Assembly (NCBI GenBank): GCA_014905635.1
Contig: JABVCE010000009.1
Location: 682,001-746,000, forward strand
Length of the DNA: 64,000 nt
Source: Scenedesmus sp. PABB004
Taxonomy: Eukaryota
Direction: 5' to 3'
Each line of letters starts with the position of its first letter. Within the stretch, counting starts at the first letter, position 1. Position numbers and translations under genes: made by a program. Positions 1 through 64,000 of this stretch are shown piece by piece. The notes beneath the pieces are model-generated. The model was not told the origin of the DNA and did no database searches. It saw nothing but the letters and a program-made list of their open reading frames with translations.

Positions 1-875
1 GTGGCCCGCGCGCACCGCCCAGTTGAGCAGCATGCGGCACATGGTGCTCTTGCCAGAGTCGGTGGGGCCTGGCGGGGAGGACAGAGCGGCGGCGCGGCCG
101 GGCGCGCGGCGGCGGGGCAGCGGGGGTGGCGTGAGGCCGGCGAGGCGCGGGCACGGGCACGCGCGCGCCCGGCGCGGCCGCGGCGCGGCGCACCCGCGAC
201 GACGACGCGCGGGCCCTGCCCGCCGGCGTCCTTGGCGGCGGTGCGCAGGTTGTGCAGGATGGTGTGCGCGTTGACGTACGACACGTTGGGCGTGTCCTCG
301 GCAACGTATCTGCGCACACGGCGGGGAGCGAGTGGGCACTGGCGGCGGCGGGGCGGGGCGGCCGCAGCCGCGACCGGTGCCTCCGCCGCTGCCGGCGGCC
401 CGCTGCTCACACAAAGTCGGGCTCGCCCGTGACCGACAGCCGGCAGCCCGCCCACGTGAACACCGCGGCGGCGTTGCCGCGCAGGTTGACGGCGCTGCCG
501 AGCGCCAGCTCGGCGCCAAAGACCTCGGCGGCGCCCTCCAGCAGCTGCGGGCGCGGGCGCGGCGCGTGGGGCGGCGTCGCGGCTCCGGCGCGCCGCGCTG
601 GCTCCTGCCGGCCCCGCGCGCCGCGCGCAAAGCAGCTGCTGCGGCTGCTGCTGCTGCAGCGGCGGCCCCGCGCGCTCACCGTGACCATCACATCCTTCTC
701 CTTGCCTGCCTCCAGGCGCAGCTCTTGTTGCTGCGCGGCGCGGCGCGTGCGGCGCGTGAGCGGCGGCACGGGCCGGCCGCACGCCGCCGCCGGCCGCCGC
801 GGCCGCCCGCCGCCGCGGACGCCCGCTGCGTTCCGCGCGGCGGCGGCGCACCGCCTTGAGGTCGTAGGTGGTCAT
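1..875 (-). CDS. CLP1: CLP1-family polynucleotide 5'-hydroxyl kinase / cleavage factor subunit (5' part; runs off window)
   Basis: Spliced exons MTTYDLKA|QQELRLEAGKEKDVMVT|LLEGAAEVFGAELALG...AAVFTWAGCRLSVTG|YVAEDTPNVSYVNAH...GPRVVVAG|PTDSGKSTMCRMLLNWAVRA match the Clp1 N-terminal domain and P-loop. Confidence 0.9.
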   Translation of the reverse strand, partial: MTTYDLKAVRRRRAERSGRPRRRAAAAAGGGVRPARAAAHAPHAPRRAATRAAPGGRQGEGCDGHGERAGPPLQQQQPQQLLCARRAGPAGASAARRSRDAAPRAAPAPAAAGGRRRGLWRRAGARQRRQPARQRRRGVHVGGLPAVGHGRARLCVSSGPPAAAEAPVAAAAAPPRRRQCPLAPRRVRRYVAEDTPNVSYVNAHTILHNLRTAAKDAGGQGPRVVVAGAPRRGRAGRARARARASPASRHPRCPAAARPAAPPLCPPRQAPPTLARAPCAACCSTGRCARA

Positions 876-1370
876 GGCGCCGACCGCTCCCGCGAGGCTG
901 GGGCCCGCGCGGCCGCCCGCATGCGCCGGCGCGGCGGCGCTGTCGCGGCGGCCGCTGCCGCCGCTGCCGCCGCTGCCGCCGCTGGCGCCGCTCGCGCTGC
1001 TGGCCTGGCAGGCGAGCGGTATCAGGCGATGGCAACGGTACGACGCAGAAACGCGCGGCGCTCGGGCGGCCAGCGGCGGCGCGGCTCGCGCGTCTGCTGC
1101 CGCTGCTGCGGCGGCGCGGGGCGGGACGCAGGCGGCGCCGCGGGGGCTCGGTGAGGGAGTTCACACGACGGGTGCGGCACTGCTGCCCGCCGCAGGAAGC
1201 GCCGGTCCCAGCGCGTGACGGTTGCGCTCGCGCGTGGGTTTTGGAGCTGCTCGCGGCGTGGCGAGTCCTGCGAGTTTTCCCTCCCTGCCCGACACTCCTG
1301 CCTGTCGCACGAGCGCCGGCCCGGCGCCGCACCCGCCCTCCAGCGCACGACGCACGCTCGATCACCGGCG

Positions 1371-3391
1371 ATGGCCCTCGCAGGTGCGCCCCCGACCGCG
1401 CGCCGGCGCGCCGCTCGGCGCGGTGGCTGGGCCGGGTCCTGAGCTCCGCGCTCCCGCAGGCAGCCGGACCTCCGGCGCCGCCTTCGCGGGGCAGCGGCTC
1501 GCGGCAGCGCCGGCCCGCCCCGCCAGCGCGCGCCGCGCGGCGCGGCGCATGCCGGTGGTGGAGGCCAAGCGCGTGGCGGTGCTGGGCGCCGCCGGTGGCA
1601 TCGGGCAGCCGCTGAGCCTGCTGCTCAAGATGAACAAGTGCGTCACGGAGCTCGCGCTCTTCGACGTCGCGCCGCTGGTGAAGGGCGTGATGGCCGATCT
1701 GAGCCACTGCAACACCCCCGTCCAGGTGCGCCGTCCGCTGGTGTTCGAAGGCCGGCCGGCGGCTGGCGCGCGCCGATCGCGGCGCGGCGGTTGCCGCAGC
1801 CGCCGCTGCTGCTGCGCGTGGCGGCCGCGCCAACCCTAGCGGCGCAGCAGCCGACGCCGCGGCCCGCCCCGGCGGCGCCAGGTCTCGGCGCACGTCGGCG
1901 ACGCCGAGCTGGAGGCCTGCCTCACCGGCTGCGAGCTCGTCGTCATCCCGGCAGGTGCGCGCTCCCCGCTGCGCCCGCCGGCACAGCCGGTGGCGCCGCC
2001 GCGTGCCCCGCCGCGGCCCCCCCTTGCGGCCCCCGCCGCCGCCGCTGACGCGCGCGCTCGCTGCCGCACCGTCGGCCCTAGGCGTGCCGCGCAAGCCGGG
2101 CATGACGCGTGACGACTTGTTCAACATCAACGCCGGCATCGTGACCAACCTGGTCGGCGCGTGCGCCAAGTACTGCCCCAACGTGCGGCGCCGCGGCGGG
2201 GAGATGGGGCCGCGGCGGGGGGACGGGGCCGGGGCGCCAGCGCACTCACGGCCGGCAGAGCCTCAGCGCGGCAGCCGCGGCGCGCACCCACACCTCTCTC
2301 CCTCCCCCACGCGCCGCAGGCCATCCTGGAGATCATCTCCAACCCGGTCAACTCCACCGTGCCCATCGCGGCCGAGGTGCTCAAGGCGGCGGGCGTGTAC
2401 GACCCGCGCAAGCTGCTCGGCGTCACCACACTCGACGTGGTGCGCCACCGCCCGCGCCCGCCCACCGCCGCGCGGGCGCCGCGCCCTGCCGCCGCCGCCG
2501 CCGCCGCCGCCGCGCGCTCGCCCGGGGTCGCCGCTGACGCACGTCGCCCGCCTCCCGTCCCCGCGCCGCGCTGTGCGTGCTGTGTGCTGTGTGCTGCTGC
2601 TGCGGCCAGGTGCGTGCCAACACGTTTGTCGCGGGCGCCAAGGGCCTCGACCTGAAGGAGGTGGACGTCCCCGTGGTCGGCGGCCACGCCGGCATCACCA
2701 TCCTGCCGCTGCTCTCGCAGGCGCGCCGCGCGCCGCGCCGCGCCGCCGCCGCCGCCTCCCCCGCGCCGCGGGCGCACGCGAAGGCCCCGCGCGACGCCGC
2801 GCCGCGCCGGCCGAGCCCCCGCGCGCCGCGTGACCCCGCGCCGCGCGCCGTGCCGCGCCGCAGACGGTGCCAAGCGTCACGTTCAGCGACACGGAGCGCA
2901 AGGCGCTGACGTCGCGCATCCAGGACGCGGGCACGGAGGTCGTTGAGGCCAAGGCCGGCGCGGGCAGCGCGACGCTCAGCATGGCGTACGCCGCGGCGCG
3001 CATGGCCGAGTCGACGCTGCTCGGCATGCAGGGCGAGCCCAACATGTTTGAGTGCGCGTTCGTGCAGTCCGACGTAAGCCGGCGCCGCGCCTCAGCGGCC
3101 CGGCCTGGCGTGCTGCTCCCCGCGCCCGCCGCGCCCGCGTGCCCGCCCCGCCCCGCGCCGCCCACCGAGCGGCCCGCCCCGCGCCGCCCCGCGTCGCGCG
3201 CGCAGGTCGTGCCGGGCTGCCCCTTCTTCGCGACGCGCGTGCAGCTCGGCCCCGAGGGCGTGGCCAAGGTCAACGGCCTGGGGCCGCTCACCGACTTTGA
3301 GAAGGCGGCCCTCGACGCGATGCTGCCGGAGCTCAAGGCCCAGATCGAAAAGGGCGTCGCGTTCGCCAAGAACCCGCCCAAGAAGGAGTGA
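1371..3391 (+). CDS. MDH: NAD-dependent malate dehydrogenase, probably plastid-targeted (multi-exon)
   Basis: [93 protein letters not shown]; Ala/Arg/Ser-rich N-terminal transit-like peptide. Confidence 0.95.
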
Positions 3392-3709
3392 GAGGGAGGG
3401 AGGGCGACAGGCCGGGCCAGCGGCTGGCGCGGCGCGAGAGGGCGCGGCCGCGCGGGCGGGCGACACAGGGCGGGGCGCCGGCGGGGGCGCGCGGCCGCCG
3501 CCGCGCCTGCGGCGGCCCCCGCCCTGCACGCCCCCCGATCGGGGCGGCGCGCGCAGCGATGCGCGCCAGGGCCGCGGCGGGCGCGCGCACGCGATGCATC
3601 GCACAGCATTGCTTCTGTTTTCTCGGTTGACCGGACACCTGCGGCGCCGTGTGCTGGGTGCGGCGCTCGGCATGTGTTACCGCTCGGGCGGTGGTGGCCA
3701 CGTGCACGT

Positions 3710-3714
3710 TTACA
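3710..3714 (-). promoter_or_regulatory. TGTAA polyadenylation signal of the TXNDC17-like gene
   Basis: TGTAA on the minus strand ~200 nt after the stop; canonical chlorophyte poly(A) signal. Confidence 0.5.
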
Positions 3715-3917
3715 CACCCAGCGCACCGCGCACCAGGCCGGCCGTCCCCCGGCTGGCGCCCGACCGCCCGCCCCTCAGGCCCTGCTGCGGTCAGCAGCGG
3801 CCAGCGGCGGCCTCCCAGCTCGCCCGTCCGTTCGCCGCTGCGGCACGCCGGGCGCGTCCTGCAAGCCCAGGGGCAACCTCCAGGCTCAGGAGCAGCCCGG
3901 CAGGCTCAGCAGAGGGC

Positions 3918-4513
3918 TTAAGGGTTGTCAATCATAAACTTGGCCACCGCCGCGACCGCCTCGGCCGGCGACGCCGCCTTCTCCAGCGCGGTGCCCATGC
4001 GCGCGCCCGCGCCCTGCGGCCCCCAGCGCATGAGGTCTGGCACCCCGCCCAGGCGCAGCGGGTCGCCCCTGCGGCGGCGCGCGCGGGCGCGCGTCGGCGC
4101 GTGAGCGCGGGGGCGCGCGCGGACAGCGCCGACCCCAGTGCGCGCCGCGCGCCCACGCGCCGCGCCGCGCCGCGCCGCACCTCAGCGGGTGGCGCGGGTC
4201 CTTCCAGACCGCGCGGGGGCCGACCAGCACCTCGAGCAGCGCGGCGCCGCGGTCGGCCGCGACGCGCTTGGCGGCAGGGCCGCACCGCACGCAGTCGGGG
4301 CACCACGACACGCCCGTCGCGGGGTCGGGGTCCGCGACGAACAGCACATAGTGAGGCCCCGCCTGCGCCAGCAGCCTTGGCGCGCGCGGGAGCAGCGGCG
4401 GCAGCGGTTGGCGCGCGGCAGCGGGCAGCGCGCGCGGCCGCCGCCGCTGCACAGCCGCCTCACCTCTCCACACCCTCGTCCAGCTGCGTGTAGGGGACCG
4501 TCAGCGACGCCAT
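3918..4513 (-). CDS. TXNDC17: Thioredoxin-like protein TXNDC17/TRP14/Clot (DUF953)
   Basis: Three exons: MASLTVPYTQLDEGVER|LLAQAGPHYVLFVADPDPATGVSWCPDCVR...VGPRAVWKDPRHPLR|...AKFMIDNP*; diagnostic SWCPDC motif. Confidence 0.9.
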
Positions 4514-5005
4514 CGCCCGCCCCGCGCGCGGACGGCGGCGCGACGCGCGGCGCGCGCCGGCCGGCGGGCAGCGGCGCTGCTGCTGCCGCGGCGGTGCCGA
4601 GACAGAGGTGTCCTTACGATGGTCGCGAGAGGCTGCGCGGGGCTGAGCAGCGCGGCAGCGCGCATGCGGCAGCAGCGGTGCAGCAGCAGCGGCGCGCGGC
4701 GTGCGGCGCGCGGCGTGTGTGCGCGTGTGCGCGGTCTGGTTGGCGCAGTGGCTTGCGTGGTGAGCGGGGCACCAGGAGGCCGCGCCGCAGAACCCAGAGT
4801 GACGGGGCGCCCGTCAAAGCAGCGACCGCGACGCGCCGCCGCAGCACTCAGTCGCGACAGGCCGTGGTCAACGCCTCCCCATCAGCATCTCGGGACTGCA
4901 GGAAGCTGCGCTCCGCACGCCGGCGCTCCACACGCGCGATCGCTCCGCCGCTGCTGCTGCCCGGCCAGCGCCGCGGCCGCGGGCTGAGTGCGGCGGCTGC
5001 CAGCG

Positions 5006-5547
5006 ATGCCGGTGACTGCGGAGCAGGTGGAGGCGGCGCTGCGCGAGGGGCTGGGCGCGAGCGACGCGGTGCGGGCACGCCGCGCCGTGCGCAGCGCAGC
5101 TGCCTGGGCGCGCGCCCTCACGCGCCGTCCCGCGCCGCGCCGCCGCGGCCGCACAGACGGTGCTGGACACGTCCGGCGGGTGCGGCGGCGCCTGGCGCCC
5201 GGGAAAGCGACGGCGGGGCCCTGCAGCGAATGCCGCGCGCGCCCGCCGCCGCCGCGCCGCGCGCAGGTGCGGGGCGGCGTTTGACGTCGCGGTGGTATCG
5301 GACGCGTTTGAGGGCAAGACGCCCATCGCCCGCCACCGCCTGGTGCGCCGCCTTGCGCTGGCGCCGCCGCGCGCGCGGCCGCCGGCGCCGCGGCCGCAAC
5401 GTCAACGCACCGCCGCAGATCCACGACGCTCTCGCGAGCGTGATGCCCGACATCCACGCGCTCAGCATCAAGCGCGCCTGGACGCGCGCGCAGCAGGCGG
5501 CGGCGCAGCAGCAGCAGCCCGCTCCCGCGGCGGCGGCGCCGAGCTGA
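5006..5547 (+). CDS. BOLA2: BolA-family protein (BolA2-like)
   Basis: MPVTAEQVEAALREGLGASDA|TVLDTSGG|CGAAFDVAVVSDAFEGKTPIARHRL|IHDALASVMPDIHALSIKRAWT; DTSGGCG, FEGK and IHAL motifs. Confidence 0.9.
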
Positions 5548-5599
5548 CGGGGGCGGCGCGGCGCGGCGCGGCGGCAGGGCACAGCGGCGGCGGGCACGC

Positions 5600-5604
5600 T
5601 GTAA
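5600..5604 (+). promoter_or_regulatory. TGTAA polyadenylation signal of BolA2
   Basis: TGTAA 53 nt after the stop codon. Confidence 0.55.
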
Positions 5605-5885
5605 CGCGGTCGCGCGCCCGGCTCCGCACCGTGCTCAAGAGCGGTCCCACGGTCAACTCCAGGCGCCCACGCCCAGCCACGCACACGCTCGCGCCGGCAG
5701 CAGCGGCGCAGCAGCGCAGCACGCCGCGCCGCCGCCGACACCGGCGCGTCGTGCCGCTGCCGGGGCAGGTGGTCCAAATCGAACTCTAAGAATCAGGGCC
5801 GCCAACTGCCGTGCGCTTGCTGCCTGGCGGGGCTCCACGCACGCCAGGGCGCCCTCGCCGGCGGCGCGGCATCTGCGCGCCCGCC

Positions 5886-8800
5886 ATGGCCGCTGCGGCG
5901 TTCGAGGAGCTGGGCGTGGCGCCCGAGCTGATCGCGGCGGTGGAGGATCTGGGCTGGACGTGAGCTGCGCGCGCTCCGGCGGCACCGCCGCGCCGCCGCG
6001 TGCGCCCGCCGCTGCTGCCGCTGCGCCGCGCTCGCGCCGGCGCCGGCCCCCCAGCGGCCCGCCTCCCCCCTGCTGCCTCTCTCTCTCTCCCGCGACGCAG
6101 GCTGCCCACGCCAGTGCAGGCGGAGGCGGTGCCCCTCATCCTCGGCGGCGGCGACGTGATGGCGGTGCGCAGCCGCAGCGGCGCCAGCGGCGCCAGCGGC
6201 CGCAGCGGCGGCAGCCGGCCGACGAACGCGACGACGGCCGCGCCGCCCCCGCCACTGCTGCCTCCGCAGGCCGCCGAGACGGGGAGCGGCAAGACGGGGG
6301 TGCGCCGCCGGCGCGCGCCGCACCGCGCACAGCGCGCCACCCCAGCGCGCGCCCGGGCCCGCCCGAGCTCTCCTCCCCCCTCCCCGCCCGCCCGGTCGCA
6401 GGCGTTCGCACTGCCCGTGCTGCAGATCGTGCACGAAACGCTGCAGGCCTGGGCGCGCGGCGCGGCGATGCACGGCGGCGGCGGCGCGGCGTCGGCCGCG
6501 CCGGCCGCGCCGCGGCGGCGCTGCGAGCTCAGCAGCGAAGACCGCGACGCTGCGCTCAGCGTGCGCGACGGCACCGCGTGCCAGTGCCGCGACGAGCGCG
6601 CGTGGGGCGGCGGCCGGGCCACGCTCGGCGCGTTTGCTGGGCGTGTGTACTACGAGGCGCGCCGCGCGGGGCGGGGCGGGGCCCGGGCCGGGGCGGGGCC
6701 GGGGCCGGGGCCGGGTGGCGGCAACGGCCGCGGCGCCACCCGCGTGCGGCGCCCGTCTCACGGCCGGTCCCCGCGCGCCCGCACCGGCAGGCCGAGGTGT
6801 GCGACGAGGGCCTGTGCCGCGTCGGCTGGGCCACGCACGCGGCCAGCTATGACATCGGCACCGACCGGCAGAGCTTTGGATACGGCGGCACTGGTGCGCG
6901 CCTACCGCCCGCGCCGCGCTCCGCCACGCGCGCGCCCCACGCGGCGCTGCGCGCGCGCCCCACGCGGCGCTGCGCGCGCGCCCTCCCGCTCGGCGCGGCA
7001 CGCGCTCGCCCTCCCGCGCGGCGCGGCACGCGCACGCCCTCCCGCGCCGCGCGGCGCGGCGCAGGCAAGCGGTCGCACGGGCGGCAGTTCGAGGACTACG
7101 GCGGGCCGTTTGGCGCGGGCGACGTCGTCGGCGCCTGCCTCGACGCCGAGTCGGGGGCGCTGAGCTTCACCAAGAACGGCGAGCCCCTCGGTGCCGCGTT
7201 CACGCTGCCCCAGATCCTGCGCGGACAGGCGCGGCGCACGCGCACGCGCACGCGCGCCGGCGCCGGCGCGCTCGACGGCCGGCGGCCGTCCCGCGTGCCG
7301 CCGCCCGCGCCCACGCGCGCCGCGCCGCGCCGCTGCGTGGCGCAGGTGCTGTACCCCGCGGTGTGCCTGAAGAACGCCGAGCTGCGGCTGAACTTCGGGG
7401 ACGCGCCGTTCAAGTGCGGCGCAGGGCGCCGGGGGCTGGCGTGGGCGCGCGGCGCGGCGCGCTGGCGCGCGGACGGCAGCGCCGCAGCGGCGCGAGCCCG
7501 TCACCGCCACCGCTGCCGTCGCGCGCCCTCCGTTGCGCAGGTTCGGCCCGCCGCCGGGGTTTGTCGGCATCGCGCAGGCGCCGCCCGACGTGACCGCGAC
7601 CGCGGCGGCGGCCGCCGCCGCGGCCGCGAGCAGCAGCGCGGCGCGGCAGCCGCTGTGCGTCGTGCTGGAGCCGTCGCGGTGCGCGGGCCGCCGCGCGGGC
7701 CGCCGCGCGCAGCCCCAGGGGCCTCTCTCACGTCGCCGCACGCGCCGCGCCGCCAGAGACCTGGCGGAGCAGACGCACAAGTGCTTCGAGGCGTACGGCC
7801 GCCGCCTCACGGCGCCGCCGGTGTCGAGCGCGCTCCTCGTCGGGGGCTCGACGCGGCGCCGCAGCTCGCGGCGCTGCGGGCGGGCGCCGAGATCGTGGTC
7901 GCCACGCCGGGGCGGCTCATGGACTTTGTTGAGAGCGGCAAGCTCCCGCTCGGCAGGGTGCGGCGCGACGGCGCCGCGCGCTGCTGCCGCCGCGCCGCCG
8001 CCGCCTGCACGCCGTCGCCGCCGCGCGCCGCCGCCGGCTGCGCGCCATGCCGCCGCGCCGGCGCCGCCTGTGCGCCGCGCGACGGCGCCGCCACACTTGG
8101 TCCCTGCGCCGCGTGCGTGGCCCCAGGTTCGCTTCCTGGTGCTGGACGAGGCCGACCGCCTGGTGGCCGACGCAGCCGACGTGGTGGCTAAGCTCTTCGC
8201 CCGCCTGCCCAAGGGCGGCGCGGGCGCGGCGCGCCTGCAGGCGCGGGGCCCGCGCGCCAGCCGGGCGGGGCGCGGCGAGCCAGCCGCGGCGCGCGCCCGC
8301 GCGCGTGCGTGCGCGACGCCTGCTGCTGCCTCTCACGCGCGCGCGCGCGCCCCCAGGTGCTGATGTTCAGCGCGACGCTGCACTCGCCGGAGGTCAAGCG
8401 CCTCGCCGCCACAGTCTGCCAGCAGCCGCTGCTGGTGCGGCGCGCGCTGCCGCCCGCGCCGCGCGCTGCCGCGCGCTGCCGCCTGTGTGTGCCGCCGATG
8501 CACGCCCACGCGCGCGGCGACCCGCCCTGCCCTGCCCGCCCGGGGCCCAGGTGGACCTCAAGGGCAAGGACGCCGTGCCTGAGACCGTTGACCACGTGCT
8601 GGTCCGCGTCGACCCCGCCGCCGACGGGTCGTGGCTGCAGACCACGCCCAAGGCGCGCACGCGCACGCGCGCGCACGTGTGCACGCGCGCACGCCGCCGC
8701 CGACGCGCTCGCTGCCGACGCTGACGCGCCGCACCTCCTCCTCCCCACCCCCCTGCCCAGGTCTTCACCGACGGCGTGCACGCGCTCGACACCGTCGGCC

Positions 8801-10399
8801 CCGCGTCGCGCACGCCCGAGGCGGCGAGCGAGGGCGTGAAGCGGCTCAAGCAGCGCCTGCTCGCGCGGCTGCTCGACGCGCACGCGGCCGCCGGCCAGGC
8901 GCTCATCTTCTGCCGGACCAACCACGACTGCGACAACCTCGAGCGCTTCCTCAATGCCCTCGGTGACCGCGCTGCGCGCTGTGCTGCGCTGTGCTGCGCT
9001 GTGCTGCGCTGTGCTGCGCTGTGCTGCGCTGTGCTGCGCTGTGCACGCTGTGCAGGCTGTGCTGCGCTGTGCTGCGCGGTGCGCGCCCAGGCCGCGGCCC
9101 CCGCCAGCCTCCGCGCCCGCGCTCAGCGCGCCCGGCCCCGCGCGCGCGCGCAGGCGGCGGCGGCGGCGGCCGCGCGCGGGGCCCGCGCGAGAGCGGCAAG
9201 GAGCACCCCTACTCGTGCCTCGTGCTCGCCGGCGCGCGCAGCATGGACGAGCGCCGCGCCGCGCTGCAGGCGCGCGCTGCGCCGCGCGCGCCTCGGCGCC
9301 CGAGCGCCCGCCCGCGCGCTGGCCCGCGCAGCGCCTTGACAACCCCTCCCACGCCCACCCGCCCGTCCACCCACATCCGCCACCCCGTGCCGCCGCCGCC
9401 TTGCAACCCCCGTGGCCAGGCGTTCAAGGACGGCGGCGTGCGCCTCCTCATCGCCACCGACGTCGCGGCGCGCGGGCTGGACGTGAGCGGGCTGCCGTGC
9501 GTCATTAACATGACGCTCCCGGACCGCAGCGAGGACTACGTGCACAGGCGCGGGGCTTGGGGTTTAGCGCGCGCGCGGGGGGACCCCGCCGTGGCCCTGG
9601 CGCGCCGGCCCCGCGCGCCCGCGGCTGGGCTGCGCGCCGCGCGAGAGAGGACAACGGGGCCTCCGCCGCCGCCGCCGCGCGCTCGCGCCGCGCCGCGCCG
9701 AAGGGTGGGGCGCGTGGGCCGCGCCGACCACATGGGCCTCGCCATCAGCCTCGTGTCGACGGTGCCGGAGAAGGCGCGCCGCCGCGCGGGCCGCGGGCTG
9801 CGGGCAGGCGGGGGCGCCGCGCGCTGAGAGGGGGCGGGTCGTCGAGCCTCGGCGCGCGCGCTGCGCGACGCTCGCGACATGCCGCGCCCCGCGCGGCGCC
9901 GGGCGCAGGTGTGGTTCTGCACCGTCAAGGGCCTCAAGCCCTGGCTGCAGCCCGACGCGAGCAACACCAAGACGCAGGAGCAGGGCGGGCACACCGTGTG
10001 GTGCACGGCGCGGCGGCCGTGTGCGCCGACCGCGCGCGCCGCCGGGGGCCGACGCGCGCGGCCGGGGGCTGATGCGCCCGCCGCCGCGCTGCGCCGCGCG
10101 CCGCCGGGCGCAGGTACGACGAGCCCGGCCTGCTGGCGTCGATCGAGGCGCGGCTGTCGGCGCCCATCCCGCCGCTGAACGACGACCTGAGCCTGCCGGC
10201 GGGCATCGCGGCGCGGCTCGCGGGCGAGGGCGGCGCGTACGGGCAGGCGCGCGGCGGCGCGGCGGGGTGCGCGGAGGCCGCGGAGCGGCTCGCGGGCATC
10301 CGGCAGAACGTGGAGGCCCTGGCGCAGCTGGAGCGGCAGGCGCAGACCAGCTTCCTGCTGCTCAAGCGCAAGTGGGGCGCCGTCGCGATGGAGTCTTGA
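5886..10399 (+). CDS. DDX1: DEAD-box RNA helicase DDX1 (SPRY insertion), many exons; apparent 1-nt frameshift at ~7842-7846
   Basis: FEELGVAPEL, LPTPVQAEAVPLILGGGDVMA, AETGSGKTG, SPRY (RVGWA...FGYGGTG...YGGPFGAGDVVG...FTKNG...YPAVCLKNAELRLNFG), [35 protein letters not shown]. Confidence 0.95.
8976..9075. repeat. Intronic 10-bp tandem repeat (GCTGTGCTGC)n, ~9 partly degenerate copies
   Basis: Directly visible in a DDX1 intron. Confidence 0.9.
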
Positions 10400-10827
10400 C
10401 GCGCGGCGCGCGGCGCCCAGCGGCCGCGGCGCGGCGGCGGCGGCGGCGCCGCCGCGAGCGCCCGCGGCGGGGCGGCCGGTTGCTGTCGGAGGCTGCTGTC
10501 GGAGGCGCAGTTTTTGGTGCGCCTCGATGTTATGTCACACGGCGTGAGCGTATCGCTTGCCAGCGCCCCCGCGTCCACACCGGAGCGGCGAGCGGGGGGC
10601 AGGGGAAGCAAGCTCGGCCGGCGCCTGCGACGTCCAGCGCGACGCCCACCACCACCCGTCACCGCCGATTGCTGCGCGCCGGCCGACGACCGCACGTCGA
10701 GACACGCGATCGGCTCGAGGCCGCCGCGCCGGCGCGCGGGGGGGCGTCGAGCCGGAGCAGCGCGCGCGGGCGGGGCATCTCGGGCCTTCTGCGGGCCGCT
10801 GAGGCGCGCGCGTCAGCCGCAGCCGCC

Positions 10828-13800
10828 ATGGCGATGCTGCCGATGGCGAGCGGGGACACGGTGCTGCTGCTGGCGCTCTGGGGCTGCGGAGCGGTGGCCT
10901 CGGGCGTGCTGCTCGGCGCGCTGCTGCGGTCCAGGCTCAGCGGCGCCTGCGTGAGCGCCTTCTACGCCGTCGTGCTGGCCATGATGATGACGTCCGCCGA
11001 GGACAGCGAGGTGCGGCGATGCCGAGAGCGCGCCGGGGCGCCCATCGCGCGCTCCGGGCCAGGCGCCGCGCCCGCGCCGCGCCTGGGCTGCCGCGTGCCC
11101 ATGGCGCACCCTCGCCCCCCCGCGCGCGTCACGGGCGTTCCGGCGCATGGGCGCCCGGCGCCCACGCGGCCCGGCGCGCGGCGGTCGCCGCCGCGGCCGT
11201 TGACGCCGCCTCCGCCGCGCCGCGCAGGCCACGCTCCAGCGCGACGCCGTGCTGGAGGGCGTGCTGGTGCTGCTGGTCGCGGTGATCGTGGTCGAGTTTG
11301 CGCGGACGCAGCTGCGCGAGCACCGGTGCGAGCGGCGCGCGCGCGCGCGGGCCGGCGCCGGCCCGCGTCGAGACGCGCGCGTGCGCACGGGCCGGCCGCC
11401 GCCTGCCGACCCCCGCCCACCCCGCCGGCCCTCCCCCCGCCCCCGCAGGCGCGAGGCCGCGCAGCACGCTGCGGCGGCGCGCGGCTGCGCCGACGGCGGG
11501 CGGCGGCCGGCGTCGTCAAAGCCGCTGCTCACGGCGGCGGCGGACGACACGCAGGATGCCGTCGCGTACACGGCGCGCGACCAGCGCCAGCTGCAGCTGG
11601 CCTGCGCGGCGCCCGAGCGCAGCGCCGCGCCGGCGGCCGGCGCGTGCGAGCCGCTCGGGCTCGACCTCGGCCGCGGCGCCGCGCCGTGCTGGGCGCTGCC
11701 CGGGGCCGCGCCGCCGTGCGCCGGCGCCGACGGCGCCGGCAGCAGCGCGTGGCGCGAGGTGCCGGACGTCGTCTTCTCAGACGTGATGGAGCGCCTGCCC
11801 GCCGCCGACCAGGGGTGCGCGCCGCGGCCGCGAGGGGCGCGCGCCACGCGGCGCAGGCACCGCCATGCCAGCGCGCGCGCCGCCCCCGCGCGCCGCCGCC
11901 GACCGCGCGCGCCGCGCTGGGGGCGTCCCCGCAGGACGATGCGGCTCGTGTGCTCGGCGTGGCTCGGCTGCGCGCGGCGCATGGTCACGCGGCTGCGCCC
12001 GCACCACTTCCCCGTCGCCGAGGTGGTCGCCGGCTTCCCCGGGCTCAAGGCGCTGGACCTCTCAAACTGCACCAAGGTGCGCGCAGTGGCGCACGGGGGG
12101 CGCGGCGCAGCGCGGCGCGGCGCGGCGCGGCGCGCGGGGGGCGCTTGCGCGCCGGGCGCGCCGCCGTGCCGACGCGCCGCCGCCGCCGCCGCCGCGGCGC
12201 CTTGCAGGACATCACGCCCGCGAAGCTGCGCCTGCTGCGCCGCCTGCCGGAGCTGGGCGAGGTGGTGCTGGGCTGCCACCACCGGCTCATTGCCAGCGCG
12301 ATCACCGACACCTGCATCGCGGAGCTCGTCCTGCTCACGCGCCTGCACACGCTCAACCTCAGCCAGTGCGTGCACGTCGGCGACGGAGGTGCGAGCGCGC
12401 GCGCGCTCGCGCGCTCCCCCGCGCGCGCCGCCGCGCTCCGCGGCCGCGCCGCACGCGCGTGCGCGCGCCTGACTGGCGGGCGTCGCGCTTGGGGCTAAGC
12501 AGGCATGATGTCGCTGGTCTACTTGCGGGGCCTGCGCTCGCTGAACATCAGCGGCTGCGTCGCGGTCACGGACATCGGTAGGCCCCATCCCTCCCCCGCT
12601 GCGGCGCCAGCGGGCGCGGCAGCGCGCGGCCGGCGGCTGCGGCGGCGGCGGCGGCGGCGGCGGCGGGCTGCGGCGGCGCCGCTGCTGCCGCGGCCGCCGC
12701 CGGCCGCGCGCCGCCGCGCCCGCTGGCGCCGCGGCCCCTCCCCTCCCGCTGCCCCGTCCCTCCTCAGCGACGCCGTTCCGCCACGCCGCGCCGCGCCGCC
12801 CACGCGCGCCGCCCCGCGCCCCCCGCGCCGCGCCCGCGCCGCGCGCCGCGCCCGCAGGCATCATGATGGTCGCGCAGCTGACCAACCTGACCAGCCTGGA
12901 CATGCCCTGGTGCGTCAAGGTGACCAACATCGGCCTCAAGGCCCTCACGCCGCTCACGCGCCTCGCGAGCCTCAACATCAGCGGCTGCCAGCTCATCAGC
13001 GAGGCGGGCATGGCCGTCCTCTCCACCTTCACGTCCCTCGAGCGCCTCAGCCTGCTCAACCTGGGCTACAGCAAGGTCTGCGTGACCGACGCGTCGCTCG
13101 GCCGGCTCTCGGGCCTGACCAAGCTGCGCAGCCTCAACATCGGGAGCATGCAGCTTGCCAACAAGCTCGTGACCGACGAGAGCATGGCCCTCATCGCCGG
13201 CCGCTTCACGGGGCTCACGCAGCTCGGGCTCATGTCCCTCGCCATCACCGACACCGGCGTCGCGCACCTCACGCGCCTCGGCGCGCTGCAGGTGCAGCGC
13301 GCTGCGGCGCCCGCGCGCGGCGCTGCGGCGCCGCGCCGGCAGCCTGCAGCCCGCTGCCGCCCCGCTCCCCGCCGCGCCCCGCCGCGCCGCGCGCCACGCC
13401 CCGCCCGCCGCCCGCCGCCCGCCACGTCCGCCGCCGCAGGCGCTCAACCTGCGCGGCTGCGCCAAGGTGTCGAGCGCGTGCCTGAGGCACCTGAGCACGC
13501 TGCGCGGCATCACCGACCTCTGCCTGCTGCACAACAGCCGGCTCGAGGTCGACGACGCGTGCCTGTCGAGCCTCGCGCAGCTGCCAAACCTCCAGATCCT
13601 GGGCCTCGGCAACTTCCAGGTGGGGGGGGGGGGGGGGGGGCTGAACGAACAGGGCCGCGCGCGTGGCCCCGCGCCGCGGCCGCGTGCCGCGCGCCCGCCG
13701 GCCGCTCGCCGCCGGCCCACGCCGACGCGCGCGCCCCGCCCGGCGCCCGCCGCGCCCGCGCCGCGCCGCGCAGGTCAACGCCAACGCGAGCGAGACGTGC

Positions 13801-15092
13801 CTCGTCCCGCTCGCGCGCAGCCGGCAGCTGCTCGTGCTGAGCGTCGCGTTCTTCACGGGGCGCTTCGGCGCCGAGACGTGCGAGATGCTCGGGGGCATGA
13901 CCTCGCTGCAGCACCTCGACCTCCAGGGCAGCCAGCACGCCGACGCGGGCCTGCTCGCCGCGGCCGGGCGCCTGACGGCGCTGCAGAGCCTGCACCTCAG
14001 CCGCTGCGTGCAGGTCGACGACGCGGCGCTCGGCCACATCACCGGCCTCACCCAGCTGCACACGCTCAACATCTCGATCTGCCCCAAGGCGCGCCGCTGC
14101 GCGGGGCGGCAGCCGCCGCCGCAGCAGCAGCAGCAGCAGCAGCAGCAGGCGGCTCCCGCGTGGCCGCGTCCGCCGCCCGCCGCCGCCCACGTGCGCGCGC
14201 GCTGCGCCCCGCCGCGCCGCGCCGCGCCGCGCCGCAGGTCACGGACGCGGGGCTGGCGTCGGTCATGCGGCTGCGCAACCTCACGCACCTCCTCGCGCAG
14301 CAGTGCCGCGACGTCACCGACGCCGGCGTCGCGCTGCTGGGGCGGCTGACCAAGCTGCAGGTGCTGGACCTCTCGCTCTGCGAGCGCGTCACGGGGAGCG
14401 GGTTCGCCGCGTTTGGCGGCTGCCGCCACATGGCCACGCTGAGCCTCAACGGCTGCGCCTCGCTCAACGACGGCGGCCTGCGCGCGATCGGGCGCATGGC
14501 CAGCCTCTCCAAGCTCGACCTCTCCAACTGCCAGCTCATTACCGACGCCGGCGTCAGCTACCTGCGCGGCCTCATCGAGCTCACGGGTGCGCGGCGTGCG
14601 CGTGTGCGGGAGCGCTGCGCGCCGCATCGCAACGCCGCCGTTCCACCGCTGACGGCCCGCCCGCGCCCCACCGCCGCCTCGCCGCCGCCGCCGCCGGCAG
14701 GCCTCGACCTCGCGCTGTGCGTGCGCGTCGGCGACGCCGCGCTCGCGGCGGTCGCGTCGTCGATGCACCAGCTGGCGACGATCAAGGTCAACGGCTGCGT
14801 GCGCGTGACCGACGCGGGCGTGGCCGAGGTGTGCCGCATCGCGAGCCTGCTCACGCTGCACCTGGACCGCTGCGTGCACGTCACCGACGCGGGGCTGCGC
14901 TGCCTCACGCGGCTCACGGGCCTCACGAGCCTCCGCATCAGCCGCTGCCCCAACATCACCGACGCGGGCGTCTCGGCGCTGAGCCGGCTCTCGCGGCTCA
15001 GCACGCTCAGCCTCGCGCAGTGCCCGCGCGTAACCGACGCCGGGCTGCTGGCGCTCGCGCCTCTCACCACGCTGGCGAGCCTCGAGTTTTGA
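10828..15092 (+). CDS. F-box/LRR (FBXL14/AMN1-like) protein with N-terminal hydrophobic helices
   Basis: F-box-like WREVPDVVFSDVMERLP...MRLVCSAW followed by many cysteine-containing LRRs (LxxLxLsxCxxVTDaGL); exons from ATG 10828 splice in frame. Confidence 0.8.
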
Positions 15093-15867
15093 GCCCGGGC
15101 CGGGAGGGGGGGGGGGGCAGAGCCGGCGGACACCGGCGCGGCCGCCGCGGCGCGGCGCCCCGGCGGCCGCAGCGGCAGCGGCGGCGACGGGCTCGGGCGC
15201 TTAGGGGCGCCGCTGTTTCACGTAGGTCAGCACTCGCCATGCCACATAGCTGCACTGTCGTGTCTTCCGTCGCCGCCATTCTCAGCGCTTGCTGCCTGGA
15301 GCAGGCCCGCCCTCACTGCATTCAGTGCACTGGACAGGGGGAGAGGTGGAGCACGAATTGGTCAAGATCCTGGTTGCAGCGCGAGAGCCCGACGCTTGGC
15401 CGGGGCGGCCCCGCGCGGCGGGCTGGTTGTGAGAGGGAGCGAGCCGGGGCGTGGACTTGGCGGCCCCGCCGCCCCTCCTGCGAGCACCGCCTGCGCGGCG
15501 TGTGCCTGCTCCCAACTTGATTGCACTGCAACACACCCACAGGCGCGGCGCGGCGCGCCGGCCGTCACGTGGCCGGGGCGCCGCGCCGCGGCTGGCCCCA
15601 GCGCGGCGGCGCCGCGGGGTTTTCCAAGCTTTCGACGTGTCGGTTGTGTGCGCGGTCTGCATCGCGGCCTCGCCAGCTTGCCACTGTGTGTGTCCCACCG
15701 TGTCGGTGCGCCCGTCCCTCCTCGGCCCGAGGCGCGCCAGCGCCCGCGGCCCGCGCACGTGCTGCATCTGTCGGCGCGCCGAGCGCGCCCGCCGCCTGGC
15801 CTCACGCTTCAACGCCACCACCACGCTTGCCTGGCCTGCTCGGACCCGGTCCGCGCGAAGCAACAGC

Positions 15868-15872
15868 TTACA
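15868..15872 (-). promoter_or_regulatory. TGTAA polyadenylation signal of CHMP1
   Basis: TGTAA on the minus strand ~80 nt after the stop. Confidence 0.55.
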
Positions 15873-15952
15873 TCCTGCGCCCCCCCGCCTCCAGCTGCCC
15901 CGCCGGCCCAGTCGCTCGCCCCGCCGCTGCTCCGGGGCGCGCAGCCGCGGCA

Positions 15953-16881
15953 TCAGCGGCCCTTGAGCTCGGCCAGCCTGCTGCTGAGGTCCGCCTCGGG
16001 CGCCGCCGCCGCGCCCGCCGCGACGCTGGTCGACGCGCCCGGCAGCCCGATCTGCAGCTCCAGCCCGTGCTCGTCCGCGACCTGATGCGATGCCGCGGCG
16101 GGGGCGGCGGCGGCGGCGGCGGGCCGCGGTCGCCGGGCGCCGCGCCAAGCGCGCGCCGCCGGCGCCGGCGCCCCACGCAGCAGCGGCGCGCCGCGCAGCA
16201 GCAGGCGTCCGCCGCGGCGCCCGCCGCCGCCGCCGCACCTGCTGCATGAGCGCGCCGACCTCGTCCTCCGGCGTCGACAGCGCCGCCTGCTGGCTCATCA
16301 CGCCGTCCACGACCTGCGTCTGCAGGTCCAGGTTTTCAAACTGCTTCTCAAACTGCTGCATCGTGCCCGCGATCTGCGCGCGCGCAGCGGCAGCGGTGCG
16401 CGCGGCGGCGGCGCGCGCCGCGCCGTGAGCGCGCCTGCCCGCCGTTCGCGCGCGCGGCTGCCGCTGCCGCTTGCTGCTGCGGCGCCGGCGGCCGTGCCGC
16501 GCGGCGCGCCGCGCTGCAGCAGCACGCGCGCGCCGCGCCGCGCCGCGCCTTCTCCAGGTTGTTGGCGGCGAGCGCCTTCTCCAGGTTCTTGGTGATGGCG
16601 GCCATGTTTTTGTTGACCATCTGCATCTTGGCCTGCGTGTCGAGGCGGCTCACGACCGCGTCGAGGCGGCTAGCGAGCTTGAGGTAGTTGAGCTGCTCGT
16701 GCTTCTTGCGGATCGCGTTCTGCGCGTAGATCTTGGCGCCCTCCACGTTGCCCTTCTCGATGGCCTTCTTCACCTTGAGGCGCTCCGCCTTCTCGTCCTT
16801 CTCGCACTTGACGGCGCTGCGGTTGAGTTGCTTGGCCATGAAGCGGAGGTTGAACACCTGCTCCAGCAGCTTGTCCCCCAT
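15953..16881 (-). CDS. CHMP1: ESCRT-III associated protein CHMP1/VPS46/Did2
   Basis: [60 protein letters not shown]...[11 protein letters not shown]...[22 protein letters not shown]...[12 protein letters not shown] (MIM1 motif). Confidence 0.95.
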
Positions 16882-17214
16882 CGCTGCCGGCCCGCGCTGG
16901 CGGCCCCGAGGTCCAAGAGGCGAGGCTGACCGTCCCAGCAAGCGAGCGCGGCGCGGCGGACAGCGAGTCGGCCGGGGGCGGGGTTGAAGCTGCTGCTGCT
17001 GCTCTCGGGAGTCGGGGGAAGCAGCGCCGCGTGGACGCGTTGGGCGCGCGCGGGGGCGTCGACGGGACGGTGTGAGGGCGTGGGCGGGCAACGGGGCGGC
17101 TCCTGGCCACCGTGCAGGAAGCGAGCGGGCGGGCACCGTCGCGACGCCGCCGGCGCTTCGTCACACACCGCGCTCGCGCTGCAGGCTTCGGCACGGACCG
17201 GGCGCCACACGAGT

Positions 17215-18080
17215 TTACCTCCCGCTCTCAGCGGGGCCCGCAGCGGTGGTGGCGTTGCCGCCGCTCGCGCCAGCGGTGGCGTTGCTGGCGCCGGCACCTG
17301 TGGGCGCCACTGCCGACGCCTCCCCCGCCGCCGCCGCCCCCGCCGCCACTCCCGCCGCCACTGCCGGCTGCGGCGAGGGTGCCGCCGCCGCGCCAGCCGC
17401 GCTGCCGCCCTCCGCTCCTGGCGCGGCGGCCGAGGGTGCTTTCGCCGCCGCGCCGCCGACAGCGGCCTGCTCCGCTGCGGGCTGCTCGCCTGCAGCCTGC
17501 TCCGCTGCGGGCTGCTCGCCTGCAGCCTGCTCCGCTGCGGGCTGCTCCGCTGCAGCCTGCCCTGCTGCGGGCTGCTCCGCTGCAGCCTGCCCTGCTGCAG
17601 AGTGCTCCGCCTGCTCCGCCTGCTCCGCCCGCTCCGCCTGCTCCGCCTGCTTTTCCGCGGCCTGCTCCGCCGGCGGGCGCGGCTCCGGCGCGGGCGGCGC
17701 GCCGCCGGGCGCCGCCTTGCGCACTTGATAGCCCGGCCTGCGTGCGCGCGCACACACGCGGCGGTGACGGCGGCGGCGCGGCCGTGCACGGCGAGCATGG
17801 CGGCGAGCGAGCGACGCACGGCGCCGCCCCACCGCGGCGCCGCCCTGCCCGCGCACCGCTCGGCGGCGAGGCCGCCGCCCGTGCCGGTCGCCCAGATCGC
17901 CAGGACCAGCACGAGGGCGACCAGGACCAGCACGCCAGAGTAGAGCAGACGGTTGTGGCGGCTGCGGACGCCCAGGCGCGACAGCAGGTCCGCGCGCCCG
18001 GCGGGCGCGAGGCCCATGTCCAGCGCCAGCTCCCGCAGGTGCTTGCCCGTCCCCAGCGGCGCGCTGTGCGCGGTGCGCAT
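17215..18080 (-). CDS. Hypothetical single-pass membrane protein with Ala/Glu/Gln/Pro repeat tail
   Basis: MRTAHSAPLG...RLLYSGVLVLVALVLVLAIWATG (TM helix), GT-AG intron ~17856-17737, then AEQA/AAEQPAAGQA repeats; 3' end uncertain. Confidence 0.55.
17462..17600. repeat. Coding 30-bp tandem repeat (AxEQPAAxQA units)
   Basis: GCAGCCTGCTCCGCTGCGGGCTGCTCGCCT-like unit repeated 4-5 times. Confidence 0.85.
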
Positions 18081-18579
18081 CGCGGCGGGTGGCGAGCAGC
18101 GGCGCGCTGCTGCTGCTGCCGCGCCGACGCCGGCGGTGCTGCAGGCGGAGCGATGAGTTCGAGGGCGGAACGCGGAGCTCCTGGGCCGCGTGCAGCGCGG
18201 CGGGCTGGCACGCGGCGACCGCCGGAAGCAGCGGCGAGAGCAGCGCGCAGGCGTGCGGAGCGCCGCCAGCCCTGGCCTTGTGCACGGGCGGTGTGCGTGG
18301 CGCAATGCGCGCGCAGGCGGCAGCGAAGGTTACTTTGAGAAGCAGGCGGCAGGCGGCGGTTCACGGAAAGCGAAGCGCGGCCGCTCGGCGCCGAGCGCAT
18401 CGGAGGCCTGGGCGTCCGCGCCCCAGTGAGCGGCAGCCTGGCGCCCGAGCTCCGGGCAAACGCGCAAAGCGAGCACGCGACCCCGCGTTCGACGCCGGCG
18501 CTGCCGCCGCCGCACCTGCCGCCGGCGCCAACCTCGCTGCCGCCCGAGCGCGTGCGTGCGTGCCTCGACGGCACCCACG

Positions 18580-21130
18580 ATGCGCCTGCTGCTGGCCTGC
18601 GCCGGCGGCGGGGACCGCACGCGCGGCGCCGCCGCCGCCGGCGGCGCCAAGGACCCCGCGCGCGCGCCGGGCGCGCCGGGCTGCGCGCTGGCCGCGCCGC
18701 GTCGGCGCAGCCCCAACGGCGCGCCCGTGCCCGGCGCGGCCAGCCCCGGCGAGCTGCTGCCGCACCTGCGCGCGCACGGGCGCGGCATCCTGGCGGCGTC
18801 GACGCTGCAGCCGGGGCTGAGCCACTTTGTGGTGCCTGGCGTGGGGTACATCGCGTACGCGCTCATGTTCAACGGCCCCGAGCTGCTGCGCATCCTCACG
18901 CCCGTCGCGCTGGGCGACCCCGTGTGCGCGCGCGAGCACGTGGGCGACCTGGCGGCGGCCTTCCTGCGCCAGCACCCCAAGGCCATCTTCCTGCAGGCGC
19001 GCGCCGGGAAGGGGCCTGGCCAGGGTGGCCGCGAGCTGCCGCGGCAGGCCGCGCCGCCGCTCACGCACTGCCGCCGCCGCAACGATCACCAGATCAGCGC
19101 CGAGTTTGCCGAGGTGCTGCAGGCCCAGGGTCTGCTCATCAACTCGGTGGGCGGCGAGACGCGGCTCGACCTGGCCACCTACACCTTTGCAGGTGAGGCC
19201 GGCAGCGCTGCAGCTGACGCACGCGCCACGGCGCGCCGCGGGCCGCCGTCCCCCGTCGCCCGCCCGACCGCCGCCCGGCGCCTGCCCGCGCGCGCGCCCG
19301 GCGCAGGCCACGCCAAGCGCGGGCTGCGCAGCGCCATTGCCTCGGCCGCCAAGAGCGGCATCACCGTGCACGAGGTGCTGCGCGCCGACGACGAGAGCGG
19401 CGACGACTGGCGCGGCCTGGCGGCGGAGATGGCCGGCGTGGACAGCGCCTGGGTCGCTCGCAAGGGCAGGCACGCGGGTGAGCCGCCGCGCCGCGCTGGC
19501 AGCGCGGCGCGCCTAGGCCATGGCCAGCACGCCCGCTGGCCGCCGCAGCAGCCAGCGCTGACCCGCGTGCGCCCGTGTGCCTGCCCGCCCCGGGTCGCCA
19601 GGCCGCGTGTGGTTCATCAACCGCCTGCCCGTGTTTGCGCCCGAGCCGGGCGTGCGCAAGCTGGTCGCGCGCGACGCGGGCGGGCGGCTGCTCGGCTTCA
19701 TCTTCTTTGACGCCGTGTGGGAGGGCGGCGCCGTGGCGGGCTGGTACGCCAACGTCACACGCATGGCGCCCCACGCGCACCCGGGCGTGCTCAACCTCAT
19801 CGTCAAGCACTTCATCGACACGTGCGCGCCGCCGCCGCCCAGCGCCGCCGCCCAGCACGCGCGCCGGCCGCCGCCGCCGCCCTGTTGCGGAGGTCGGACG
19901 CCCGCGCCGCCGCCCACGCTGCCCCGCGCCACGCCGCAGCGAGCGCGCCGAGGCGCACCTGGCGGCGCCCGCCAAGAAGCTGAGCGTGCGGCGCTCGACG
20001 CGGCGCAAGGCCGCGGCGGCGGCCGCCGCCGCGGCGGCCGCCGCCGCGGCGGCCGCGGGCGACGACTGCGGCGGCAGCGACGCGTGCGCCGCGGGCGGCC
20101 GCGACCAGGCGGCGCCGGGCGGCACGGAGGCGGCCGCGCCGCGCGGCGCCGCGGGGCCGCGCTTCCTCTCGCTCGGGCTGTCGCCCTTCCACCAGATGGA
20201 CGACTGCGGCTTTGCCTCGAGCGGCGCGGTGCGCCCCGCCGCCGGCCTGCCCCCCCCCCCCCCCCCCCCCCGCGCGCCCACCACCCACGCGCGCCTGCTG
20301 CCGCCGCCGCCGCGCGTGCACGTGCGCAGGTGCGGCGCGTCTTTGCGTTTGCGCACCGCCAGGGCGCCATGTACTACCCGTTCCAGCCCCTCGCCGCCGC
20401 CAAGGCCAAGTACGGCGGCGGCCTGCACGGCGGCAAGCACGGCGACCCCGCCGTGGCGTACGTGCAGGTGTGGCGCGGCGCGGCGCGGCGCGGCGGGGCG
20501 GGCTGCGGCGCGGCGCCGGCCGCGCGCGGGCTCACTGCGGTCACCGCGCGCGCGAGGCGCCGCGTGCAGGCGTTTGTGGCGCACCGCATGCCCGCGCCGC
20601 TCGCGTGTGGCACCATGTTTGACCTCGGACGCCTCGTCGGCTTTTTCCGCGACCCGTCCAGCGCGGCAGCCACGTTTGTCGCACACCGGCTGCGCCTCGC
20701 GGCGCGCTGGCTCGCGAGCCGCGGCTCCGGCGACGGCTGCGGCGGCGCGGGCGGGCCGGGGCTGCGCGGCGGCGCGGGCGCGCCGCCGGGCTGCTGCCTG
20801 CGCGGCGGCCGCCGCGGCTGCGGCGCTGGCGCCCGCGCCGTCGCCGAGCTGGAGCTGCCCGCGCCCGCGCCCGCGCCTGCGCCGCGGAGCCCCGCCAAGG
20901 CCAAGCTGGCGCTGGCGCGGCCCGTGGTGCCGCCCTCGGCCCGGCAGCTCGCGCAGGCGTTCAGCCGCCGCACCAGCGTCGGCTTTGGCAGCGTGAGCAG
21001 CCTGAGCAGCGCCGGCGGCAGCGGCGCGCTGCGCAGCGAGGGCAGCCTGATCGGCACGGCGCCGCGCCCCCCGAGCGTGAGCGAGCTGGGCAGCAGCTGG
21101 AGCGCCGGCAGCAGCGTGGCGGCGGAGTGA
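18580..21130 (+). CDS. Stand-alone DUF2156 / MprF C-terminal (aminoacyl-tRNA-dependent transferase) domain protein, paralog A
   Basis: GYIAY...ALGDPVC, GGETRLDLATYTFAG|HAKRGLRSAI, VDSAWVARKG, LLGFIFFD, ANVTRMAPHAHPGVLNLIV, FLSLGLSPF, YPFQPLAAAKAKY correspond in order to MprF-family LGDPVG, GEEA.VDL..F...G...LR, W...K, .D(L)MR....P.G, F.LG.APL, Y.FQGL..FK.K motifs. Confidence 0.8.
18739..20204 (+). repeat. Left arm of ~1.46-kb near-identical inverted repeat (partner 23141-24600)
   Basis: Reverse complement of 23141-24600 including introns, with few differences (e.g. ETRLD vs ETQLD, small intron indels). Confidence 0.95.
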
Positions 21131-22270
21131 GTGAGGGCGCGGAGTGCTGGCGCTGGGCGCTGGGCACGCCGCGGTGGTGAGCCAGCGGCCGTTGTTGCTG
21201 GCGCGCGGCGCGGCGCTCGAGCCTGAGCTCGGGCCTGAGCTGGAGCCTAAGCTCGGACCGCACGGAGGCCGGTTGCAATTGCAAGTGAGCGCGCGCGTGA
21301 GTTGAAACCGCCGGGCGCCTGTCAACGGTGCGGCCTGTCAAACCGTCAAACGCTCCTGCCGCTCCGGCCAGCATGCGCCGCCCGCCGTCCGTCGTCCGGC
21401 CGCGCAGCCCGCCGCCGCACCGCAGAGTTCCGAGCGCGCCGCTGCCTGCCGCTGGGCACAGCCGCAGCTCTCGTGCGTTTCATTCATCATCGGCGCACAA
21501 GCGCCGCCTGCCATGCGCCGCCCGCCGAGGGGCGGCCGGGTGCACGGCACAGCTCACACAGCACAGCAGAGAGCGTGTCGCCGTGTGCCGGCGCGCGCGT
21601 AAACGGGGCCCGCCGCCGCGTCCGCGTCCGCGGGCAGGCTGGAGGGGGCGCGTCGTCGCGACGGCCGTCGCAGCCGTGCGGTTGGGTTGGGAAGGGATTG
21701 GCTCGCCCAAAGAAAAGAAAGGTGGGGCCCGTGGCTTTGTGTTCCTGACCACGCACCACGCACGCGCCACGAGCTAGGCCTGCCTACCCCGCGGCGCCGG
21801 CGCGAGCCGCCTGTGCGGCGGCGCGGCGCGGCGCGCGACACAGGCGCGGTGCGTGCCGCCAGCCGTGCGGCGGGCCGGCGGCCGGGCACGCGCGGCAACG
21901 GCAGCAGCTACGCGCAGCTCGCCCGCACCCGCGTCGCATATGACTACTACTGCTCTCCAGGACAATCGGCTAGTATTGGGTTGCGCGGTCAGCGAAAAGA
22001 GACAGAGACAGATGCGTTGGCGCCCCCGGGCTCTGCAGGAAAGCCAAAGCCAAAGCCAATGCCAGGCAAGGGAAGGCGCTCGCTCGGGGCCGGGCTGCGG
22101 CCGCTCCCACGCGCCGCGCCGGCGATGGCCAGGCCTGCTGGCCTGGCCTGCGGCCGGCAGGCGCACACGACACGACAGCACACACACACATAACTCACGC
22201 GCGACGCACACGCACGACAAAGGGGCGCGGCCGGGCGCCGCCGCCCCGGCGCCGCACAGCGGCCGCGGGC

Positions 22271-24929
22271 TCAGTCGGCGCGGCGCCCGGCGCTCGCGCA
22301 GCTGCTGGCGCTGCTGAACCACACGTCCGAGCCGGCGCTGCCGCGTGGCGAACCGGGGCCGTTGAACGCGGTGCCAATGAGGGACGCCTCGGTCAGCGTG
22401 GCGCTGGCCGCGTTGAGGCTCCGCGTGGCGCCGCCGCCGCTGGCGCCGCCGCCGAGCTTGGCCGCCACGGCCGGCGTGCGGGCGCCGCCGGCGTCGCCGC
22501 CGGCGCCGGGCGCGGGCGGCGGCGCGCCGCTTTCCTCGCCGCCACGGCCGCCGCGGCCGCGCGCGCGCAGGCGCTGGACCTGGTGCGCCAGCAGGCCGGC
22601 CGCCGCGCCGGCGGGGTGGCGCCAGAAGCCGACAAACTTGCCGACGTCAAACATCGCGATCGGCCCGGCGGGGCCGGCGTGCGGGTGCGCGACGTAGACC
22701 TGCACGGATCGGCGGCGGCGCGGTTGGCGCGTTGGCACAGGCGCAAGGATCTTGCGCGCGCGCACCGCCCGGCTGCGGCGCGGCTCGCGGCGCGGCGCGG
22801 CGCGCGCGCGAGCTCGCCTGCGTGTAGGTCACGGCGGGGTCCTCGTAGCGCCCGCCGTGCAGGCCCGCGCCGTACTTGGCCTTGGCGGCGGCGAGGGGCT
22901 TGTAGGGATAGAAAGCGCCGCCGAGGCGGAAGCTCAGCTCCAGCGCAGAGCGCACCTGCGCGGCGCGCGAGTGGGAGCGGGGACCGGGGGCGGGGACCAG
23001 GGGCGGGCGGGAGCGGGCGTCGGCCGCCTGGCAGGGGCGCGAAGCAGGCGGCGTGCCGCGGGCCGGCGGGCCGGCCGCGCGAGGGCGGCAGGCCGTGCGA
23101 GGGCGGCGGCGCGCGCCTTGGGGTTGTGGCGGAAGCGGGTGTCGTCCATCTGGTGGAAGGGCGACAGCCCGAGCGAGAGGAAGCGCGGCCCCGCGGCGCC
23201 GCGCGGCGCGGCCGCCTCCGTGCCGCCCGGCGCCGCCTGGTCGCGGCCGCCCGCGGCGCACGCGTCGCTGCCGCCGCAGTCGTCGCCCGCGGCCGCCGCG
23301 GCGGCGGCCGCCGCGGCGGCGGCCGCCGCCGCGGCCTTGCGCCGCGTCGAGCGCCGCACGCTCAGCTTCTTGGCGGGCGCCGCCAGGTGCGCCTCGGCGC
23401 GCACGCTGCGGCGTGGCGCGGGGCAGCGTGGGCGGCGGCGCGGGCGTCCGACCTCCGCAACAGGGCGGCGGCGGCGGCCGGCGCGCGTGCTGGGCGGCGG
23501 CGCTGGGCGGCGGCGGCGCGCACGTGTCGATGAAGTGCTTGACGATGAGGTTGAGCACGCCCGGGTGCGCGTGGGGCGCCATGCGCGTGACGTTGGCGTA
23601 CCAGCCCGCCACGGCGCCGCCCTCCCACACGGCGTCAAAGAAGATGAAGCCGAGCAGCCGCCCGCCTGCGTCGCGCGCGACCAGCTTGCGCACGCCCGGC
23701 TCGGGCGCAAACACGGGCAGGCGGTTGATGAACCACACGCGGCCTGGCGACCCGGGGCGGGCAGGCACACGGGCGCACGCGGGTCAGCGCTGGCTGCCGC
23801 GGCGGCCAGCGGGCGTGCTGGCCATGGCCTAGGCGCGCCGCGCTGCCAGCGCGGCGCGGCGGCTCACCCGCGTGCCTGCCCTTGCGAGCGACCCAGGCGC
23901 TGTCCACGCCGGCCATCTCCGCCGCCAGGCCGCGCCAGTCGTCGCCGCTCTCGTCGTCGGCGCGCAGTACCTCGTGCACGGTGATGCCGCTCTTGGCGGC
24001 CGAGGCAATGGCGCTGCGCAGCCCGCGCTTGGCGTGGCCTGCCGGGCGCGCGCGCGGGCGGGCGGGCGGCGGTCGGCGGGCGGCGGGCGAGGGGGACAGC
24101 GGCCCGCGGCGCGCCGCGGCGCGTGCGTCAGCGCTGCCGGCCTCACCTGCAAAGGTGTAGGTGGCCAGGTCGAGCTGCGTCTCGCCGCCCACCGAGTTGA
24201 TGAGCAGGCCCTGGGCCTGCAGCACCTCCGCAAACTCGGCGCTGATCTGGTGATCGTTGCGGCGGCGGCAGTGCGTGAGCGGCGGCGCGGCCTGCCGCGG
24301 CAGCTGGCGGCCACCCTGGCCACGCCCCTTCCCGGCGCGCGCCTGCAGGAAGATGGCCTTGGGGTGCTGGCGCAGGAAGGCCGCCGCCAGGTCGCCCACG
24401 TGCTCGCGCGCGCACACGGGGTCGCCCAGCGCGACGGGCGTGAGGATGCGCAGCAGCTCGGGGCCGTTGAACATGAGCGCGTACGCGATGTACCCCACGC
24501 CAGGCACCACAAAGTGGCTCAGCCCCGGCTGCAGCGTCGACGCCGCCAGGATGCCGCGCCCGTGCGCGCGCAGGTGCGGCAGCAGCTCGCCGGGGCTGGC
24601 GGTCACGCGACCGCCCCGCGGCGGCGGCGCGCCGCCCGGTCGGAGCTGCCGCTGTGACGATGCGCGGGCGGCGGCTGGCGCGTGAGGGCGGAGCCGCGCC
24701 GGCCGCAGGCGGCCCTGGGCCCGCGCAGCCGCCGCGCCCGCTGCCGCACCTTCAGCGCCGCCTTGGCCGCCGCGCGGCCGGCGGCTTGGTCGCCGCGCCG
24801 CGCCGCGGCCGCGTCGCGGGCGCCGGTGTTGACGTCCCCGCGCGCGTCAGGGCTCGCGAAGCCCGCCTCGCCACCGCCGGGCGCGACCGCCCTCGCCCCG
24901 CCAGCGCCGCAGCCGCCGAAGCACTGCAT
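22271..24929 (-). CDS. Stand-alone DUF2156 / MprF C-terminal domain protein, paralog B
   Basis: Starts MQCFGGCGAGG; same core as paralog A; diverged C-terminus FYPYKPLAAAKAKYGAGLHGGRYEDPAVTYTQ|VYVAHPH...MFDVGKFVGFWRHP. Confidence 0.8.
23141..24600 (-). repeat. Right arm of ~1.46-kb inverted repeat (partner 18739-20204)
   Basis: Direct comparison of the two arms. Confidence 0.95.
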
Positions 24930-25536
24930 GGCGCCCGAAGGCTGTGGCGTGCCTTTGACGGGCGGATGCGCCGCGCTCCGCGGCCGCACGCGGCGGATCA
25001 GCGCGGCCCCGGCGCTGGGGGATGTGATGGGCGGCCTCCTGGCCTGCTACGCCGCGCGCTGGGCCCGGCTAGGCGCGGGAGGGACCGCGGTGCTACGGGG
25101 AAGCGATCGGCGCGAGCGGTGTGGCCGGCTGGATTGTTCACGCGCGGGTCGGGTGGGCGGGTTCTTCTCACTGCCCGCGTTCCACGCCAGCGCGCGGCCC
25201 TAGCGCGCTGCGCCCGCAGCTGGACGCACAGCCCCGGTGCGATCGGGCTGCCGCGCCGCCGCTGCGCAGCGGCCACGCGGCAAGCTGCTGCTGCGGGTCA
25301 CCCGGCGCGCGCATGTGTAGGAGGCTCGCGCGCGGTGCCGCGGCCGCTGCCCGTTGCCGATCGTCCGAGACCGTGCGCTCACGCGCAACGCCGCGCAACA
25401 CCCGCGCCCGGCGCGGCCGGCGGCGGCGGCGTCACCGCCGCGGCGGCACACAGCGCGCGCGCGCGCGCTCCGCCCACGCGCGCACACACACACACACACA
25501 CACGCCAGCGCGGCGCGGCAGCCCCCGGCTCCCGGC

Positions 25537-28500
25537 TCAGAACACCATGCCCACCGGCCCGCCGGCGCGCCGCGGCGGCGGCGCGGGCGCGCCGAGCTGC
25601 TCGCCGTCGGCCGCCGCGAGCGCGAGGTGGTCGGCCAGCCCCGCGCCCAGCAGCTCGCCCCAGAGGCCCAGCAGCTCGGCCTCGCGCGCCTTGCCCGCCG
25701 CGCCCGCGCGCGCCGCGCCGGCGGCGAGGCTCGCGTGCAGCAGCTCGAGCTGGCCCAGCGGCAGCCACGCCGCGGCCGGCGCGCCGCGCAGCAGCGCGCC
25801 CTGCGCCTGCCAGCCGTCCAGGTGCGCCTTGGCGAGCGCCGCGGCGTCGACCAGGCGGCCGTGCTTGACCAGCACGCGCAGCAGGCCCGCGGGGTCGGCG
25901 CCGCCGCCGGCCATCGCGCCCGGCCGGCCCGGCGCCGGCGCAAACGGCGCGAGCAGCCACGGCGGCAGCTCGAGCGCCGCGTCCGCGCCGAGCGCGCCGT
26001 CCACGGCCGCGAGGCGCAGCCGGCCGCCGAGCGCGCTCACGCCCGCGCCGGGGCCGCCAGCCGCGCCGCCGTCGTCGCCCGCGGCATCATCGTACAGCTC
26101 GAGCACGCCGCGCAGCCGCGCCCACGCCGGCGCGGCGGGGCTGCCGAGGAGGCCCGGGCCCGTGAACGTCGCCGGCCCGCCGCGCAGGCCCTCGGCCGCG
26201 CCGCCGCCGCCGGGCGCGAACAGCATGCCGCCGCCGCCGCCGGGGCCGTCGGCGGCGGCGCCGCCGTCCTGCAGGCCCGCGACGGCCGCGGCGAGCGCGC
26301 CGACGACGCGCTCGAGCCTGCCCGGCAGCGCGCCGCCGCCGCCCCAGGCCGCGTGCGCGAGGCGCAGCGCGTCGGCATACAGCCCCGCGCCGAGCAGCTG
26401 GTCAAGCAGGTAGTCCCCAGCGAGGCCGTACCCCATGGCCTCGAGCCCCGGCAGCGCGGACAGCAGCGCCGCGCCCGCGGCGAAGAGCGCCGCCTCGGCG
26501 CGCAGCGCGCGCAGCGACACGACCGGCAGCGCGCGCGACAGCGGCGCGAGCGAGCGCAGCCCCGCGCCGCCGCCCGGCGGCGCCGAGTCGACGCGCGGCG
26601 GCGGCGCGGGGTACGGCGCGAGCAGCGGCTGCTCCGCGTCCAGCCAGGCGTCGGCGGGCGCGAGCAGCTGCAGCGCCGCGATCGCCGCGTCTGCGGGGCG
26701 CGGCCGCGCGCGGCGGCGAGCGGCGGTGAGCCGCGGGCTGGGGCCGCCAAGCGCGGCAGCGGCGGCGGCGGCGGCGCGCACCGTACGCCGCCGACACCTC
26801 CGCCGCAGTCTGCTCCAGGTCGCCGCCGCCGCGCCCGCCGGCGGCCGCGGCGCGCAGGCGGCGCGCGAGGCTGAGCATCGCCGCGGACGCGTGCTTGTGG
26901 GCGCCGCGGGAGACGAGGAAGTCATACAGCACGTGGTGCGGGCTGGCCGCGCCGCCGAGCTCGGCGTGCAGCGCGCGGCGCACGAGCGTGTCGGTCACGA
27001 CCTGCGGCGCGCGTGAGGCGCGCGGCGCGCGTGAGGCGCGCGGCGCGCGTGAGCGGCGCGGCGCGCGCGGGCGGCACGGTGCGGGGCGAAGTGCCGGGCG
27101 CGTCCAGGGCGCGGCGAGAGCGGGGCGCGCGCACCTCGACGACCGGCACCGGCTCCGCGACGCCGCCGCGCGGCAGCGCGAGCACGCCCGCCCAGGGCAG
27201 CGAGAGCAGCAGGCGCGGCTGGCCGCGCTCGAGCAGCGCCTGCGCGAGCCGGCGCAGCGCCTCCGCCGCGCGCTCGGGCAGCGGGTTGGCCAGCGCCGCG
27301 GTGTAGGCGTCGGCGATGAGGTCAAGCTCCACCGCGTAGTTGAACACCGCCGTCCACAGCGACGCTGCGGAACGTGGCAGCGGCGGGGCGGCGGCGGCGG
27401 CAGCGGCGGCGACGGCGGCGTGAGCGCGGGCCGGCGGGCGGCGCGGCGACGGGGCGCGAGGCGACGGCGGGGCGGCGCGCGGCGGCGGCGCGGCCGGCGT
27501 GCGGGACCGCGGCGCGCACCCTGCTGCGCCTCCTTGGCGGCCGCGCCGCCGGGGCCCGGTGCGCGCCGTCGACGCAGCCGAGCGCGGCGCGGGCAAACGC
27601 GAGCGCGCCCTCCGCGACGCCCTCGCGCTCAAACAGATCCATCACGGCGAGGCAGAAGCGCAGGCGCAGTGCCGCCTCCGCCGCGGCGCCGCCGCCGCCG
27701 CCGCCGTCGCCGCCGCCGTCGGTCTCCATGTCCGCCTCGCCGCCGGCGTCGGCGCGCGCGCCGCCGTCGGCGCCCGGCGCTCGCCCCTGGCGCGCGCGCA
27801 GCAGGCCCAGCACGAGGCGCAGCGGGCCCGCGTCCTCGCCGCAGAGCCCCGCCGCGGCGCGGAAGAGGTGCCCGACCGCCGAGTCGAGCGCGCCGAGCGC
27901 CGCGGTGCCGCCGCCGCCGCCGCCGGCGCCGCGGCCGGGCGCGGCCTTGAGCCCGCACGCGACGCTCAGCCCCAGCACAAACTGCAGCCCCGGCTCCGCG
28001 GGGTCGGCGCCGCCGACGAGGGCCACCAGGTCGCGCATCGCCGCGTACTCGCGGCATTCAAACAGCCGGTACCCCAGCAGCACCGCGCGGCCCGCGAGCC
28101 CGCGGCCGTCCGACACCGCGGCGGCCGCGCCGCCGCCGGCGCCGGCATCGCCGCCGCCGCCGAGCGCCGCGCCGCCGGCGCCGCCGAGCATGAGCCACAC
28201 GCCGAGCGCGCCGCCAAGCGCGCCGAGCTGGCCGCCCACGCCGCGCGCGGCGGCAACGGCGGCGGCGCCCTGCTGCTCCCAGAACTGCGGCAGCAGGTGG
28301 CACGCGAGCGGAAACTGCCAGGGCTGCGGCGCGGCGGCAGCGCCGCCGCCGGCGGCGCTCGCCACCACCGGCGTCGCCAGCAGGCCGACGCTGCCGCCGC
28401 CACCGCCGCCGTCGCCCCGCGGCGTGCTCGCGGGCGTGCCTGACGGCGTGGGGTTGCGCAGGCCGAGCAGCGGCCCCGGCACGGCGGGCGCGCCGCCGCC

Positions 28501-31500
28501 GAGCGCGCCGGCCTCTGCACCCGGCACGGGCGCCGAGGCGGGGGTTTTGCACAGCCACAGCGCCGCCGCCGCCGAGCGCAGCGCGGTGGCCAGCGGCGGG
28601 ATGAGGTCGGCGCTGATGGCGGCCTGGTCGGCCGCGGCGAGCGGCGCGCCGCAGCTGCCCAGCTGCCGCAGCACGCCCAGCAGCAGCAGCAGCTGCTGCA
28701 GCGTCGCGCACGCCGCGCGCAGCGTGTGCAGCGCGACGCTCGCCAGCAGCGCGCTGAGCTGCGGCCCCGGCGCGCCGCCGGCGCCGTCGGTCGTGCTGCC
28801 CGAGCCGCCCAGCTGCACCGACGCCGTGGCGGTCTTCACGGCCAGCTCGGCCACGCCGCTGCGGCCGGGGCGCGGCCAGGGCGGGCGGGGCGCGGTGAGC
28901 GGCTGCGCGGGCGCGACGCGGGCGGGGTGGTGCTGCCACCGCCAGCCGCGCCCTGGCGGGCGCACCTGAGCGCCTCGAGCGCGTGCGGCAGGTCTGCGAG
29001 CTGCTCCTGCACCGCCAGCAGCTGCGCCTGCCGGCGCTCGCGCCACTCCGCGAGCCGCGCGGCCGCGCCGGCGCCGCCGGCGCCGGCCGGCGGGCCCTGC
29101 AGCAGCAGCTCCACAAACTTTGGCAGCAGCTCGCCCTCGACCGCGACGCCTGCGGCGCGGGGGCGTGAGTGAGGCAGGCGCGAGGCCGTCCGCGCCAGCC
29201 AGCGCAGCAGCGCCCGCGGGCCGCAGCAGGCGAGGGCGCACCTGCCATGACCAGCTGCGTCATCGCCCGCAGCGCGGGCTGGCCCAGCATGTCCCCCACG
29301 GTGCCGAGGCACAGCTGCACCTTGGCCAGCGCAGCGGCGCCGCCAGGGATGCCCGAGGTTCCCGACGCCCCAGCGAGCTGGCGCGGCGGCGGCGGCGGCG
29401 GCGGCGGCGGGCGACGGAGTGGGCGGCGGCGTCGGGCCCCGGGCGCGTGGCCGGGCTCGGCGCGGCCGCGGCCCCGCCGGCGGCGCGCGGGCGACAGCGC
29501 CGCGGCGCCCGCGTGCGCACCTGCAGCACGTCGGCCAGCGCGCGCTGGCTGCCCTGCTGCTGCGCGAGCACCTCGGCCGGCGACGGCCGCCGCAGCGCGG
29601 TGAGCAGGCCGCCTGCCCGCACGCAGCCGAGCCAGCCGCCGGGCGCCGCATAGAGGGCCAGCACGCCGTGCTGCTGCTGCCAGGCCTCGCAGTACGTCGC
29701 AAACAGCGCGTGCCAGCAGCGCGCGTCGCCGTGGCTGGGGCGGCGCGCGGAGATGAGGGACACCGCGGCGGTGATGCGCGCCTGCGCGCGCGGCGCGCGG
29801 CGCGGCGGCGGCGGGCGCGTGACGGGCCGCGCTGCCGGCCCTCGAGAGCCGCACTGGCGTGCGGGCGCGCGGACGCGCCACGCGCCTTGAGCTGCGCCAG
29901 CGTCGCGCCCGCCGCCTCAGTCTCGGTGAGCGCCGCGCCGTGGTACGCGAGCGCCTGGCGCAGCGACGCCAGGCAGAGCTGCCCCGGCACCAGCAGCTGC
30001 CCCAGCACCTGCGCCGCCGGCGACGTGGCGCCGGGGAAGGCGGCGAGCGCGCACGCCCACAGCTCCTGCGCGGGGGACGTGTGGGAGGGGGGGGGGGTGG
30101 CGGCAGCGCGGCGGCGTCGGCGGCGCGCCGGGTCGTGCTGCCGCCGCCGCCGCAGCGCGGCGACCCCGCCGGCCTGGCGGGCGGCCCACCTCGGGCACGC
30201 CCCACTCCGACGAGGCGCGCTGCTGCAGCAGCTGGCAGCGCCCCTGGTAGGCCCAGTCGCGGGTGCTGTAGGTCACGAGGCAGCAGCCGCCGGCCTTGCT
30301 CGCGCACAGCAGCAGCAGCTGCCCCCCCTCCAGCCGCGCGTCCAGCAGGCTCGCGTCCGGCCACTCCAGCTGCAGCGCCGCCGGCGCGGCGAGCGCGGGC
30401 TCGAGCCGCCCGCCCGCGGCGCCGCCGCCGGGCGCCGCCTCCTGCAGCCGCAGCGGCAGCACGCGCACGTCGCTCTGCCCGCTGCCGTCCGACGGGCGCA
30501 GGTCGAACACGAGCAGCGCGTCCCAGCCGACGCTGCCGCCACCACGGCCGCCGCCGCCGCCGCCACGGCCGCCGCAGAGCACCACGCGGCCCGGGCGCAG
30601 CTGCCGCGCGCCCGCGTCGGGCGCGAGGCTCGCCGAGAGGCCCTGCCGGCCCGCCGGCAGCGCCCACTGGTGCGCCGCAGCGTCCTCGTGCACGATGATC
30701 AGCGACTCGTGCCCCGGCAGCGACAGCGGCAGCGCCGCGACGACGCCGCTGCTCGCGGCGAAGCCCATGCGCCGCCGCACCTGCACCACCAGCGAGCTGG
30801 GGCACAGCTCCTGCACCGCGCCGGGGCCGGGCGCGTCGCCGCGCGCGAGCGCCGACAGCGGCAGGCACGCGACGCTGCCGCCGCTGCCGCCGACGCAGAG
30901 CTGCCCGCCCGCCACGGCGAGCGCCGTGGGCGCGCCGAGCGACGCCAGCTGCGGCCCCAGCGGCACGACCACCAGGCTGCCCGGGGCGATGCAGTCGAGC
31001 AGGCTGCCGCCGCCGCCGCCGCCGCCGCCGCGCGGCCGCGCGCGCTGGCCGCCGCCGGGCAGCGGCAGGCGCAGCACCGCGACTGCGCGGCTGCTGAGCA
31101 GCAGGAAGAGGCAGAGGGCGTGCTCGTCGGCGCTGTGCGCGAGCGCGGGGAAGACCTGCCCCGGGATCGCGAGCCGCACGCCGCGCCCGACCTGGCCGCC
31201 CGCGAGGCAGACCTCGGCGAGCGAGAGCGTCGACGCGTTGTGGTTGGCGAGGTGCCAGTGCAGCTGCCGCGCCGGCGCGCCCGGCGCGGGCGGCAGCGCC
31301 ACGCAGCCGCCTGCGGCGGTTGGCGGCGGCAGCAGCGGCAGCAGCGGGCGCGCGCGGCGTCGGGCGCGGCGCTGCGCGCGTGCGGCGCCCGCCGCGGCGC
31401 CGCGGCGCTGCGTCCGGGCGGATCAGGCCGTCCCGGCGGCTCACCGCTGTCCTGCGGCAGGAAGAGCCATCGGGAGGCGTCGTTGTGCGAAGCGCCCGCC

Positions 31501-31565
31501 GCGCCAGTGGGCACGTCGCGGAAGGCGCCCGCCGCGACGTGCCGGCTCTCCACGAGGCGCTCCAT
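25537..31565 (-). CDS. NUP160: Nucleoporin Nup160/Nup120
   Basis: C-terminal blocks LWTAVFNYAVELDLIADAYTAALANP...LRRLAQALLERG...LPWAG, VLYDFLVSRG..HASAAMLSLARRL, LELPPWLL..F, DPAGLLRVLVKHGRLVDAA, WLPLGQLELL resemble plant NUP160; beta-rich N-terminus; large multi-exon gene. Confidence 0.8.
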
Positions 31566-32104
31566 GATTCACCGGGAGCGCCTAGCGCGCGGCCATGAGG
31601 TGATCGGCCCGGCCGGCGCCGCGCGCGAGCCGATCGTCTGGCGTCGGCCCCCGACGCAGCCGTGCGCGTTGGGCAACGGACGGCTGAGTGTGTGGCGCTG
31701 TGAGGATGGTGCCTCCTCCGGCGCGGCGCAGCCTGCGCCTGCCGTGCTCTGCTGCCGCTGCGGCGCAGCGGCTGTGTGTCGCGCGCGGCTTGAACCTTCG
31801 TCGTCGGCGAATCGCCGCCGCAGCGCGGCAGAGCGCCGTCCCACCTGCACTCCACACCGTCGCTCGCCCTGAACCAGCTCCAGCAGCAACAGCAGCCGCG
31901 GCAGCAGCCGCCGCAGGAGCAGCAGCAGCCGCGGCCGCCGCCGTCGGCCGGCCGGGACCGCGTCCATCAGCGCGCCCCCGCACCTGCGCCACCTGACGCG
32001 CGCCGACCGCGGCGCTCGCGCGACCTCCTCAGCGCCCGACGCGCCGAGAGGGCGGCCCATCGGGCTCGAGCGGGGGCTGCCCTGCCCCGGCGAGCCCCGG
32101 CGCG

Positions 32105-34012
<1,908 letters not shown>

Positions 34013-34167
34013 GCGCCGCCGCGGGGCAGGGGCAGGCGAGCGGGCGCGGGGAGGGGCAGGGCAGCAGGGAGGGAGCGGCGAGGCGCGGTGAGAGACGCGC
34101 GCGGGCCCAGGGGGGCGGTTGCGTTGCAACGCGAGTCCCATGCGCGCGAGCGCCACCGGCCCCCGCC

Positions 34168-36677
34168 TCACGCGCCGCCGGCGCTCGCCGCCCCGGCCGC
34201 GGCCGCCGCGCTCGTCGCCTGCGCGTCGAACCGCCGCCACGGCGCGGCGGCGACCATCTCCTTGCTGCGCCGCGTGAGCTCCGCCGCGTAGGGGTGCGCG
34301 CGGCGCGGCCGCCACGCGGCGAGCGCCTCGGCGAGCGCCGCGCGCGGCGCGGGGCCGGCCGCCGCCTTGGCGAGCTGCGCGGCCACGACGTGCCGCCACC
34401 AGAAGTCGGCCATCGCCTGCGCGCGAGGGGCGCGCGAGGGAGGCGCGCGGGCTCGCGCTGCGCCGCCGCCGCGGGCGCGCCCGGCGGCCCCCCGCCCTCT
34501 CTCTCTCTCTCTCGCGCGCGCTGCAGACGTTGTGCCGCGCGGCGCTGCGCCAGGCTCTGTCGTCACAGCACACGACCACAGGCCTCACAGCAGCACGTGC
34601 CTCACCTGGAACATTAGACCAAAGTACTCGCGGTCGCGGTGCACGAGCGTCATCGCGCTTCCCCCGCCCTCGCTCCAGTAGTACACGACCGCCCACTCGC
34701 GGTCGAGCACCTCGCACAGCAGCTGCACCTGCGCGCCGCGGCGGCGCGGTCGGCGCGGCGCGGTCGGCACAGCGCGGTCGGTGCGGCGCGGTCGGCACAG
34801 CGCGGCGCGCGCGCCGGCGGTGGTGGCGCCCGCGCCAGCCCGCCAGGCGCGACGGCCCAGCGCGCCCAGTGCCGCCCGCCGCGCCTGGGGCATGTAGTAC
34901 CAGTCCGGCTTGCCCGGCGCCGCGGGCGACCGCCCCGCCGCCGCCGCGCCGGCGCTGCACTTCCAGGGGCACTTGATCTCCAGCACGCCGTGCGCCGAGG
35001 GGCCTGGCGGCGGCGCGGCGGCGCGGCGGCGCGGCGCGTGAGGCTCCCGCGGGGCGGCCGGGCGCGGGCGCGGGCGCTGTGTGTGGGGGTTGGGGGGGGG
35101 GGGGGCGTGGGCACGCGCTTGCGCGTACGCGCACCTGCGTGCTGCCGCACCCACGCCGCGACCTCGGCGTCCGCCGGCTCGCCGCCGCCGCCGCCGCCGC
35201 CCGTGTCGGTGATGAGGCCGTCCGGCGACGCCGCGAGCCAGCCGTGCGCATCGTCGTCGCGCCACACGCGCAGGCCCAGCGGCCGCACGTCGTGCGTGCG
35301 CGTGAGCGCGGTGTACGCCGCCAGCGCGGTCGGCTCGTGCCGCGTGCCATAGACCATCTTCTCGTTTGCTGCGCAGCGCCGGCGGCGGCGGCGGCGGCGG
35401 CGCCGGGCGCCGCGTCAGCGCGGAGAGCCGCCGGCGCGGCACGACGCGGGCAGCGCGCGCGGCTCGTGCAGCGCGGCGCGAGCGGAGCGGCGCGCACGCG
35501 GCGGCGGGTCCTGGAGCTTCAGCTTCTCCGCCCACACGCGCTCGGGGTCGGGCTGCTGCTGCGCCCGGGCAAAGGAGCCAAACATGTCCAGCACGTTGGC
35601 GATGGCGCTGCCCGTCATGCGCCCCGCGCGCAGCGCGAGCCACTCGGGCCTGACGCGCCGCGGCGCGCGGCGGTGCGCAGCGGGCGGTGAGCGGAACGGG
35701 CGCGGCTTGAGCGCCGCGGCGCCGCGGCGCTGCGCGGCCCCGGGCGCGCGCCCTCCGCCGGCGCGCGCGCGCTTGCTCACGAGCGCTGGTCGACGTCGCC
35801 GTGGTCGCCGGCCGGGCTCGCCGCGGCGGCGCTGCGCGCCGCGCGCGCCGCCGCGACAAACGCCTGCCACGCGTCGTCGCTGCGCTGCGCGCGCGCGGCG
35901 CGCGCAGCGCCCGCGTCGCCGCCGCCCGCGGCCTCGTCGTCCGAGTCGGGCTCGAGCGCGTCCGTGGTGAGCATCGCCCCTGCCTGCCCGCCGCCGCCGG
36001 GCGCCGCGAGCGCAGCCGCCGCCGCGGCGCCGTGCACGCCGCGGCCGCCCGTGCCGTACGCGGCGCCCACCCCTGCGGCGGCGCGGGTGGCCGCCGGGGG
36101 CGGCGCCGCCCCGGCCGCGGCGGCGCCCTCGGGCGTGAGCTCTGGCGGAAAGGCCCAATAGAGCTGCCAGGCGGGCACGACCTGCCCCGGCGGCAGGCGC
36201 GGCATGGGGTGGTGCGGCGCCGGCTCGCCGTGCCGCGGCGCGCGGCTGTGCAGCAGGCCGCGCGGCGGCGGCGCGACGACGCTCCGCGCGCGCGCCGGCT
36301 GCGGGCTGGCCGCGCGCGGCGGCGCCGGCGCGGGCGCGGACGCGGCACGCTGCGGCGGCGGCGGAGGCGGCGACGCGGGCCGCGGCCCCGCCGGCGCCAG
36401 CGCGGGCGGCTGCACCTGCTGCAGCAGCTGCTGCTGCGCCGCCTGCAGCTGCTGCGCCGCCTGGTGAAGCTGCTGCTCCGCCTGCGGCAGCATGGGCTGC
36501 TGCTGCTGCGGCGGCGGCGCCGGGGACAGGGACATCGACCGCCGGGCCGCGGGCCACGCCTGAGCACGCCGCCTGGCAGCGGACCGCCGCGCACCAGGGC
36601 AGAGCCAGCCGCGCTCGCGGCGGTCGGCGCTGAGGGCTGCGGCGGCGCCGCCGGCTGCGGCGGCAGCGATGGTGGGA

Positions 36678-36727
<50 letters not shown>

Positions 36728-37706
36728 GCCGGGTCAGTCAACGGCATGGCCGCCAGCGGCAGACGCTGGGGCCCCGGGCCACGGCCGGGCGCCGGGGAAC
36801 CGGGCCTGCTGCCCCGCGGACCGGGACCGGTGCGTCGGGGCGTGGGTGCTGCCGCTAGCTGCGCCCCCGGCGCCGCCGCGGGCGCCGCCGCTGGCTGCAC
36901 CGCCGGCGCCGCCGCGCGCGCCGGCTCGGGCGAGAGCGCGCGCTCGGCCTCGGGCAGCAGCTGCGCCTTGACGCGGTCCAGCAGCTGCCGGCGCTGCTCC
37001 GCGCTCAGCGCGCCGTAGCTCGCCAGGCGGCCCGCGGCGCCGCGGAGCTGCTCGCCGAGGTCCGCCGCGCCACCGCCGGCCGGCGCCGCCGCCGCCGCAG
37101 CGGCCGCGAGCTCGCCGAGGCCCCAGACCGCAAACTGGGAGAAGCTGACGTCAGCGCCCTGCGCGTCGGTGTAGGCGTGGGCCGCCTCATGCTCGATGCC
37201 AGCGGCAAGGCCCTGCAGCACGCGCAGCGCGTGCGCCTCCTCGCCCGCGGCGGCGGCGCGCGCCGGCTCGCCGCCGCCCGGCCCGCTGCGGCGCGCCGCG
37301 CGGGCAGGCAGGGCGGGCGGGCGGGCGGCATGAGCGGAAGACGCGCGTGCGCCAGGCGCATGCCCATCGATGCGCCGCCGCACCTGCCGAGCGCCGCACG
37401 CAGGCCGGCGCCGCGCAGGTGCTGGCGCGGTGACGGCAGCAGGGGCAGGCCCAGGCGGCGCTGCGGCACAGGCGGCGGAGCGGCGAAGCGGTGAGCGCGC
37501 GATCGGCGGCGCCCAGCGCCGCAGCGCGCTGCTCTCGCGCGCCGCCGCCGCAGGCGCCGTGACTGCGGGCTGGCGCCGGCGCGACGCCGCACCAGCATGC
37601 GTCGCTGGTGGGCGAGCGGGACGCGCCCGGCGGGCCGGCTGGCGGGCGGCGGCGGGCTGGCTCGAAGCTGCTGCTTCGCGCCCAGGCGCGGCAGGGCGCT
37701 GCTCAT
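34168..37706 (-). CDS. YqaJ/lambda-exonuclease-like (PD-(D/E)xK) nuclease with long N-terminal extension
   Basis: PEWLALRAGRMTGSAIA, MVYGTRHEPTALAAY, WLAASPDGLI, GVLEIKCPW, YYMPQ|VQLLCEVLDREW, RDREYF; start codon uncertain (37706 or 37598). Confidence 0.85.
36678..36727. repeat. (CAG)n coding poly-Gln tract (~16)
   Basis: Perfect CTG run on + strand inside the YqaJ gene. Confidence 0.95.
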
Positions 37707-38005
37707 GCGCGCTTCCGGAGACCAAGACGTCTACACAAGCTCTGTAGCAAGACGCAGGGCGCGGCGGCGCTGCGGCGGCGCTCCGGCGGCACTGCGGCGG
37801 CACGCGGCGCTGTTCGCGCGCTGCTCGCGAGCGCCGCCGGCGATACACGCGCGCAGGCACGGAGAGGAGCCTCGAGCCTCGAGCACCTGCTTCGAATCAC
37901 ACGAGAGCGACCACGAGCCCGCCCCCGCCGACCGCCGCTGAACCGCGCCCACTGCCCCGCCGCGCCGTCTGCCGGCCAGCGCGTCCGCCGCGCCGCGCCG
38001 GCGCA

Positions 38006-39447
38006 TCAGCCGCCGCCGCCGGGCGGGCGCTCGAGCACGAAGAGGTTGCCCTTGTCGTCGCGGCCGACGCGCAGCTCGTCGTCGACGTACGTGAGCTCGA
38101 GCCAGCCCTCGGGGTTGAAGATCGACAGCAGCAGCTCATAGTTTGCCTCAAACAGCGCCTGCAGCTGCTCCGGCACCTGCGCGCGGCGCGCGGCGGCGGC
38201 CGCATGTGCGCGCGCGCGAGCCGGCGCGCGGCGGCGCACGGCGGCCGACCGCGCGCCCCGCCGGCTGCACGCCGCCGCCCGGCCGGCCGGCCGGCCGGCC
38301 GCACCAGCGTCGACTCGACGAAGCGGATGTCGACGCGGCTGTCCGACGCCGGCGTGAACGCTGCCTTGACCGTGAGGCTGCCGCTCAGCTTGCCAAAGCC
38401 GCCGACGTTGAACTGCACGACGTTCAGCTGCGCACGGCGGCGCGGCGCGGCGCGGCGTTGCGTTCGGCGCGGCTGCCAGCACGCCGCCGGGGCATCCGCC
38501 CCGCGCCCTTGGCCCGCCCCGCGCTCTGCGCCCCCGCCCCGCGCTCCGCGCCCGCGCCCTGCCGCGCCGCGCCGCACCGCGAGCTGGTTGTCCACGTCGA
38601 TGCGCTGCTGGAACTCCCCGAGCTTGATGAACTCCCGCAGCCCCAGCTTCGTCTTCTTCACACCCTGCCCCGGCAGCGGCGCGCCGGGCGGCGCGGCGCG
38701 GCGCGGCGGGCGGCGGCGGCGCGGCGGGCAGCGGCGGCTCGGCGGCGGCGGGGCGGCAGCGCACGGGCGGCGCGGGCGGGCGGGCGAGCAGGCGCCACGG
38801 CGGGGCGCACCGTGATGGTGATGGTCGTGTAGACAAGGTTCCACGCCCCCGCAACGCGCTCCAGGTGCGCCGTCGGCTGCTGCAGCGGGTTGACCGCCTC
38901 GAGCGCCTCCACGATGCCAGCGACCTCCTGCCGCTTCGCCGACTGCGGCGCGGCGCGGCGCGGCGCGGCGCGGCCCGCGCTCGGCGGCGGCGCAGCGCGC
39001 CCAGCGGCGCGTGCTGCCACCGCTGCTGTCGGTGCTGCTGTCGGTGCCCGGCGGCGCACCGGCACGCCAAAGATGCCGCGGTCGGTGCCCGCGACCGCGG
39101 CGCGCAGCTGCTGCTTCAGCGCCGCCGCGACGTCCGCCGCTGCCAGCTCCGCGCCCGCCGCCGCCCGCGCCCGCACGCCGCCCTGCGAGGTCGGGCGCCC
39201 ACGCGGCCGGCAGGGAATTGTGGGAAGGCCGGCACAGCGGCGCGCGGCTGGGTGGCGTGCCGCCCCGGTGCGTGGCCAGCGCGGCGTGCGGCGCTGCTGC
39301 GCCGTCGCCGCGCGCCGCCGCCGCGCGCCGCACCGGCCTCCAGCTGGCCGCGCGGTGGTGGCGCAGGCCTGGGCACGCCGCGGGCACGCAGGCGCGGCCG
39401 CTGGTGCTGGGGCCACCACTCCCGCAGGCTCGCGCCGCGCACTGCAT
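38006..39447 (-). CDS. FBN5: PAP/fibrillin, fibrillin-5-like, plastid
   Basis: [17 protein letters not shown]...LEAVNP...[22 protein letters not shown]...[36 protein letters not shown]. Confidence 0.88.
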
Positions 39448-39781
39448 GCTCGCCGCCGCTCTGCTGGCCCTGACGGCGCGTCTAGGGACGGGCGACGAGT
39501 TGCACGCCTGACGCGCTCGCAGGTGTGGCGGACACCGCGCTCTGCGCGGCGGGAGGCGCCTGGGCAGCAGCAGTCGTCGGGTCACGGCGTAATTGTGGTT
39601 CGGCTGCACCTCGCCCAGCCCCTGCCGCGCGGCCACGCCGCCTGCGAGATCTCACGCACGCGCCAGGATTGCCGCCGCCGCGCTCCGGGCTCGCAGCAGC
39701 GCGCTCGCCGCCCGCATCGGCGCTAGCGGCGCGCGCAGCGGGATCGCTGGCGTGAGGGTGGGGTCCTAGCCCATCCCAGTC

Positions 39782-40707
39782 ATGAACGCCGCGGGGCTGC
39801 GGCAGCAGGCGGGCGGCCTGCTGCGGCGGCCGGCGCCGGGCGCCTGCGCCCCCAGGTGCGCGCGGCGACGCCCGACCGCGCTGCATTGGTGCCCCACGAC
39901 CGGCGGTCGGGTGGCGAGCATCGCCAGCGCGCGCGCAGGGGCCTGGCAGCGCACGGCGCGGCCGCAGCCGCCGGCCGCAGCGCCGCGCCGCTGCTGCTGC
40001 CGCGCCGCCGCGCCGCCGTGCGCGCGCCGCTCACCGCGGCGCCCCGCCCCGCCCCTCCCGCCCCGGCCCTGCAGGCTGCCGGGACTGGCGGCGGCGCCGC
40101 GCGGCGCGGGCAGCGGCCGCTGGGCGCGGCTGCAGACGCCGCGCAGCGCGGCCGACGCGGGCGCGCTCGGCGGCGACGTGCCGCAGCAGCCGCCGCCCGC
40201 GGAGGAGGAGCAGCCGTACGAGTACAAGCCCTTTGCCCGCTTGCGAGAGCGCAACCCCTACCGGTGCGGCGGCGCCGGCGCCGGCAGCGGCGCCCGCCGG
40301 GCTAGCCCCCTCTGCGCTGCGGCTGACGCGCGCCCGTCCACGCCGCGCAGGCTGCTGGGCGTGTCGCGGGAGGCCTCGTTCGAGGAGATCCAGGACGCGC
40401 GCAACTACCTGTATGAGGTGTGCACTGGCGGCGCGGCGCGGCAGCGCAGCGCGGCGCGGCATGGCGGCGCCCCGACCGCCGACGGGGCGCCCGCCGACGG
40501 CCGCCCGCCGCCGCGCCCGCCGCTGCCCCGCCCGCGCAGCAATACAAGTGGCACGAGCCGAGTAGAGAGGCGATCGAGCTGGCCTTTGACTCGCTGCTGC
40601 AGGCGAGCCCGCGCCGCAGCGCCGCGCGCGTGCCGTCGCTCGGGGGGCGCCCCCGACCGCCCCCCTCCCGCTCGTCGCGGGCGCCCCGCTCCCCCGCCAA
40701 CGCCCCC

Positions 40708-40750
<43 letters not shown>

Positions 40751-41568
40751 GCACAGAAGCACCTGTCCGGGCGGTTCAAGTTTGGCTTCCGCCCGCCGCG
40801 CACGGGGCGGCGCACCGACGTGATCGGCGAGCGCCGCTCGGGCCTGCTCGACGCCGCCGTGGCGCTGCTCGACCCGACCGTCACGACGCGCACGCTCATC
40901 AACGAGGGCGCCGTGTTCGGCGCGTTTGCGCTCTGGTGCGCCCCGCCGCGCGCCGCCCGCGCTCGCCCGCGCGCCGCCCGCGCGCCCGACGCGGCCCCTT
41001 TGCTCGCCCGTGCCACTCCCCCTCACACACACACACACCACGCTCACCGCCACGCCCGCCCGCGCGTGCGCGCAGGGTGCTGTTTTCGAGCGACCAGTCG
41101 TTCCCGCTCGCCGGCGCGTTTGCATACAGCGTGTACCAGTTCCAGTCCAAGCGCGTGCGCCGCGACCCCGAGGGCCCCTTCCTCGGCGGCAACGCGATCG
41201 TCGGCGCGATCCTCTCCACGCTCGCCTGCCTCGCCGTGGCGTGCGCGGTGCGCCGCCGCGCCCGCCGCCGCGCGCCCTCGCGCCGCCGCGCGCCCTCGCG
41301 CCGCCGCGCGCCCTCGCGCCGCCGCGCGCCCTCGCGCCGCCGCGCGCCCTCGCGCCGCCGCGCGCCCTCGCGCCGCCGCGCGCCCTCGCGCCGCCGCGAG
41401 CCCTCTCACGTGCCGCCGCTGCATCCGCCGCCGCCGCCGCGCGCGCGCCGACAGGTCATGGCGGTGCTGACCGGGCCGCTGACGGCGGTGCTGGGCCAGT
41501 CGTCGCGGCAGGTGGGCGGCTTCATCACCATCGCCGTCATGGGCGCGGTCGGCATCTACCTCAAGTAA
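39782..41568 (+). CDS. CPP1-like J-like plastid protein (DUF3353)
   Basis: NPYR|LLGVSREASFEEIQDARNYLYE|QYKWHEPSREAIELAFDSLLQ, then three hydrophobic segments ending ...GIYLK*. Confidence 0.85.
41263..41405. repeat. Intronic 18-bp minisatellite (CGCCGCCGCGCGCCCTCG) x ~8
   Basis: Directly visible in the last CPP1-like intron. Confidence 0.95.
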
Positions 41569-42513
41569 CGACAGCGTCATAACGCAGCGCGGGGCGGGCG
41601 CGCAGGGCGGCGGCGGGGCTCGGGCTGGCGGGCAGCTGGCAGGGGGACGGGCAGGCAGGCGGGGTGGTGCCGTTCTCATGTGAAACGTCTCCTTCTTCCC
41701 TCGCTCGGCCGCTGGCCGTTCACGGGCAGACGCAACGCCTCGTAACAGCAGGACATTCTTCGCCTCCGCGGAGCGCGACGCGCGTGCGTTGGCTCCCAAC
41801 AGATCACCGCACCGCGCGGCGGGCGCGCGCCGCCGGCGGGGGGCCGCGGCGGCATGCCAGTGCCGCGCGGCGCCCCGGGCGGCGCGGCGGCGCGCGACCG
41901 ACCAACCAGGGGCGCGCGCCGGCCGCCGCATCTGCTGCTGCGGCTGGCGCGCGTGCGGCCCGCAGGGGCCGGCCGGCTCACAATGCTCAGCTACGCCCAC
42001 TCCCCCCTTGTCCCCCCCCCCCCCCCCTTGTACGACAGCACACACAGCACACACGCTCTCCCTGTCCCTGTACCTGTCCGGCCCACGCCGCGGCGCGCCG
42101 CGCTGCCCCGGGCGGGCGCGCGCGGCGCCGACGGCCAGCGATGCAAGCTCCAGCGGCGGGCGGCAGGGCGCGCGCGCGCCCGTCAGTGCCCCGGGCGGTC
42201 GCGCATCTAGGCGCGCCGCCGGCGAAGAAGAATCATCTGCAGGCAGTGCCGCTGTGCGCCCGCCTGCGCGCTGCCCAGTCACCTTGATTCCCCCGCGTGG
42301 CGGCCCCCGCCCCGACCCCTCTCCCCTCCCTCGACCCCCCCCCCCCTGGGTGTGCGCTCGCCGCCGCCGCTGCCGCCCGCGGTTTGGCCGCGCCGCGCCG
42401 CGCGCGACGCGCGGCGGCCCGCCCGCGCCGGCCACGTGCGATGCGTGCATGTGGTCAGACAGACAGACAGCCAGACAGGCGACACGCCGCCGGTGCTTGC
42501 AAAGTACTGTACT

Positions 42514-45500
42514 TTACTTGCGCACCGCGGTGTAGAAGCTGGAGTACATGTTGACCTTGTCCATGTAGGTCCACTCGGCCCCCTCCTGCGCGCGGCTGAT
42601 GCACGTCACGCTGAACCCGGCGTCCGCGATGACCTGCCGTGGCGGGCGAGCGGCGGCGGCGGCGGCGCGGCGGGTGAGCGGCGGGCGGGCGGTGCTGCAC
42701 CTTGCGGCTTGTGGCGGCGCGCGGCGGGGCGGGCTGGCGCGTCGCAGCGCGCGCGTGCGCACCTGGGCGTAGGGCGGCGAGAGGCTGGCTGAGCGCCAGA
42801 TGATGATGCCGCCGGGCACGACCTGCTCCGCGAGCGTGGCCGCGAGCTCGCGCACGGTCCTGTCGTCGAGCCAGTCGACGTGGTCCATTAGGATGACCTG
42901 GCGGGAGGGGAGGGAGGCAGGGAGGGAGGGAGGGCGGAGCAGGGCGGAGCAGCGAGAGGGGAGGGAGCAGAGCAGGGTGAGCGCGGGTGGGGTGGGGGGG
43001 GGGAGTGTCGAGCGAGCGTGGCAGGGCGCGGCGCGCGGCGGGCGGCGGCGGGCCACGCGCGCGCGGCGGCGCGCGGCCGGCGCGCGCGCGTGCCTTGGAG
43101 TAGCGGCGCGCGCGCAGCTCTTCCAAGAAGAAGCCGCTGGCGATGGTGAGGCGGTCGATGAGGCCGCTCTGTGACACACGGGGCGGGGCGGGTGGGGGAG
43201 GGCGGGGGCAGGCAGGGTCGGCAGAGCAGAGAGAGGCGCGCAGAGCCCTACACGCGCACGCGGGGCGTGGTGCTGCGCTGGGCCCGGCGCTGCGCGCGGC
43301 GCTGCACGCGCCTTGAGGCGCGAAAAGCCGGCCTCGGTAAGGTACGAGGGGCAGTTGTCGCGCAGGAAGTGGCCGGTGATGCAGTTGTAGTAAAAGTAGT
43401 TGGAGCTCCGCAGGTGGCTGTTCTCGGCGATGCCTGCCGGTTCGACGCAGCGGGCGTCAGACCGCACAGCGCGGCGCGGCGGGTGGGCGGGGGCGGGGGT
43501 GAGGGCCCAGCGGGGCGGCGGGCGCCCCACGCGGCGGCGGCGGCGGCGCGGCGGCGGGCGCGGCGCGGCGGGCGGCGCGGCGGCGGGCGGCGGCGCGGCG
43601 GCGGGCGCGGCGCACCGTCGACGGTGCGCGCGAGGTAGGTCTCGATGGGGATGCCGTCGCGCTTGATGAGCGCGTACTGCTTGCCGGGCACGCCGCCGCC
43701 AAACCAGAGCACGACCCGGTTGAACAGCAGCAGCGCGAGCAGCTTGCTGAACAGCCACACGAGCAGGCGCGGGCCGCTCTTGCAAAAGTGCACGAGCGCG
43801 AGCGAGTCCCACTGGCGCCGCTGCTCGGCGAGCGTCGGCGCGTTGGCGAGGCGGCGCATCGCGAAGCTCAGCCCCGTGACGGTCGCGAGGCACTGCAGCA
43901 CCCAGCAGAGCTTGCCCTGGCGACGAGGCAGGCGGCGGGCGGCGGCGGCGTGGGCGCGGCGCCGGGGCGGCGGCGCGCTGCGGCGGGCGCAGCAGCCGCC
44001 CGGCGCCATGCGCGCAGGGCGCCCCTGCCCCGCGACGCTCCCCCGCCCCGCAGGCGCCGCCCCATGCGCCCCTCCCCCGCGGGCGCCCGCCCCGCGCCGC
44101 ACCATGCCGCCCTGGTAGTAGAGGCCCTGCTTGAAGTACCACAGCCGGCCCGCCCAGAAGGCGTAGGCCTTCTGGCTGAGGTACGGCCCCAGGCGGCTCT
44201 CAAACAGGCGGCCGATGTAGGGGTGCCTGCCCTCGCCAAACATCTGCCACACGTCCTCAAACTCCAGCTGCTCGATCGCGACCTTTTTGAGCTCGAGCAG
44301 GCTGCTCTGCGCAGGGTTGCAGTCCACGCTCACGACGTGCCCCGCGCCGTGCAGCAGCAGGTTGAGCGCGTTGCAGCCGCCGCTCGTGAGCGTGAGCACC
44401 GTGTCGTCGCCGTTGATGCGCATCACCTGGCGGTGCCAGGGTTGAACCAACAGCGCCAGACGGCCGGCGGCCGGGTCGGCAGCGGCGGCGGCGCGGCGCG
44501 CTGCGCGGCTCGCGCGCGCTGCCAGCCCGCGGGTTCAAGCGCCGCCGCGCGGCGCACCCGCATGTCGGGCTCCGGGTCCTCCCACGACTGGGTGTAGAGG
44601 AAGGTCGGCGGGAAGAGCGCCGGCGCCTCGACGCGCTGCTCGTGGTGCAGCTGCTTCGCCGCGTCCGCCCACGGCCGGCCCAGCCACACGCAGAACGGCG
44701 CGCGCAGGTAGGGCACCCAGGGGATGCTGCCCTCTGCGCGGCGTCCGGGCGCGGCGGCGCGCGGGCCGCGGCCGGTCAGCGACCCGGACGGCGCGCACGC
44801 GCCGGCGGTGGGCCGCGCTCCAGGCTGCCCCCCGACCGCTCCCCGACTGCTCCCCGCGCGCGCGCGCGCGCCCGGCCGTCCCCGGGCGCCAGGCTGGCCG
44901 CGCCGGCGCGCCGCGCGCCGCACCCGAGTTGACCTCCCACAGGCGCTCGAGCTTGGTCTCCAGGTAGGCGCGGCGCTCGGGGCCAATGTCGATGTTGTCA
45001 ATGTCAAAGATGGACCTGAGGGAGAACAAGGGTTTAGGGAAAACAAGGGTTTAGGGAAAACAAGGGTTTAGGGAGCCGGCGGACGGACAGCAGGCGGGCG
45101 GGCGGGCGGGCAGTGAGCGCGCGCGCGGCTGGAGGGAGCCGGGGCAGGGCATGGCGGCGGCGCGGGCAGGGCGGCGGCGGCGCGGGGCAGCGGCGGCGGC
45201 CGGGCGGCGCGGGCGGCGCGGCGGCCGCACCGCCAGAAGAAGCGGCGCGCCCAGTGCATCTGGCGCAGCGGCGTGTCGTACTTGGCCGACACGAAGAAGT
45301 CGGTGAGGCCGAGCAGCCCCGACGGCGACAGCTGCGACACCGCGTTGTCCACGGCGTCGTGGAACGGCGGGATCACTGCGCACCGGGCGCGGACGGCGAC
45401 GCGCGGGGGCGCGGTGTGGGCCCGGGCGCGCGCGCGAGGCGCGGCGGCGCGCGCGCGCGGGGCCCGTCCCCCGCACGGCGAGGCTGCGCGCTGCGCGCGG

Positions 45501-46685
45501 GCGCGGCCGCCGGCGGGCGGCCACTCACTCGAGAGGGAGTAGGAGAAGGTGATGAGGTCGGCGGCGCCGCCGGGCACGCGGAACTCACAGGCGTCGCCCT
45601 CGACGACGTGCACGTTGGCCCACCCGCGCGCCTTGACCTGCGGTGCGGCGGCGGGGCCGGCGCGGCGGCGCGTGGGCGCGCGGGCTGCGTGCAGGGCGCG
45701 GAGTGCCGCGCTAGGTGAGTGCCGGCGGCGGCGCGCGCGCGGGCGGGGGGCCGCACCTTGGCGCGCGCCTGCTCGCAGAGCGAGTGGCAGAGGTCGACCA
45801 CGTACACGGCCTTGAAGGCCGAGAGCGGCAGGTACTCATCCATCATCGCCACGTTCTCCTGCAAGACAGCGGCAGCAGCAGCGCAGAGCAGCGGCGGCAG
45901 GTGACGCGGCCGGCCGCCCCGAGGGAGAGCGCGCGCCGGGTGAGCGGGCGCTGATGCCGCGCGAGCGCTCGCGCGCGCGCGAGCGGCGCCGCGGCGGGCT
46001 GGCGGCCGCCGCGCTCGCGCGTGCGCTGCCTGGGCGCCCCGCTGTCGCCGCCCCGGCCGCAAGGGCGGCGGCGCGGGCGCGTCCGCCGCCGGGTGTCGCC
46101 GGCGTTGCCCCCGCCGCCGGTGCCGGCGCTGCCGGCGCCCCCTCTGAGCGCACGCCAGCGCCCACCCTGGGGCGCTGTGCCTGATCGACGCCCCCGCGGG
46201 GCGGCAGCGCGCGGCGCCGGCCCGCTGCGCCGGGGTGCGCTCCCCGCGCCATCACGGGCCGTGCGGCGCGCGCGCGCGGCGTGGGGCGCGGCGCTCACCC
46301 CCGTGCCGCCGCCCATGTCGACCCAGACCAGGTCGGCGCCCTCCCGCAGGCGCGCGGCCGCGGCAGCGAGCATGGGGCGCCGGCCCCACAGAAACTTCTC
46401 CCTGAAGCGATCATACTGCGCGCGCGGGGCGGTGATCGTGGGCCCTGCGCCCCCGGCCAAGGCGCGGTGGCGCGCGGGGCTCGCCTTGGCCGCCTGCTGG
46501 GAGTAGAACGATTCCAGTCGCTGCGCGTGCGTGTCGCCGCGCTTGGAGCCGAACCAGAGGTGCTTGAGGACGATGATGTCGTCCTTGACCTCCCCCAGGC
46601 TCTTCAGGCGCTCCAGGCTCCAGGTGCGGCGCAGGTGCGCGGGCACGGCGCCCGACCCCGCCGTGAGCTCGCCGCCCTTGCCCAT
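42514..46685 (-). CDS. BTA1: Betaine lipid (DGTS) synthase BTA1 (BtaB+BtaA fusion)
   Basis: LKHLWFGSKRGDTHAQRLESFY..QA, FLWGRRPML, VWVDMGGGTG|ENV, FPPTFLYTQSWEDPEPDM, LTLTSGGCNAL, VDCNPAQSSLLELK, ILMDHVDWL, YMDKVNMYSSFY. Confidence 0.95.
45019..45074. repeat. 3 x 17-bp repeat containing telomere-type TTTAGGG, abutting a BTA1 3' splice site
   Basis: (AGGGAAAACAAGGGTTT)3. Confidence 0.9.
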
Positions 46686-47115
46686 GCTGGCCGGCTCTGC
46701 TGCTCAGCGCGTCGCGGGCGGCGCGGCGTCGCAAACGCGGGCATGCGGCGGGCGCTGGCGGCTCGGCGCGCGCGCTGGCCGAGGGCGTTAGGTGGCACAT
46801 AACTGCTGGTGCGGGCACAATGCCCCGGCCGGCGCATCGCGGCAGTTTTGAAACACACACGCTCTCGCGCGTGTCACGGACGCGCGCCCTGCCGCGATCA
46901 GGCGCGCGCGGGCCAGCCGCACGGCGGCGCGCGGCCGCCGCTGCTGCGGGCCGGTGAGTGGCGCGGGCCGCCCCGCGCCCAGCGCGCGCGGCGCGGCGCC
47001 GCGCCGCCGCCGGGGCTGCGGCGGCGTGCATGGCGGCCTGGCGGCAGCGGGCGCCGGCGGCGGCGGGCAGCAGCGCGCTGCGGCCGCAGCGGCAGCGAGC
47101 TGCGGCGCCGGCGCG
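46631..47115 (+). repeat. ~485-bp direct repeat copy 1 (BTA1 first codons + divergent promoter + flavodoxin 5' end)
   Basis: Near-identical to 48316-48801. Confidence 0.95.
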
Positions 47116-48309
47116 TCGCGGCCGCGCGTTGCCGCCGCGCCGCCGCCGCTGCCGCGCGCCGCCGCGCGCCGCGCTGGGCGTCGTCTACACCAGCGCCGGC
47201 GGCGCGACGCGGCGCGCGGCGGAGCTGATCGCGGCCCGGCTCGGCGCCGCGGCGGCGGGGCCGCCGATTGACCTCGCGGCGCTGCCCGGCGGGCTCGCCG
47301 ACCTGGCCGGCCTGGACGGTCTGATCGTCGGCGCGCCGACGTACAACACCGGCGCGGCCCGCCAGCGCAGCGGCACCGCCTGGGACGACGCGCTCTGCTG
47401 CGAGCGCGGGCTCGCGGCGCTGCGGGTGCGCTGCACGCGCGCGGCCTGGCACGCCCGCCGGCGAGCGCCCACCGCCGCGACCGCGCCGCGCCACAGGGCA
47501 AGCCCTTTGCAGTGTTTGGATTGGGCGACGCGGCGCGGTTCAAGCACAGCTTTGCGGACGCCATCGGCGAGCTGCACGACGTGCTCGCTGCCGCGGGCGC
47601 AGTGCCGCTCACTGCCAGCTACGCCTGCCCCTCCGACTACCTGCATGCCGCGTCCAAGGCGCTCCGCGCGCCCGGCGGCGGCGGCGCGCCGGGCGCCGTC
47701 GTGCAGTCGGCGGCGCGCGGCGGGCGGTTTGTCGGGCTGCCGCTCGACTCTGCGAGCCAGCCGGAGCTCACGCCGTCGCGCGTGCGGGCCTGGTGCGCCG
47801 GGCTGCTCGAGCAGCTGGCGCGCGAGCACCCGCGCGCGCTCGCGCCGGCGGCCGCGCGGTCTCCTTGGCCGGCGCCGGCCGCGGCGGCGGCGGCGCAGCC
47901 GCTCGCCATCGGCGACTGGCCGGCTGCCTGGCCGGCGAGCGGCGCGTTTGGTGGCCTGCGCCTCTGGGGCTTTGCGTTCACCGACCGCTACTACCAGTTT
48001 GGTGACCGCTGGGCGCGCTTTGCCGACGACGGCTTCCTGCTGCGGGCGGGGTTCAGGGAGCACCCCGTGTGGGCGCACGCCTACGCCGACGTCGCGGGCG
48101 TGCAGGTCGGGCCGCCGCGGCCGTGCGGCGCCGGGGAGTGCGCCGACGTGCGCGTGTCGCTGCGCGGCCGCCCCGGCGCCGCGGTCGTGCTGCGGGAGGT
48201 GGAGGTGTCGCGCGGCGGCGGCTGCGTCGTCGCAGACTTCCTGCGCGCGCAGGCCGCGGCGCACGCCGGCGGCGCCGCCGCGGCGCGCGCGCTGGCCGAC
48301 GGCGGGTAG
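47030..48309 (+). CDS. Plastid-type long-chain flavodoxin fused to an uncharacterised C-terminal domain
   Basis: Transit-like peptide, GVVYTSAGGATRRAAELI, DGLIVGAPTYNTGAARQRSGTAWDD, one intron (47426-47496), GKPFAVFGLGD...FADAIGELHD, FVGLPLD...RVRAW; ~150 extra residues after the domain. Confidence 0.8.
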
Positions 48310-48315
48310 CGCGCT

Positions 48316-48801
48316 GCAGGTGCGCGGGCACGGCGCCCACGCCCGCCGTGAGCTCGCCGCCCTTGCCCATGCTGGCCGGCTCTGCTGCTCAGGCGTCGCG
48401 GGCGGCGCGGCGTCGCAAACGCGGGCATGCGGCGGGCGCTGGCGGCTCGGCGTGCGCGCTGGCCGAGGGCGTTAGGTGGCACATAACTGCTGGTGCGGGC
48501 ACAATGCCCCGGCCGGCGCATCGCGGCAGTTTGAAACACACACGCTCTCGCGCGTGTCACGGACGCGCGCCCTGCCGCGATCAGGCGCGCGCGGGCCAGC
48601 CGCACGGCGGCGCGCGGCCGCCGCTGCTGCGGGCTGGTGAGTGGCGCGGGCCGCCCCGCGCCCAGCGCGCGCGGCGCGGCGCCGCGCCGCCGCCGGGGCT
48701 GCGGCGGCGTGCATGGCGGTCTGGCGGCAGCGGGCGCCGGCGGCGGCGGGCAGCAGCGCGCTGCGGCCGCAGCGGCAGCGAGCTGCGGCGGCGCCGGCGC
48801 G
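48316..48801 (+). repeat. ~485-bp direct repeat copy 2 (orphan BTA1 and flavodoxin start codons)
   Basis: Encodes MGKGGELTAGVGAVPAHL (-) and MAVWRQRAPAAAGSS (+) without the gene bodies. Confidence 0.95.
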
Positions 48802-48986
48802 GCGCCCCCTGTCGCTGATGTGCGCGCACGCTCGGCGGGGTGGGCCAGGCCGTCGAGCCGGTGACGCCATTACCCCCGCCCGCAACGCCTGCTGCCGCGC
48901 CGCTCGCCGCGGCCCGCCGCGCGTGCTGCGAGCCCCGGGCCCCGGGCCCTGGGCCCTGCGGGCCACCCCGGCGCTCCAGAATGAGG

Positions 48987-51900
48987 TCAGAAGCGCGCGA
49001 GCTGCCGCGTGTCGCCAGCCGCGCGCACGCCGTAGGGGTTTGCCGCGCTGAACGCGTGCCCGCTCCCGCGCGCCGCCTTGGGCTTGGCTCGCCGGTAGTC
49101 CGCGGCGCCGGCGCCGCCCTTGGCCGCGCGCCGGCCGTGCGCGGCCTTGGACTCGATGTTGAGGCTCACGCGCGGCGGGCCGGAGAAGCCAAACGACTTG
49201 GCCACCGCCTGCGCGGCCGCAGCGCGGAGCAGGGGGAGCGCGGGCGGTCGAGCCGGGTCGCGCGCGCGGGCGAGCGCCTCCCCCGCCCCGCGCGCGCGCG
49301 CCCCGCTGCCGCCGCGCCGCGCAGCGCGTTGCGCCGTGCTGCCGCGCTGCCGCGTGCGCGCGCGCGCGCCTGGAGGTCGAGGGTGTGCACGTTGAAGATG
49401 TCCTTGAGGGCGTGGCTGTTGTAGGAGAGGATGTAGGACCTGGGGGAGGGTTTAGTGCATGGTGTGGTGGTGGGTTCAGGGTTCAGGGTTCACGCGGGTC
49501 AGGGTTCAGGGGCGAGGGAGCGAGAGAGGGAGGAGAGAGAGGGCGAGAGGGAGAGGGAACGAGAGAGAGGGAGAGGGAGGTAGGGAGGGAGGGAGTAAGA
49601 TTGAAAGAGAGAGGGAGGGAGGGAGGACGAGAGAGGCAGTGCGCGCCCCGCGGGGCGCCGCGGGCGCTGCTGGCTGGGCCGCGCCTGTACGCGTCGCGCG
49701 CGCTCTGGTGCAGGTAGTAGTTCTTGGCCACGAGCCGCTCCAGCTGGCCCTGCACGCCCGCGAGCTTGTTCAGCGGGAACTCGTACTCGTTCAGCGGCAC
49801 CTGCGGCGTGGCGCGATGCGGCCCGGGGGCGGAGGGAGGCGAGGGAGGGGGGCGGAGGGAGGGGGGAGGGAGGGCGCGGGGCGGGCGGCGTGAGGGGCGG
49901 GCAAGAGGCGGGCGCGGCGCGGCGGGGCGGCGGAGGGGGCCGCTGCGCGGCGCGACTGGATGGAGCAGCGCGTGGTGCCCTAAACCGCCGCGCCGCGCCT
50001 TGGCTGCCTTGAGGTATTTGAGGAAGCCCAGCTCCTCCGGCATCAGCATCAGCAGCGCGCGCCCCCGCCCGTCGCGCCCGCGCGCGGTGCGCCCGACCTG
50101 CGGCGGCGGGTGCGGGCCGTGCGGGCGGCCCGTCGGCGGGCGGGCGCGGCGGCGCCGGGGCCCCGCGCGGTGCTCCCCAGTCCCGCGCGCCCGCAGCTCC
50201 AGTCCACACGCGCAAGAGCTTCCTCGCATGGCCAGAAACAACGAGACAAACAATAACAACAAATTGTAACACAATGAATATAACAAAACAACAACCTAAC
50301 ACCACGCACGCGGTGGATGTACTCCTTGGGGTCGTCGGGCGGGTCGTACTGTATGATCCAGTCGACCGCGGGGATGTCCAGCCCGCGCGCGGCGACGTCG
50401 GTGCACAGCAGGATGCCCTTGTCCGCCTGCGTGCGCGTGTGTGTGTGTGTGGGGGGGGGGGGTGGACAGGGCGCGAGGGGGCAGGCAGGTGTGCCCGGCG
50501 GCGAGCGTCCGGCGCCGGCCCCGCGCCACCCCAGCTCCAGCGGCTCCACCCCAGCTCCCAGACCCCCCTCCCCCCCTCCCCCCCTCCCCCCTGCCGCCGG
50601 CCCCTCCTCCTGCGCGGCCGCCGCGCCTGGCAGAACTCAAAGAACGTCGCCGTGCGCTTGGCCTGCTTCTGCTTGCCGTGGATGTCGCGGACGGGAATGT
50701 CGATGTAGTTGAACAGCTCGCTGCGCGGGGGGTTGAAGGGTTTAGGGGGGGCAGAGGGGGGGGGGGCAGGGTTTTGGGTGTGTGAGGGATTCAAGGGGGG
50801 AGGGCGGGGGAGGAGCGGGGGGAGGGCGAGTGCGAGGGGCGCGCCGGCGGCGCGGAACGAAACGCTGTGTAAGCACACCATCCCGCGCACACCATGACCG
50901 GCGCGACGACCGCGCGCGCCAGCGCCGCCGGTCGTGCGAGCTGCGACGCGCGGCCGCGGCCGCCCCCCCCCCCCCCCCCCCCCCCCCACACACACACACC
51001 CACACCTCCCCACACACTCGCACACTCTGTGCACCCTAAGCCCTAAGCCCAAAAACCTACACCCGCCCACACACACGCACCCACCTGTGGTACTTGACCG
51101 CGTTGCAGCTGCTGAAGAAGACCATGACCTTCTTGGCCAGGTTCTTCTTGAGGAACGTGAACAGCAGCAGCAGCCGCTTGTCGGCCGGGACCACCACGTA
51201 GCCCTGCGCGGCGGGCGCCGCGGACGACGACGCGGCGGGGCGGTCGCACACGCGGCGCGGCGACGCGGCGAGCGCCGGCGCGCCGGCGTCGGCGGGGCGC
51301 GCTCGCGGGACGCGTGCGCCAGCGCGCCCCGAGGCGCCGCGCAGCGTCAGCACCCCCCTCCTCCCCCCTCGCCCTCTCCCCGCGCGCCGCGCCTGCTCCA
51401 GGCCCTCCCGCGTCGCGGTCGTGCGGCTGTCGTCGACGCCGACGTAGAGGGGGCGGTTCTTGAAGCTCAGCCGCGCGAGGTCCTCGACCTGGGGTTTAGT
51501 GGCAGGGGTTGACGGCAGGGGGGTTAAGTGGGGTCGGTCGCGGGCCAGGGTTTAGCGGGGTCGAGCCGTCGCGGGGTTGAGGAGCGGCGGCGGGGCTGGC
51601 GGCGGCCGCGGCGGCGCCGGGGGCTGGCGGCGGGGCTCGCGGCGCGGCGCGGTGCGGCGTGCGGCGCGCGTGCCGGCCCACCTTCGTCGTCTGCGTCGCG
51701 CTGAAGAGCATCGTCTGCCGCTCCTTGGGCAGCACCTGGGGGTGGCGAGGCCGGCGGGCGCGCGCGCGTGGGCGGTGGCAAACAACAGCCACACACACCA
51801 CAGGCCCAACACCACACACAAGGCACACACAAGACACACAAGACGCACACCAGCCCCAACACACACAACACACTCACAAGCAGGCCCAACAACACACACA

Positions 51901-54570
51901 AGACACGCGCAGCCAGAGCAACAGCGCGCCGCCCACCTTGACGATCTGGCGCATCTCCTCCTCAAAGCCAATCTCCAGGATGCGGTCCGCCTCGTCGATG
52001 ACCAGCACGGCCAGGGAGCGGAACACAAAGCCCCTGGTGTTCTGCAGGTGGTCCAGCAGCCGGCCAGGCGTCGCGACCTGCGCGCGCCGCGCGGGAGCGG
52101 GAGGGGGGGGGTCAGGGAGGGAGGACGGGGGACGGGGGAGGCGGGCGGGGAGGATGGCGGCTCGGGCGGAGAGGGCGCGGGGGCGGGGCCGAGGGGCCGC
52201 GCGCGCGCGCGGCGGAGGCGCGGCGGGCCGCGCAGAGGGGGCCACGCGGCGCGCCGCGCGCGGCCGGCCAGCCGGGCGGCCGGCCGCGCGCGCCCCGGTC
52301 GCCGCGCGCCGCCGCGCCGCGCGCGCTGTGCCCCGCGCGCCGCGCCGCGCGCCGCGCGCGCCGCACGCCGCACCAGGAGGCTGACGCCCTTGACCAGCTT
52401 CTCCGCCTCTGCGCGGCGGTTGGCGCCGCCCATGACAAGGCCATGCGTCTGGCTGTGGCCCTTCATGAGGTCACGCGCGACGCCGTAGATCTGGCGCGGA
52501 GACACGAGGGTTTAGGGTGGTGGAGGGTTTAGAGTGGTGGAGAGTTTAGAGCGTGTGCGCGGTTGGGCGGTGGGCGCGTCAGTGAGGAGTGTGCTGCGCG
52601 AGTGAGAAAGGGGAGGGAGGGCGCGAGGGGCGGGCGCGCGCGGAGGGCGCGGCGCGGCGCGGCGCGCGCGGGCGGCCGCCGCCCTCGCCTGCAGCGCGAG
52701 CTCCCGCGTCGGCGCGATGACGATCGCGCCGGTGCCGTTGCGGGGCATGAACTTGGCTCTGCGGGGGGGGGGGGGGGGGGGGGGCGGAGCACGGGACAGG
52801 GCACGGTGGGACGGAGGACAGGGGACGTCAGGCGGGGCGGGGCGGGGCGGGACGGGACGTCAGGCGCAGCGCGGGCGCCGCGTGAGGGCTGCGCCAGCGC
52901 GCAGCGCGTGGCCGCCGCGCCTGTGCAGCAGCTCGACCGCTGGTATGAGGAAGGCCAGCGTCTTGCCGCTGCCCGTGCGCGCCGCGCCGAGCACGTCCCG
53001 CCCCGTGAGCAGCGCGGGATGGTGCGCGCCTGCAGGCGGCGGCCGCCGCGGCGGCGGCGGCGGCGGCGCGCGGTCGCGCGGTCGCGCGGCGGCCCGGCCG
53101 CGCCCCCTGCTGCTGCACTCTTGACCTCGCGGCGGCGGCGCGGCGAGGCAAGCGCGCGCTCCGCCAGGGGCGCCGCGCGGCGCGGCCCCGCCTCCCTAAA
53201 CCCCTAAACCCCTAAACCCCGCACCTGCACCTCCGTCATCGTGGTGTAGCCCATGTCAGCAACGCCCGCCGCGGTCGCCGCGCTCAGCTGCAGTGAGTCG
53301 AAGCGCGTGTCGCTCATGATGCCAGACACCTGCGCACCCCAGCCAGCGGCCGGGGCACGGCGCGCGCGTCGCCGTGCGTGGCCCGGCGCCGCGTCGCGCG
53401 CGCTGCGTGTGCGCGGCGGCAGTGCGCCAGCCAGCGCCCCCCCCCCCCCCCCCCACACACACACACCCACCACCACCACCACACCGCACCTGCGCGGTGT
53501 GCTTCTCCACCTCCAGCGCCGCGCCTTGGCCTTTTTCTTCTTGCCGCCCGCCGCGGCCTCCGCCGCCGCCGCCGCGGCGCCGCCGCCGCCGCGCCGCCGG
53601 GTCGGGCTTGAGCTTCTGCGGGCGGGCGGGCGCGCGGCGTGGGCGCGGGCGCGGGCGCGCTCGTCACGGCGGCGCTCTGCGAGCACGGCACCTGCCCGCC
53701 GGGTGCCCGCCCGCCCGCCCGCGCCGCACACCTTGGCCTTCTGCTGCTGCTGCTGCTCCTCCTCCTCCTCCTCCTCTGGGCCGTCCTCGTCCGACTCCGC
53801 CTCCCCCTCGTCGTCCTCGTCGTCAAAGCCCTCCCCGCCGCTGCTCATGCCGTCCCCCTCTCCGCCCTCGTCGTCGCTGTCGCTCTGCGTCGCGGCGGCG
53901 GCAGCGGCGGCGCCGTCAGCGCCCGCCGCTCCCCGCCCCGCCCCGCCCCGCCCCGCCGCTGCCGCCTGCCGCCGCAGCGCTCTGCAGCGCCGCTGTCTGT
54001 CTTGTCTGCCCACCTGGATGTCGTCCTCTGCAAAGTCGTCCGCCGCCGCCAGCCGGCCGCCGCCGAGGTCCACCAGGCGCTGCCCCGCCGCGCCGGCGTC
54101 GTCCGAGTCGCTGCCGCCGTCGAGCTGCGAGCTGCCGGGGTCGCTGCCGCCGTCGTCGCTGCCGTCGCTGGCCGCCGGCGGGAGCGGCTGCCGCGCGGCC
54201 TTGCGCCGCGCCTGCGCGGCCTGCAGCTGCGCCTGCAGCTGCGCCTGCGCCGCCTGCGGGGGCACGGGCGGTCAAGCACGGCGGGGCGTGGGCGGCTGCG
54301 TGTGCGCGCCCGCCGACAGCGGCGCCGGCCGCCGCTGCCGGCGCGGCCCCCGCGGCGCGCCATGGCGGCGCGCCAGCGGCGCGTCCGGGCGCAGCGCGCG
54401 TTCAATTGCCGCGGGGCGCCCCCGCGGCGCCGCCGGCAGACCGGGCGGCGCGGGCGCACCTGCTTCGGCGCGGCGGCCGGCGACGCGGCGGCCGCCGGGG
54501 ACTGCCCAGGCTTGCCCGGCTTGCTGCGCTTGCGCTTACGCTTGCCGCCCGCGCCCGCGGGCTCGCCCAT
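48987..54570 (-). CDS. HAS1: DEAD-box RNA helicase HAS1/DDX18 (RH27/51-like); apparent 1-nt frameshift at ~53016-53018
   Basis: [131 protein letters not shown]; acidic N-terminus. Confidence 0.95.
53194..53220. repeat. Telomere-like (CCCTAAAC)3 immediately inside a HAS1 5' splice site
   Basis: CCCTAAACCCCTAAACCCCTAAACCCC. Confidence 0.85.
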
Positions 54571-55108
54571 GGCGGCGCGGCCGGCGGCTGCGGGAGCGGC
54601 GGCTGCTGCTGCCGGCGGCGGCGGGGAACGCGGCGCGGTGTGGTTGGGCGGGCCTGCGCGCGCGGCGAGCTGGAAACGTCGCAGCAGCATAGTGACGGCG
54701 CCCCTCGGGCTGCGGCGGCTCGGGCGCGACGGGGTGCGCGGTGCAGGGCTCGGCCGATGTGACGCGCGCTCGTGCGGCGCACTTGCGCACCGCCAGCCGC
54801 TGCCGGCGCCCGGTCGCAGAGCCAGCGTCGTGGCCAACCTCTCAGCCTGCCCGCACGCCCCGCAGCGCCGCGCACTGGGCACACGAAGCAGCGCCGCCAC
54901 CGTCGACGCCGTCCCTGCCTCCTGCACCTGCGCCCGAGGCTCGGCCGGCCTCGCTCTCGTGTTTCGAGGCCGCGACAGCATCGGGGGCCGTGCCACCCCG
55001 CTGCCAGGCAGTCGCCGCGCCGGCGCGCCGGCGCGCCGCCGCAGCAGCAGCGGCCGTTGCCGCCGGCGCGCGCCGCCCGGGCGGCGGGCGGCCGCTCGGG
55101 GCGCCGCC

Positions 55109-55477
55109 ATGAGTAAGAGTAAGAGCCACGACCAGGCCGTCCTGGCCGTGTGCGCCGAGCAGGTGCGCGGGCGGCGGCCGCGCCGCCGGGACGGGGCGCG
55201 CCCGCGCAGCAGCAGCGGCCGGCGCGCCCGCCTTCGCCCGCCGACGCCGCCCCTCGCGTCGCGCGCCCGCAGCCGGACGGCGTGCTCCAGAGCGCGCTCA
55301 CGGCCGACGGCGGGCCCCTGGGCGACCTGGTGGAGATGCAGGAGCGCATCGACGTCATCAACGCGCTGCTGGCCCGCAAGCGCCTGGCGATGTTCAAGCA
55401 GGGCACCCCGCCGCAGTTCGTCGTCAAGCTCGCGCAGCCGCACGAGAACAAGTGCGGCGCCCGCGCCCGTGCCCGCT

Positions 55478-55508
<31 letters not shown>

Positions 55509-56842
55509 CGGCGCAGCCTGCCCGCTCTGCACACCGCGCACGCCGCGCTCGGCCGCCCACGCGCCCGCCCGCCCCCAGGGCCAAGGGCCTCAGCGCCGAG
55601 GAGGCGCTCGTGCACCAGGTCATTCGTGGCGCGGGCAACACGGGTGCGCGACGCCCCACCCGGCAGGCCTCGCCCGGCCGCCGCCGCTCGCCGCTCACCG
55701 CGCGCGCTCGACGCCGCGCGCCGCGCTCGCGCCCCTCCACCCGCGCCGCCCCATCGCGCCCACCATGCACGCCCCGCTCACACCCACGCGCCGCTCCTCA
55801 CACAACACACACACACGCACACAACTCAACACGCGTGCGGCGCAGGCGTGTGGACGCGCGACCTGAAGGTCAAGACCAACCTGGCGCAGCCGCAGGTCAC
55901 CAAGATCCTCAAGGCCCTCGAGGGCCGCGGGCTCATCAAGAGCGTGAAGAACGTGAACAACCCCTCGCGCAAGCTCTACATGCTCGAGGAGCTCGAGCCG
56001 AGCCGCGAGATCACGGGCGGCGCGTGGTGCGGCGGCCGGCGCGCGCGCCGCGTCCGCCCAGGCCTGGGTGCGGTGCAGGCGGCCGGGTTCCCGAGTCCCG
56101 CGGGGCTGAGCCCGCCGCCGCGCGTCTGTCCGTGCGCGTGCGCGTGCGTGTGTGTGCGTGCGTGCGTGTGCCCGCAGGTACACCGACCAGCAGCTGGACC
56201 GGGAGTTCATCGAGGTGCTGCGGGAGACGTGCTACAAGCTCGTGGAGCGCTCCGAGGCGCGCAGCCGCGCGGCGCGCGCCCCGGCGCAGCGCGGCCCGTC
56301 GCGCGCGGCGCCCGCGGCGCGCGCCCAGGCTCGCGCGCCCCCCGCCCATCCGCACGCCCCGGCGCGCGCCGCCGCGCGCCCGCCGCGCGCAGTCGCCGCA
56401 CGCGAGCCTGGGCGACGTAGCCGAGTTCATCAACTCCAAGGGCGTCGCGCGCGTGCCGCTGCGGGAGGAGGACATCGGCACGATCATGCAGACGCTCATC
56501 GCAGACGGGCGGTGCGCGCCGCCCGCGCCGCCCGCGGCGCGCGCACGCCGCGCCGCGCCCCCGCCCCCGCGCCGCGCACGCGCGCTCACGCCGCGCCGCC
56601 ACGCTCCGCTGCGCCCCGCGCCGACCCCGCCGCTCTGCCGCGCCCCGCGCAGCATCGAAATGATTGAGCCGGAGGCCGAGGGCGCGCCGGAGCGCTACCG
56701 CCCCGCGGTGCTGGCGCTGCCCGAGGCGACCGCGTTCACGAGCGTGCCGTGCGGCGTGTGCCCCGTGTCGGACCAGTGCACCGAGGGCGGGCAGATCAGC
56801 CCGCAGACCTGCGTGTACTTCACCGCGTGGCTCGAGTTCTGA
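55109..56842 (+). CDS. RPC6: RNA polymerase III subunit RPC6 (Rpc34/POLR3F)
   Basis: GVWTRDLKVKTNL...KILKALEGRGLIKSVK...KLYML..LEPSREITGGAW|YTDQQLDREFI; C-terminal PCGVCPV..QC......SPQTCVYF..WL Fe-S motif. Confidence 0.95.
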
Positions 56843-57164
56843 CCGCGCCCGACCACGGCGGCGGCGGCGGCGGACGACACAGCGCAGGATGGCCACCGTA
56901 GGGCAGCGCAGGGCGGCGCGGGCTAGCTGTAGGCAGGCGGGCGGGCGCGGCTAGTTGACGAGCGAGTTGAGCCCCGGGCGTGAACCGCCCCTGAGACAGA
57001 GACCGTGCTTCCCCACGAGCAGCATCGCGCCACCAGCCCGCAGAGCAACTCAAGCAGTCCGGCGCAGGCCGCGCGACCGCCGCCACACGAGCAGCCAGCA
57101 GCGCCGGCCGCTCGCCCGCGGAGCGCCTCATTGGCCGGCTCGCCTGCTCCAGCACAACCGCGCG

Positions 57165-58096
57165 ATGCAGGGGCTCCGCGGCTGCGGTGGCAGGCCCGCC
57201 AGCGCCCGCGCGAGCGCGGGCGGCGGCAGCAGCAGCAGCGGCGTTCGGCGGCACGGTGCCGCCCAGCGCGGCGGCCCGGCGCCGTGCCGGGCCGTCCCCG
57301 GCAGTGACAGCGACGCGCCCAGCCGCCCGGCAGCACTGGACCGGCGGGCGCTGCTGCTGGCGGGCGGCGCGGCGCTCGCCGCAACCGGGCGCGCGGCCGC
57401 CGCGGCCAGCGCGCCGCCGGCGGCGACCTGGGACGGCTGGAGCTCGCCCGGCCTCGCCGCGCCGGACGACCCCGACCTGCCCAAGTTTTTCCGCACGCCG
57501 TCGGGCGTCAAGGTGCAAGAGCTCACCCCCGGCTCGGGGCCCGCGGCGGCGCCCGGCGACGCGGTGCTGGTTGACTACGTGCTGCGGCGCATCAACGGGT
57601 GACGCGCCGCGCGCACGCCCGGCGGGTGACGCGCCGCGCGCGCGCCGGCGGGCGCGAGGCCCCCGGCCCCACCGCGAGGCTCACGCCGCCTCGGCGCGCT
57701 CCGCAGTTACTTCATCTATAGCACGGTCGAGGGCGTCAGCTTCCAGGTGCGTTCCGTGGCGCAGGGCGATGCGCGCGTGCGCCGCGGCCGCCGCCCTCAC
57801 CTGCCGCCCCGCCCGCCGCCGCCGCCGCGCAGCCGCGCGACGTACCCACCGGCCCCGTGCGCCTGCGGCTCGGCGGTGGCGAGGTCGTGGCGGGGCTGGA
57901 GGAGGCGCTGGTGGGACTGCGCCCCGGGGGCAAGCGCCGCGTCTTGGTGCCCGCGGAGCTGGGCTACGTCTCCAACGTCCTGCAGCCGGCGATGCCCACG
58001 TTTGCGACGAAGCGCCAGCTCGCCAACCACGCGAGCGAGCCGCTGATCTTCGAGGTCGAGCTGCTGCGCGTGCTGCCAGGCGGCAAGGCGGCTTGA
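57165..58096 (+). CDS. FKBP16-1: Thylakoid lumen FKBP-type PPIase, FKBP16-1-like
   Basis: Bipartite signal with twin-Arg (DRRALLL..AAA); YVLRRING|YFIYSTV, GLEEALVGLRPGGKRRVLVPAELGY, HASEPLIFEVELLRV. Confidence 0.85.
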
Positions 58097-59158
58097 CGCG
58101 CGAGAGAGAGAGCGCGGGGAGCGCCTGCGGGCGCGCGTGACCGCAACCCAGCTGTGTTACTCTCCAGCGACAACTCCGGCTGCGGCCGCCTCTGCGCGCG
58201 CCGCCGTCAGCAGCGGCGCCTCCTCCAGCGCCGCCCGCCCCCGCCGCGCGTGCGCGGCGGGGGCAAGAGATGCGGGCCCAGCGATGCGGGCGGCGCGCGC
58301 GCGCGCGCGTGCCGCGGCCGCCAGGCGGCGGCAGCGCGGCTGTGCGGCGGCGCGCCGCCCTTTCTTGCCGCCGATCGCCGCTCATCATCACGCGCGCAGC
58401 ACACCAGCACAACAGCAGCAGGCAGGGACAGCGCTCTCGCACCCGCGCGTGCGGCGGCCTCCTCGACCGCGCGTCGCGCGGCACCCTCGGCGCGCTGGCG
58501 GCGCGGCGGCTGGGCGCGGCCCGCCCGCGCCCGGGCGGGCGCTGCAGCCGCCGCGGCGGCGCCCCGCGCCGCGTGCGCCACGGCACAGGCCGCGGCGCGC
58601 ACAGGCGCGCGGCGCCGCTGCGACCCATCCTGGCCAACCTCAATGCGCCCGCCCGCCCTCTCCTCTTCCCTAAGCAGACCCCGGGCGCCGGCGGCAGTGC
58701 CAGACGCGCAGCAGGTGCGCGCGGGAGACACGGAGCACACGATCTCGTGCGCCGCCCACCGAGCCGGCAGGCGGGAGCGGGCTCCCGTTGCGGGAGCCCA
58801 TTTGCCCGCGGGAGCCCCGCGGGGAAAAAAGAAGCGTATAGTACACGTTCGGCGCACAAGCGCAGGGCGGCGCCGAGCGAGCGGCCGCGGCGATGCCGCC
58901 GCGGCGACGACCGAGCCGCCTCCACCCGCCCGCCCGCCCGTCCCCGCCCGCCTGTCCCCGCCCGCCTCCCCCAATCGACCACGCCGCCACCTCAACGCCA
59001 CGACGACGACGAAACAAACACAACAAAAAACGCGCGCCGGCCGCGGCGCCCCCCGACCCCACCCCATTTACCCCCACCGCCTCGCCCACCCTTGCGCGCC
59101 GTGCGCCGCCGCGCTGCCGCCCCGGACGGCCAGCGGGCGCGGGCGCGCCGCCGCCGCC

Positions 59159-59224
59159 TCAGTCGTCGCGCTGTGCGTAGACCGTGATCGGCACGAGCGC
59201 CCGCTCCGGCGGCACCAGCCAGTA

Positions 59225-59268
<44 letters not shown>

Positions 59269-61506
59269 AGGCCGCGGGCGAGCCGCCGTCGGCGCGCTGG
59301 TCCCAGCGCTGCGCGCGGCGGCGCCGGCCGACGCGCAGGTCGTCGCCGCTGCCCTCGACCGTCGCCGCGGCCTGGCTGAGCGCGGAGCGGAAGAAAGTGG
59401 CGAAGAATCCCAGGTGGTCCTGCAGCAGCGCCTCGCTCGCTTGGCTGCGCGTGCGCGCGGGCGCGGGCGCGGCCGCGCGTGGGCGGGCGCGCGTGGGCGG
59501 GCGCCTGGCACGCGCGGCGCGCGGCGCGCCGCGAGCGGCACGGCGCGCGGGCGCAGCCGCACCGCCGCGCCTCCTCCTGCGCGGGGCTGTACGCGCGCTT
59601 TGCGCGCCGCTGCGCCTCCTCGCGCCGCGCGCGCTCCTTCAGGAAGGTGGACGTCGCGTCAAACACGTCCGCCACGCGCCCCTGGCCCGCCATCATCACG
59701 CCCACGTTCACGCGCTCCTGCGCGCCGCGGCGCGGCGGCGGCGGCGGCGCGGCGCGCGTCGGCGCGGGCGCGCGGCCGCGCCGCCGGCGCGCCGGGCTCC
59801 GCGCGGCGTCTGCTGCGGGCGGCGGCGGCGCGCGGGGCGCACCGTGAGGCGCGTCTGCATGACATACTCGAGCGCGGGCAGGTCGGCCTTCTTGACCCTG
59901 CGGCGGGGCACACGGGCGGCGGCGGGCGCGCGGGCGGGTTCGGCGGCGGGGCACGGCCGCGCGGCGCGCGGCAACGGCTCGCGGGGAGGCGGCGGCGGCG
60001 CACCAGTGGATGCAGCTCACGGGGCAGCTGTCTGCGCGCGGCGGGGCGCGGGCGGCGGGGCGCGGGCGGCGGGGCGCGGGCGGCGGGGCGGGCGCGGGTG
60101 GGCGGGCGCGGGTGGGCGGGCGGGCGGCGGGCGCGCGCGGGGCGCGCAGCCGTCAGTGCTGTCGGGCCGCCGCCGCGCGGTGCGCCGCCGCGCGCCGCGC
60201 CGCACCGATCGCAGCCTGCTGCTCCGCCTCGCTGTTGAGCCACTGCGCAAACACGCGGCTGCGGCCGTGCTCGTGCTCAATGCGGAACACGCCGGGCGCG
60301 TGCCACACGCACTGCTTGCAGCCGATGCAGGTGATCTCATCCTTTGTACGGCGGGCGGGCAGGCGGGCGGCGAGGGCGCGGCGGGGGCGCGGCGTGAGCG
60401 GCGGCGCGTGAGCGGCGGCGCGGCGGCGCGGCGGCCCAGCGGCGGCGCGGGGTCGCACCACAAACACGGCGCGGTCCTCGGCGGGGTCGGCGTGCTTGGC
60501 CATGGCCGGGTTGACCGCCGGCATCCACTTGCTGAGCGGCTCGCCGGTGAAGTCGTCCTCCGCATCAGCGAGCGCCGTCTCGAGCCGCGCGTTGTACGCG
60601 GCGCGCGCGCCCTCGTCGCTCAGCACCTGCACGCGGCGGTCGCGGCGCGGCGCGGCGGCGGGGGGTCGGCTGGGCGGCGGGGGTCGGGGCCGCGCGCAGG
60701 TGCTGAGCGACGAGGGCGGCGGCCCCCACCGCCGCTGACGCCGCGCGCGCGCGCGGGGCGGCCGTCCTGCAAGCCGTCCTGCAAGCCGTCCTGCAAGCCG
60801 TCCTGCAAGCGCGCCGCTGCCGCGGCCCGCGCGCACCTCGTACGCCTCGTTGAGCAGGATGCAGATGTTGTGCCCCGCGTCGCCCAGGTAGTCGGGGTGG
60901 CACCTGCGCGGCGCGGCGGCGGCGGCGCGTGAGCCGCGCGGGCGTGGGGAGCGGGCGCGGGGAGCGGCGGGCGCGGGCGCGGGCGCGGCGGCGGCTGCAG
61001 CGCACTCTTTGGCGAGCGCGCGGTACGCGCGCTTGATCTCGTCCACGCCCGCGTCGTCGTCGACCTGCGCGCGGCCGCGGCGTTTGGCGCACGCCCGCAT
61101 CGTGCGCCGCCGCAGCTGCGTTTGGCTTCGGCGCCGCGCGCGGCGGCCGGCTCACCCCCAGGACCTCGTAGTAGTCGACCGTGCCGTCGTGCAGCATCAT
61201 GGGGTTGGCCGCGGACGACGACGACGACGACGACGAGCGCAGAGGCGGCGGCGCCGCGGCGCGCCGGGCTGCGCGGCGAGCGCGGGCGGGCGCGTGTCCG
61301 CGCGCGCGCGGCGCACGCGCGCCCGGCGCCGCATGCTGCTGCGCCGGCGCCGGCGGCGGCTGCGCGTGGCAGCGCCGGCGTGGGGCCGGGAACGGGCGCG
61401 GGCGGCGGCGATCGCGCCGCGGCGGCGACGCACCGCTGCTCAGCGCCGGCGTGCCGCGCCGCTGCTGCTGCGGCGCCCGCGCGCGAGCGCCGCGCCAGAG
61501 GTGCAT
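59159..61506 (-). CDS. Chloroplast J-domain protein with ferredoxin domain (CDJ3/CDJ4, DJC76-like)
   Basis: DYYEVLG|VDDDA...IKRAYRALAKE|CHPD, LNEAYE|VLSD; AVFV|DEITCIGCKQC...GRSRVFAQW...AI|DSCPVSCIHW; start codon uncertain. Confidence 0.9.
60761..60810. repeat. Intronic 12-bp tandem repeat (GCCGTCCTGCAA)4
   Basis: Directly visible. Confidence 0.9.
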
Positions 61507-61749
61507 TACACTGGTCGTGCGCGGGTCGCGAGGGGCGCGCGGGGGCCGGCGGGCTCGCTGCGCCGGGCGGGCGGTGGCGCCGCGCTGCTGCCGCGGGTGC
61601 GCGGGGAGCCGCGGCGACGGCACCGGGCGGCGGGGAGGGCGTCGGGGAGGTCTGCGCAGCGCCGTGGGGCGGAGATCCGGTCGCTGAGCGGAGGGTTAGG
61701 CGCGAAAAGCCCGCACGGCTCTCCCTGCCGCTGTTCGTTGCCGCCGGCA

Positions 61750-61848
61750 CCGTGTCCCGCCGAGGCCGCGCGCGCGATCATGCGCGTGCGCGCCCGCCGC
61801 CGCCGCACGCCCCGCGCGCGCAGTCTCGAGTCGCGCGCGCCGCCGCGC
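61750..61848. repeat. Bipartite motif copy 1 (CCGTGTCCCGCCGAGGCCGCGCGCG..ATCATGCGCG / CAGTCTCGAGTCGCGCGCGC)
   Basis: Both blocks recur in the same order at 62204-62318 with a diverged spacer. Confidence 0.85.
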
Positions 61849-61863
61849 GCGCCGCGTCGCAGA

Positions 61864-61925
61864 GCGGGCAGGTCTTGAGCTTGTACACGACAAGCTTGTC
61901 GTGTACAAGCTGAAGACCTGCTCGC
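61864..61925. ncRNA. Hairpin 1, pre-miRNA-like (62 nt)
   Basis: 31-nt arms with 2 mismatches; central 34-nt perfect palindrome at 61878-61911. Hairpin is certain, RNA function is inferred. Confidence 0.5.
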
Positions 61926-61970
61926 CGGCGCGCGGAGCGCGGGCACGCCGTTGGGCAGCGCCAGCACGCG

Positions 61971-62036
61971 CTGCAGCTCCGTCCGGACCTCGTCCACGGG
62001 CATATCTGCCGTGAACGAGTTCCGGACGAGCCGCGG
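61971..62036. ncRNA. Hairpin 2, pre-miRNA-like (~66 nt)
   Basis: CGTCCGGACCTCGTCCACGGGCA pairs with TGCCGTGAACGAGTTCCGGACG (2 mismatches, 1 bulge), loop TATC. Confidence 0.5.
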
Positions 62037-62043
62037 CCAGTGC

Positions 62044-62125
62044 TGCTGCTATACATGCGCGGGGAAAAGGTTGAGAAGCTCACAGTGAGCTTCTCCAACT
62101 CTTTTCCGGCACATGTATAGCAGCA
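62044..62125. ncRNA. Hairpin 3, pre-miRNA-like (82 nt)
   Basis: TGCTGCTATACATG/CATGTATAGCAGCA, GGAAAAG/CTTTTCC and GAGAAGCTCAC/GTGAGCTTCTC stems with small bulges. Confidence 0.55.
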
Positions 62126-62203
62126 AACAATGTGGCGGGGCAGGTTTAAACACGCGAGCGGCGCCAAACTCGTGCCGCCGCCGGCTCTTGCGTCTGCGCG
62201 TTG

Positions 62204-62318
62204 CCGTGTCCCGCCGAGGCCGCGCGCGATCATGCGCGCGCCCGCCGACTGTGCACCGCCGCCGCCGACGTCCGAAGCGCGCGCCCCGGCAGTCTCGAGT
62301 CGCGCGCGCACGCCGCGC
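62204..62318. repeat. Bipartite motif copy 2
   Basis: Matches the blocks at 61750-61848. Confidence 0.85.
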
Positions 62319-62741
62319 CTACGTGCGCGCGGCGAGATCAGCGCCCGCCGCGCCGCCGCCGCTGCAGATCAGTACAGTGGGAGCCGAGGTCTGCGGCCGC
62401 CAACCTTGAACAGCACAAGCACAAGCACACGAGCGCTGCGCGCGCGGCATGCGTCACGCCCTGGCCACGCACGACACCAACGCCCCGCGTGCCCCCTGCC
62501 ACACCCCGGGACAGACGGCTGGCTACCTCTGCGCTGCGCCTGGCGCCACCCGCTGCGTCGCCACCCCTGCTGCTGCCGCGCTGCCAGCCCGTCGCCGGGC
62601 GCGCCGCAGCGGCGGCCTACCGCTACCGTACCGCCTGCCAGATCAGGGTTCCGGGCGCGCGCCGGCGCCATGTGCAGAGAGAGGGAAAGAGGAGTGCGTG
62701 GTGGGGCGGCGCGCCCGCGCCCGCGCCCGCGCCTACTGCTA

Positions 62742-64000
62742 CTACGCGCGGCGCAGCAGCTTGGTGATGCACATCACGGCCGCCTCGGTGTGCGCGGCGA
62801 CGCGGGGCAGCGAAAACATGCCCGCGTCGAGGCCGAGCACGCTGATGTGCAGCGCCGCGGCGCGCGCGTGCTCGCTGCCGAGCACGTCGGGGCTCTCGAG
62901 GAACTGCTGCACGCGCATGACGGTCTGGTGCATGCCGTCGGTCATGCGCAGCAGCTCCTGCATGCTCTCCATCAGCGCGCGCTCGCTCTTGGCGAGCGCG
63001 AGCGCGCGCTCCGCGGCGCCGCCGGCGGCGCGGGGCGCCGCCGCGCCGCCGCCGCCGCCGCCGGCGCCGGCGCCGCCGCCCGCGGGCTCCGCCGGCGGCA
63101 GCGTCACGCGCTCCTGGTTGGAGGTGTTGCTGTCGTCGGGGCTGCTCTTGTTGAACGCCTGCTGCCCGCCCGCCGCTGACCAGGCGCCGGGGCTGGGCGG
63201 CTTGCCCGCCGCCGCCGCGGCCGCCGCCGCCGTGGCCGCGGCCGCCGTGGCCGCCGCCGCCGTGGCCGCCGCCGCCGCCGCGCGCTGCGCCTGCAGGCGC
63301 GCCTGCGCCTGCGCGGCGCCGGCAGCGGCGCCGCCGCCCGCCTTGAGCGCGCGCACGTGCGCCTCGAGCTGCTTGCGCTGGTTGTGCAGGTTGCGCATGT
63401 TGGCGATCGCGCCGAGGCGCTCCAGCAGCATGCGCAGCGCCTGCTTGGCGACGTCGGGGCCGCGGCAGTTGCTGCAGCTCGCCATCGCCATCGCCGAGAG
63501 CGCGCCCGTCTGGCGCAGGAACTGCGCGCCGCTCAGCCCCGCGACGTGCGCGGCGAGGCGGTCGACCGGCGCGCCCGCGCCGCGCAGGCGCGCGAGCAGG
63601 CGCAGCGCCGCGTCCCACGCGAGCAGGAACTCGGCCGTGCTCAGCGCGTAGTGGCTGAGCCCAAACACGTCCCACGCGCCCAGGCTGTTGTGCCGGCGGT
63701 CGCCCTGGTGCTTCAGCTGCTTCGCGCGGTCCATGAGGCTGCCCAGGTACGCCAGCGCCTCCTCCTGGCTGCGCACGGGCCGGTCGTCCGGCGGCAGCGC
63801 GCGCTGCCGCACCGGCGGCACCGCCGACAGCACCGCGAGCGCGCGCGCGACGGGCGTCATCGCGCCGGGCGCGAGCTCCAGCAGCCGACCGCCGGCCGCC
63901 GCGCCGCCGCCGCCGCCGCCGCCGAGCGGCGCCGGCGCGGGCGGCGCGGGCGGCGCGGGCGGCGGCGCGGGCATGCTGACGGCGTCGAGCCCGCGCGCCG
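62742..64000 (-). CDS. 3' terminal exon of a large protein with an AF4/FMR2 C-terminal homology (CWZF tri-helical)-like domain; 5' part outside window
   Basis: Open frame of >410 aa with protein-like composition; LMDRAKQLKHQGDR...HYALSTAEFL resembles the EAK.LKH.AD...Y..A...F pattern. Confidence 0.6.
   Translation of the reverse strand, partial: ARGLDAVSMPAPPPAPPAPPAPAPLGGGGGGGAAAGGRLLELAPGAMTPVARALAVLSAVPPVRQRALPPDDRPVRSQEEALAYLGSLMDRAKQLKHQGDRRHNSLGAWDVFGLSHYALSTAEFLLAWDAALRLLARLRGAGAPVDRLAAHVAGLSGAQFLRQTGALSAMAMASCSNCRGPDVAKQALRMLLERLGAIANMRNLHNQRKQLEAHVRALKAGGGAAAGAAQAQARLQAQRAAAAAATAAAATAAAATAAAAAAAAGKPPSPGAWSAAGGQQAFNKSSPDDSNTSNQERVTLPPAEPAGGGAGAGGGGGGAAAPRAAGGAAERALALAKSERALMESMQELLRMTDGMHQTVMRVQQFLESPDVLGSEHARAAALHISVLGLDAGMFSLPRVAAHTEAAVMCITKLLRRA

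Follow-up and report, generated by a model that had tools for sequence, protein, structure and literature searches.

Described DUF2156 transferases and the algal pair

The closest described systems are the synthase domains of MprF (PDB 4v36, 4v34, 5vrv, 6lv0, 7duw, and 7f47), which belong to the same Pfam family and have the tandem-GNAT fold. Eukaryotic members of the DUF2156 fold are the fungal ErgS and ErdS, as given in the portion of PMC8913301 available to us; there, ErgS (ergosteryl-glycine synthase) is also a free-standing DUF2156 protein, with variable N-terminal extensions. ErdS is an AspRS-DUF2156 fusion and acts as ergosteryl-aspartate synthase. The VlmA/Sbb17/FemX-type enzymes are tandem-GNAT and tRNA-dependent as well, and act on small molecules or peptidoglycan precursors. 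In bacteria, free-standing DUF2156 proteins of about 325–400 aa were found in Thermodesulfobacteriota, Obscuribacterales, Desulfobacterales, Oceanospirillaceae, Noviherbaspirillum, and Pirellulaceae, and our searches turned up no characterised member among them. The available parts of two sources (PMC8913301, PMC6103681) assign the binding of the tRNA acceptor arm to a positively charged helix lying between the two GNAT domains. A conserved basic residue lies at the transesterification site of DUF2156 transferases, at the position of FemX K305 and ErdS R914 (PMC13219428).

In this work, two intact, intron-bearing sister genes in convergent (tail-to-tail) orientation were analysed on a very GC-rich green-algal contig. 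The window is the whole stretch of 64,000 nucleotides that was studied, and positions are counted from its first letter. Unlike MprF, the algal proteins have no flippase membrane domain, and unlike ErdS, they have no fused AspRS. They are single-domain proteins like the free-standing bacterial ones, from which they differ by their introns, the N-terminal Cys motif, some 65 extra residues (basic and low-complexity) inserted in the second GNAT half, and, towards the C-terminus, a conserved additional helix and a disordered tail of 100–150 residues. We consider it probable that the pair encodes two functional paralogous free-standing DUF2156 aminoacyl-tRNA transferases, which would be peripheral lipid-esterifying enzymes of a eukaryote-type clade descended from free-standing bacterial enzymes.

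Gene models, inverted repeat, and gene conversion

Gene A (18580..21130, + strand) encodes 631 aa, and its seven exons, stop codon included, are joined by splicing (18580–18996, 19093–19192, 19307–19477, 19602–19821, 19940–20228, 20330–20467, and 20570–21130). Its introns 1–6 measure 96 (GC-AG), 114, 124, 118, 101, and 102 nt; a 22-nt poly-C run lies inside intron 5. Gene B (22271..24929, − strand) encodes 611 aa in eight exons (stop codon included; from high to low, 24929–24750, 24651–24343, 24246–24147, 24038–23868, 23743–23524, 23405–23117, 22955–22818, and 22699–22271), with introns 1–7 of 98, 96 (GC-AG), 108, 124, 118, 161 (GC-AG), and 118 (GC-AG) nt. The start codons, ATG 18580 (+, MRLLLAC...) and ATG 24929 (−, MQCFGGC...), are the outer limits of the pair. 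All introns are 96–161 nt long with GT-AG or GC-AG ends, the GC donors numbering one in gene A and three in gene B. The family motifs are spread over different frames and fall into a single open frame only once the six introns of gene A and the seven of gene B are removed. Six intron positions per gene correspond to exact gap-free joins of the Tetradesmus protein P0001 (tblastn with P0001 and P0002, and alignment), and intron 1 of gene B (24749–24652) was placed by frame logic and splice signals only. The coding part has a GC3 of 0.95–0.96 and a GC2 of 0.61, and the introns have a GC content of 0.86. A unique 1.1 kb spacer (21131..22270) separates the two stop codons, both genes having their 3′ ends there; no inverted repeat, tRNA, or Rfam match was found in it, and no TGTAA signal occurs within the 18–26 kb stretch, spacer included. 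The two intron-containing genes proposed in an earlier note are thus recovered as 7- and 8-exon models with full-length spliced products, and the motifs that it listed (LGDPVC, GGET(R/Q)LDL, WVARKG, TRMAPHAHPG, LSLGLSPF, and YPFQPL/YPYKPL...AAAKAKY) all appear in the translations. Its green-algal origin also agrees with the best named relatives, Tetradesmus and Scenedesmus, and with PAP_fibrillin and BTA1-like genes in the window.

The inverted, partly 99%-identical pairing of the genes, and with it the gene conversion, had been missed earlier. Repeat arm 1 (18739..20212, +) takes in both exons and introns of gene A, from part of exon 1 to the middle of exon 5, and repeat arm 2 (23133..24600, −) is the matching part of gene B. 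The arms are 1.47 kb long and 99% identical (dS 0.019 over 340 codons), with 35 of 1476 columns differing, most of them within intron 2, where indels also separate the arms. Beyond them, the diverged 3′ part of gene A (20213..20826, +) can be aligned to gene B 22428–23132, and blastn identity is 86.7% over the whole 18739–20826 span. In the 3′ domain part (94 codons), amino-acid identity is 50%, dS 0.68, and dN/dS 0.63, gene A being the more diverged copy. The N-termini, 3′ parts, and tails outside the arms are strongly different (dS 0.5–0.8), and dN/dS is about 1 in the tails. The pair is a mosaic, an old duplication in which gene conversion has recently homogenised the 5′ two-thirds. In the part of the domain that escaped conversion, the dN/dS of 0.63 indicates purifying selection, though relaxed.

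Such near-identity could also mean that these are not two working genes, and that the locus holds an assembly artefact (fold-back duplication) or one decaying pseudogene, most likely A. The length and identity of the arms, the poly-C run in gene A, and the greater divergence of its 3′ domain part are compatible with this reading, as is the fact that independent contigs are too short to span the arm boundaries. However, the identity ends inside the genes, and a fold-back artefact is unlikely because it would not yield partial identity together with diverged flanks and indels between the arms. Both reading frames are open after splicing, with 55 of 55 columns invariant in the eukaryote-type clade kept in each copy, and one Tetradesmus contig likewise carries two members of the family whose locus tags are consecutive. 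We therefore regard an artefact or pseudogene as very improbable.

Family membership, conserved residues, and fold

Spliced A and B both match a bacteria-only DUF2156 profile with 202 bits (E about 4e-58 at Z = 1e6) over positions 28–333 of 344. The profile was made from 85 bacterial DUF2156 ORFs, the 14 of them that were Pfam-scanned all being PF09924-positive, and 0 of 22 reversed or shuffled controls were reported against it at E ≤ 1000. Contiguous, unspliced pieces of the window reach 18–21.5 bits on PF09924 (profile positions 79–123 and 178–231, in the correct order), so the family call depends on splicing because these scores are below the cut-off of 27.5 bits. All nine homologues scanned are above this cut-off (65–244 bits), and the window proteins are 57–59% identical to four of the nine (blastp). 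On the bifunc_MprF equivalog NF033480 of NCBIfam, whose cut-off is set at 600 bits, orthologues reach 53. The predicted products of genes A and B are DUF2156/PF09924 (MprF C-terminal, tandem-GNAT) proteins over the whole domain length, and the PF09924 membership expected earlier holds for the spliced products via the 85-ORF profile.

In gene A, the segment that carries GGETRLDL and, between the GNAT halves, the basic helix HAKRGLRSAIASAAKSG lies at 19093..19360 (+) and runs from exon 2 through intron 2 into the beginning of exon 3; its gene B counterpart is at 24246–23985 (−). In both copies, the helix segment has a net charge of +4 over 22 residues, and it aligns with helix 137–150 of the model of the orthologue P0003 and with Pfam profile positions 79–123. 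A positively charged inter-GNAT helix is thus predicted in both copies, with its tRNA role taken from other systems; in ErgS, the basic helix was neutralised experimentally, according to the available text of PMC8913301. Of the 19 columns at least 90% conserved across 49 sequences, 18 are kept in both copies, the exception being Y to W. The lysine of AAAKAKYG (K-x-K-Y-G motif) is present in 47 of the 49 sequences and in both copies, and it aligns with FKEKY of 4v36; it is putatively equivalent to FemX K305 and ErdS R914.

The clade-specific insertion in the second GNAT half (19940..20140, +) consists of the basic stretch PAKKLSVRRSTRRK (+6) followed by poly-Ala/low complexity. It is present in A, B, P0001–P0004, P0006, P0009, and P0010, is missing from P0005, P0018, P0019, and P0027, and breaks the bacterial-profile match into two. 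In the P0003 model it forms helix 283–301, with pLDDT under 50 at residues 305–318. This large insertion and the long disordered tails of the clade, together with the modest E-values of an alga-only profile against MprF (1e-11 to 6e-7), would fit a protein that kept the fold but not tRNA-dependent catalysis, using another acyl donor (acyl-CoA, as ordinary GNATs do) or serving as a lipid- or RNA-binding regulator. On the other hand, no clade-invariant residue is lost, and almost every residue conserved throughout the family is retained, those of the basic helix and the K-x-K-Y-G lysine among them. That bacteria and eukaryote-type members share the domain along its full length favours the usual chemistry of the family, and we hold the loss of tRNA-dependent catalysis to be improbable.

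P0003, a Scenedesmus orthologue 59% identical to gene B, was modelled by AlphaFold as a proxy for the window proteins (pLDDT 78.9, pTM 0.74). In Foldseek, MprF/DUF2156 domains fill ranks 1–17 (E 1e-16 to 1e-9), with TM of 0.70–0.83 to isolated MprF synthase domains. FemX and Sbb17/Sba18 follow at ranks 18–27 as much weaker matches (E about 1e-7, TM about 0.5). The double GNAT fold predicted in the earlier note is supported by this orthologue model, with the MprF synthase domains nearest. The likeness to MprF also includes a profile match over the whole domain and the conserved basic helix and K-x-K-Y motif, although pairwise comparison of MprF with P0001 is weak (E 0.002–0.08). The hydropathy maximum (19-residue Kyte-Doolittle mean) is 1.39 and lies within a GNAT strand; no transmembrane segment was found by hydropathy in proteins A and B, whose domain is preceded by just 52–76 residues. 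No membrane-domain family was found upstream of the genes, and neither the gene models nor the scanned ORFs of the window contain a tRNA-synthetase domain, in keeping with the earlier statement that neither a flippase nor a fused synthetase is present.

Ancestry and proposed function

Among named relatives, the closest are hypothetical proteins from Tetradesmus obliquus and Scenedesmus sp. (57–59% identity). The bacterial free-standing proteins are 25–35% identical to the query P0003 (tblastn, best segment) over most of the domain, and several bacterial representatives are 33–38% identical to the window proteins (blastp). In a tree confined to the eukaryote-type clade and bacterial free-standing proteins, a group of Thermodesulfobacteriota forms the sister of the eukaryote-type clade (SH-aLRT 99). 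Against PDB, the mixed profile A1 matched MprF synthase domains with E of 3e-43 to 5e-36 and ErdS with 2.7e-10, and the alga-only profile matched no ErdS chain at E ≤ 0.01. VlmA/Sbb17/FemX-type enzymes gave no sequence-level match in pairwise or profile searches (mixed or alga-only). As judged from these comparisons, the clade is closest to free-standing bacterial DUF2156 proteins and not to fungal ErdS, a point that the earlier note had not noticed. A separate bacterial origin is likelier than ancestry shared with the fungal genes because ErdS is unmatched by the alga-only profile and reaches 2.7e-10 vs 3e-43 with the mixed one; thus, the algal genes more likely descend from bacteria independently of the fungal genes. 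A protein-atlas feature search ranked an Ascomycota PF09924 cluster first (0.94), which is a lead only.

A cysteine within residues 2–10 is found in 8 of 13 eukaryote-type members vs 12 of 85 bacterial ORFs. The Cys-bearing N-termini pointed out before (MQCFGGC and MRLLLAC) are thus not peculiar to the window. The net charge of proteins A and B is strongly positive (+23 to +28, basic insertion counted), and together with the N-terminal cysteines this fits a membrane-surface enzyme. Some bacterial relatives also have lipid-related neighbours. An alpha/beta-hydrolase gene adjoins the DUF2156 gene in loci L001, L040, L042, L043, and L047, a patatin gene in L002, and HMG-CoA reductase adjoins 27 of the 85 bacterial ORFs; a CMAS-like methyltransferase, fatty-acid hydroxylase, or fatty acyl-CoA reductase is near in other loci. 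A synthase-hydrolase pairing is reported for the MprF and ErdS systems in the portion of PMC7334510 available to us. The bacterial contexts resemble operons (hydrolase, HMG-CoA reductase, methyltransferase), whereas neighbours of this kind are absent from the algal pair, and no hydrolase gene was found among the scanned ORFs of the window.

None of the four nearest bacterial rows has such a lipid-gene context; in the nearest locus, L038, an autoinducer-synthase-like gene and a GNAT gene adjoin, and no lipid gene does. This locus and the lack of a transmembrane segment in A and B could suggest that the enzymes are aminoacyl-tRNA-dependent and that their acceptor is not a lipid, and is instead a soluble metabolite or an amino group of a peptide or protein, as for VlmA, Sbb17/Orf11-type peptide synthases, and FemX. 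The same fold does serve such reactions, as the Foldseek matches from rank 18 on indicate, and the available part of a review lists VlmA, PacB, and others. However, both sequence and fold are far closer to MprF synthase domains, the conserved cysteines and high charge suit a membrane surface, and hydrolase, patatin, HMGR, or fatty-acid genes are often beside the bacterial relatives, so we consider a non-lipid acceptor unlikely.

The most likely function is that of a peripheral, possibly S-acylated enzyme which would attach an amino acid from aminoacyl-tRNA to a membrane lipid through an ester bond. We hypothesize that each protein would sit on the cytosolic face of a membrane, anchored through S-acylation of its N-terminal cysteines and through its strong positive charge. 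A separate synthetase would supply the aminoacyl-tRNA, whose acceptor arm would be bound by the basic inter-GNAT helix. The amino acid would then be passed as an ester to a membrane-lipid hydroxyl (on a glycerolipid head group, diacylglycerol, glycolipid, or sterol), with the conserved lysine of AAAKAKYG stabilising the transition state. Sequence does not reveal which amino acid or acceptor is used, and according to the available part of PMC8913301, clade and specificity were not found to correlate. Most differences between the paralogues fall in the final third of the domain and in the N- and C-terminal tails, and therefore the two may differ in location, amino acid, or acceptor.

Our literature search found no paper on an algal DUF2156 family, and tRNA-dependent lipid aminoacylation is, as far as searched, a pathway not yet described in algae. 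We tentatively propose, at somewhat less than even confidence, that a green-algal lineage comprising this organism, Tetradesmus, Scenedesmus, and some eukaryote-type relatives makes steryl or glyceryl amino-acid esters from aminoacyl-tRNA. It would do so with Cys-anchored free-standing enzymes, acquired from bacteria independently of ErdS/ErgS and kept as a conserved pair differing in amino-acid or lipid specificity. If true, photosynthetic eukaryotes would thereby gain their first example of tRNA-dependent lipid aminoacylation.

The convergent gene pair and its history

In this work, two convergent genes were modelled by reading the DNA under the guidance of the Tetradesmus protein P0001, and their two start codons (18580 and 24929) are the coordinates of the finding in the earlier note. 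Gene A, on the + strand, has exons at 18580-18996, 19093-19192, 19307-19477, 19602-19821, 19940-20228, 20330-20467 and 20570-21130, and encodes 631 aa. Gene B, on the - strand, has exons at 24929-24750, 24651-24343, 24246-24147, 24038-23868, 23743-23524, 23405-23117, 22955-22818 and 22699-22271, and encodes 611 aa. All 13 introns have GT-AG or GC-AG ends and lengths of 96-161 nt, with intron 1 of gene B placed by frame and splice signals only, and both spliced reading frames are open. The GC-AG share is high (4 of the 13 modelled introns), perhaps as a feature of this ~80% GC genome. Intron 5 of A carries a run of 22 C (20250-20271, +), which is absent from B and lies just past the end of the near-identical block of the two genes. 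The coding status of the pair is supported by a GC3 of 0.95-0.96 versus a GC2 of 0.61 and an intron GC of 0.86. Additional introns may be concealed in the final exons, whose frame is supported by the SLIGTA motif near the C-terminus, which is common to A, B and P0003 (Scenedesmus sp. NREL 46B-D3) in the alignment.

The GC content of the window is 72-83% per 2-kb bin. Its gene content was obtained by a Pfam scan of stop-to-stop ORFs of at least 100 aa at 7.4-37.9 kb and at least 170 aa elsewhere. A DDX1-like gene (SPRY domain, then helicase C-terminal domain; 5444-9824, +), a NUP160/120 nucleoporin-like gene (~26.9-27.6 kb, -; upstream of B on the same strand, start ~0.6-2 kb away) and RPC34 (55.1-56.8 kb, +) confirm a eukaryotic nuclear contig, and the PAP_fibrillin and DUF3419 genes fit a photosynthetic eukaryote. 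Other gene pieces belong to malate dehydrogenase, a TXD17-like thioredoxin, BolA, an LRR gene, a TrmB-type methyltransferase, a DEAD-box helicase and ferredoxin. The DUF3419 (PF11899) gene at 42517-44534 (-) gave matches of 167 and 88 bits in two frames of one gene. In the available part of PMC10685587, DUF3419 is the annotation of a Microchloropsis locus, a putative betaine-lipid synthase BTA1 homologue. The window gene is a second lipid head-group gene, ~18 kb from the A/B pair, and the relation is one of proximity only. Just upstream of A, at 16988-17725 (+) and 17231-18862 (-), there is a repetitive Ala/Gln/Glu/Pro-rich low-complexity stretch with a weak, below-cut-off Pfam match to 'Decapeptide repeat' (27 bits). 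No TGTAA poly(A) signal was found at 18-26 kb, and no tRNA genes or Rfam families in the window. A search for sequencing runs that share words with the stretch yielded no RNA run and two DNA runs, both from one freshwater-metagenome study and sharing 0.10 and 0.05 of the words; the cleanest pieces aligned over 177-272 nt with 1-3 differing letters, while most others were GC-rich fragments of low likeness. None of these pieces spans an arm boundary or a splice site, so they are uninformative on expression and assembly.

A and B share an inverted repeat, with arms at 18739-20212 and 24600-23133 that are 99% identical, introns included. The arms differ in 35 of 1476 columns, mostly in intron 2, and the 340 codons compared give a dS of 0.019. 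Outside this block the genes have diverged far more: dS is 0.79 and dN/dS 0.77 for the N-termini (53 aligned codons, 40% amino-acid identity), 0.68 and 0.63 for the 3' third of the domain (94 codons, 50% identity), and 0.54 and ~1 for the tails. This mosaic of a 99% identical block and old flanks is consistent with an old duplication and a later, recent gene conversion. A fold-back assembly error was rejected as the source of the pair because it does not fit such a mosaic, and we give hardly any weight to the reading of A and B as an artefact or pseudogene. In Tetradesmus, two members of the family (OEZ86_005320 and OEZ86_005321) have consecutive locus tags on one 5.66-Mb contig. Over the 3' part outside the converted block, A resembles OEZ86_005321 (P0004) most and B resembles P0001-P0003 most; in the tree of this part the groupings A + P0004 and B + P0001-P0003 have supports of 43 and 40, respectively, and the topology test does not reject an A+B clade (p-AU 0.37). 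The locus illustrates neatly how gene conversion can keep two old, inverted gene copies partly identical.

Family membership, fold and stand-alone architecture

The domain is split by introns, and contiguous pieces of the window reached 18-21.5 bits against PF09924 (cut-off 27.5) at profile positions 79-123 and 178-231. The family of spliced A and B was therefore assessed by three indirect tests, namely the nearest relatives, a bacteria-only profile and an orthologue model. The closest relatives are P0001, P0002 and P0004 from Tetradesmus obliquus and P0003, with 54-59% identity over ~430 residues. These four and five further homologues were scanned, and all nine passed the PF09924 cut-off with 65-244 bits. 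Against a profile built from 85 bacterial free-standing DUF2156 ORFs alone, spliced A and B scored 202 bits over positions 28-333 of 344, and 22 reversed or shuffled controls gave no reported match. The AlphaFold model of the orthologue P0003 (49-sequence alignment) has a pLDDT of 78.9 and a pTM of 0.74. In a Foldseek search of this model against the PDB, ranks 1-17 were all MprF synthase/DUF2156 domains (5vrv, 4v36, 6lv0, 7duw, 7f47, 4v34/35, 9j8q/s, 9goe and 6lvf), with E-values of 1e-16 to 1e-9 and TM-scores of 0.70-0.83 on isolated domains, followed by FemX and Sbb17/Sba18. Furthermore, a profile of the mixed alignment matched PDB sequences of MprF domains with E-values of 3e-43 to 5e-36 and ErdS with 2.7e-10. 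With a profile of the alga-type alignment, matches to MprF/LpiA domains ranged from 1e-11 to 6e-7, and ErdS was absent at E <= 0.01. The motifs listed in the earlier note were all found in the translations, and its assignment to PF09924/DUF2156 and its expectation of a double GNAT fold are borne out by proxy, the former through the bacteria-only profile and the scanned homologues, the latter through the P0003 model.

Residue conservation is high in both proteins. All 55 invariant columns of the 11-sequence eukaryote-type alignment are kept in A and in B, as are 18 of the 19 columns at least 90% conserved over 49 sequences, with one Y-to-W change shared by A and B. Between the two GNAT halves, the basic helix, which includes HAKRGLR...AAK, is preserved (net charge +4 per 22 residues); the corresponding helix of ErgS has been neutralised experimentally (PMC8913301). 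The AAAKAKYG lysine is aligned with FKEKY of 4v36 and, from this alignment, may occupy the FemX K305 / ErdS R914 position described in the available part of PMC13219428. With this set of residues in place, a non-tRNA or non-catalytic role of A and B appears improbable.

The absence of a flippase membrane domain and of a fused synthetase, also noted before, holds in the models. The most hydrophobic 19-residue stretch has a mean of 1.39 and lies inside the GNAT core, only 52 (A) and 76 (B) residues precede the conserved domain, and Pfam scans of window ORFs found no synthetase or membrane-domain family upstream of either gene. The orthologues score 53 bits against the NCBIfam equivalog for bifunctional MprF, whose cut-off is 600. 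Thus, A and B are DUF2156 members but neither MprF, from which they differ by the missing flippase domain, nor ErdS, from which they differ by the missing synthetase.

Bacterial relatives and their gene neighbourhoods

A full HMMER search with P0001 among 1.84 billion representatives returned 663 proteins at E <= 1e-3, of which 344 reached E <= 1e-10; the typical length is ~330-400 aa. The locus scan, also run from an 11-sequence alignment, gave 37 and 48 loci in metagenome and species-genome collections, with intron-free genes of 25-35% identity; named loci belong to Thermodesulfobacteriota, Candidatus Obscuribacterales, Desulfobacterales/Syntrophaceae, Oceanospirillaceae (Bermanella), Noviherbaspirillum/Massilia and Pirellulaceae. 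The 64 rows of a rapid maximum-likelihood tree were A, B, 10 eukaryote-type and five further library proteins, plus the 47 bacterial ORFs that a redundancy filter left from the 85. In this midpoint-rooted tree, which is free of fungal, VlmA and MprF sequences and in which A and B were flagged for long branches and unusual composition, the eukaryote-type sequences group in a single clade (13 rows, SH-aLRT 99; a eukaryotic source name on P0001-P0005 only), with four Thermodesulfobacteriota-type proteins as sister (support 99).

For 27 of the 85 bacterial ORFs, an HMG-CoA reductase gene is found on the same strand no more than 150 bp away, and Pfam confirmed it (PF00368 with the PF25653 N-terminal domain) in loci L011, L013, L023, L030 and L035. 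Two DUF2156 copies, each beside such a gene, occur in L011, L057 and L075, and in L011 (9950-15471) the two pairs stand in tandem. A CMAS/UbiE-like methyltransferase often adjoins these genes. This is a conserved cluster joining a tRNA-type transferase to isoprenoid metabolism, and no description of it was found in the literature. The linked ORFs, including those of L013, L014 and L015, all fall within a single Desulfobacterota-type subclade, and other bacterial proteins are closer to the algal clade; the link was therefore discarded as a pointer for the algal proteins and is a hint for the wider family only.

In L001, L040, L042, L043 and L047 (Candidatus Obscuribacterales and one similar metagenome contig), an alpha/beta-hydrolase gene is directly adjacent, either divergent or immediately downstream. 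According to the available part of PMC7334510, a synthase paired with a hydrolase is a hallmark of aminoacyl-lipid systems, and the Obscuribacterales-type arrangement is similar to the synthase-hydrolase pairing in the MprF and ErdS/ErdH systems. Other bacterial loci contain patatin, CMAS-like methyltransferases, a fatty-acid hydroxylase with a glycosyltransferase, or a fatty acyl-CoA reductase. These hydrolase and lipid-gene contexts speak for lipids as acceptors in the wider free-standing family, and they bear only indirectly on the acceptor of the algal proteins. At L038, the locus nearest to the algal clade, the neighbours are an autoinducer-synthase-like gene and a GNAT gene rather than lipid genes, and Pfam scans of window ORFs found no hydrolase near A and B. 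A non-lipid acceptor for the algal pair is judged possible yet unlikely. The accessible text of PMC8913301 reports that no correlation between clade and specificity was found.

Proposed function and significance

Several features are specific to the eukaryote-type clade. A Cys within residues 2-10 occurs in 8 of its 13 mutually non-independent sequences, versus 12 of 85 bacterial ORFs, whose start codons were set heuristically, and 12 of 95 other library representatives. The second GNAT half has a basic stretch (net +6) and then a low-complexity insertion, which divides the bacterial-profile match and is poorly modelled in the P0003 structure. After the domain there is an extra conserved helix, MFD[VL]G..[VL]GFW (model helices 410-423 and 429-462), and a disordered tail. 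The overall net charge is +28 for A and +23 for B. In plants, the CBL2/3/6 proteins are targeted to the tonoplast by N-terminal cysteine-only S-acylation, and by analogy acylation of the N-terminal Cys in A and B is plausible.

We infer that A and B are probably peripheral, possibly Cys-anchored enzymes that transfer amino acids from aminoacyl-tRNA to form a lipid-hydroxyl ester. They would sit on the cytosolic face of a membrane, held by S-acylated cysteines and basic patches. The basic helix would capture aminoacyl-tRNA charged by a separate synthetase, and the amino acid would be passed as an ester onto a lipid hydroxyl.

Transfer of this kind was long considered prokaryote-only; according to a 2017 review, none had by then been identified in eukaryotes (PMC6103681). 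In fungi it was demonstrated only in 2020-2022; the accessible text of the 2022 paper describes the enzymes as apparently absent from non-fungal eukaryotes, and speculates on other eukaryotes, leaving their presence there open (PMC8913301). The domain tag is already present, automatically assigned, on Tetradesmus and Scenedesmus proteins in public databases. No paper on algal DUF2156/MprF-type enzymes was found in the literature, and the word 'alga' occurs 0 times in the available main text of PMC7334510, PMC8913301 and PMC13219428. Together, these statements place A and B in a lineage without such chemistry described. As an intact, conserved and apparently selected pair, they are a concrete and testable candidate beyond fungi, with Tetradesmus and Scenedesmus as tractable relatives for experiments. 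If active, they would mean a new lipid class in algal membranes, with relevance to stress physiology, to interactions with bacteria and antimicrobial peptides, and to lipid biotechnology. Moreover, activity would mean a second, independent bacterial-to-eukaryote transfer of the chemistry of tRNA-dependent lipid aminoacylation.

Follow-up and report, generated by a model that had tools for sequence, protein, structure and literature searches.

Three near-perfect hairpins in a short spacer of the Scenedesmus sp. PABB004 genome: a candidate repair relic in a putatively captured gene fragment

Overview

Three near-perfect fold-backs lie within 260 bp of the spacer between two minus-strand genes of the green alga Scenedesmus sp. 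PABB004. The window analysed is a 64,000-nt stretch of contig JABVCE010000009.1 (64 kb below), and all positions refer to it. We read the block as a relic of template-switch or snap-back repair inside an inserted, truncated gene fragment, and not as ordinary spacer, with a probability of about 55%. At least the first two hairpins (H1 and H2) are local inverted duplications within that truncated gene fragment, since coding-type fragments in the block join in frame across one arm of H1. The hairpins are enclosed by a direct repeat, the DNA between the repeat copies has coding-type periodicity and a frame relation that one arm interrupts, and the arms and the repeat have diverged equally. Capture from elsewhere, a repair mechanism acting in a single event, and neutrality since then would account for this arrangement. 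Inverted copies of this kind can provide material for new small-RNA genes.

Genomic setting

The upstream neighbour (62742-63974, minus strand) is a conserved chlorophycean gene of unknown function, with its true stop codon at 62742-62744. It has 12 homologues, the best of them 59-67% identical across most of the length, and matched no Pfam family. The protein encoded in the window shares its C-terminal column with all eight aligned homologues, seven of which end in KLLR plus two residues; the tail of P0028 is longer and different. TGTAA was rejected as the poly(A) signal of this gene: the 64 kb contain just six copies, of which that at 61506 coincides in part with the putative start codon of the downstream gene. 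A search of metagenome contigs with the alignment of the upstream gene returned 100 pattern matches, none of which was confirmed as a related locus.

The downstream neighbour (59162-61506, minus strand) is an intron-containing gene with DnaJ and 4Fe-4S ferredoxin domains, as revealed by Pfam matches to Fer4_13 (4.3e-11) and DnaJ and by exons matched with tblastn. Its start is probably the ATG at 61506, and the best of its 20 homologues is 56% identical. For both neighbours, the best homologues are sphaeroplealean or chlorophycean (Tetradesmus, Raphidocelis, Monoraphidium, Gonium; 56-67% identity), and in one EukProt genome they carry the consecutive gene numbers 4234 and 4235. A search for sequencing runs matching positions 60000-64000 returned no RNA run and just two DNA runs, both from one freshwater-metagenome study, each with 0.09-0.10 of the words.

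From the stop codon of the upstream gene to the hairpin block the distance is 617-880 nt, and from the block to the probable DnaJ ATG, which lies further downstream, it is 358-619 nt. The first-pass annotation had called this DNA intergenic, which is correct only insofar as a minus-strand gene is found on either side of the block, since coding-type sequence is present inside it.

Hairpin geometry and folding

H1 (61864-61925) is a 62-nt palindrome without a spacer, whose arms are complementary at 29 of 31 positions. H2 (61971-62036) measures 66 nt and H3 (62044-62125) 82 nt; none of the three was assigned to a strand. They were found where the first-pass annotation had placed them, and its description of 28-38-bp stems with tiny loops and few mismatches agrees well with the 27-37 pairs and apical loops of 3-4 nt measured here. 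Pair counts gave 27-28 pairs for H1 (2-4 unpaired stem positions), 27 for H2 (4-8) and 36-37 for H3 (5-7). The two arms are 0 nt apart in H1, about 9 nt in H2 and 1 nt in H3.

Predicted RNA folding energies on the plus and minus strands were -53.2 and -46.7 kcal/mol for H1 (z -11.9 and -11.8), -42.0 and -48.9 kcal/mol for H2 (z -6.9 and -8.3), and -54.6 and -56.3 kcal/mol for H3 (z -10.8 and -12.1). In the comparison with dinucleotide-shuffled controls that had been proposed at first pass, none of the 200 shuffles was as stable as the real sequence for any of the three hairpins. The whole 291-nt block had a fold z of -15.6, and DNA folding parameters gave the same picture. The strand favoured by stability is inconsistent, being plus for H1 and minus for H2 and H3.

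The hairpins had also been described as mutually unrelated. They are indeed not copies of each other, the sole common piece being 12 nt at 83%, but H1 and H2 each duplicate, in inverted form, successive parts of a single coding-type fragment, and as unrelated non-coding hairpins they were misdescribed.

The GC content is 0.56 for H1, 0.68 for H2 and 0.50 for H3, compared with 0.79 for the 64-kb window. In a GC-corrected scan of the whole plus strand in 80-nt windows, the residual z was most extreme for H1 (-5.1) and H3 (-4.4), and H2 ranked fifth. The first-pass annotation had pointed to the higher AT content of H1 and H3 than of their surroundings. Low GC alone is not special, with about 23 lower-GC islands in the window. 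A stem-extension scan recovered H1 and H2 together with ten further palindromes, all of them simple sequence of 91-100% GC; H3 fell under its score threshold because of its bulges. The window holds further structural duplications, one of them inverted and 99% identical.

A low-GC insert between direct repeats

The block is flanked by two copies of a direct repeat, likewise without an assigned strand. The left copy (DR-L) spans 61711-61848, with weak similarity perhaps reaching 61863, and the right copy (DR-R) spans 62178-62316, with weak similarity perhaps reaching 62337. Local alignment of DR-L with 62178-62337 gave 127 matches, 8 mismatches and 43 gap columns, with a score of 139, whereas 200 shuffles reached 46 at most. 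The robust part (61711-61848 against 62178-62316) has 113 matches, 7 mismatches and 10 indel events. Two diagnostic 18-mers of the repeat match exactly at just these two sites within the window. A larger tandem unit of 460 bp was rejected, the similarity being limited to the ~140-bp repeat.

Between the copies lies an insert of ~329 bp (61849-62177) with 63% GC, against 80-83% in the repeat. Its last 52 nt, between H3 and DR-R (62126-62177, minus strand), are unique, with an AT-rich box, GTTTAAAC, and have no second copy within the 64-kb window.

Some transposons capture gene fragments, and a short, structured insert with GC below its surroundings and flanking direct repeats resembles MITEs and fold-back transposons. 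The block might be the remnant of such a fold-back element or MITE, or of a gene-fragment-carrying transposon with the hairpins as its structured ends, but we consider this very unlikely. The MITE alternative raised at first pass found no support: the inverted repeats are internal and self-contained, and element-wide terminal inverted repeats are missing. Moreover, the flanking repeat, at ~140-150 bp, is far longer than the usual target-site duplication of 2-10 bp, and a second copy of any arm is absent from the 64 kb. Exact cores of H1, H2 and H3 had no matches in viral contigs, and neither had that of H1 in metagenome contigs or that of H3 in prokaryote genome contigs.

An LTR element or TRIM was rejected as well. 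By eye, the repeat has no TG..CA ends (it begins CCGC and ends CAGA), no purine tract lies beside either copy, and the adjoining 5-mers, AAAGC on one side and TCAGC on the other, do not form a duplication. On the minus strand, TGGCGCC at 9 nt from DR-R is a candidate primer-binding site.

Coding-type fragments inside the insert

Two stretches of the minus strand show the codon-position GC pattern of this genome's exons. Fragment A (61926-62003) comprises 26 codons from an ATG, MPVDEVRTELQRVLALPNGVPALRAP. Its GC content at codon positions 1, 2 and 3 is 0.88, 0.46 and 1.00, compared with 0.80, 0.60 and 0.99 in the known exons of the upstream gene. The fragment overlaps H2, the 3' arm of which corresponds to codons 2-10; on the minus strand, the ATG sits at the edge between apical loop and stem of H2, and H3 lies upstream of it in a leader-like position.

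The minus-strand stretch 61917-62003 was flagged by an 87-nt period-3 criterion, which picked out 1040 windows at 93 loci in the real sequence and none in 12 locally shuffled copies. Judged by eye from their translations, almost all of the 93 loci are exon-like. All 29 third positions in 61917-62003 are G or C, with P = 1.4e-4 given the composition. An origin from organelle DNA was rejected in view of the GC3 of 1.0, which is of the nuclear type.

Fragment B (61847-61894, minus strand) comprises 16 codons, LVVYKLKTCPLCDAAR; it is cut at the edge of DR-L and includes the 3' arm of H1. Its GC content by codon position is 0.62, 0.44 and 0.94, and it was flagged by a 48-nt period-3 scan. The frame of fragment B is open for 38 codons before a stop.

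Between the two fragments lies the 5' arm of H1 as read on the minus strand (61895-61925). These 31 nt interrupt the frame with a +1 shift and, read in the frame of fragment A, have a GC content of 0.40, 0.90 and 0.30, which is not coding-like. Fragment A ends at the codon boundary at 61926 and fragment B begins at 61894, so that both form one frame once the arm is skipped. The 31-nt arm is therefore probably the secondary, inverted copy. This restored frame is the sole trace of the ancestral state, and an indirect one.

Database searches yielded no homologue of fragment A or of the longer minus-frame ORF. Fragment A matched no Pfam family. The 44-aa peptide of its frame gave 29 word candidates, none at E <= 10, and the ESM Atlas returned no usable match for fragment A; both are weak tests. 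The 177-aa minus-frame ORF at 61781-62311 had no match among 1.84 billion protein representatives, and the long ORFs had none in Pfam.

A live small gene, with a real protein starting at the ATG at 62003 and an mRNA under the control of the hairpins, seems barely credible to us; H2 would hide its start codon, and the break in frame at H1 would have to be overcome somehow. The exon-grade period-3 signal does begin exactly at this ATG, and the in-frame relation of the fragments is what such a gene would need if the 31 nt were skipped. However, the frame beyond fragment A is not coding-like as the DNA stands, the 38 codons of frame B fall far below the length of a glutaredoxin domain, the searches with the 177-aa ORF and the 44-aa peptide found no homologues, and the homologues of the two neighbours are numbered consecutively in the EukProt genome. 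Two ways of passing the arm were examined and rejected. An intron would have just one GT..AG pair to use, 23 nt from end to end, and its removal would lead into the wrong frame; for ribosomal bypass the take-off codon CCG has no matching landing codon.

Resemblance of fragment B to glutaredoxins

A glutaredoxin signal in fragment B had been expected ahead of the searches. With a 26-residue query, neither Pfam family reached its curated cut-off: Glutaredoxin (PF00462) gave 14.8 bits against 22.9 (E 0.034), covering positions 2-20 of its 60-position profile, and Glrx-like (PF05768) gave 13.3 bits against 26 (E 0.11), covering positions 1-19 of 77. The best PDB match was the glutaredoxin-like N-domain of prostaglandin E synthase 2, at E 1.1. 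In the ESM Atlas, 27 of the 30 named matches were glutaredoxin clusters, the best with a score of 0.91 and 174 shared features. By these comparisons, fragment B weakly but consistently resembles the beta1 strand and CPxC start of the glutaredoxin fold, a likeness that falls short of domain membership.

The signal comes from ~19 residues. Part of it, LCDAAR (61847-61863), overlaps the weak repeat alignment; the true edge of the insert may thus be 15 nt to the right, and chance may account for part of the glutaredoxin motif.

Divergence of arms and repeat

The arms differ from each other at 8 of 98 positions, and the copies of the flanking repeat at 8 of 135 (Fisher p 0.60). G·U pairs number four on the plus strand and three on the minus strand, favouring neither. 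With the arms as diverged as the repeat and no G·U bias, the hairpins lean away from stems kept by selection. The stems show no sign of selection, and counts of 8 against 8 differences leave weak selection possible. Young small-RNA genes would also be expected to drift, according to a discussion in PMC5511227.

Small-RNA and cis-acting RNA readings

The stems invite a second reading, as an active small-RNA locus of miRNA-like or hairpin-siRNA type, in which each stem would be diced into one or two 20-22-nt duplexes. We regard this as a tentative alternative, clearly short of an even chance. A minus-strand transcript might come from the upstream gene by read-through, from the duplicated repeat copy, or as an extended leader of the DnaJ-ferredoxin gene; minus-strand genes on both sides and the short spacer make read-through plausible. 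The stems, with 27-37 pairs, few mismatches and small loops, are predicted to be very stable on both strands. Their shape also agrees with the single fold-back of at most 300 nt, with room for a 21-nt duplex with at most five mismatched positions, that Axtell and Meyers reportedly set out in 2018 for plant and algal miRNA annotation.

The derivation of H1 and H2 from one coding-type fragment would supply such a locus with a natural target. Because the stems would be inverted copies of the leader, start and active-site regions of a parent gene, antisense products would be aimed at the glutaredoxin-type parent mRNA, along the inverted-duplication route to new miRNA genes. Algal miRNAs are described as young and non-conserved, and are thought to come from inverted duplications or from hairpins made by mutation (PMC5511227). 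In Chlamydomonas, DCL3 is reported to cut UTR and intron hairpins of mRNAs (Valli et al. 2016, PMC4817775), and counts given there are 13 mRNAs with UTR miRNAs, 26 with siRNA precursors and 9 with hairpins without small RNAs.

Several results weigh against a small-RNA locus. The pairing is not visibly protected, the arms having diverged like the flanking repeat and G·U pairs having no strand bias. No Rfam 15 family reached its gathering threshold; the sole match was to mir-9416, whose gathering score is 100; it reached 32.8 bits, followed the palindrome and was equal on both strands. Plant and algal miRNA precursors are usually longer than 62-82 nt, which puts these hairpins on the short side. 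A sphaeroplealean genome paper gives 0 miRNAs, as a count from annotation only (PMC7354681), and our literature search for studies of small RNAs in Sphaeropleales found none. In its more specific form, a newborn three-hairpin small-RNA locus made from a captured glutaredoxin-type 5' fragment by three local inverted duplications that left Dicer-sized stems, and thus a natural "multi-hairpin silencer" of one gene, the idea is speculative, and we hold it to be rather improbable.

The hairpins might instead act in cis, as part of either neighbour's mRNA (the upstream gene's 3' UTR or an extended 5' leader of the DnaJ-ferredoxin transcript), lowering expression by Dicer-like cleavage or by blocking scanning ribosomes, or serving as a read-through barrier between the tandem genes. 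The position of the block is suitable, on the same strand as both genes, 617-880 nt past the stop of one and 358-619 nt before the ATG of the other, and the minus-strand stems reach -47 to -56 kcal/mol each. DCL3 is also reported to destabilise mRNAs with UTR hairpins in Chlamydomonas (PMC4817775). However, the G+T-rich stretch of 3'-UTR type appears to stop near 62340-62400, short of the block, and the block resembles inserted foreign coding-type DNA and not an evolved UTR element. We judge a cis-acting structure to be unlikely.

Proposed origin of the block

The repair relic that we favour would have arisen as follows. A ~230-bp piece of another nuclear gene would have entered the spacer between the two minus-strand genes in minus orientation. 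It would have comprised leader sequence, the start codon ATG and some 42 codons, the last of them forming the beta1-CPxC start of a glutaredoxin fold. Its insertion would have duplicated ~140 bp of the target, producing the two flanking direct repeats. Three stretches within the fragment (about 31, 28 and 40 nt) would then have been copied back-to-front beside their sources. The palindromes, with 0-9 nt between their arms, could be products of template switching or of fold-back ("snap-back") priming while DNA was being replicated or a break repaired, and the 31-nt inverted copy in H1 would have broken the reading frame. Afterwards, arms and flanking repeat would have drifted at an equal rate, and with equal drift nothing points to selection on the stems. 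If the block is transcribed, most plausibly from the minus strand like its neighbours, the RNA would contain three stable, Dicer-cuttable hairpins as an accidental by-product.

An inverted copy directly beside its source is the mark of template switching, and it is what the arms show, lying 0, about 9 and 1 nt apart. In a single step, template switching is reported to generate perfect inverted repeats of 28 to 83 nt (PMC10710096), and snap-back synthesis is described for end joining by SD-MMEJ (PMC5728401). Three separate inverted copies within 260 bp are many for neutral mutation unless they arose in one event, as assumed here. Neither a parent gene of the insert nor parents or targets of the hairpin arms were found within the 64-kb window.

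Comparison with known systems and significance

In plants, new hairpin RNA genes are classically explained by inverted duplication of their target genes; Allen et al. are said to have proposed in 2004 that MIR loci originate when a fragment of the target gene is duplicated in inverted orientation, an idea also found in PMC5511227. The block shares with young MIR or hairpin-siRNA loci stems that are inverted gene copies, a lineage-specific occurrence, near-perfect pairing and no conserved family. Those loci usually have one long inverted duplication, whereas here three mini-palindromes of 62-82 nt cover consecutive parts of one fragment. Like the DCL3-cleaved hairpins of Chlamydomonas reported in PMC4817775, the block is chlorophycean and lies beside or within same-strand protein-coding transcription units; that class is defined by DCL-dependent small RNAs or host-mRNA cleavage, and the present hairpins are at most candidates for it.

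The closest correspondence is with duplications by template switching or snap-back synthesis, as far as these are treated in Mönttinen, Frilander and Löytynoja 2023 (PMC10710096) and in PMC5728401. In both, the arms adjoin their reverse-complement source. The copied lengths, about 28-41 nt here, lie within the 28 to 83 bases reported (PMC10710096). A near-perfect stem has been eroded by point changes, and one copy interrupts an older sequence, in the present case a reading frame. The Scenedesmus block departs from the described cases in having three copies within 260 bp, inside a gene-fragment insert with a ~140-bp flanking duplication, and its mechanism is deduced from the end product.

It is still an open question how new hairpin RNA genes arise, and template switching is reported to make miRNA-sized stems in mammals (PMC10710096). 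In the present block the stems can still be recognised as parts of a gene fragment, and the flanking duplication provides an internal clock. If the block makes no small RNAs, it would present a complex repair scar in clean natural form, composed of a target duplication, captured filler and three snap-back copies. As a relic, it would also be a warning that perfect hairpins in a spacer are not necessarily RNA genes. If small RNAs are made, the block would show, with unusual legibility, a small-RNA locus together with its target at the time of birth. Should the three-hairpin small-RNA reading prove true, template switching would be a source of miRNA-like clusters outside animals. The locus appears to combine template switching and the inverted duplication of a target gene in a green alga.

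Three hairpins in a gene spacer

Between two minus-strand genes, the spacer held three near-perfect fold-backs: H1 (61864-61925, 62 nt), H2 (61971-62036, 66 nt) and H3 (62044-62125, 82 nt), exactly where the first-pass annotation had placed them. Their folding energies on the plus and minus strands were −53.2 and −46.7 kcal/mol for H1 (z −11.9 and −11.8), −42.0 and −48.9 kcal/mol for H2 (z −6.9 and −8.3), and −54.6 and −56.3 kcal/mol for H3 (z −10.8 and −12.1). The whole 291-nt block with all three hairpins had a z of −15.6, and DNA folding parameters gave the same hairpin result as RNA parameters. Stems comprised 27–28 (H1), 27 (H2) and 36–37 (H3) pairs, with apical loops of 3–4 nt.

The three fold-backs are far beyond chance. 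As claimed earlier, this is not chance pairing: for each hairpin, 0 of 200 dinucleotide shuffles matched the native fold energy, and in a GC-corrected scan (80-nt folding energy regressed on GC, entire plus strand of the window) H1 and H3 were the top two outliers and H2 ranked fifth. A stem-extension scan of the window returned H1, H2 and ten further palindromes, those ten all being simple sequence of 91–100% GC; H3 stayed under its score because of bulges. The G+C content was 56% in H1, 68% in H2 and 50% in H3, versus 79% for the window, which agrees with the AT-richness reported for H1 and H3, with the caveat that lower-GC islands are common in the window (~23 places). The hairpins were also described as mutually unrelated, and one 12-nt stretch at 83% was all the sequence that they had in common.

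The GC-corrected scan also returned a hairpin of 30 pairs and 69% GC at 3649-3728, two adjoining hairpins at 31505-31584, and, at 58777-58856, two short GC-rich stem-loops with CGGGAGCCC in common, followed by an A-run. The last lie ~300 nt downstream of the DnaJ-ferredoxin gene. TGTAA is the usual chlorophycean poly(A) signal. It occurred only 6 times on both strands of the 64 kb; this alga may mark 3′ ends otherwise, or most 3′ ends in the window may be without TGTAA.

Neighboring genes

The upstream gene (62742-63974, minus strand) is a conserved chlorophycean gene of unknown function. The C-terminal column of its protein was the end of 8/8 aligned homologues, 7/8 with KLLR plus two residues, so the stop codon at 62742 is real. 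The downstream gene (59162-61506, minus strand) contains introns and encodes DnaJ and 4Fe-4S ferredoxin domains. Its putative start, at 61506, is the sole in-frame ATG before the J domain, excepting two Met codons immediately preceding the domain. The closest relatives of both neighbors were from sphaeroplealean and other chlorophycean algae (56–67% identity). In one EukProt genome their homologues had consecutive gene numbers, 4234 and 4235, which suggests that the adjacency (59162-63974) is ancestral and conserved. The hairpins lie 617–880 nt beyond the upstream stop codon and 358–619 nt ahead of the DnaJ ATG; that they form a cis-acting UTR or leader structure at this position is unlikely.

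A repeat-bracketed insert with coding-type sequence

The block was bracketed by an imperfect direct repeat, 61711-61863 aligning locally with 62178-62337 (127 matches, 8 mismatches, 43 gap columns; score 139, with 46 the highest among 200 shuffles). The robust part spans 61711-61848 and 62178-62316; over its final 15 nt the alignment is weak and the sequence very GC-rich. Two diagnostic 18-mers of the repeat occurred exactly at those two places only within the 64 kb, and similarity did not extend beyond the copies into a larger tandem unit. The layout is repeat (80–83% GC), insert of ~329 bp (61849-62177, 63% GC), repeat. A mobile-element remnant is a very improbable reading of the block, as it lacks the hallmarks of such elements and has no further copies within the 64-kb window.

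An unexpected result is the coding-type sequence in the insert. A sharp codon-position bias characterizes the known exons of this genome: GC1/2/3 was 0.80/0.60/0.99 for the upstream gene and 0.76/0.49/0.96 for one DnaJ exon. A strict period-3 criterion (87-nt windows, GC3 ≥ 0.97, GC2 ≤ 0.55, GC1 ≥ 0.6) flagged 1040 windows at 93 loci; nearly all of these look exon-like, judged from a reading of their translations. None was flagged when the window was locally shuffled (12 copies), so the false-positive rate is essentially nil, despite the window length having been picked after the segment had been seen. One locus was 61917-62003 on the minus strand, starting at an ATG at the apex of H2; the probability that 29/29 of its third positions are G or C, given composition, was 1.4e-4. 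It includes fragment A (61926-62003, minus strand, MPVDEVRTELQRVLALPNGVPALRAP; GC1/2/3 0.88/0.46/1.00). Within the spacer, a looser 48-nt scan, with ~3% chance hits, additionally flagged 61844-61894 (minus strand), corresponding to fragment B (61847-61894, minus strand, LVVYKLKTCPLCDAAR; GC1/2/3 0.62/0.44/0.94). That the insert is a live small gene is scarcely credible.

For fragment B, a glutaredoxin-fold start (a hydrophobic strand, then CPxC) was expected ahead of testing. With a 26-residue query against 24,736 Pfam families, the best match was Glutaredoxin (E 0.034, profile positions 2-20 of 60), followed by Glrx-like (E 0.11, positions 1-19 of 77); a match of just 19 residues necessarily falls under the curated cut-offs, as both did. 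The top PDB match was the glutaredoxin-like N-domain of prostaglandin E synthase 2 (E 1.1, LTLYQYKTCPFCSKVRA), and glutaredoxin clusters made up 27/30 named ESM Atlas hits (best score 0.91, 174 shared features). These may be taken as weak leads, consistent with one another, toward a glutaredoxin fold, not as membership. The residues LCDAAR of fragment B fall in the ambiguous zone of the repeat alignment, and if the repeat runs to 61863, part of the glutaredoxin-like motif is a junction accident. Homologue, Pfam and ESM Atlas searches detected no relatives of fragment A, and the 64-kb window held no parent gene for the fragments.

Origin of the hairpin arms

The last codon of fragment A is complete at 61926, precisely at the start of H1, and fragment B starts at 61894, precisely midway through the H1 palindrome. 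Read on the minus strand, the intervening 31 nt correspond to the 5′ arm of H1 and cause a one-nucleotide frame shift. Continued in the frame of A, this arm is not coding-like (GC1/2/3 0.40/0.90/0.30); once it is skipped, A and B share one frame. Most simply, A and B would formerly have been one continuous reading frame, and the arm a later inverted copy of the opening 31 nt of B. On the minus strand, the 3′ arm of H2 comprises codons 2-10 of fragment A, and its 5′ arm lies immediately upstream of the ATG. H3 is entirely within the leader, and either of its arms may be the older.

Arms differed at 2/31 positions in H1, 4/28 in H2 and 2/39 in H3 (8/98 in sum, plus 4 gap columns), and the repeat copies at 8/135 (robust part 7/120; Fisher p 0.60 and 0.59, respectively). 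These few events match one origin with subsequent drift, weak selection being compatible too. On the plus strand, H1, H2 and H3 had 1, 1 and 2 G·U pairs, and on the minus strand 0, 2 and 1, indicating no filtering of transitions for RNA pairing on either strand.

Other repeats were present in the window. Complementarity between the arms of a large inverted segmental duplication (18739-20468 and 22817-24600, ~2.3 kb apart) was 99% over stretches of 472 nt and 924 nt and 79% over a further 113 nt. Both carry the same exon-like reading frames (e.g., GVGYIAYALMFNGPELL..., PHAHPGVLNLIVKHFIDTC...) and are thus one gene twice, in opposite orientation. A direct duplication of ~425 nt (46709-47132 and 48393-48815) had 95–99% identity at a spacing of 1683-1684 nt. 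A tandem array at 41245-41405 had an 18-nt period (unit CGCCGCCGCGCGCCCTCG, several perfect copies), and spacers repeatedly contained long poly-C runs with CA-rich tracts after them (50949-51025, 53426-53484).

A relic or a small-RNA locus

Three inverted duplications, each local, within a captured and truncated piece of a gene probably account better for the anatomy. The best-supported account is a complex event of repair or replication: the spacer would have captured a fragment of ~230 bp from the 5′ part of a nuclear gene, with ~140 bp of target duplicated at capture, and the palindromes would stem from three short fold-back copies, by template switching or snap-back. Template switching is described as generating, in a single step, perfect inverted repeats 28 to 83 bases long, and is also proposed as an origin of new miRNA stems (PMC10710096); snap-back synthesis is described in alternative end joining (PMC5728401). 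We favor, at somewhat better than even odds (about 0.55), a relic without selected function.

The first-pass annotation had proposed a polycistronic miRNA or small-RNA cluster, and this interpretation of the hairpins is neither supported nor refuted. An inverted-duplication model for the origin of miRNA genes has reportedly been put forward by Allen et al. An active small-RNA locus here, possible but doubtful, would share the origin of the relic and add predicted transcription and dicing, with the parent gene as a natural target. A full-text literature search found no small-RNA studies in Sphaeropleales; the Mychonastes genome report, which puts the genomic GC at 72.4% and ranks it highest in the order at that time, lists 'miRNA number 0' by annotation (PMC7354681). 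A precedent is described in Chlamydomonas, where UTR and intron hairpins are cut by DCL3 (PMC4817775), and algal miRNAs are described as young and lacking conservation, such accidents being their proposed source (PMC5511227).
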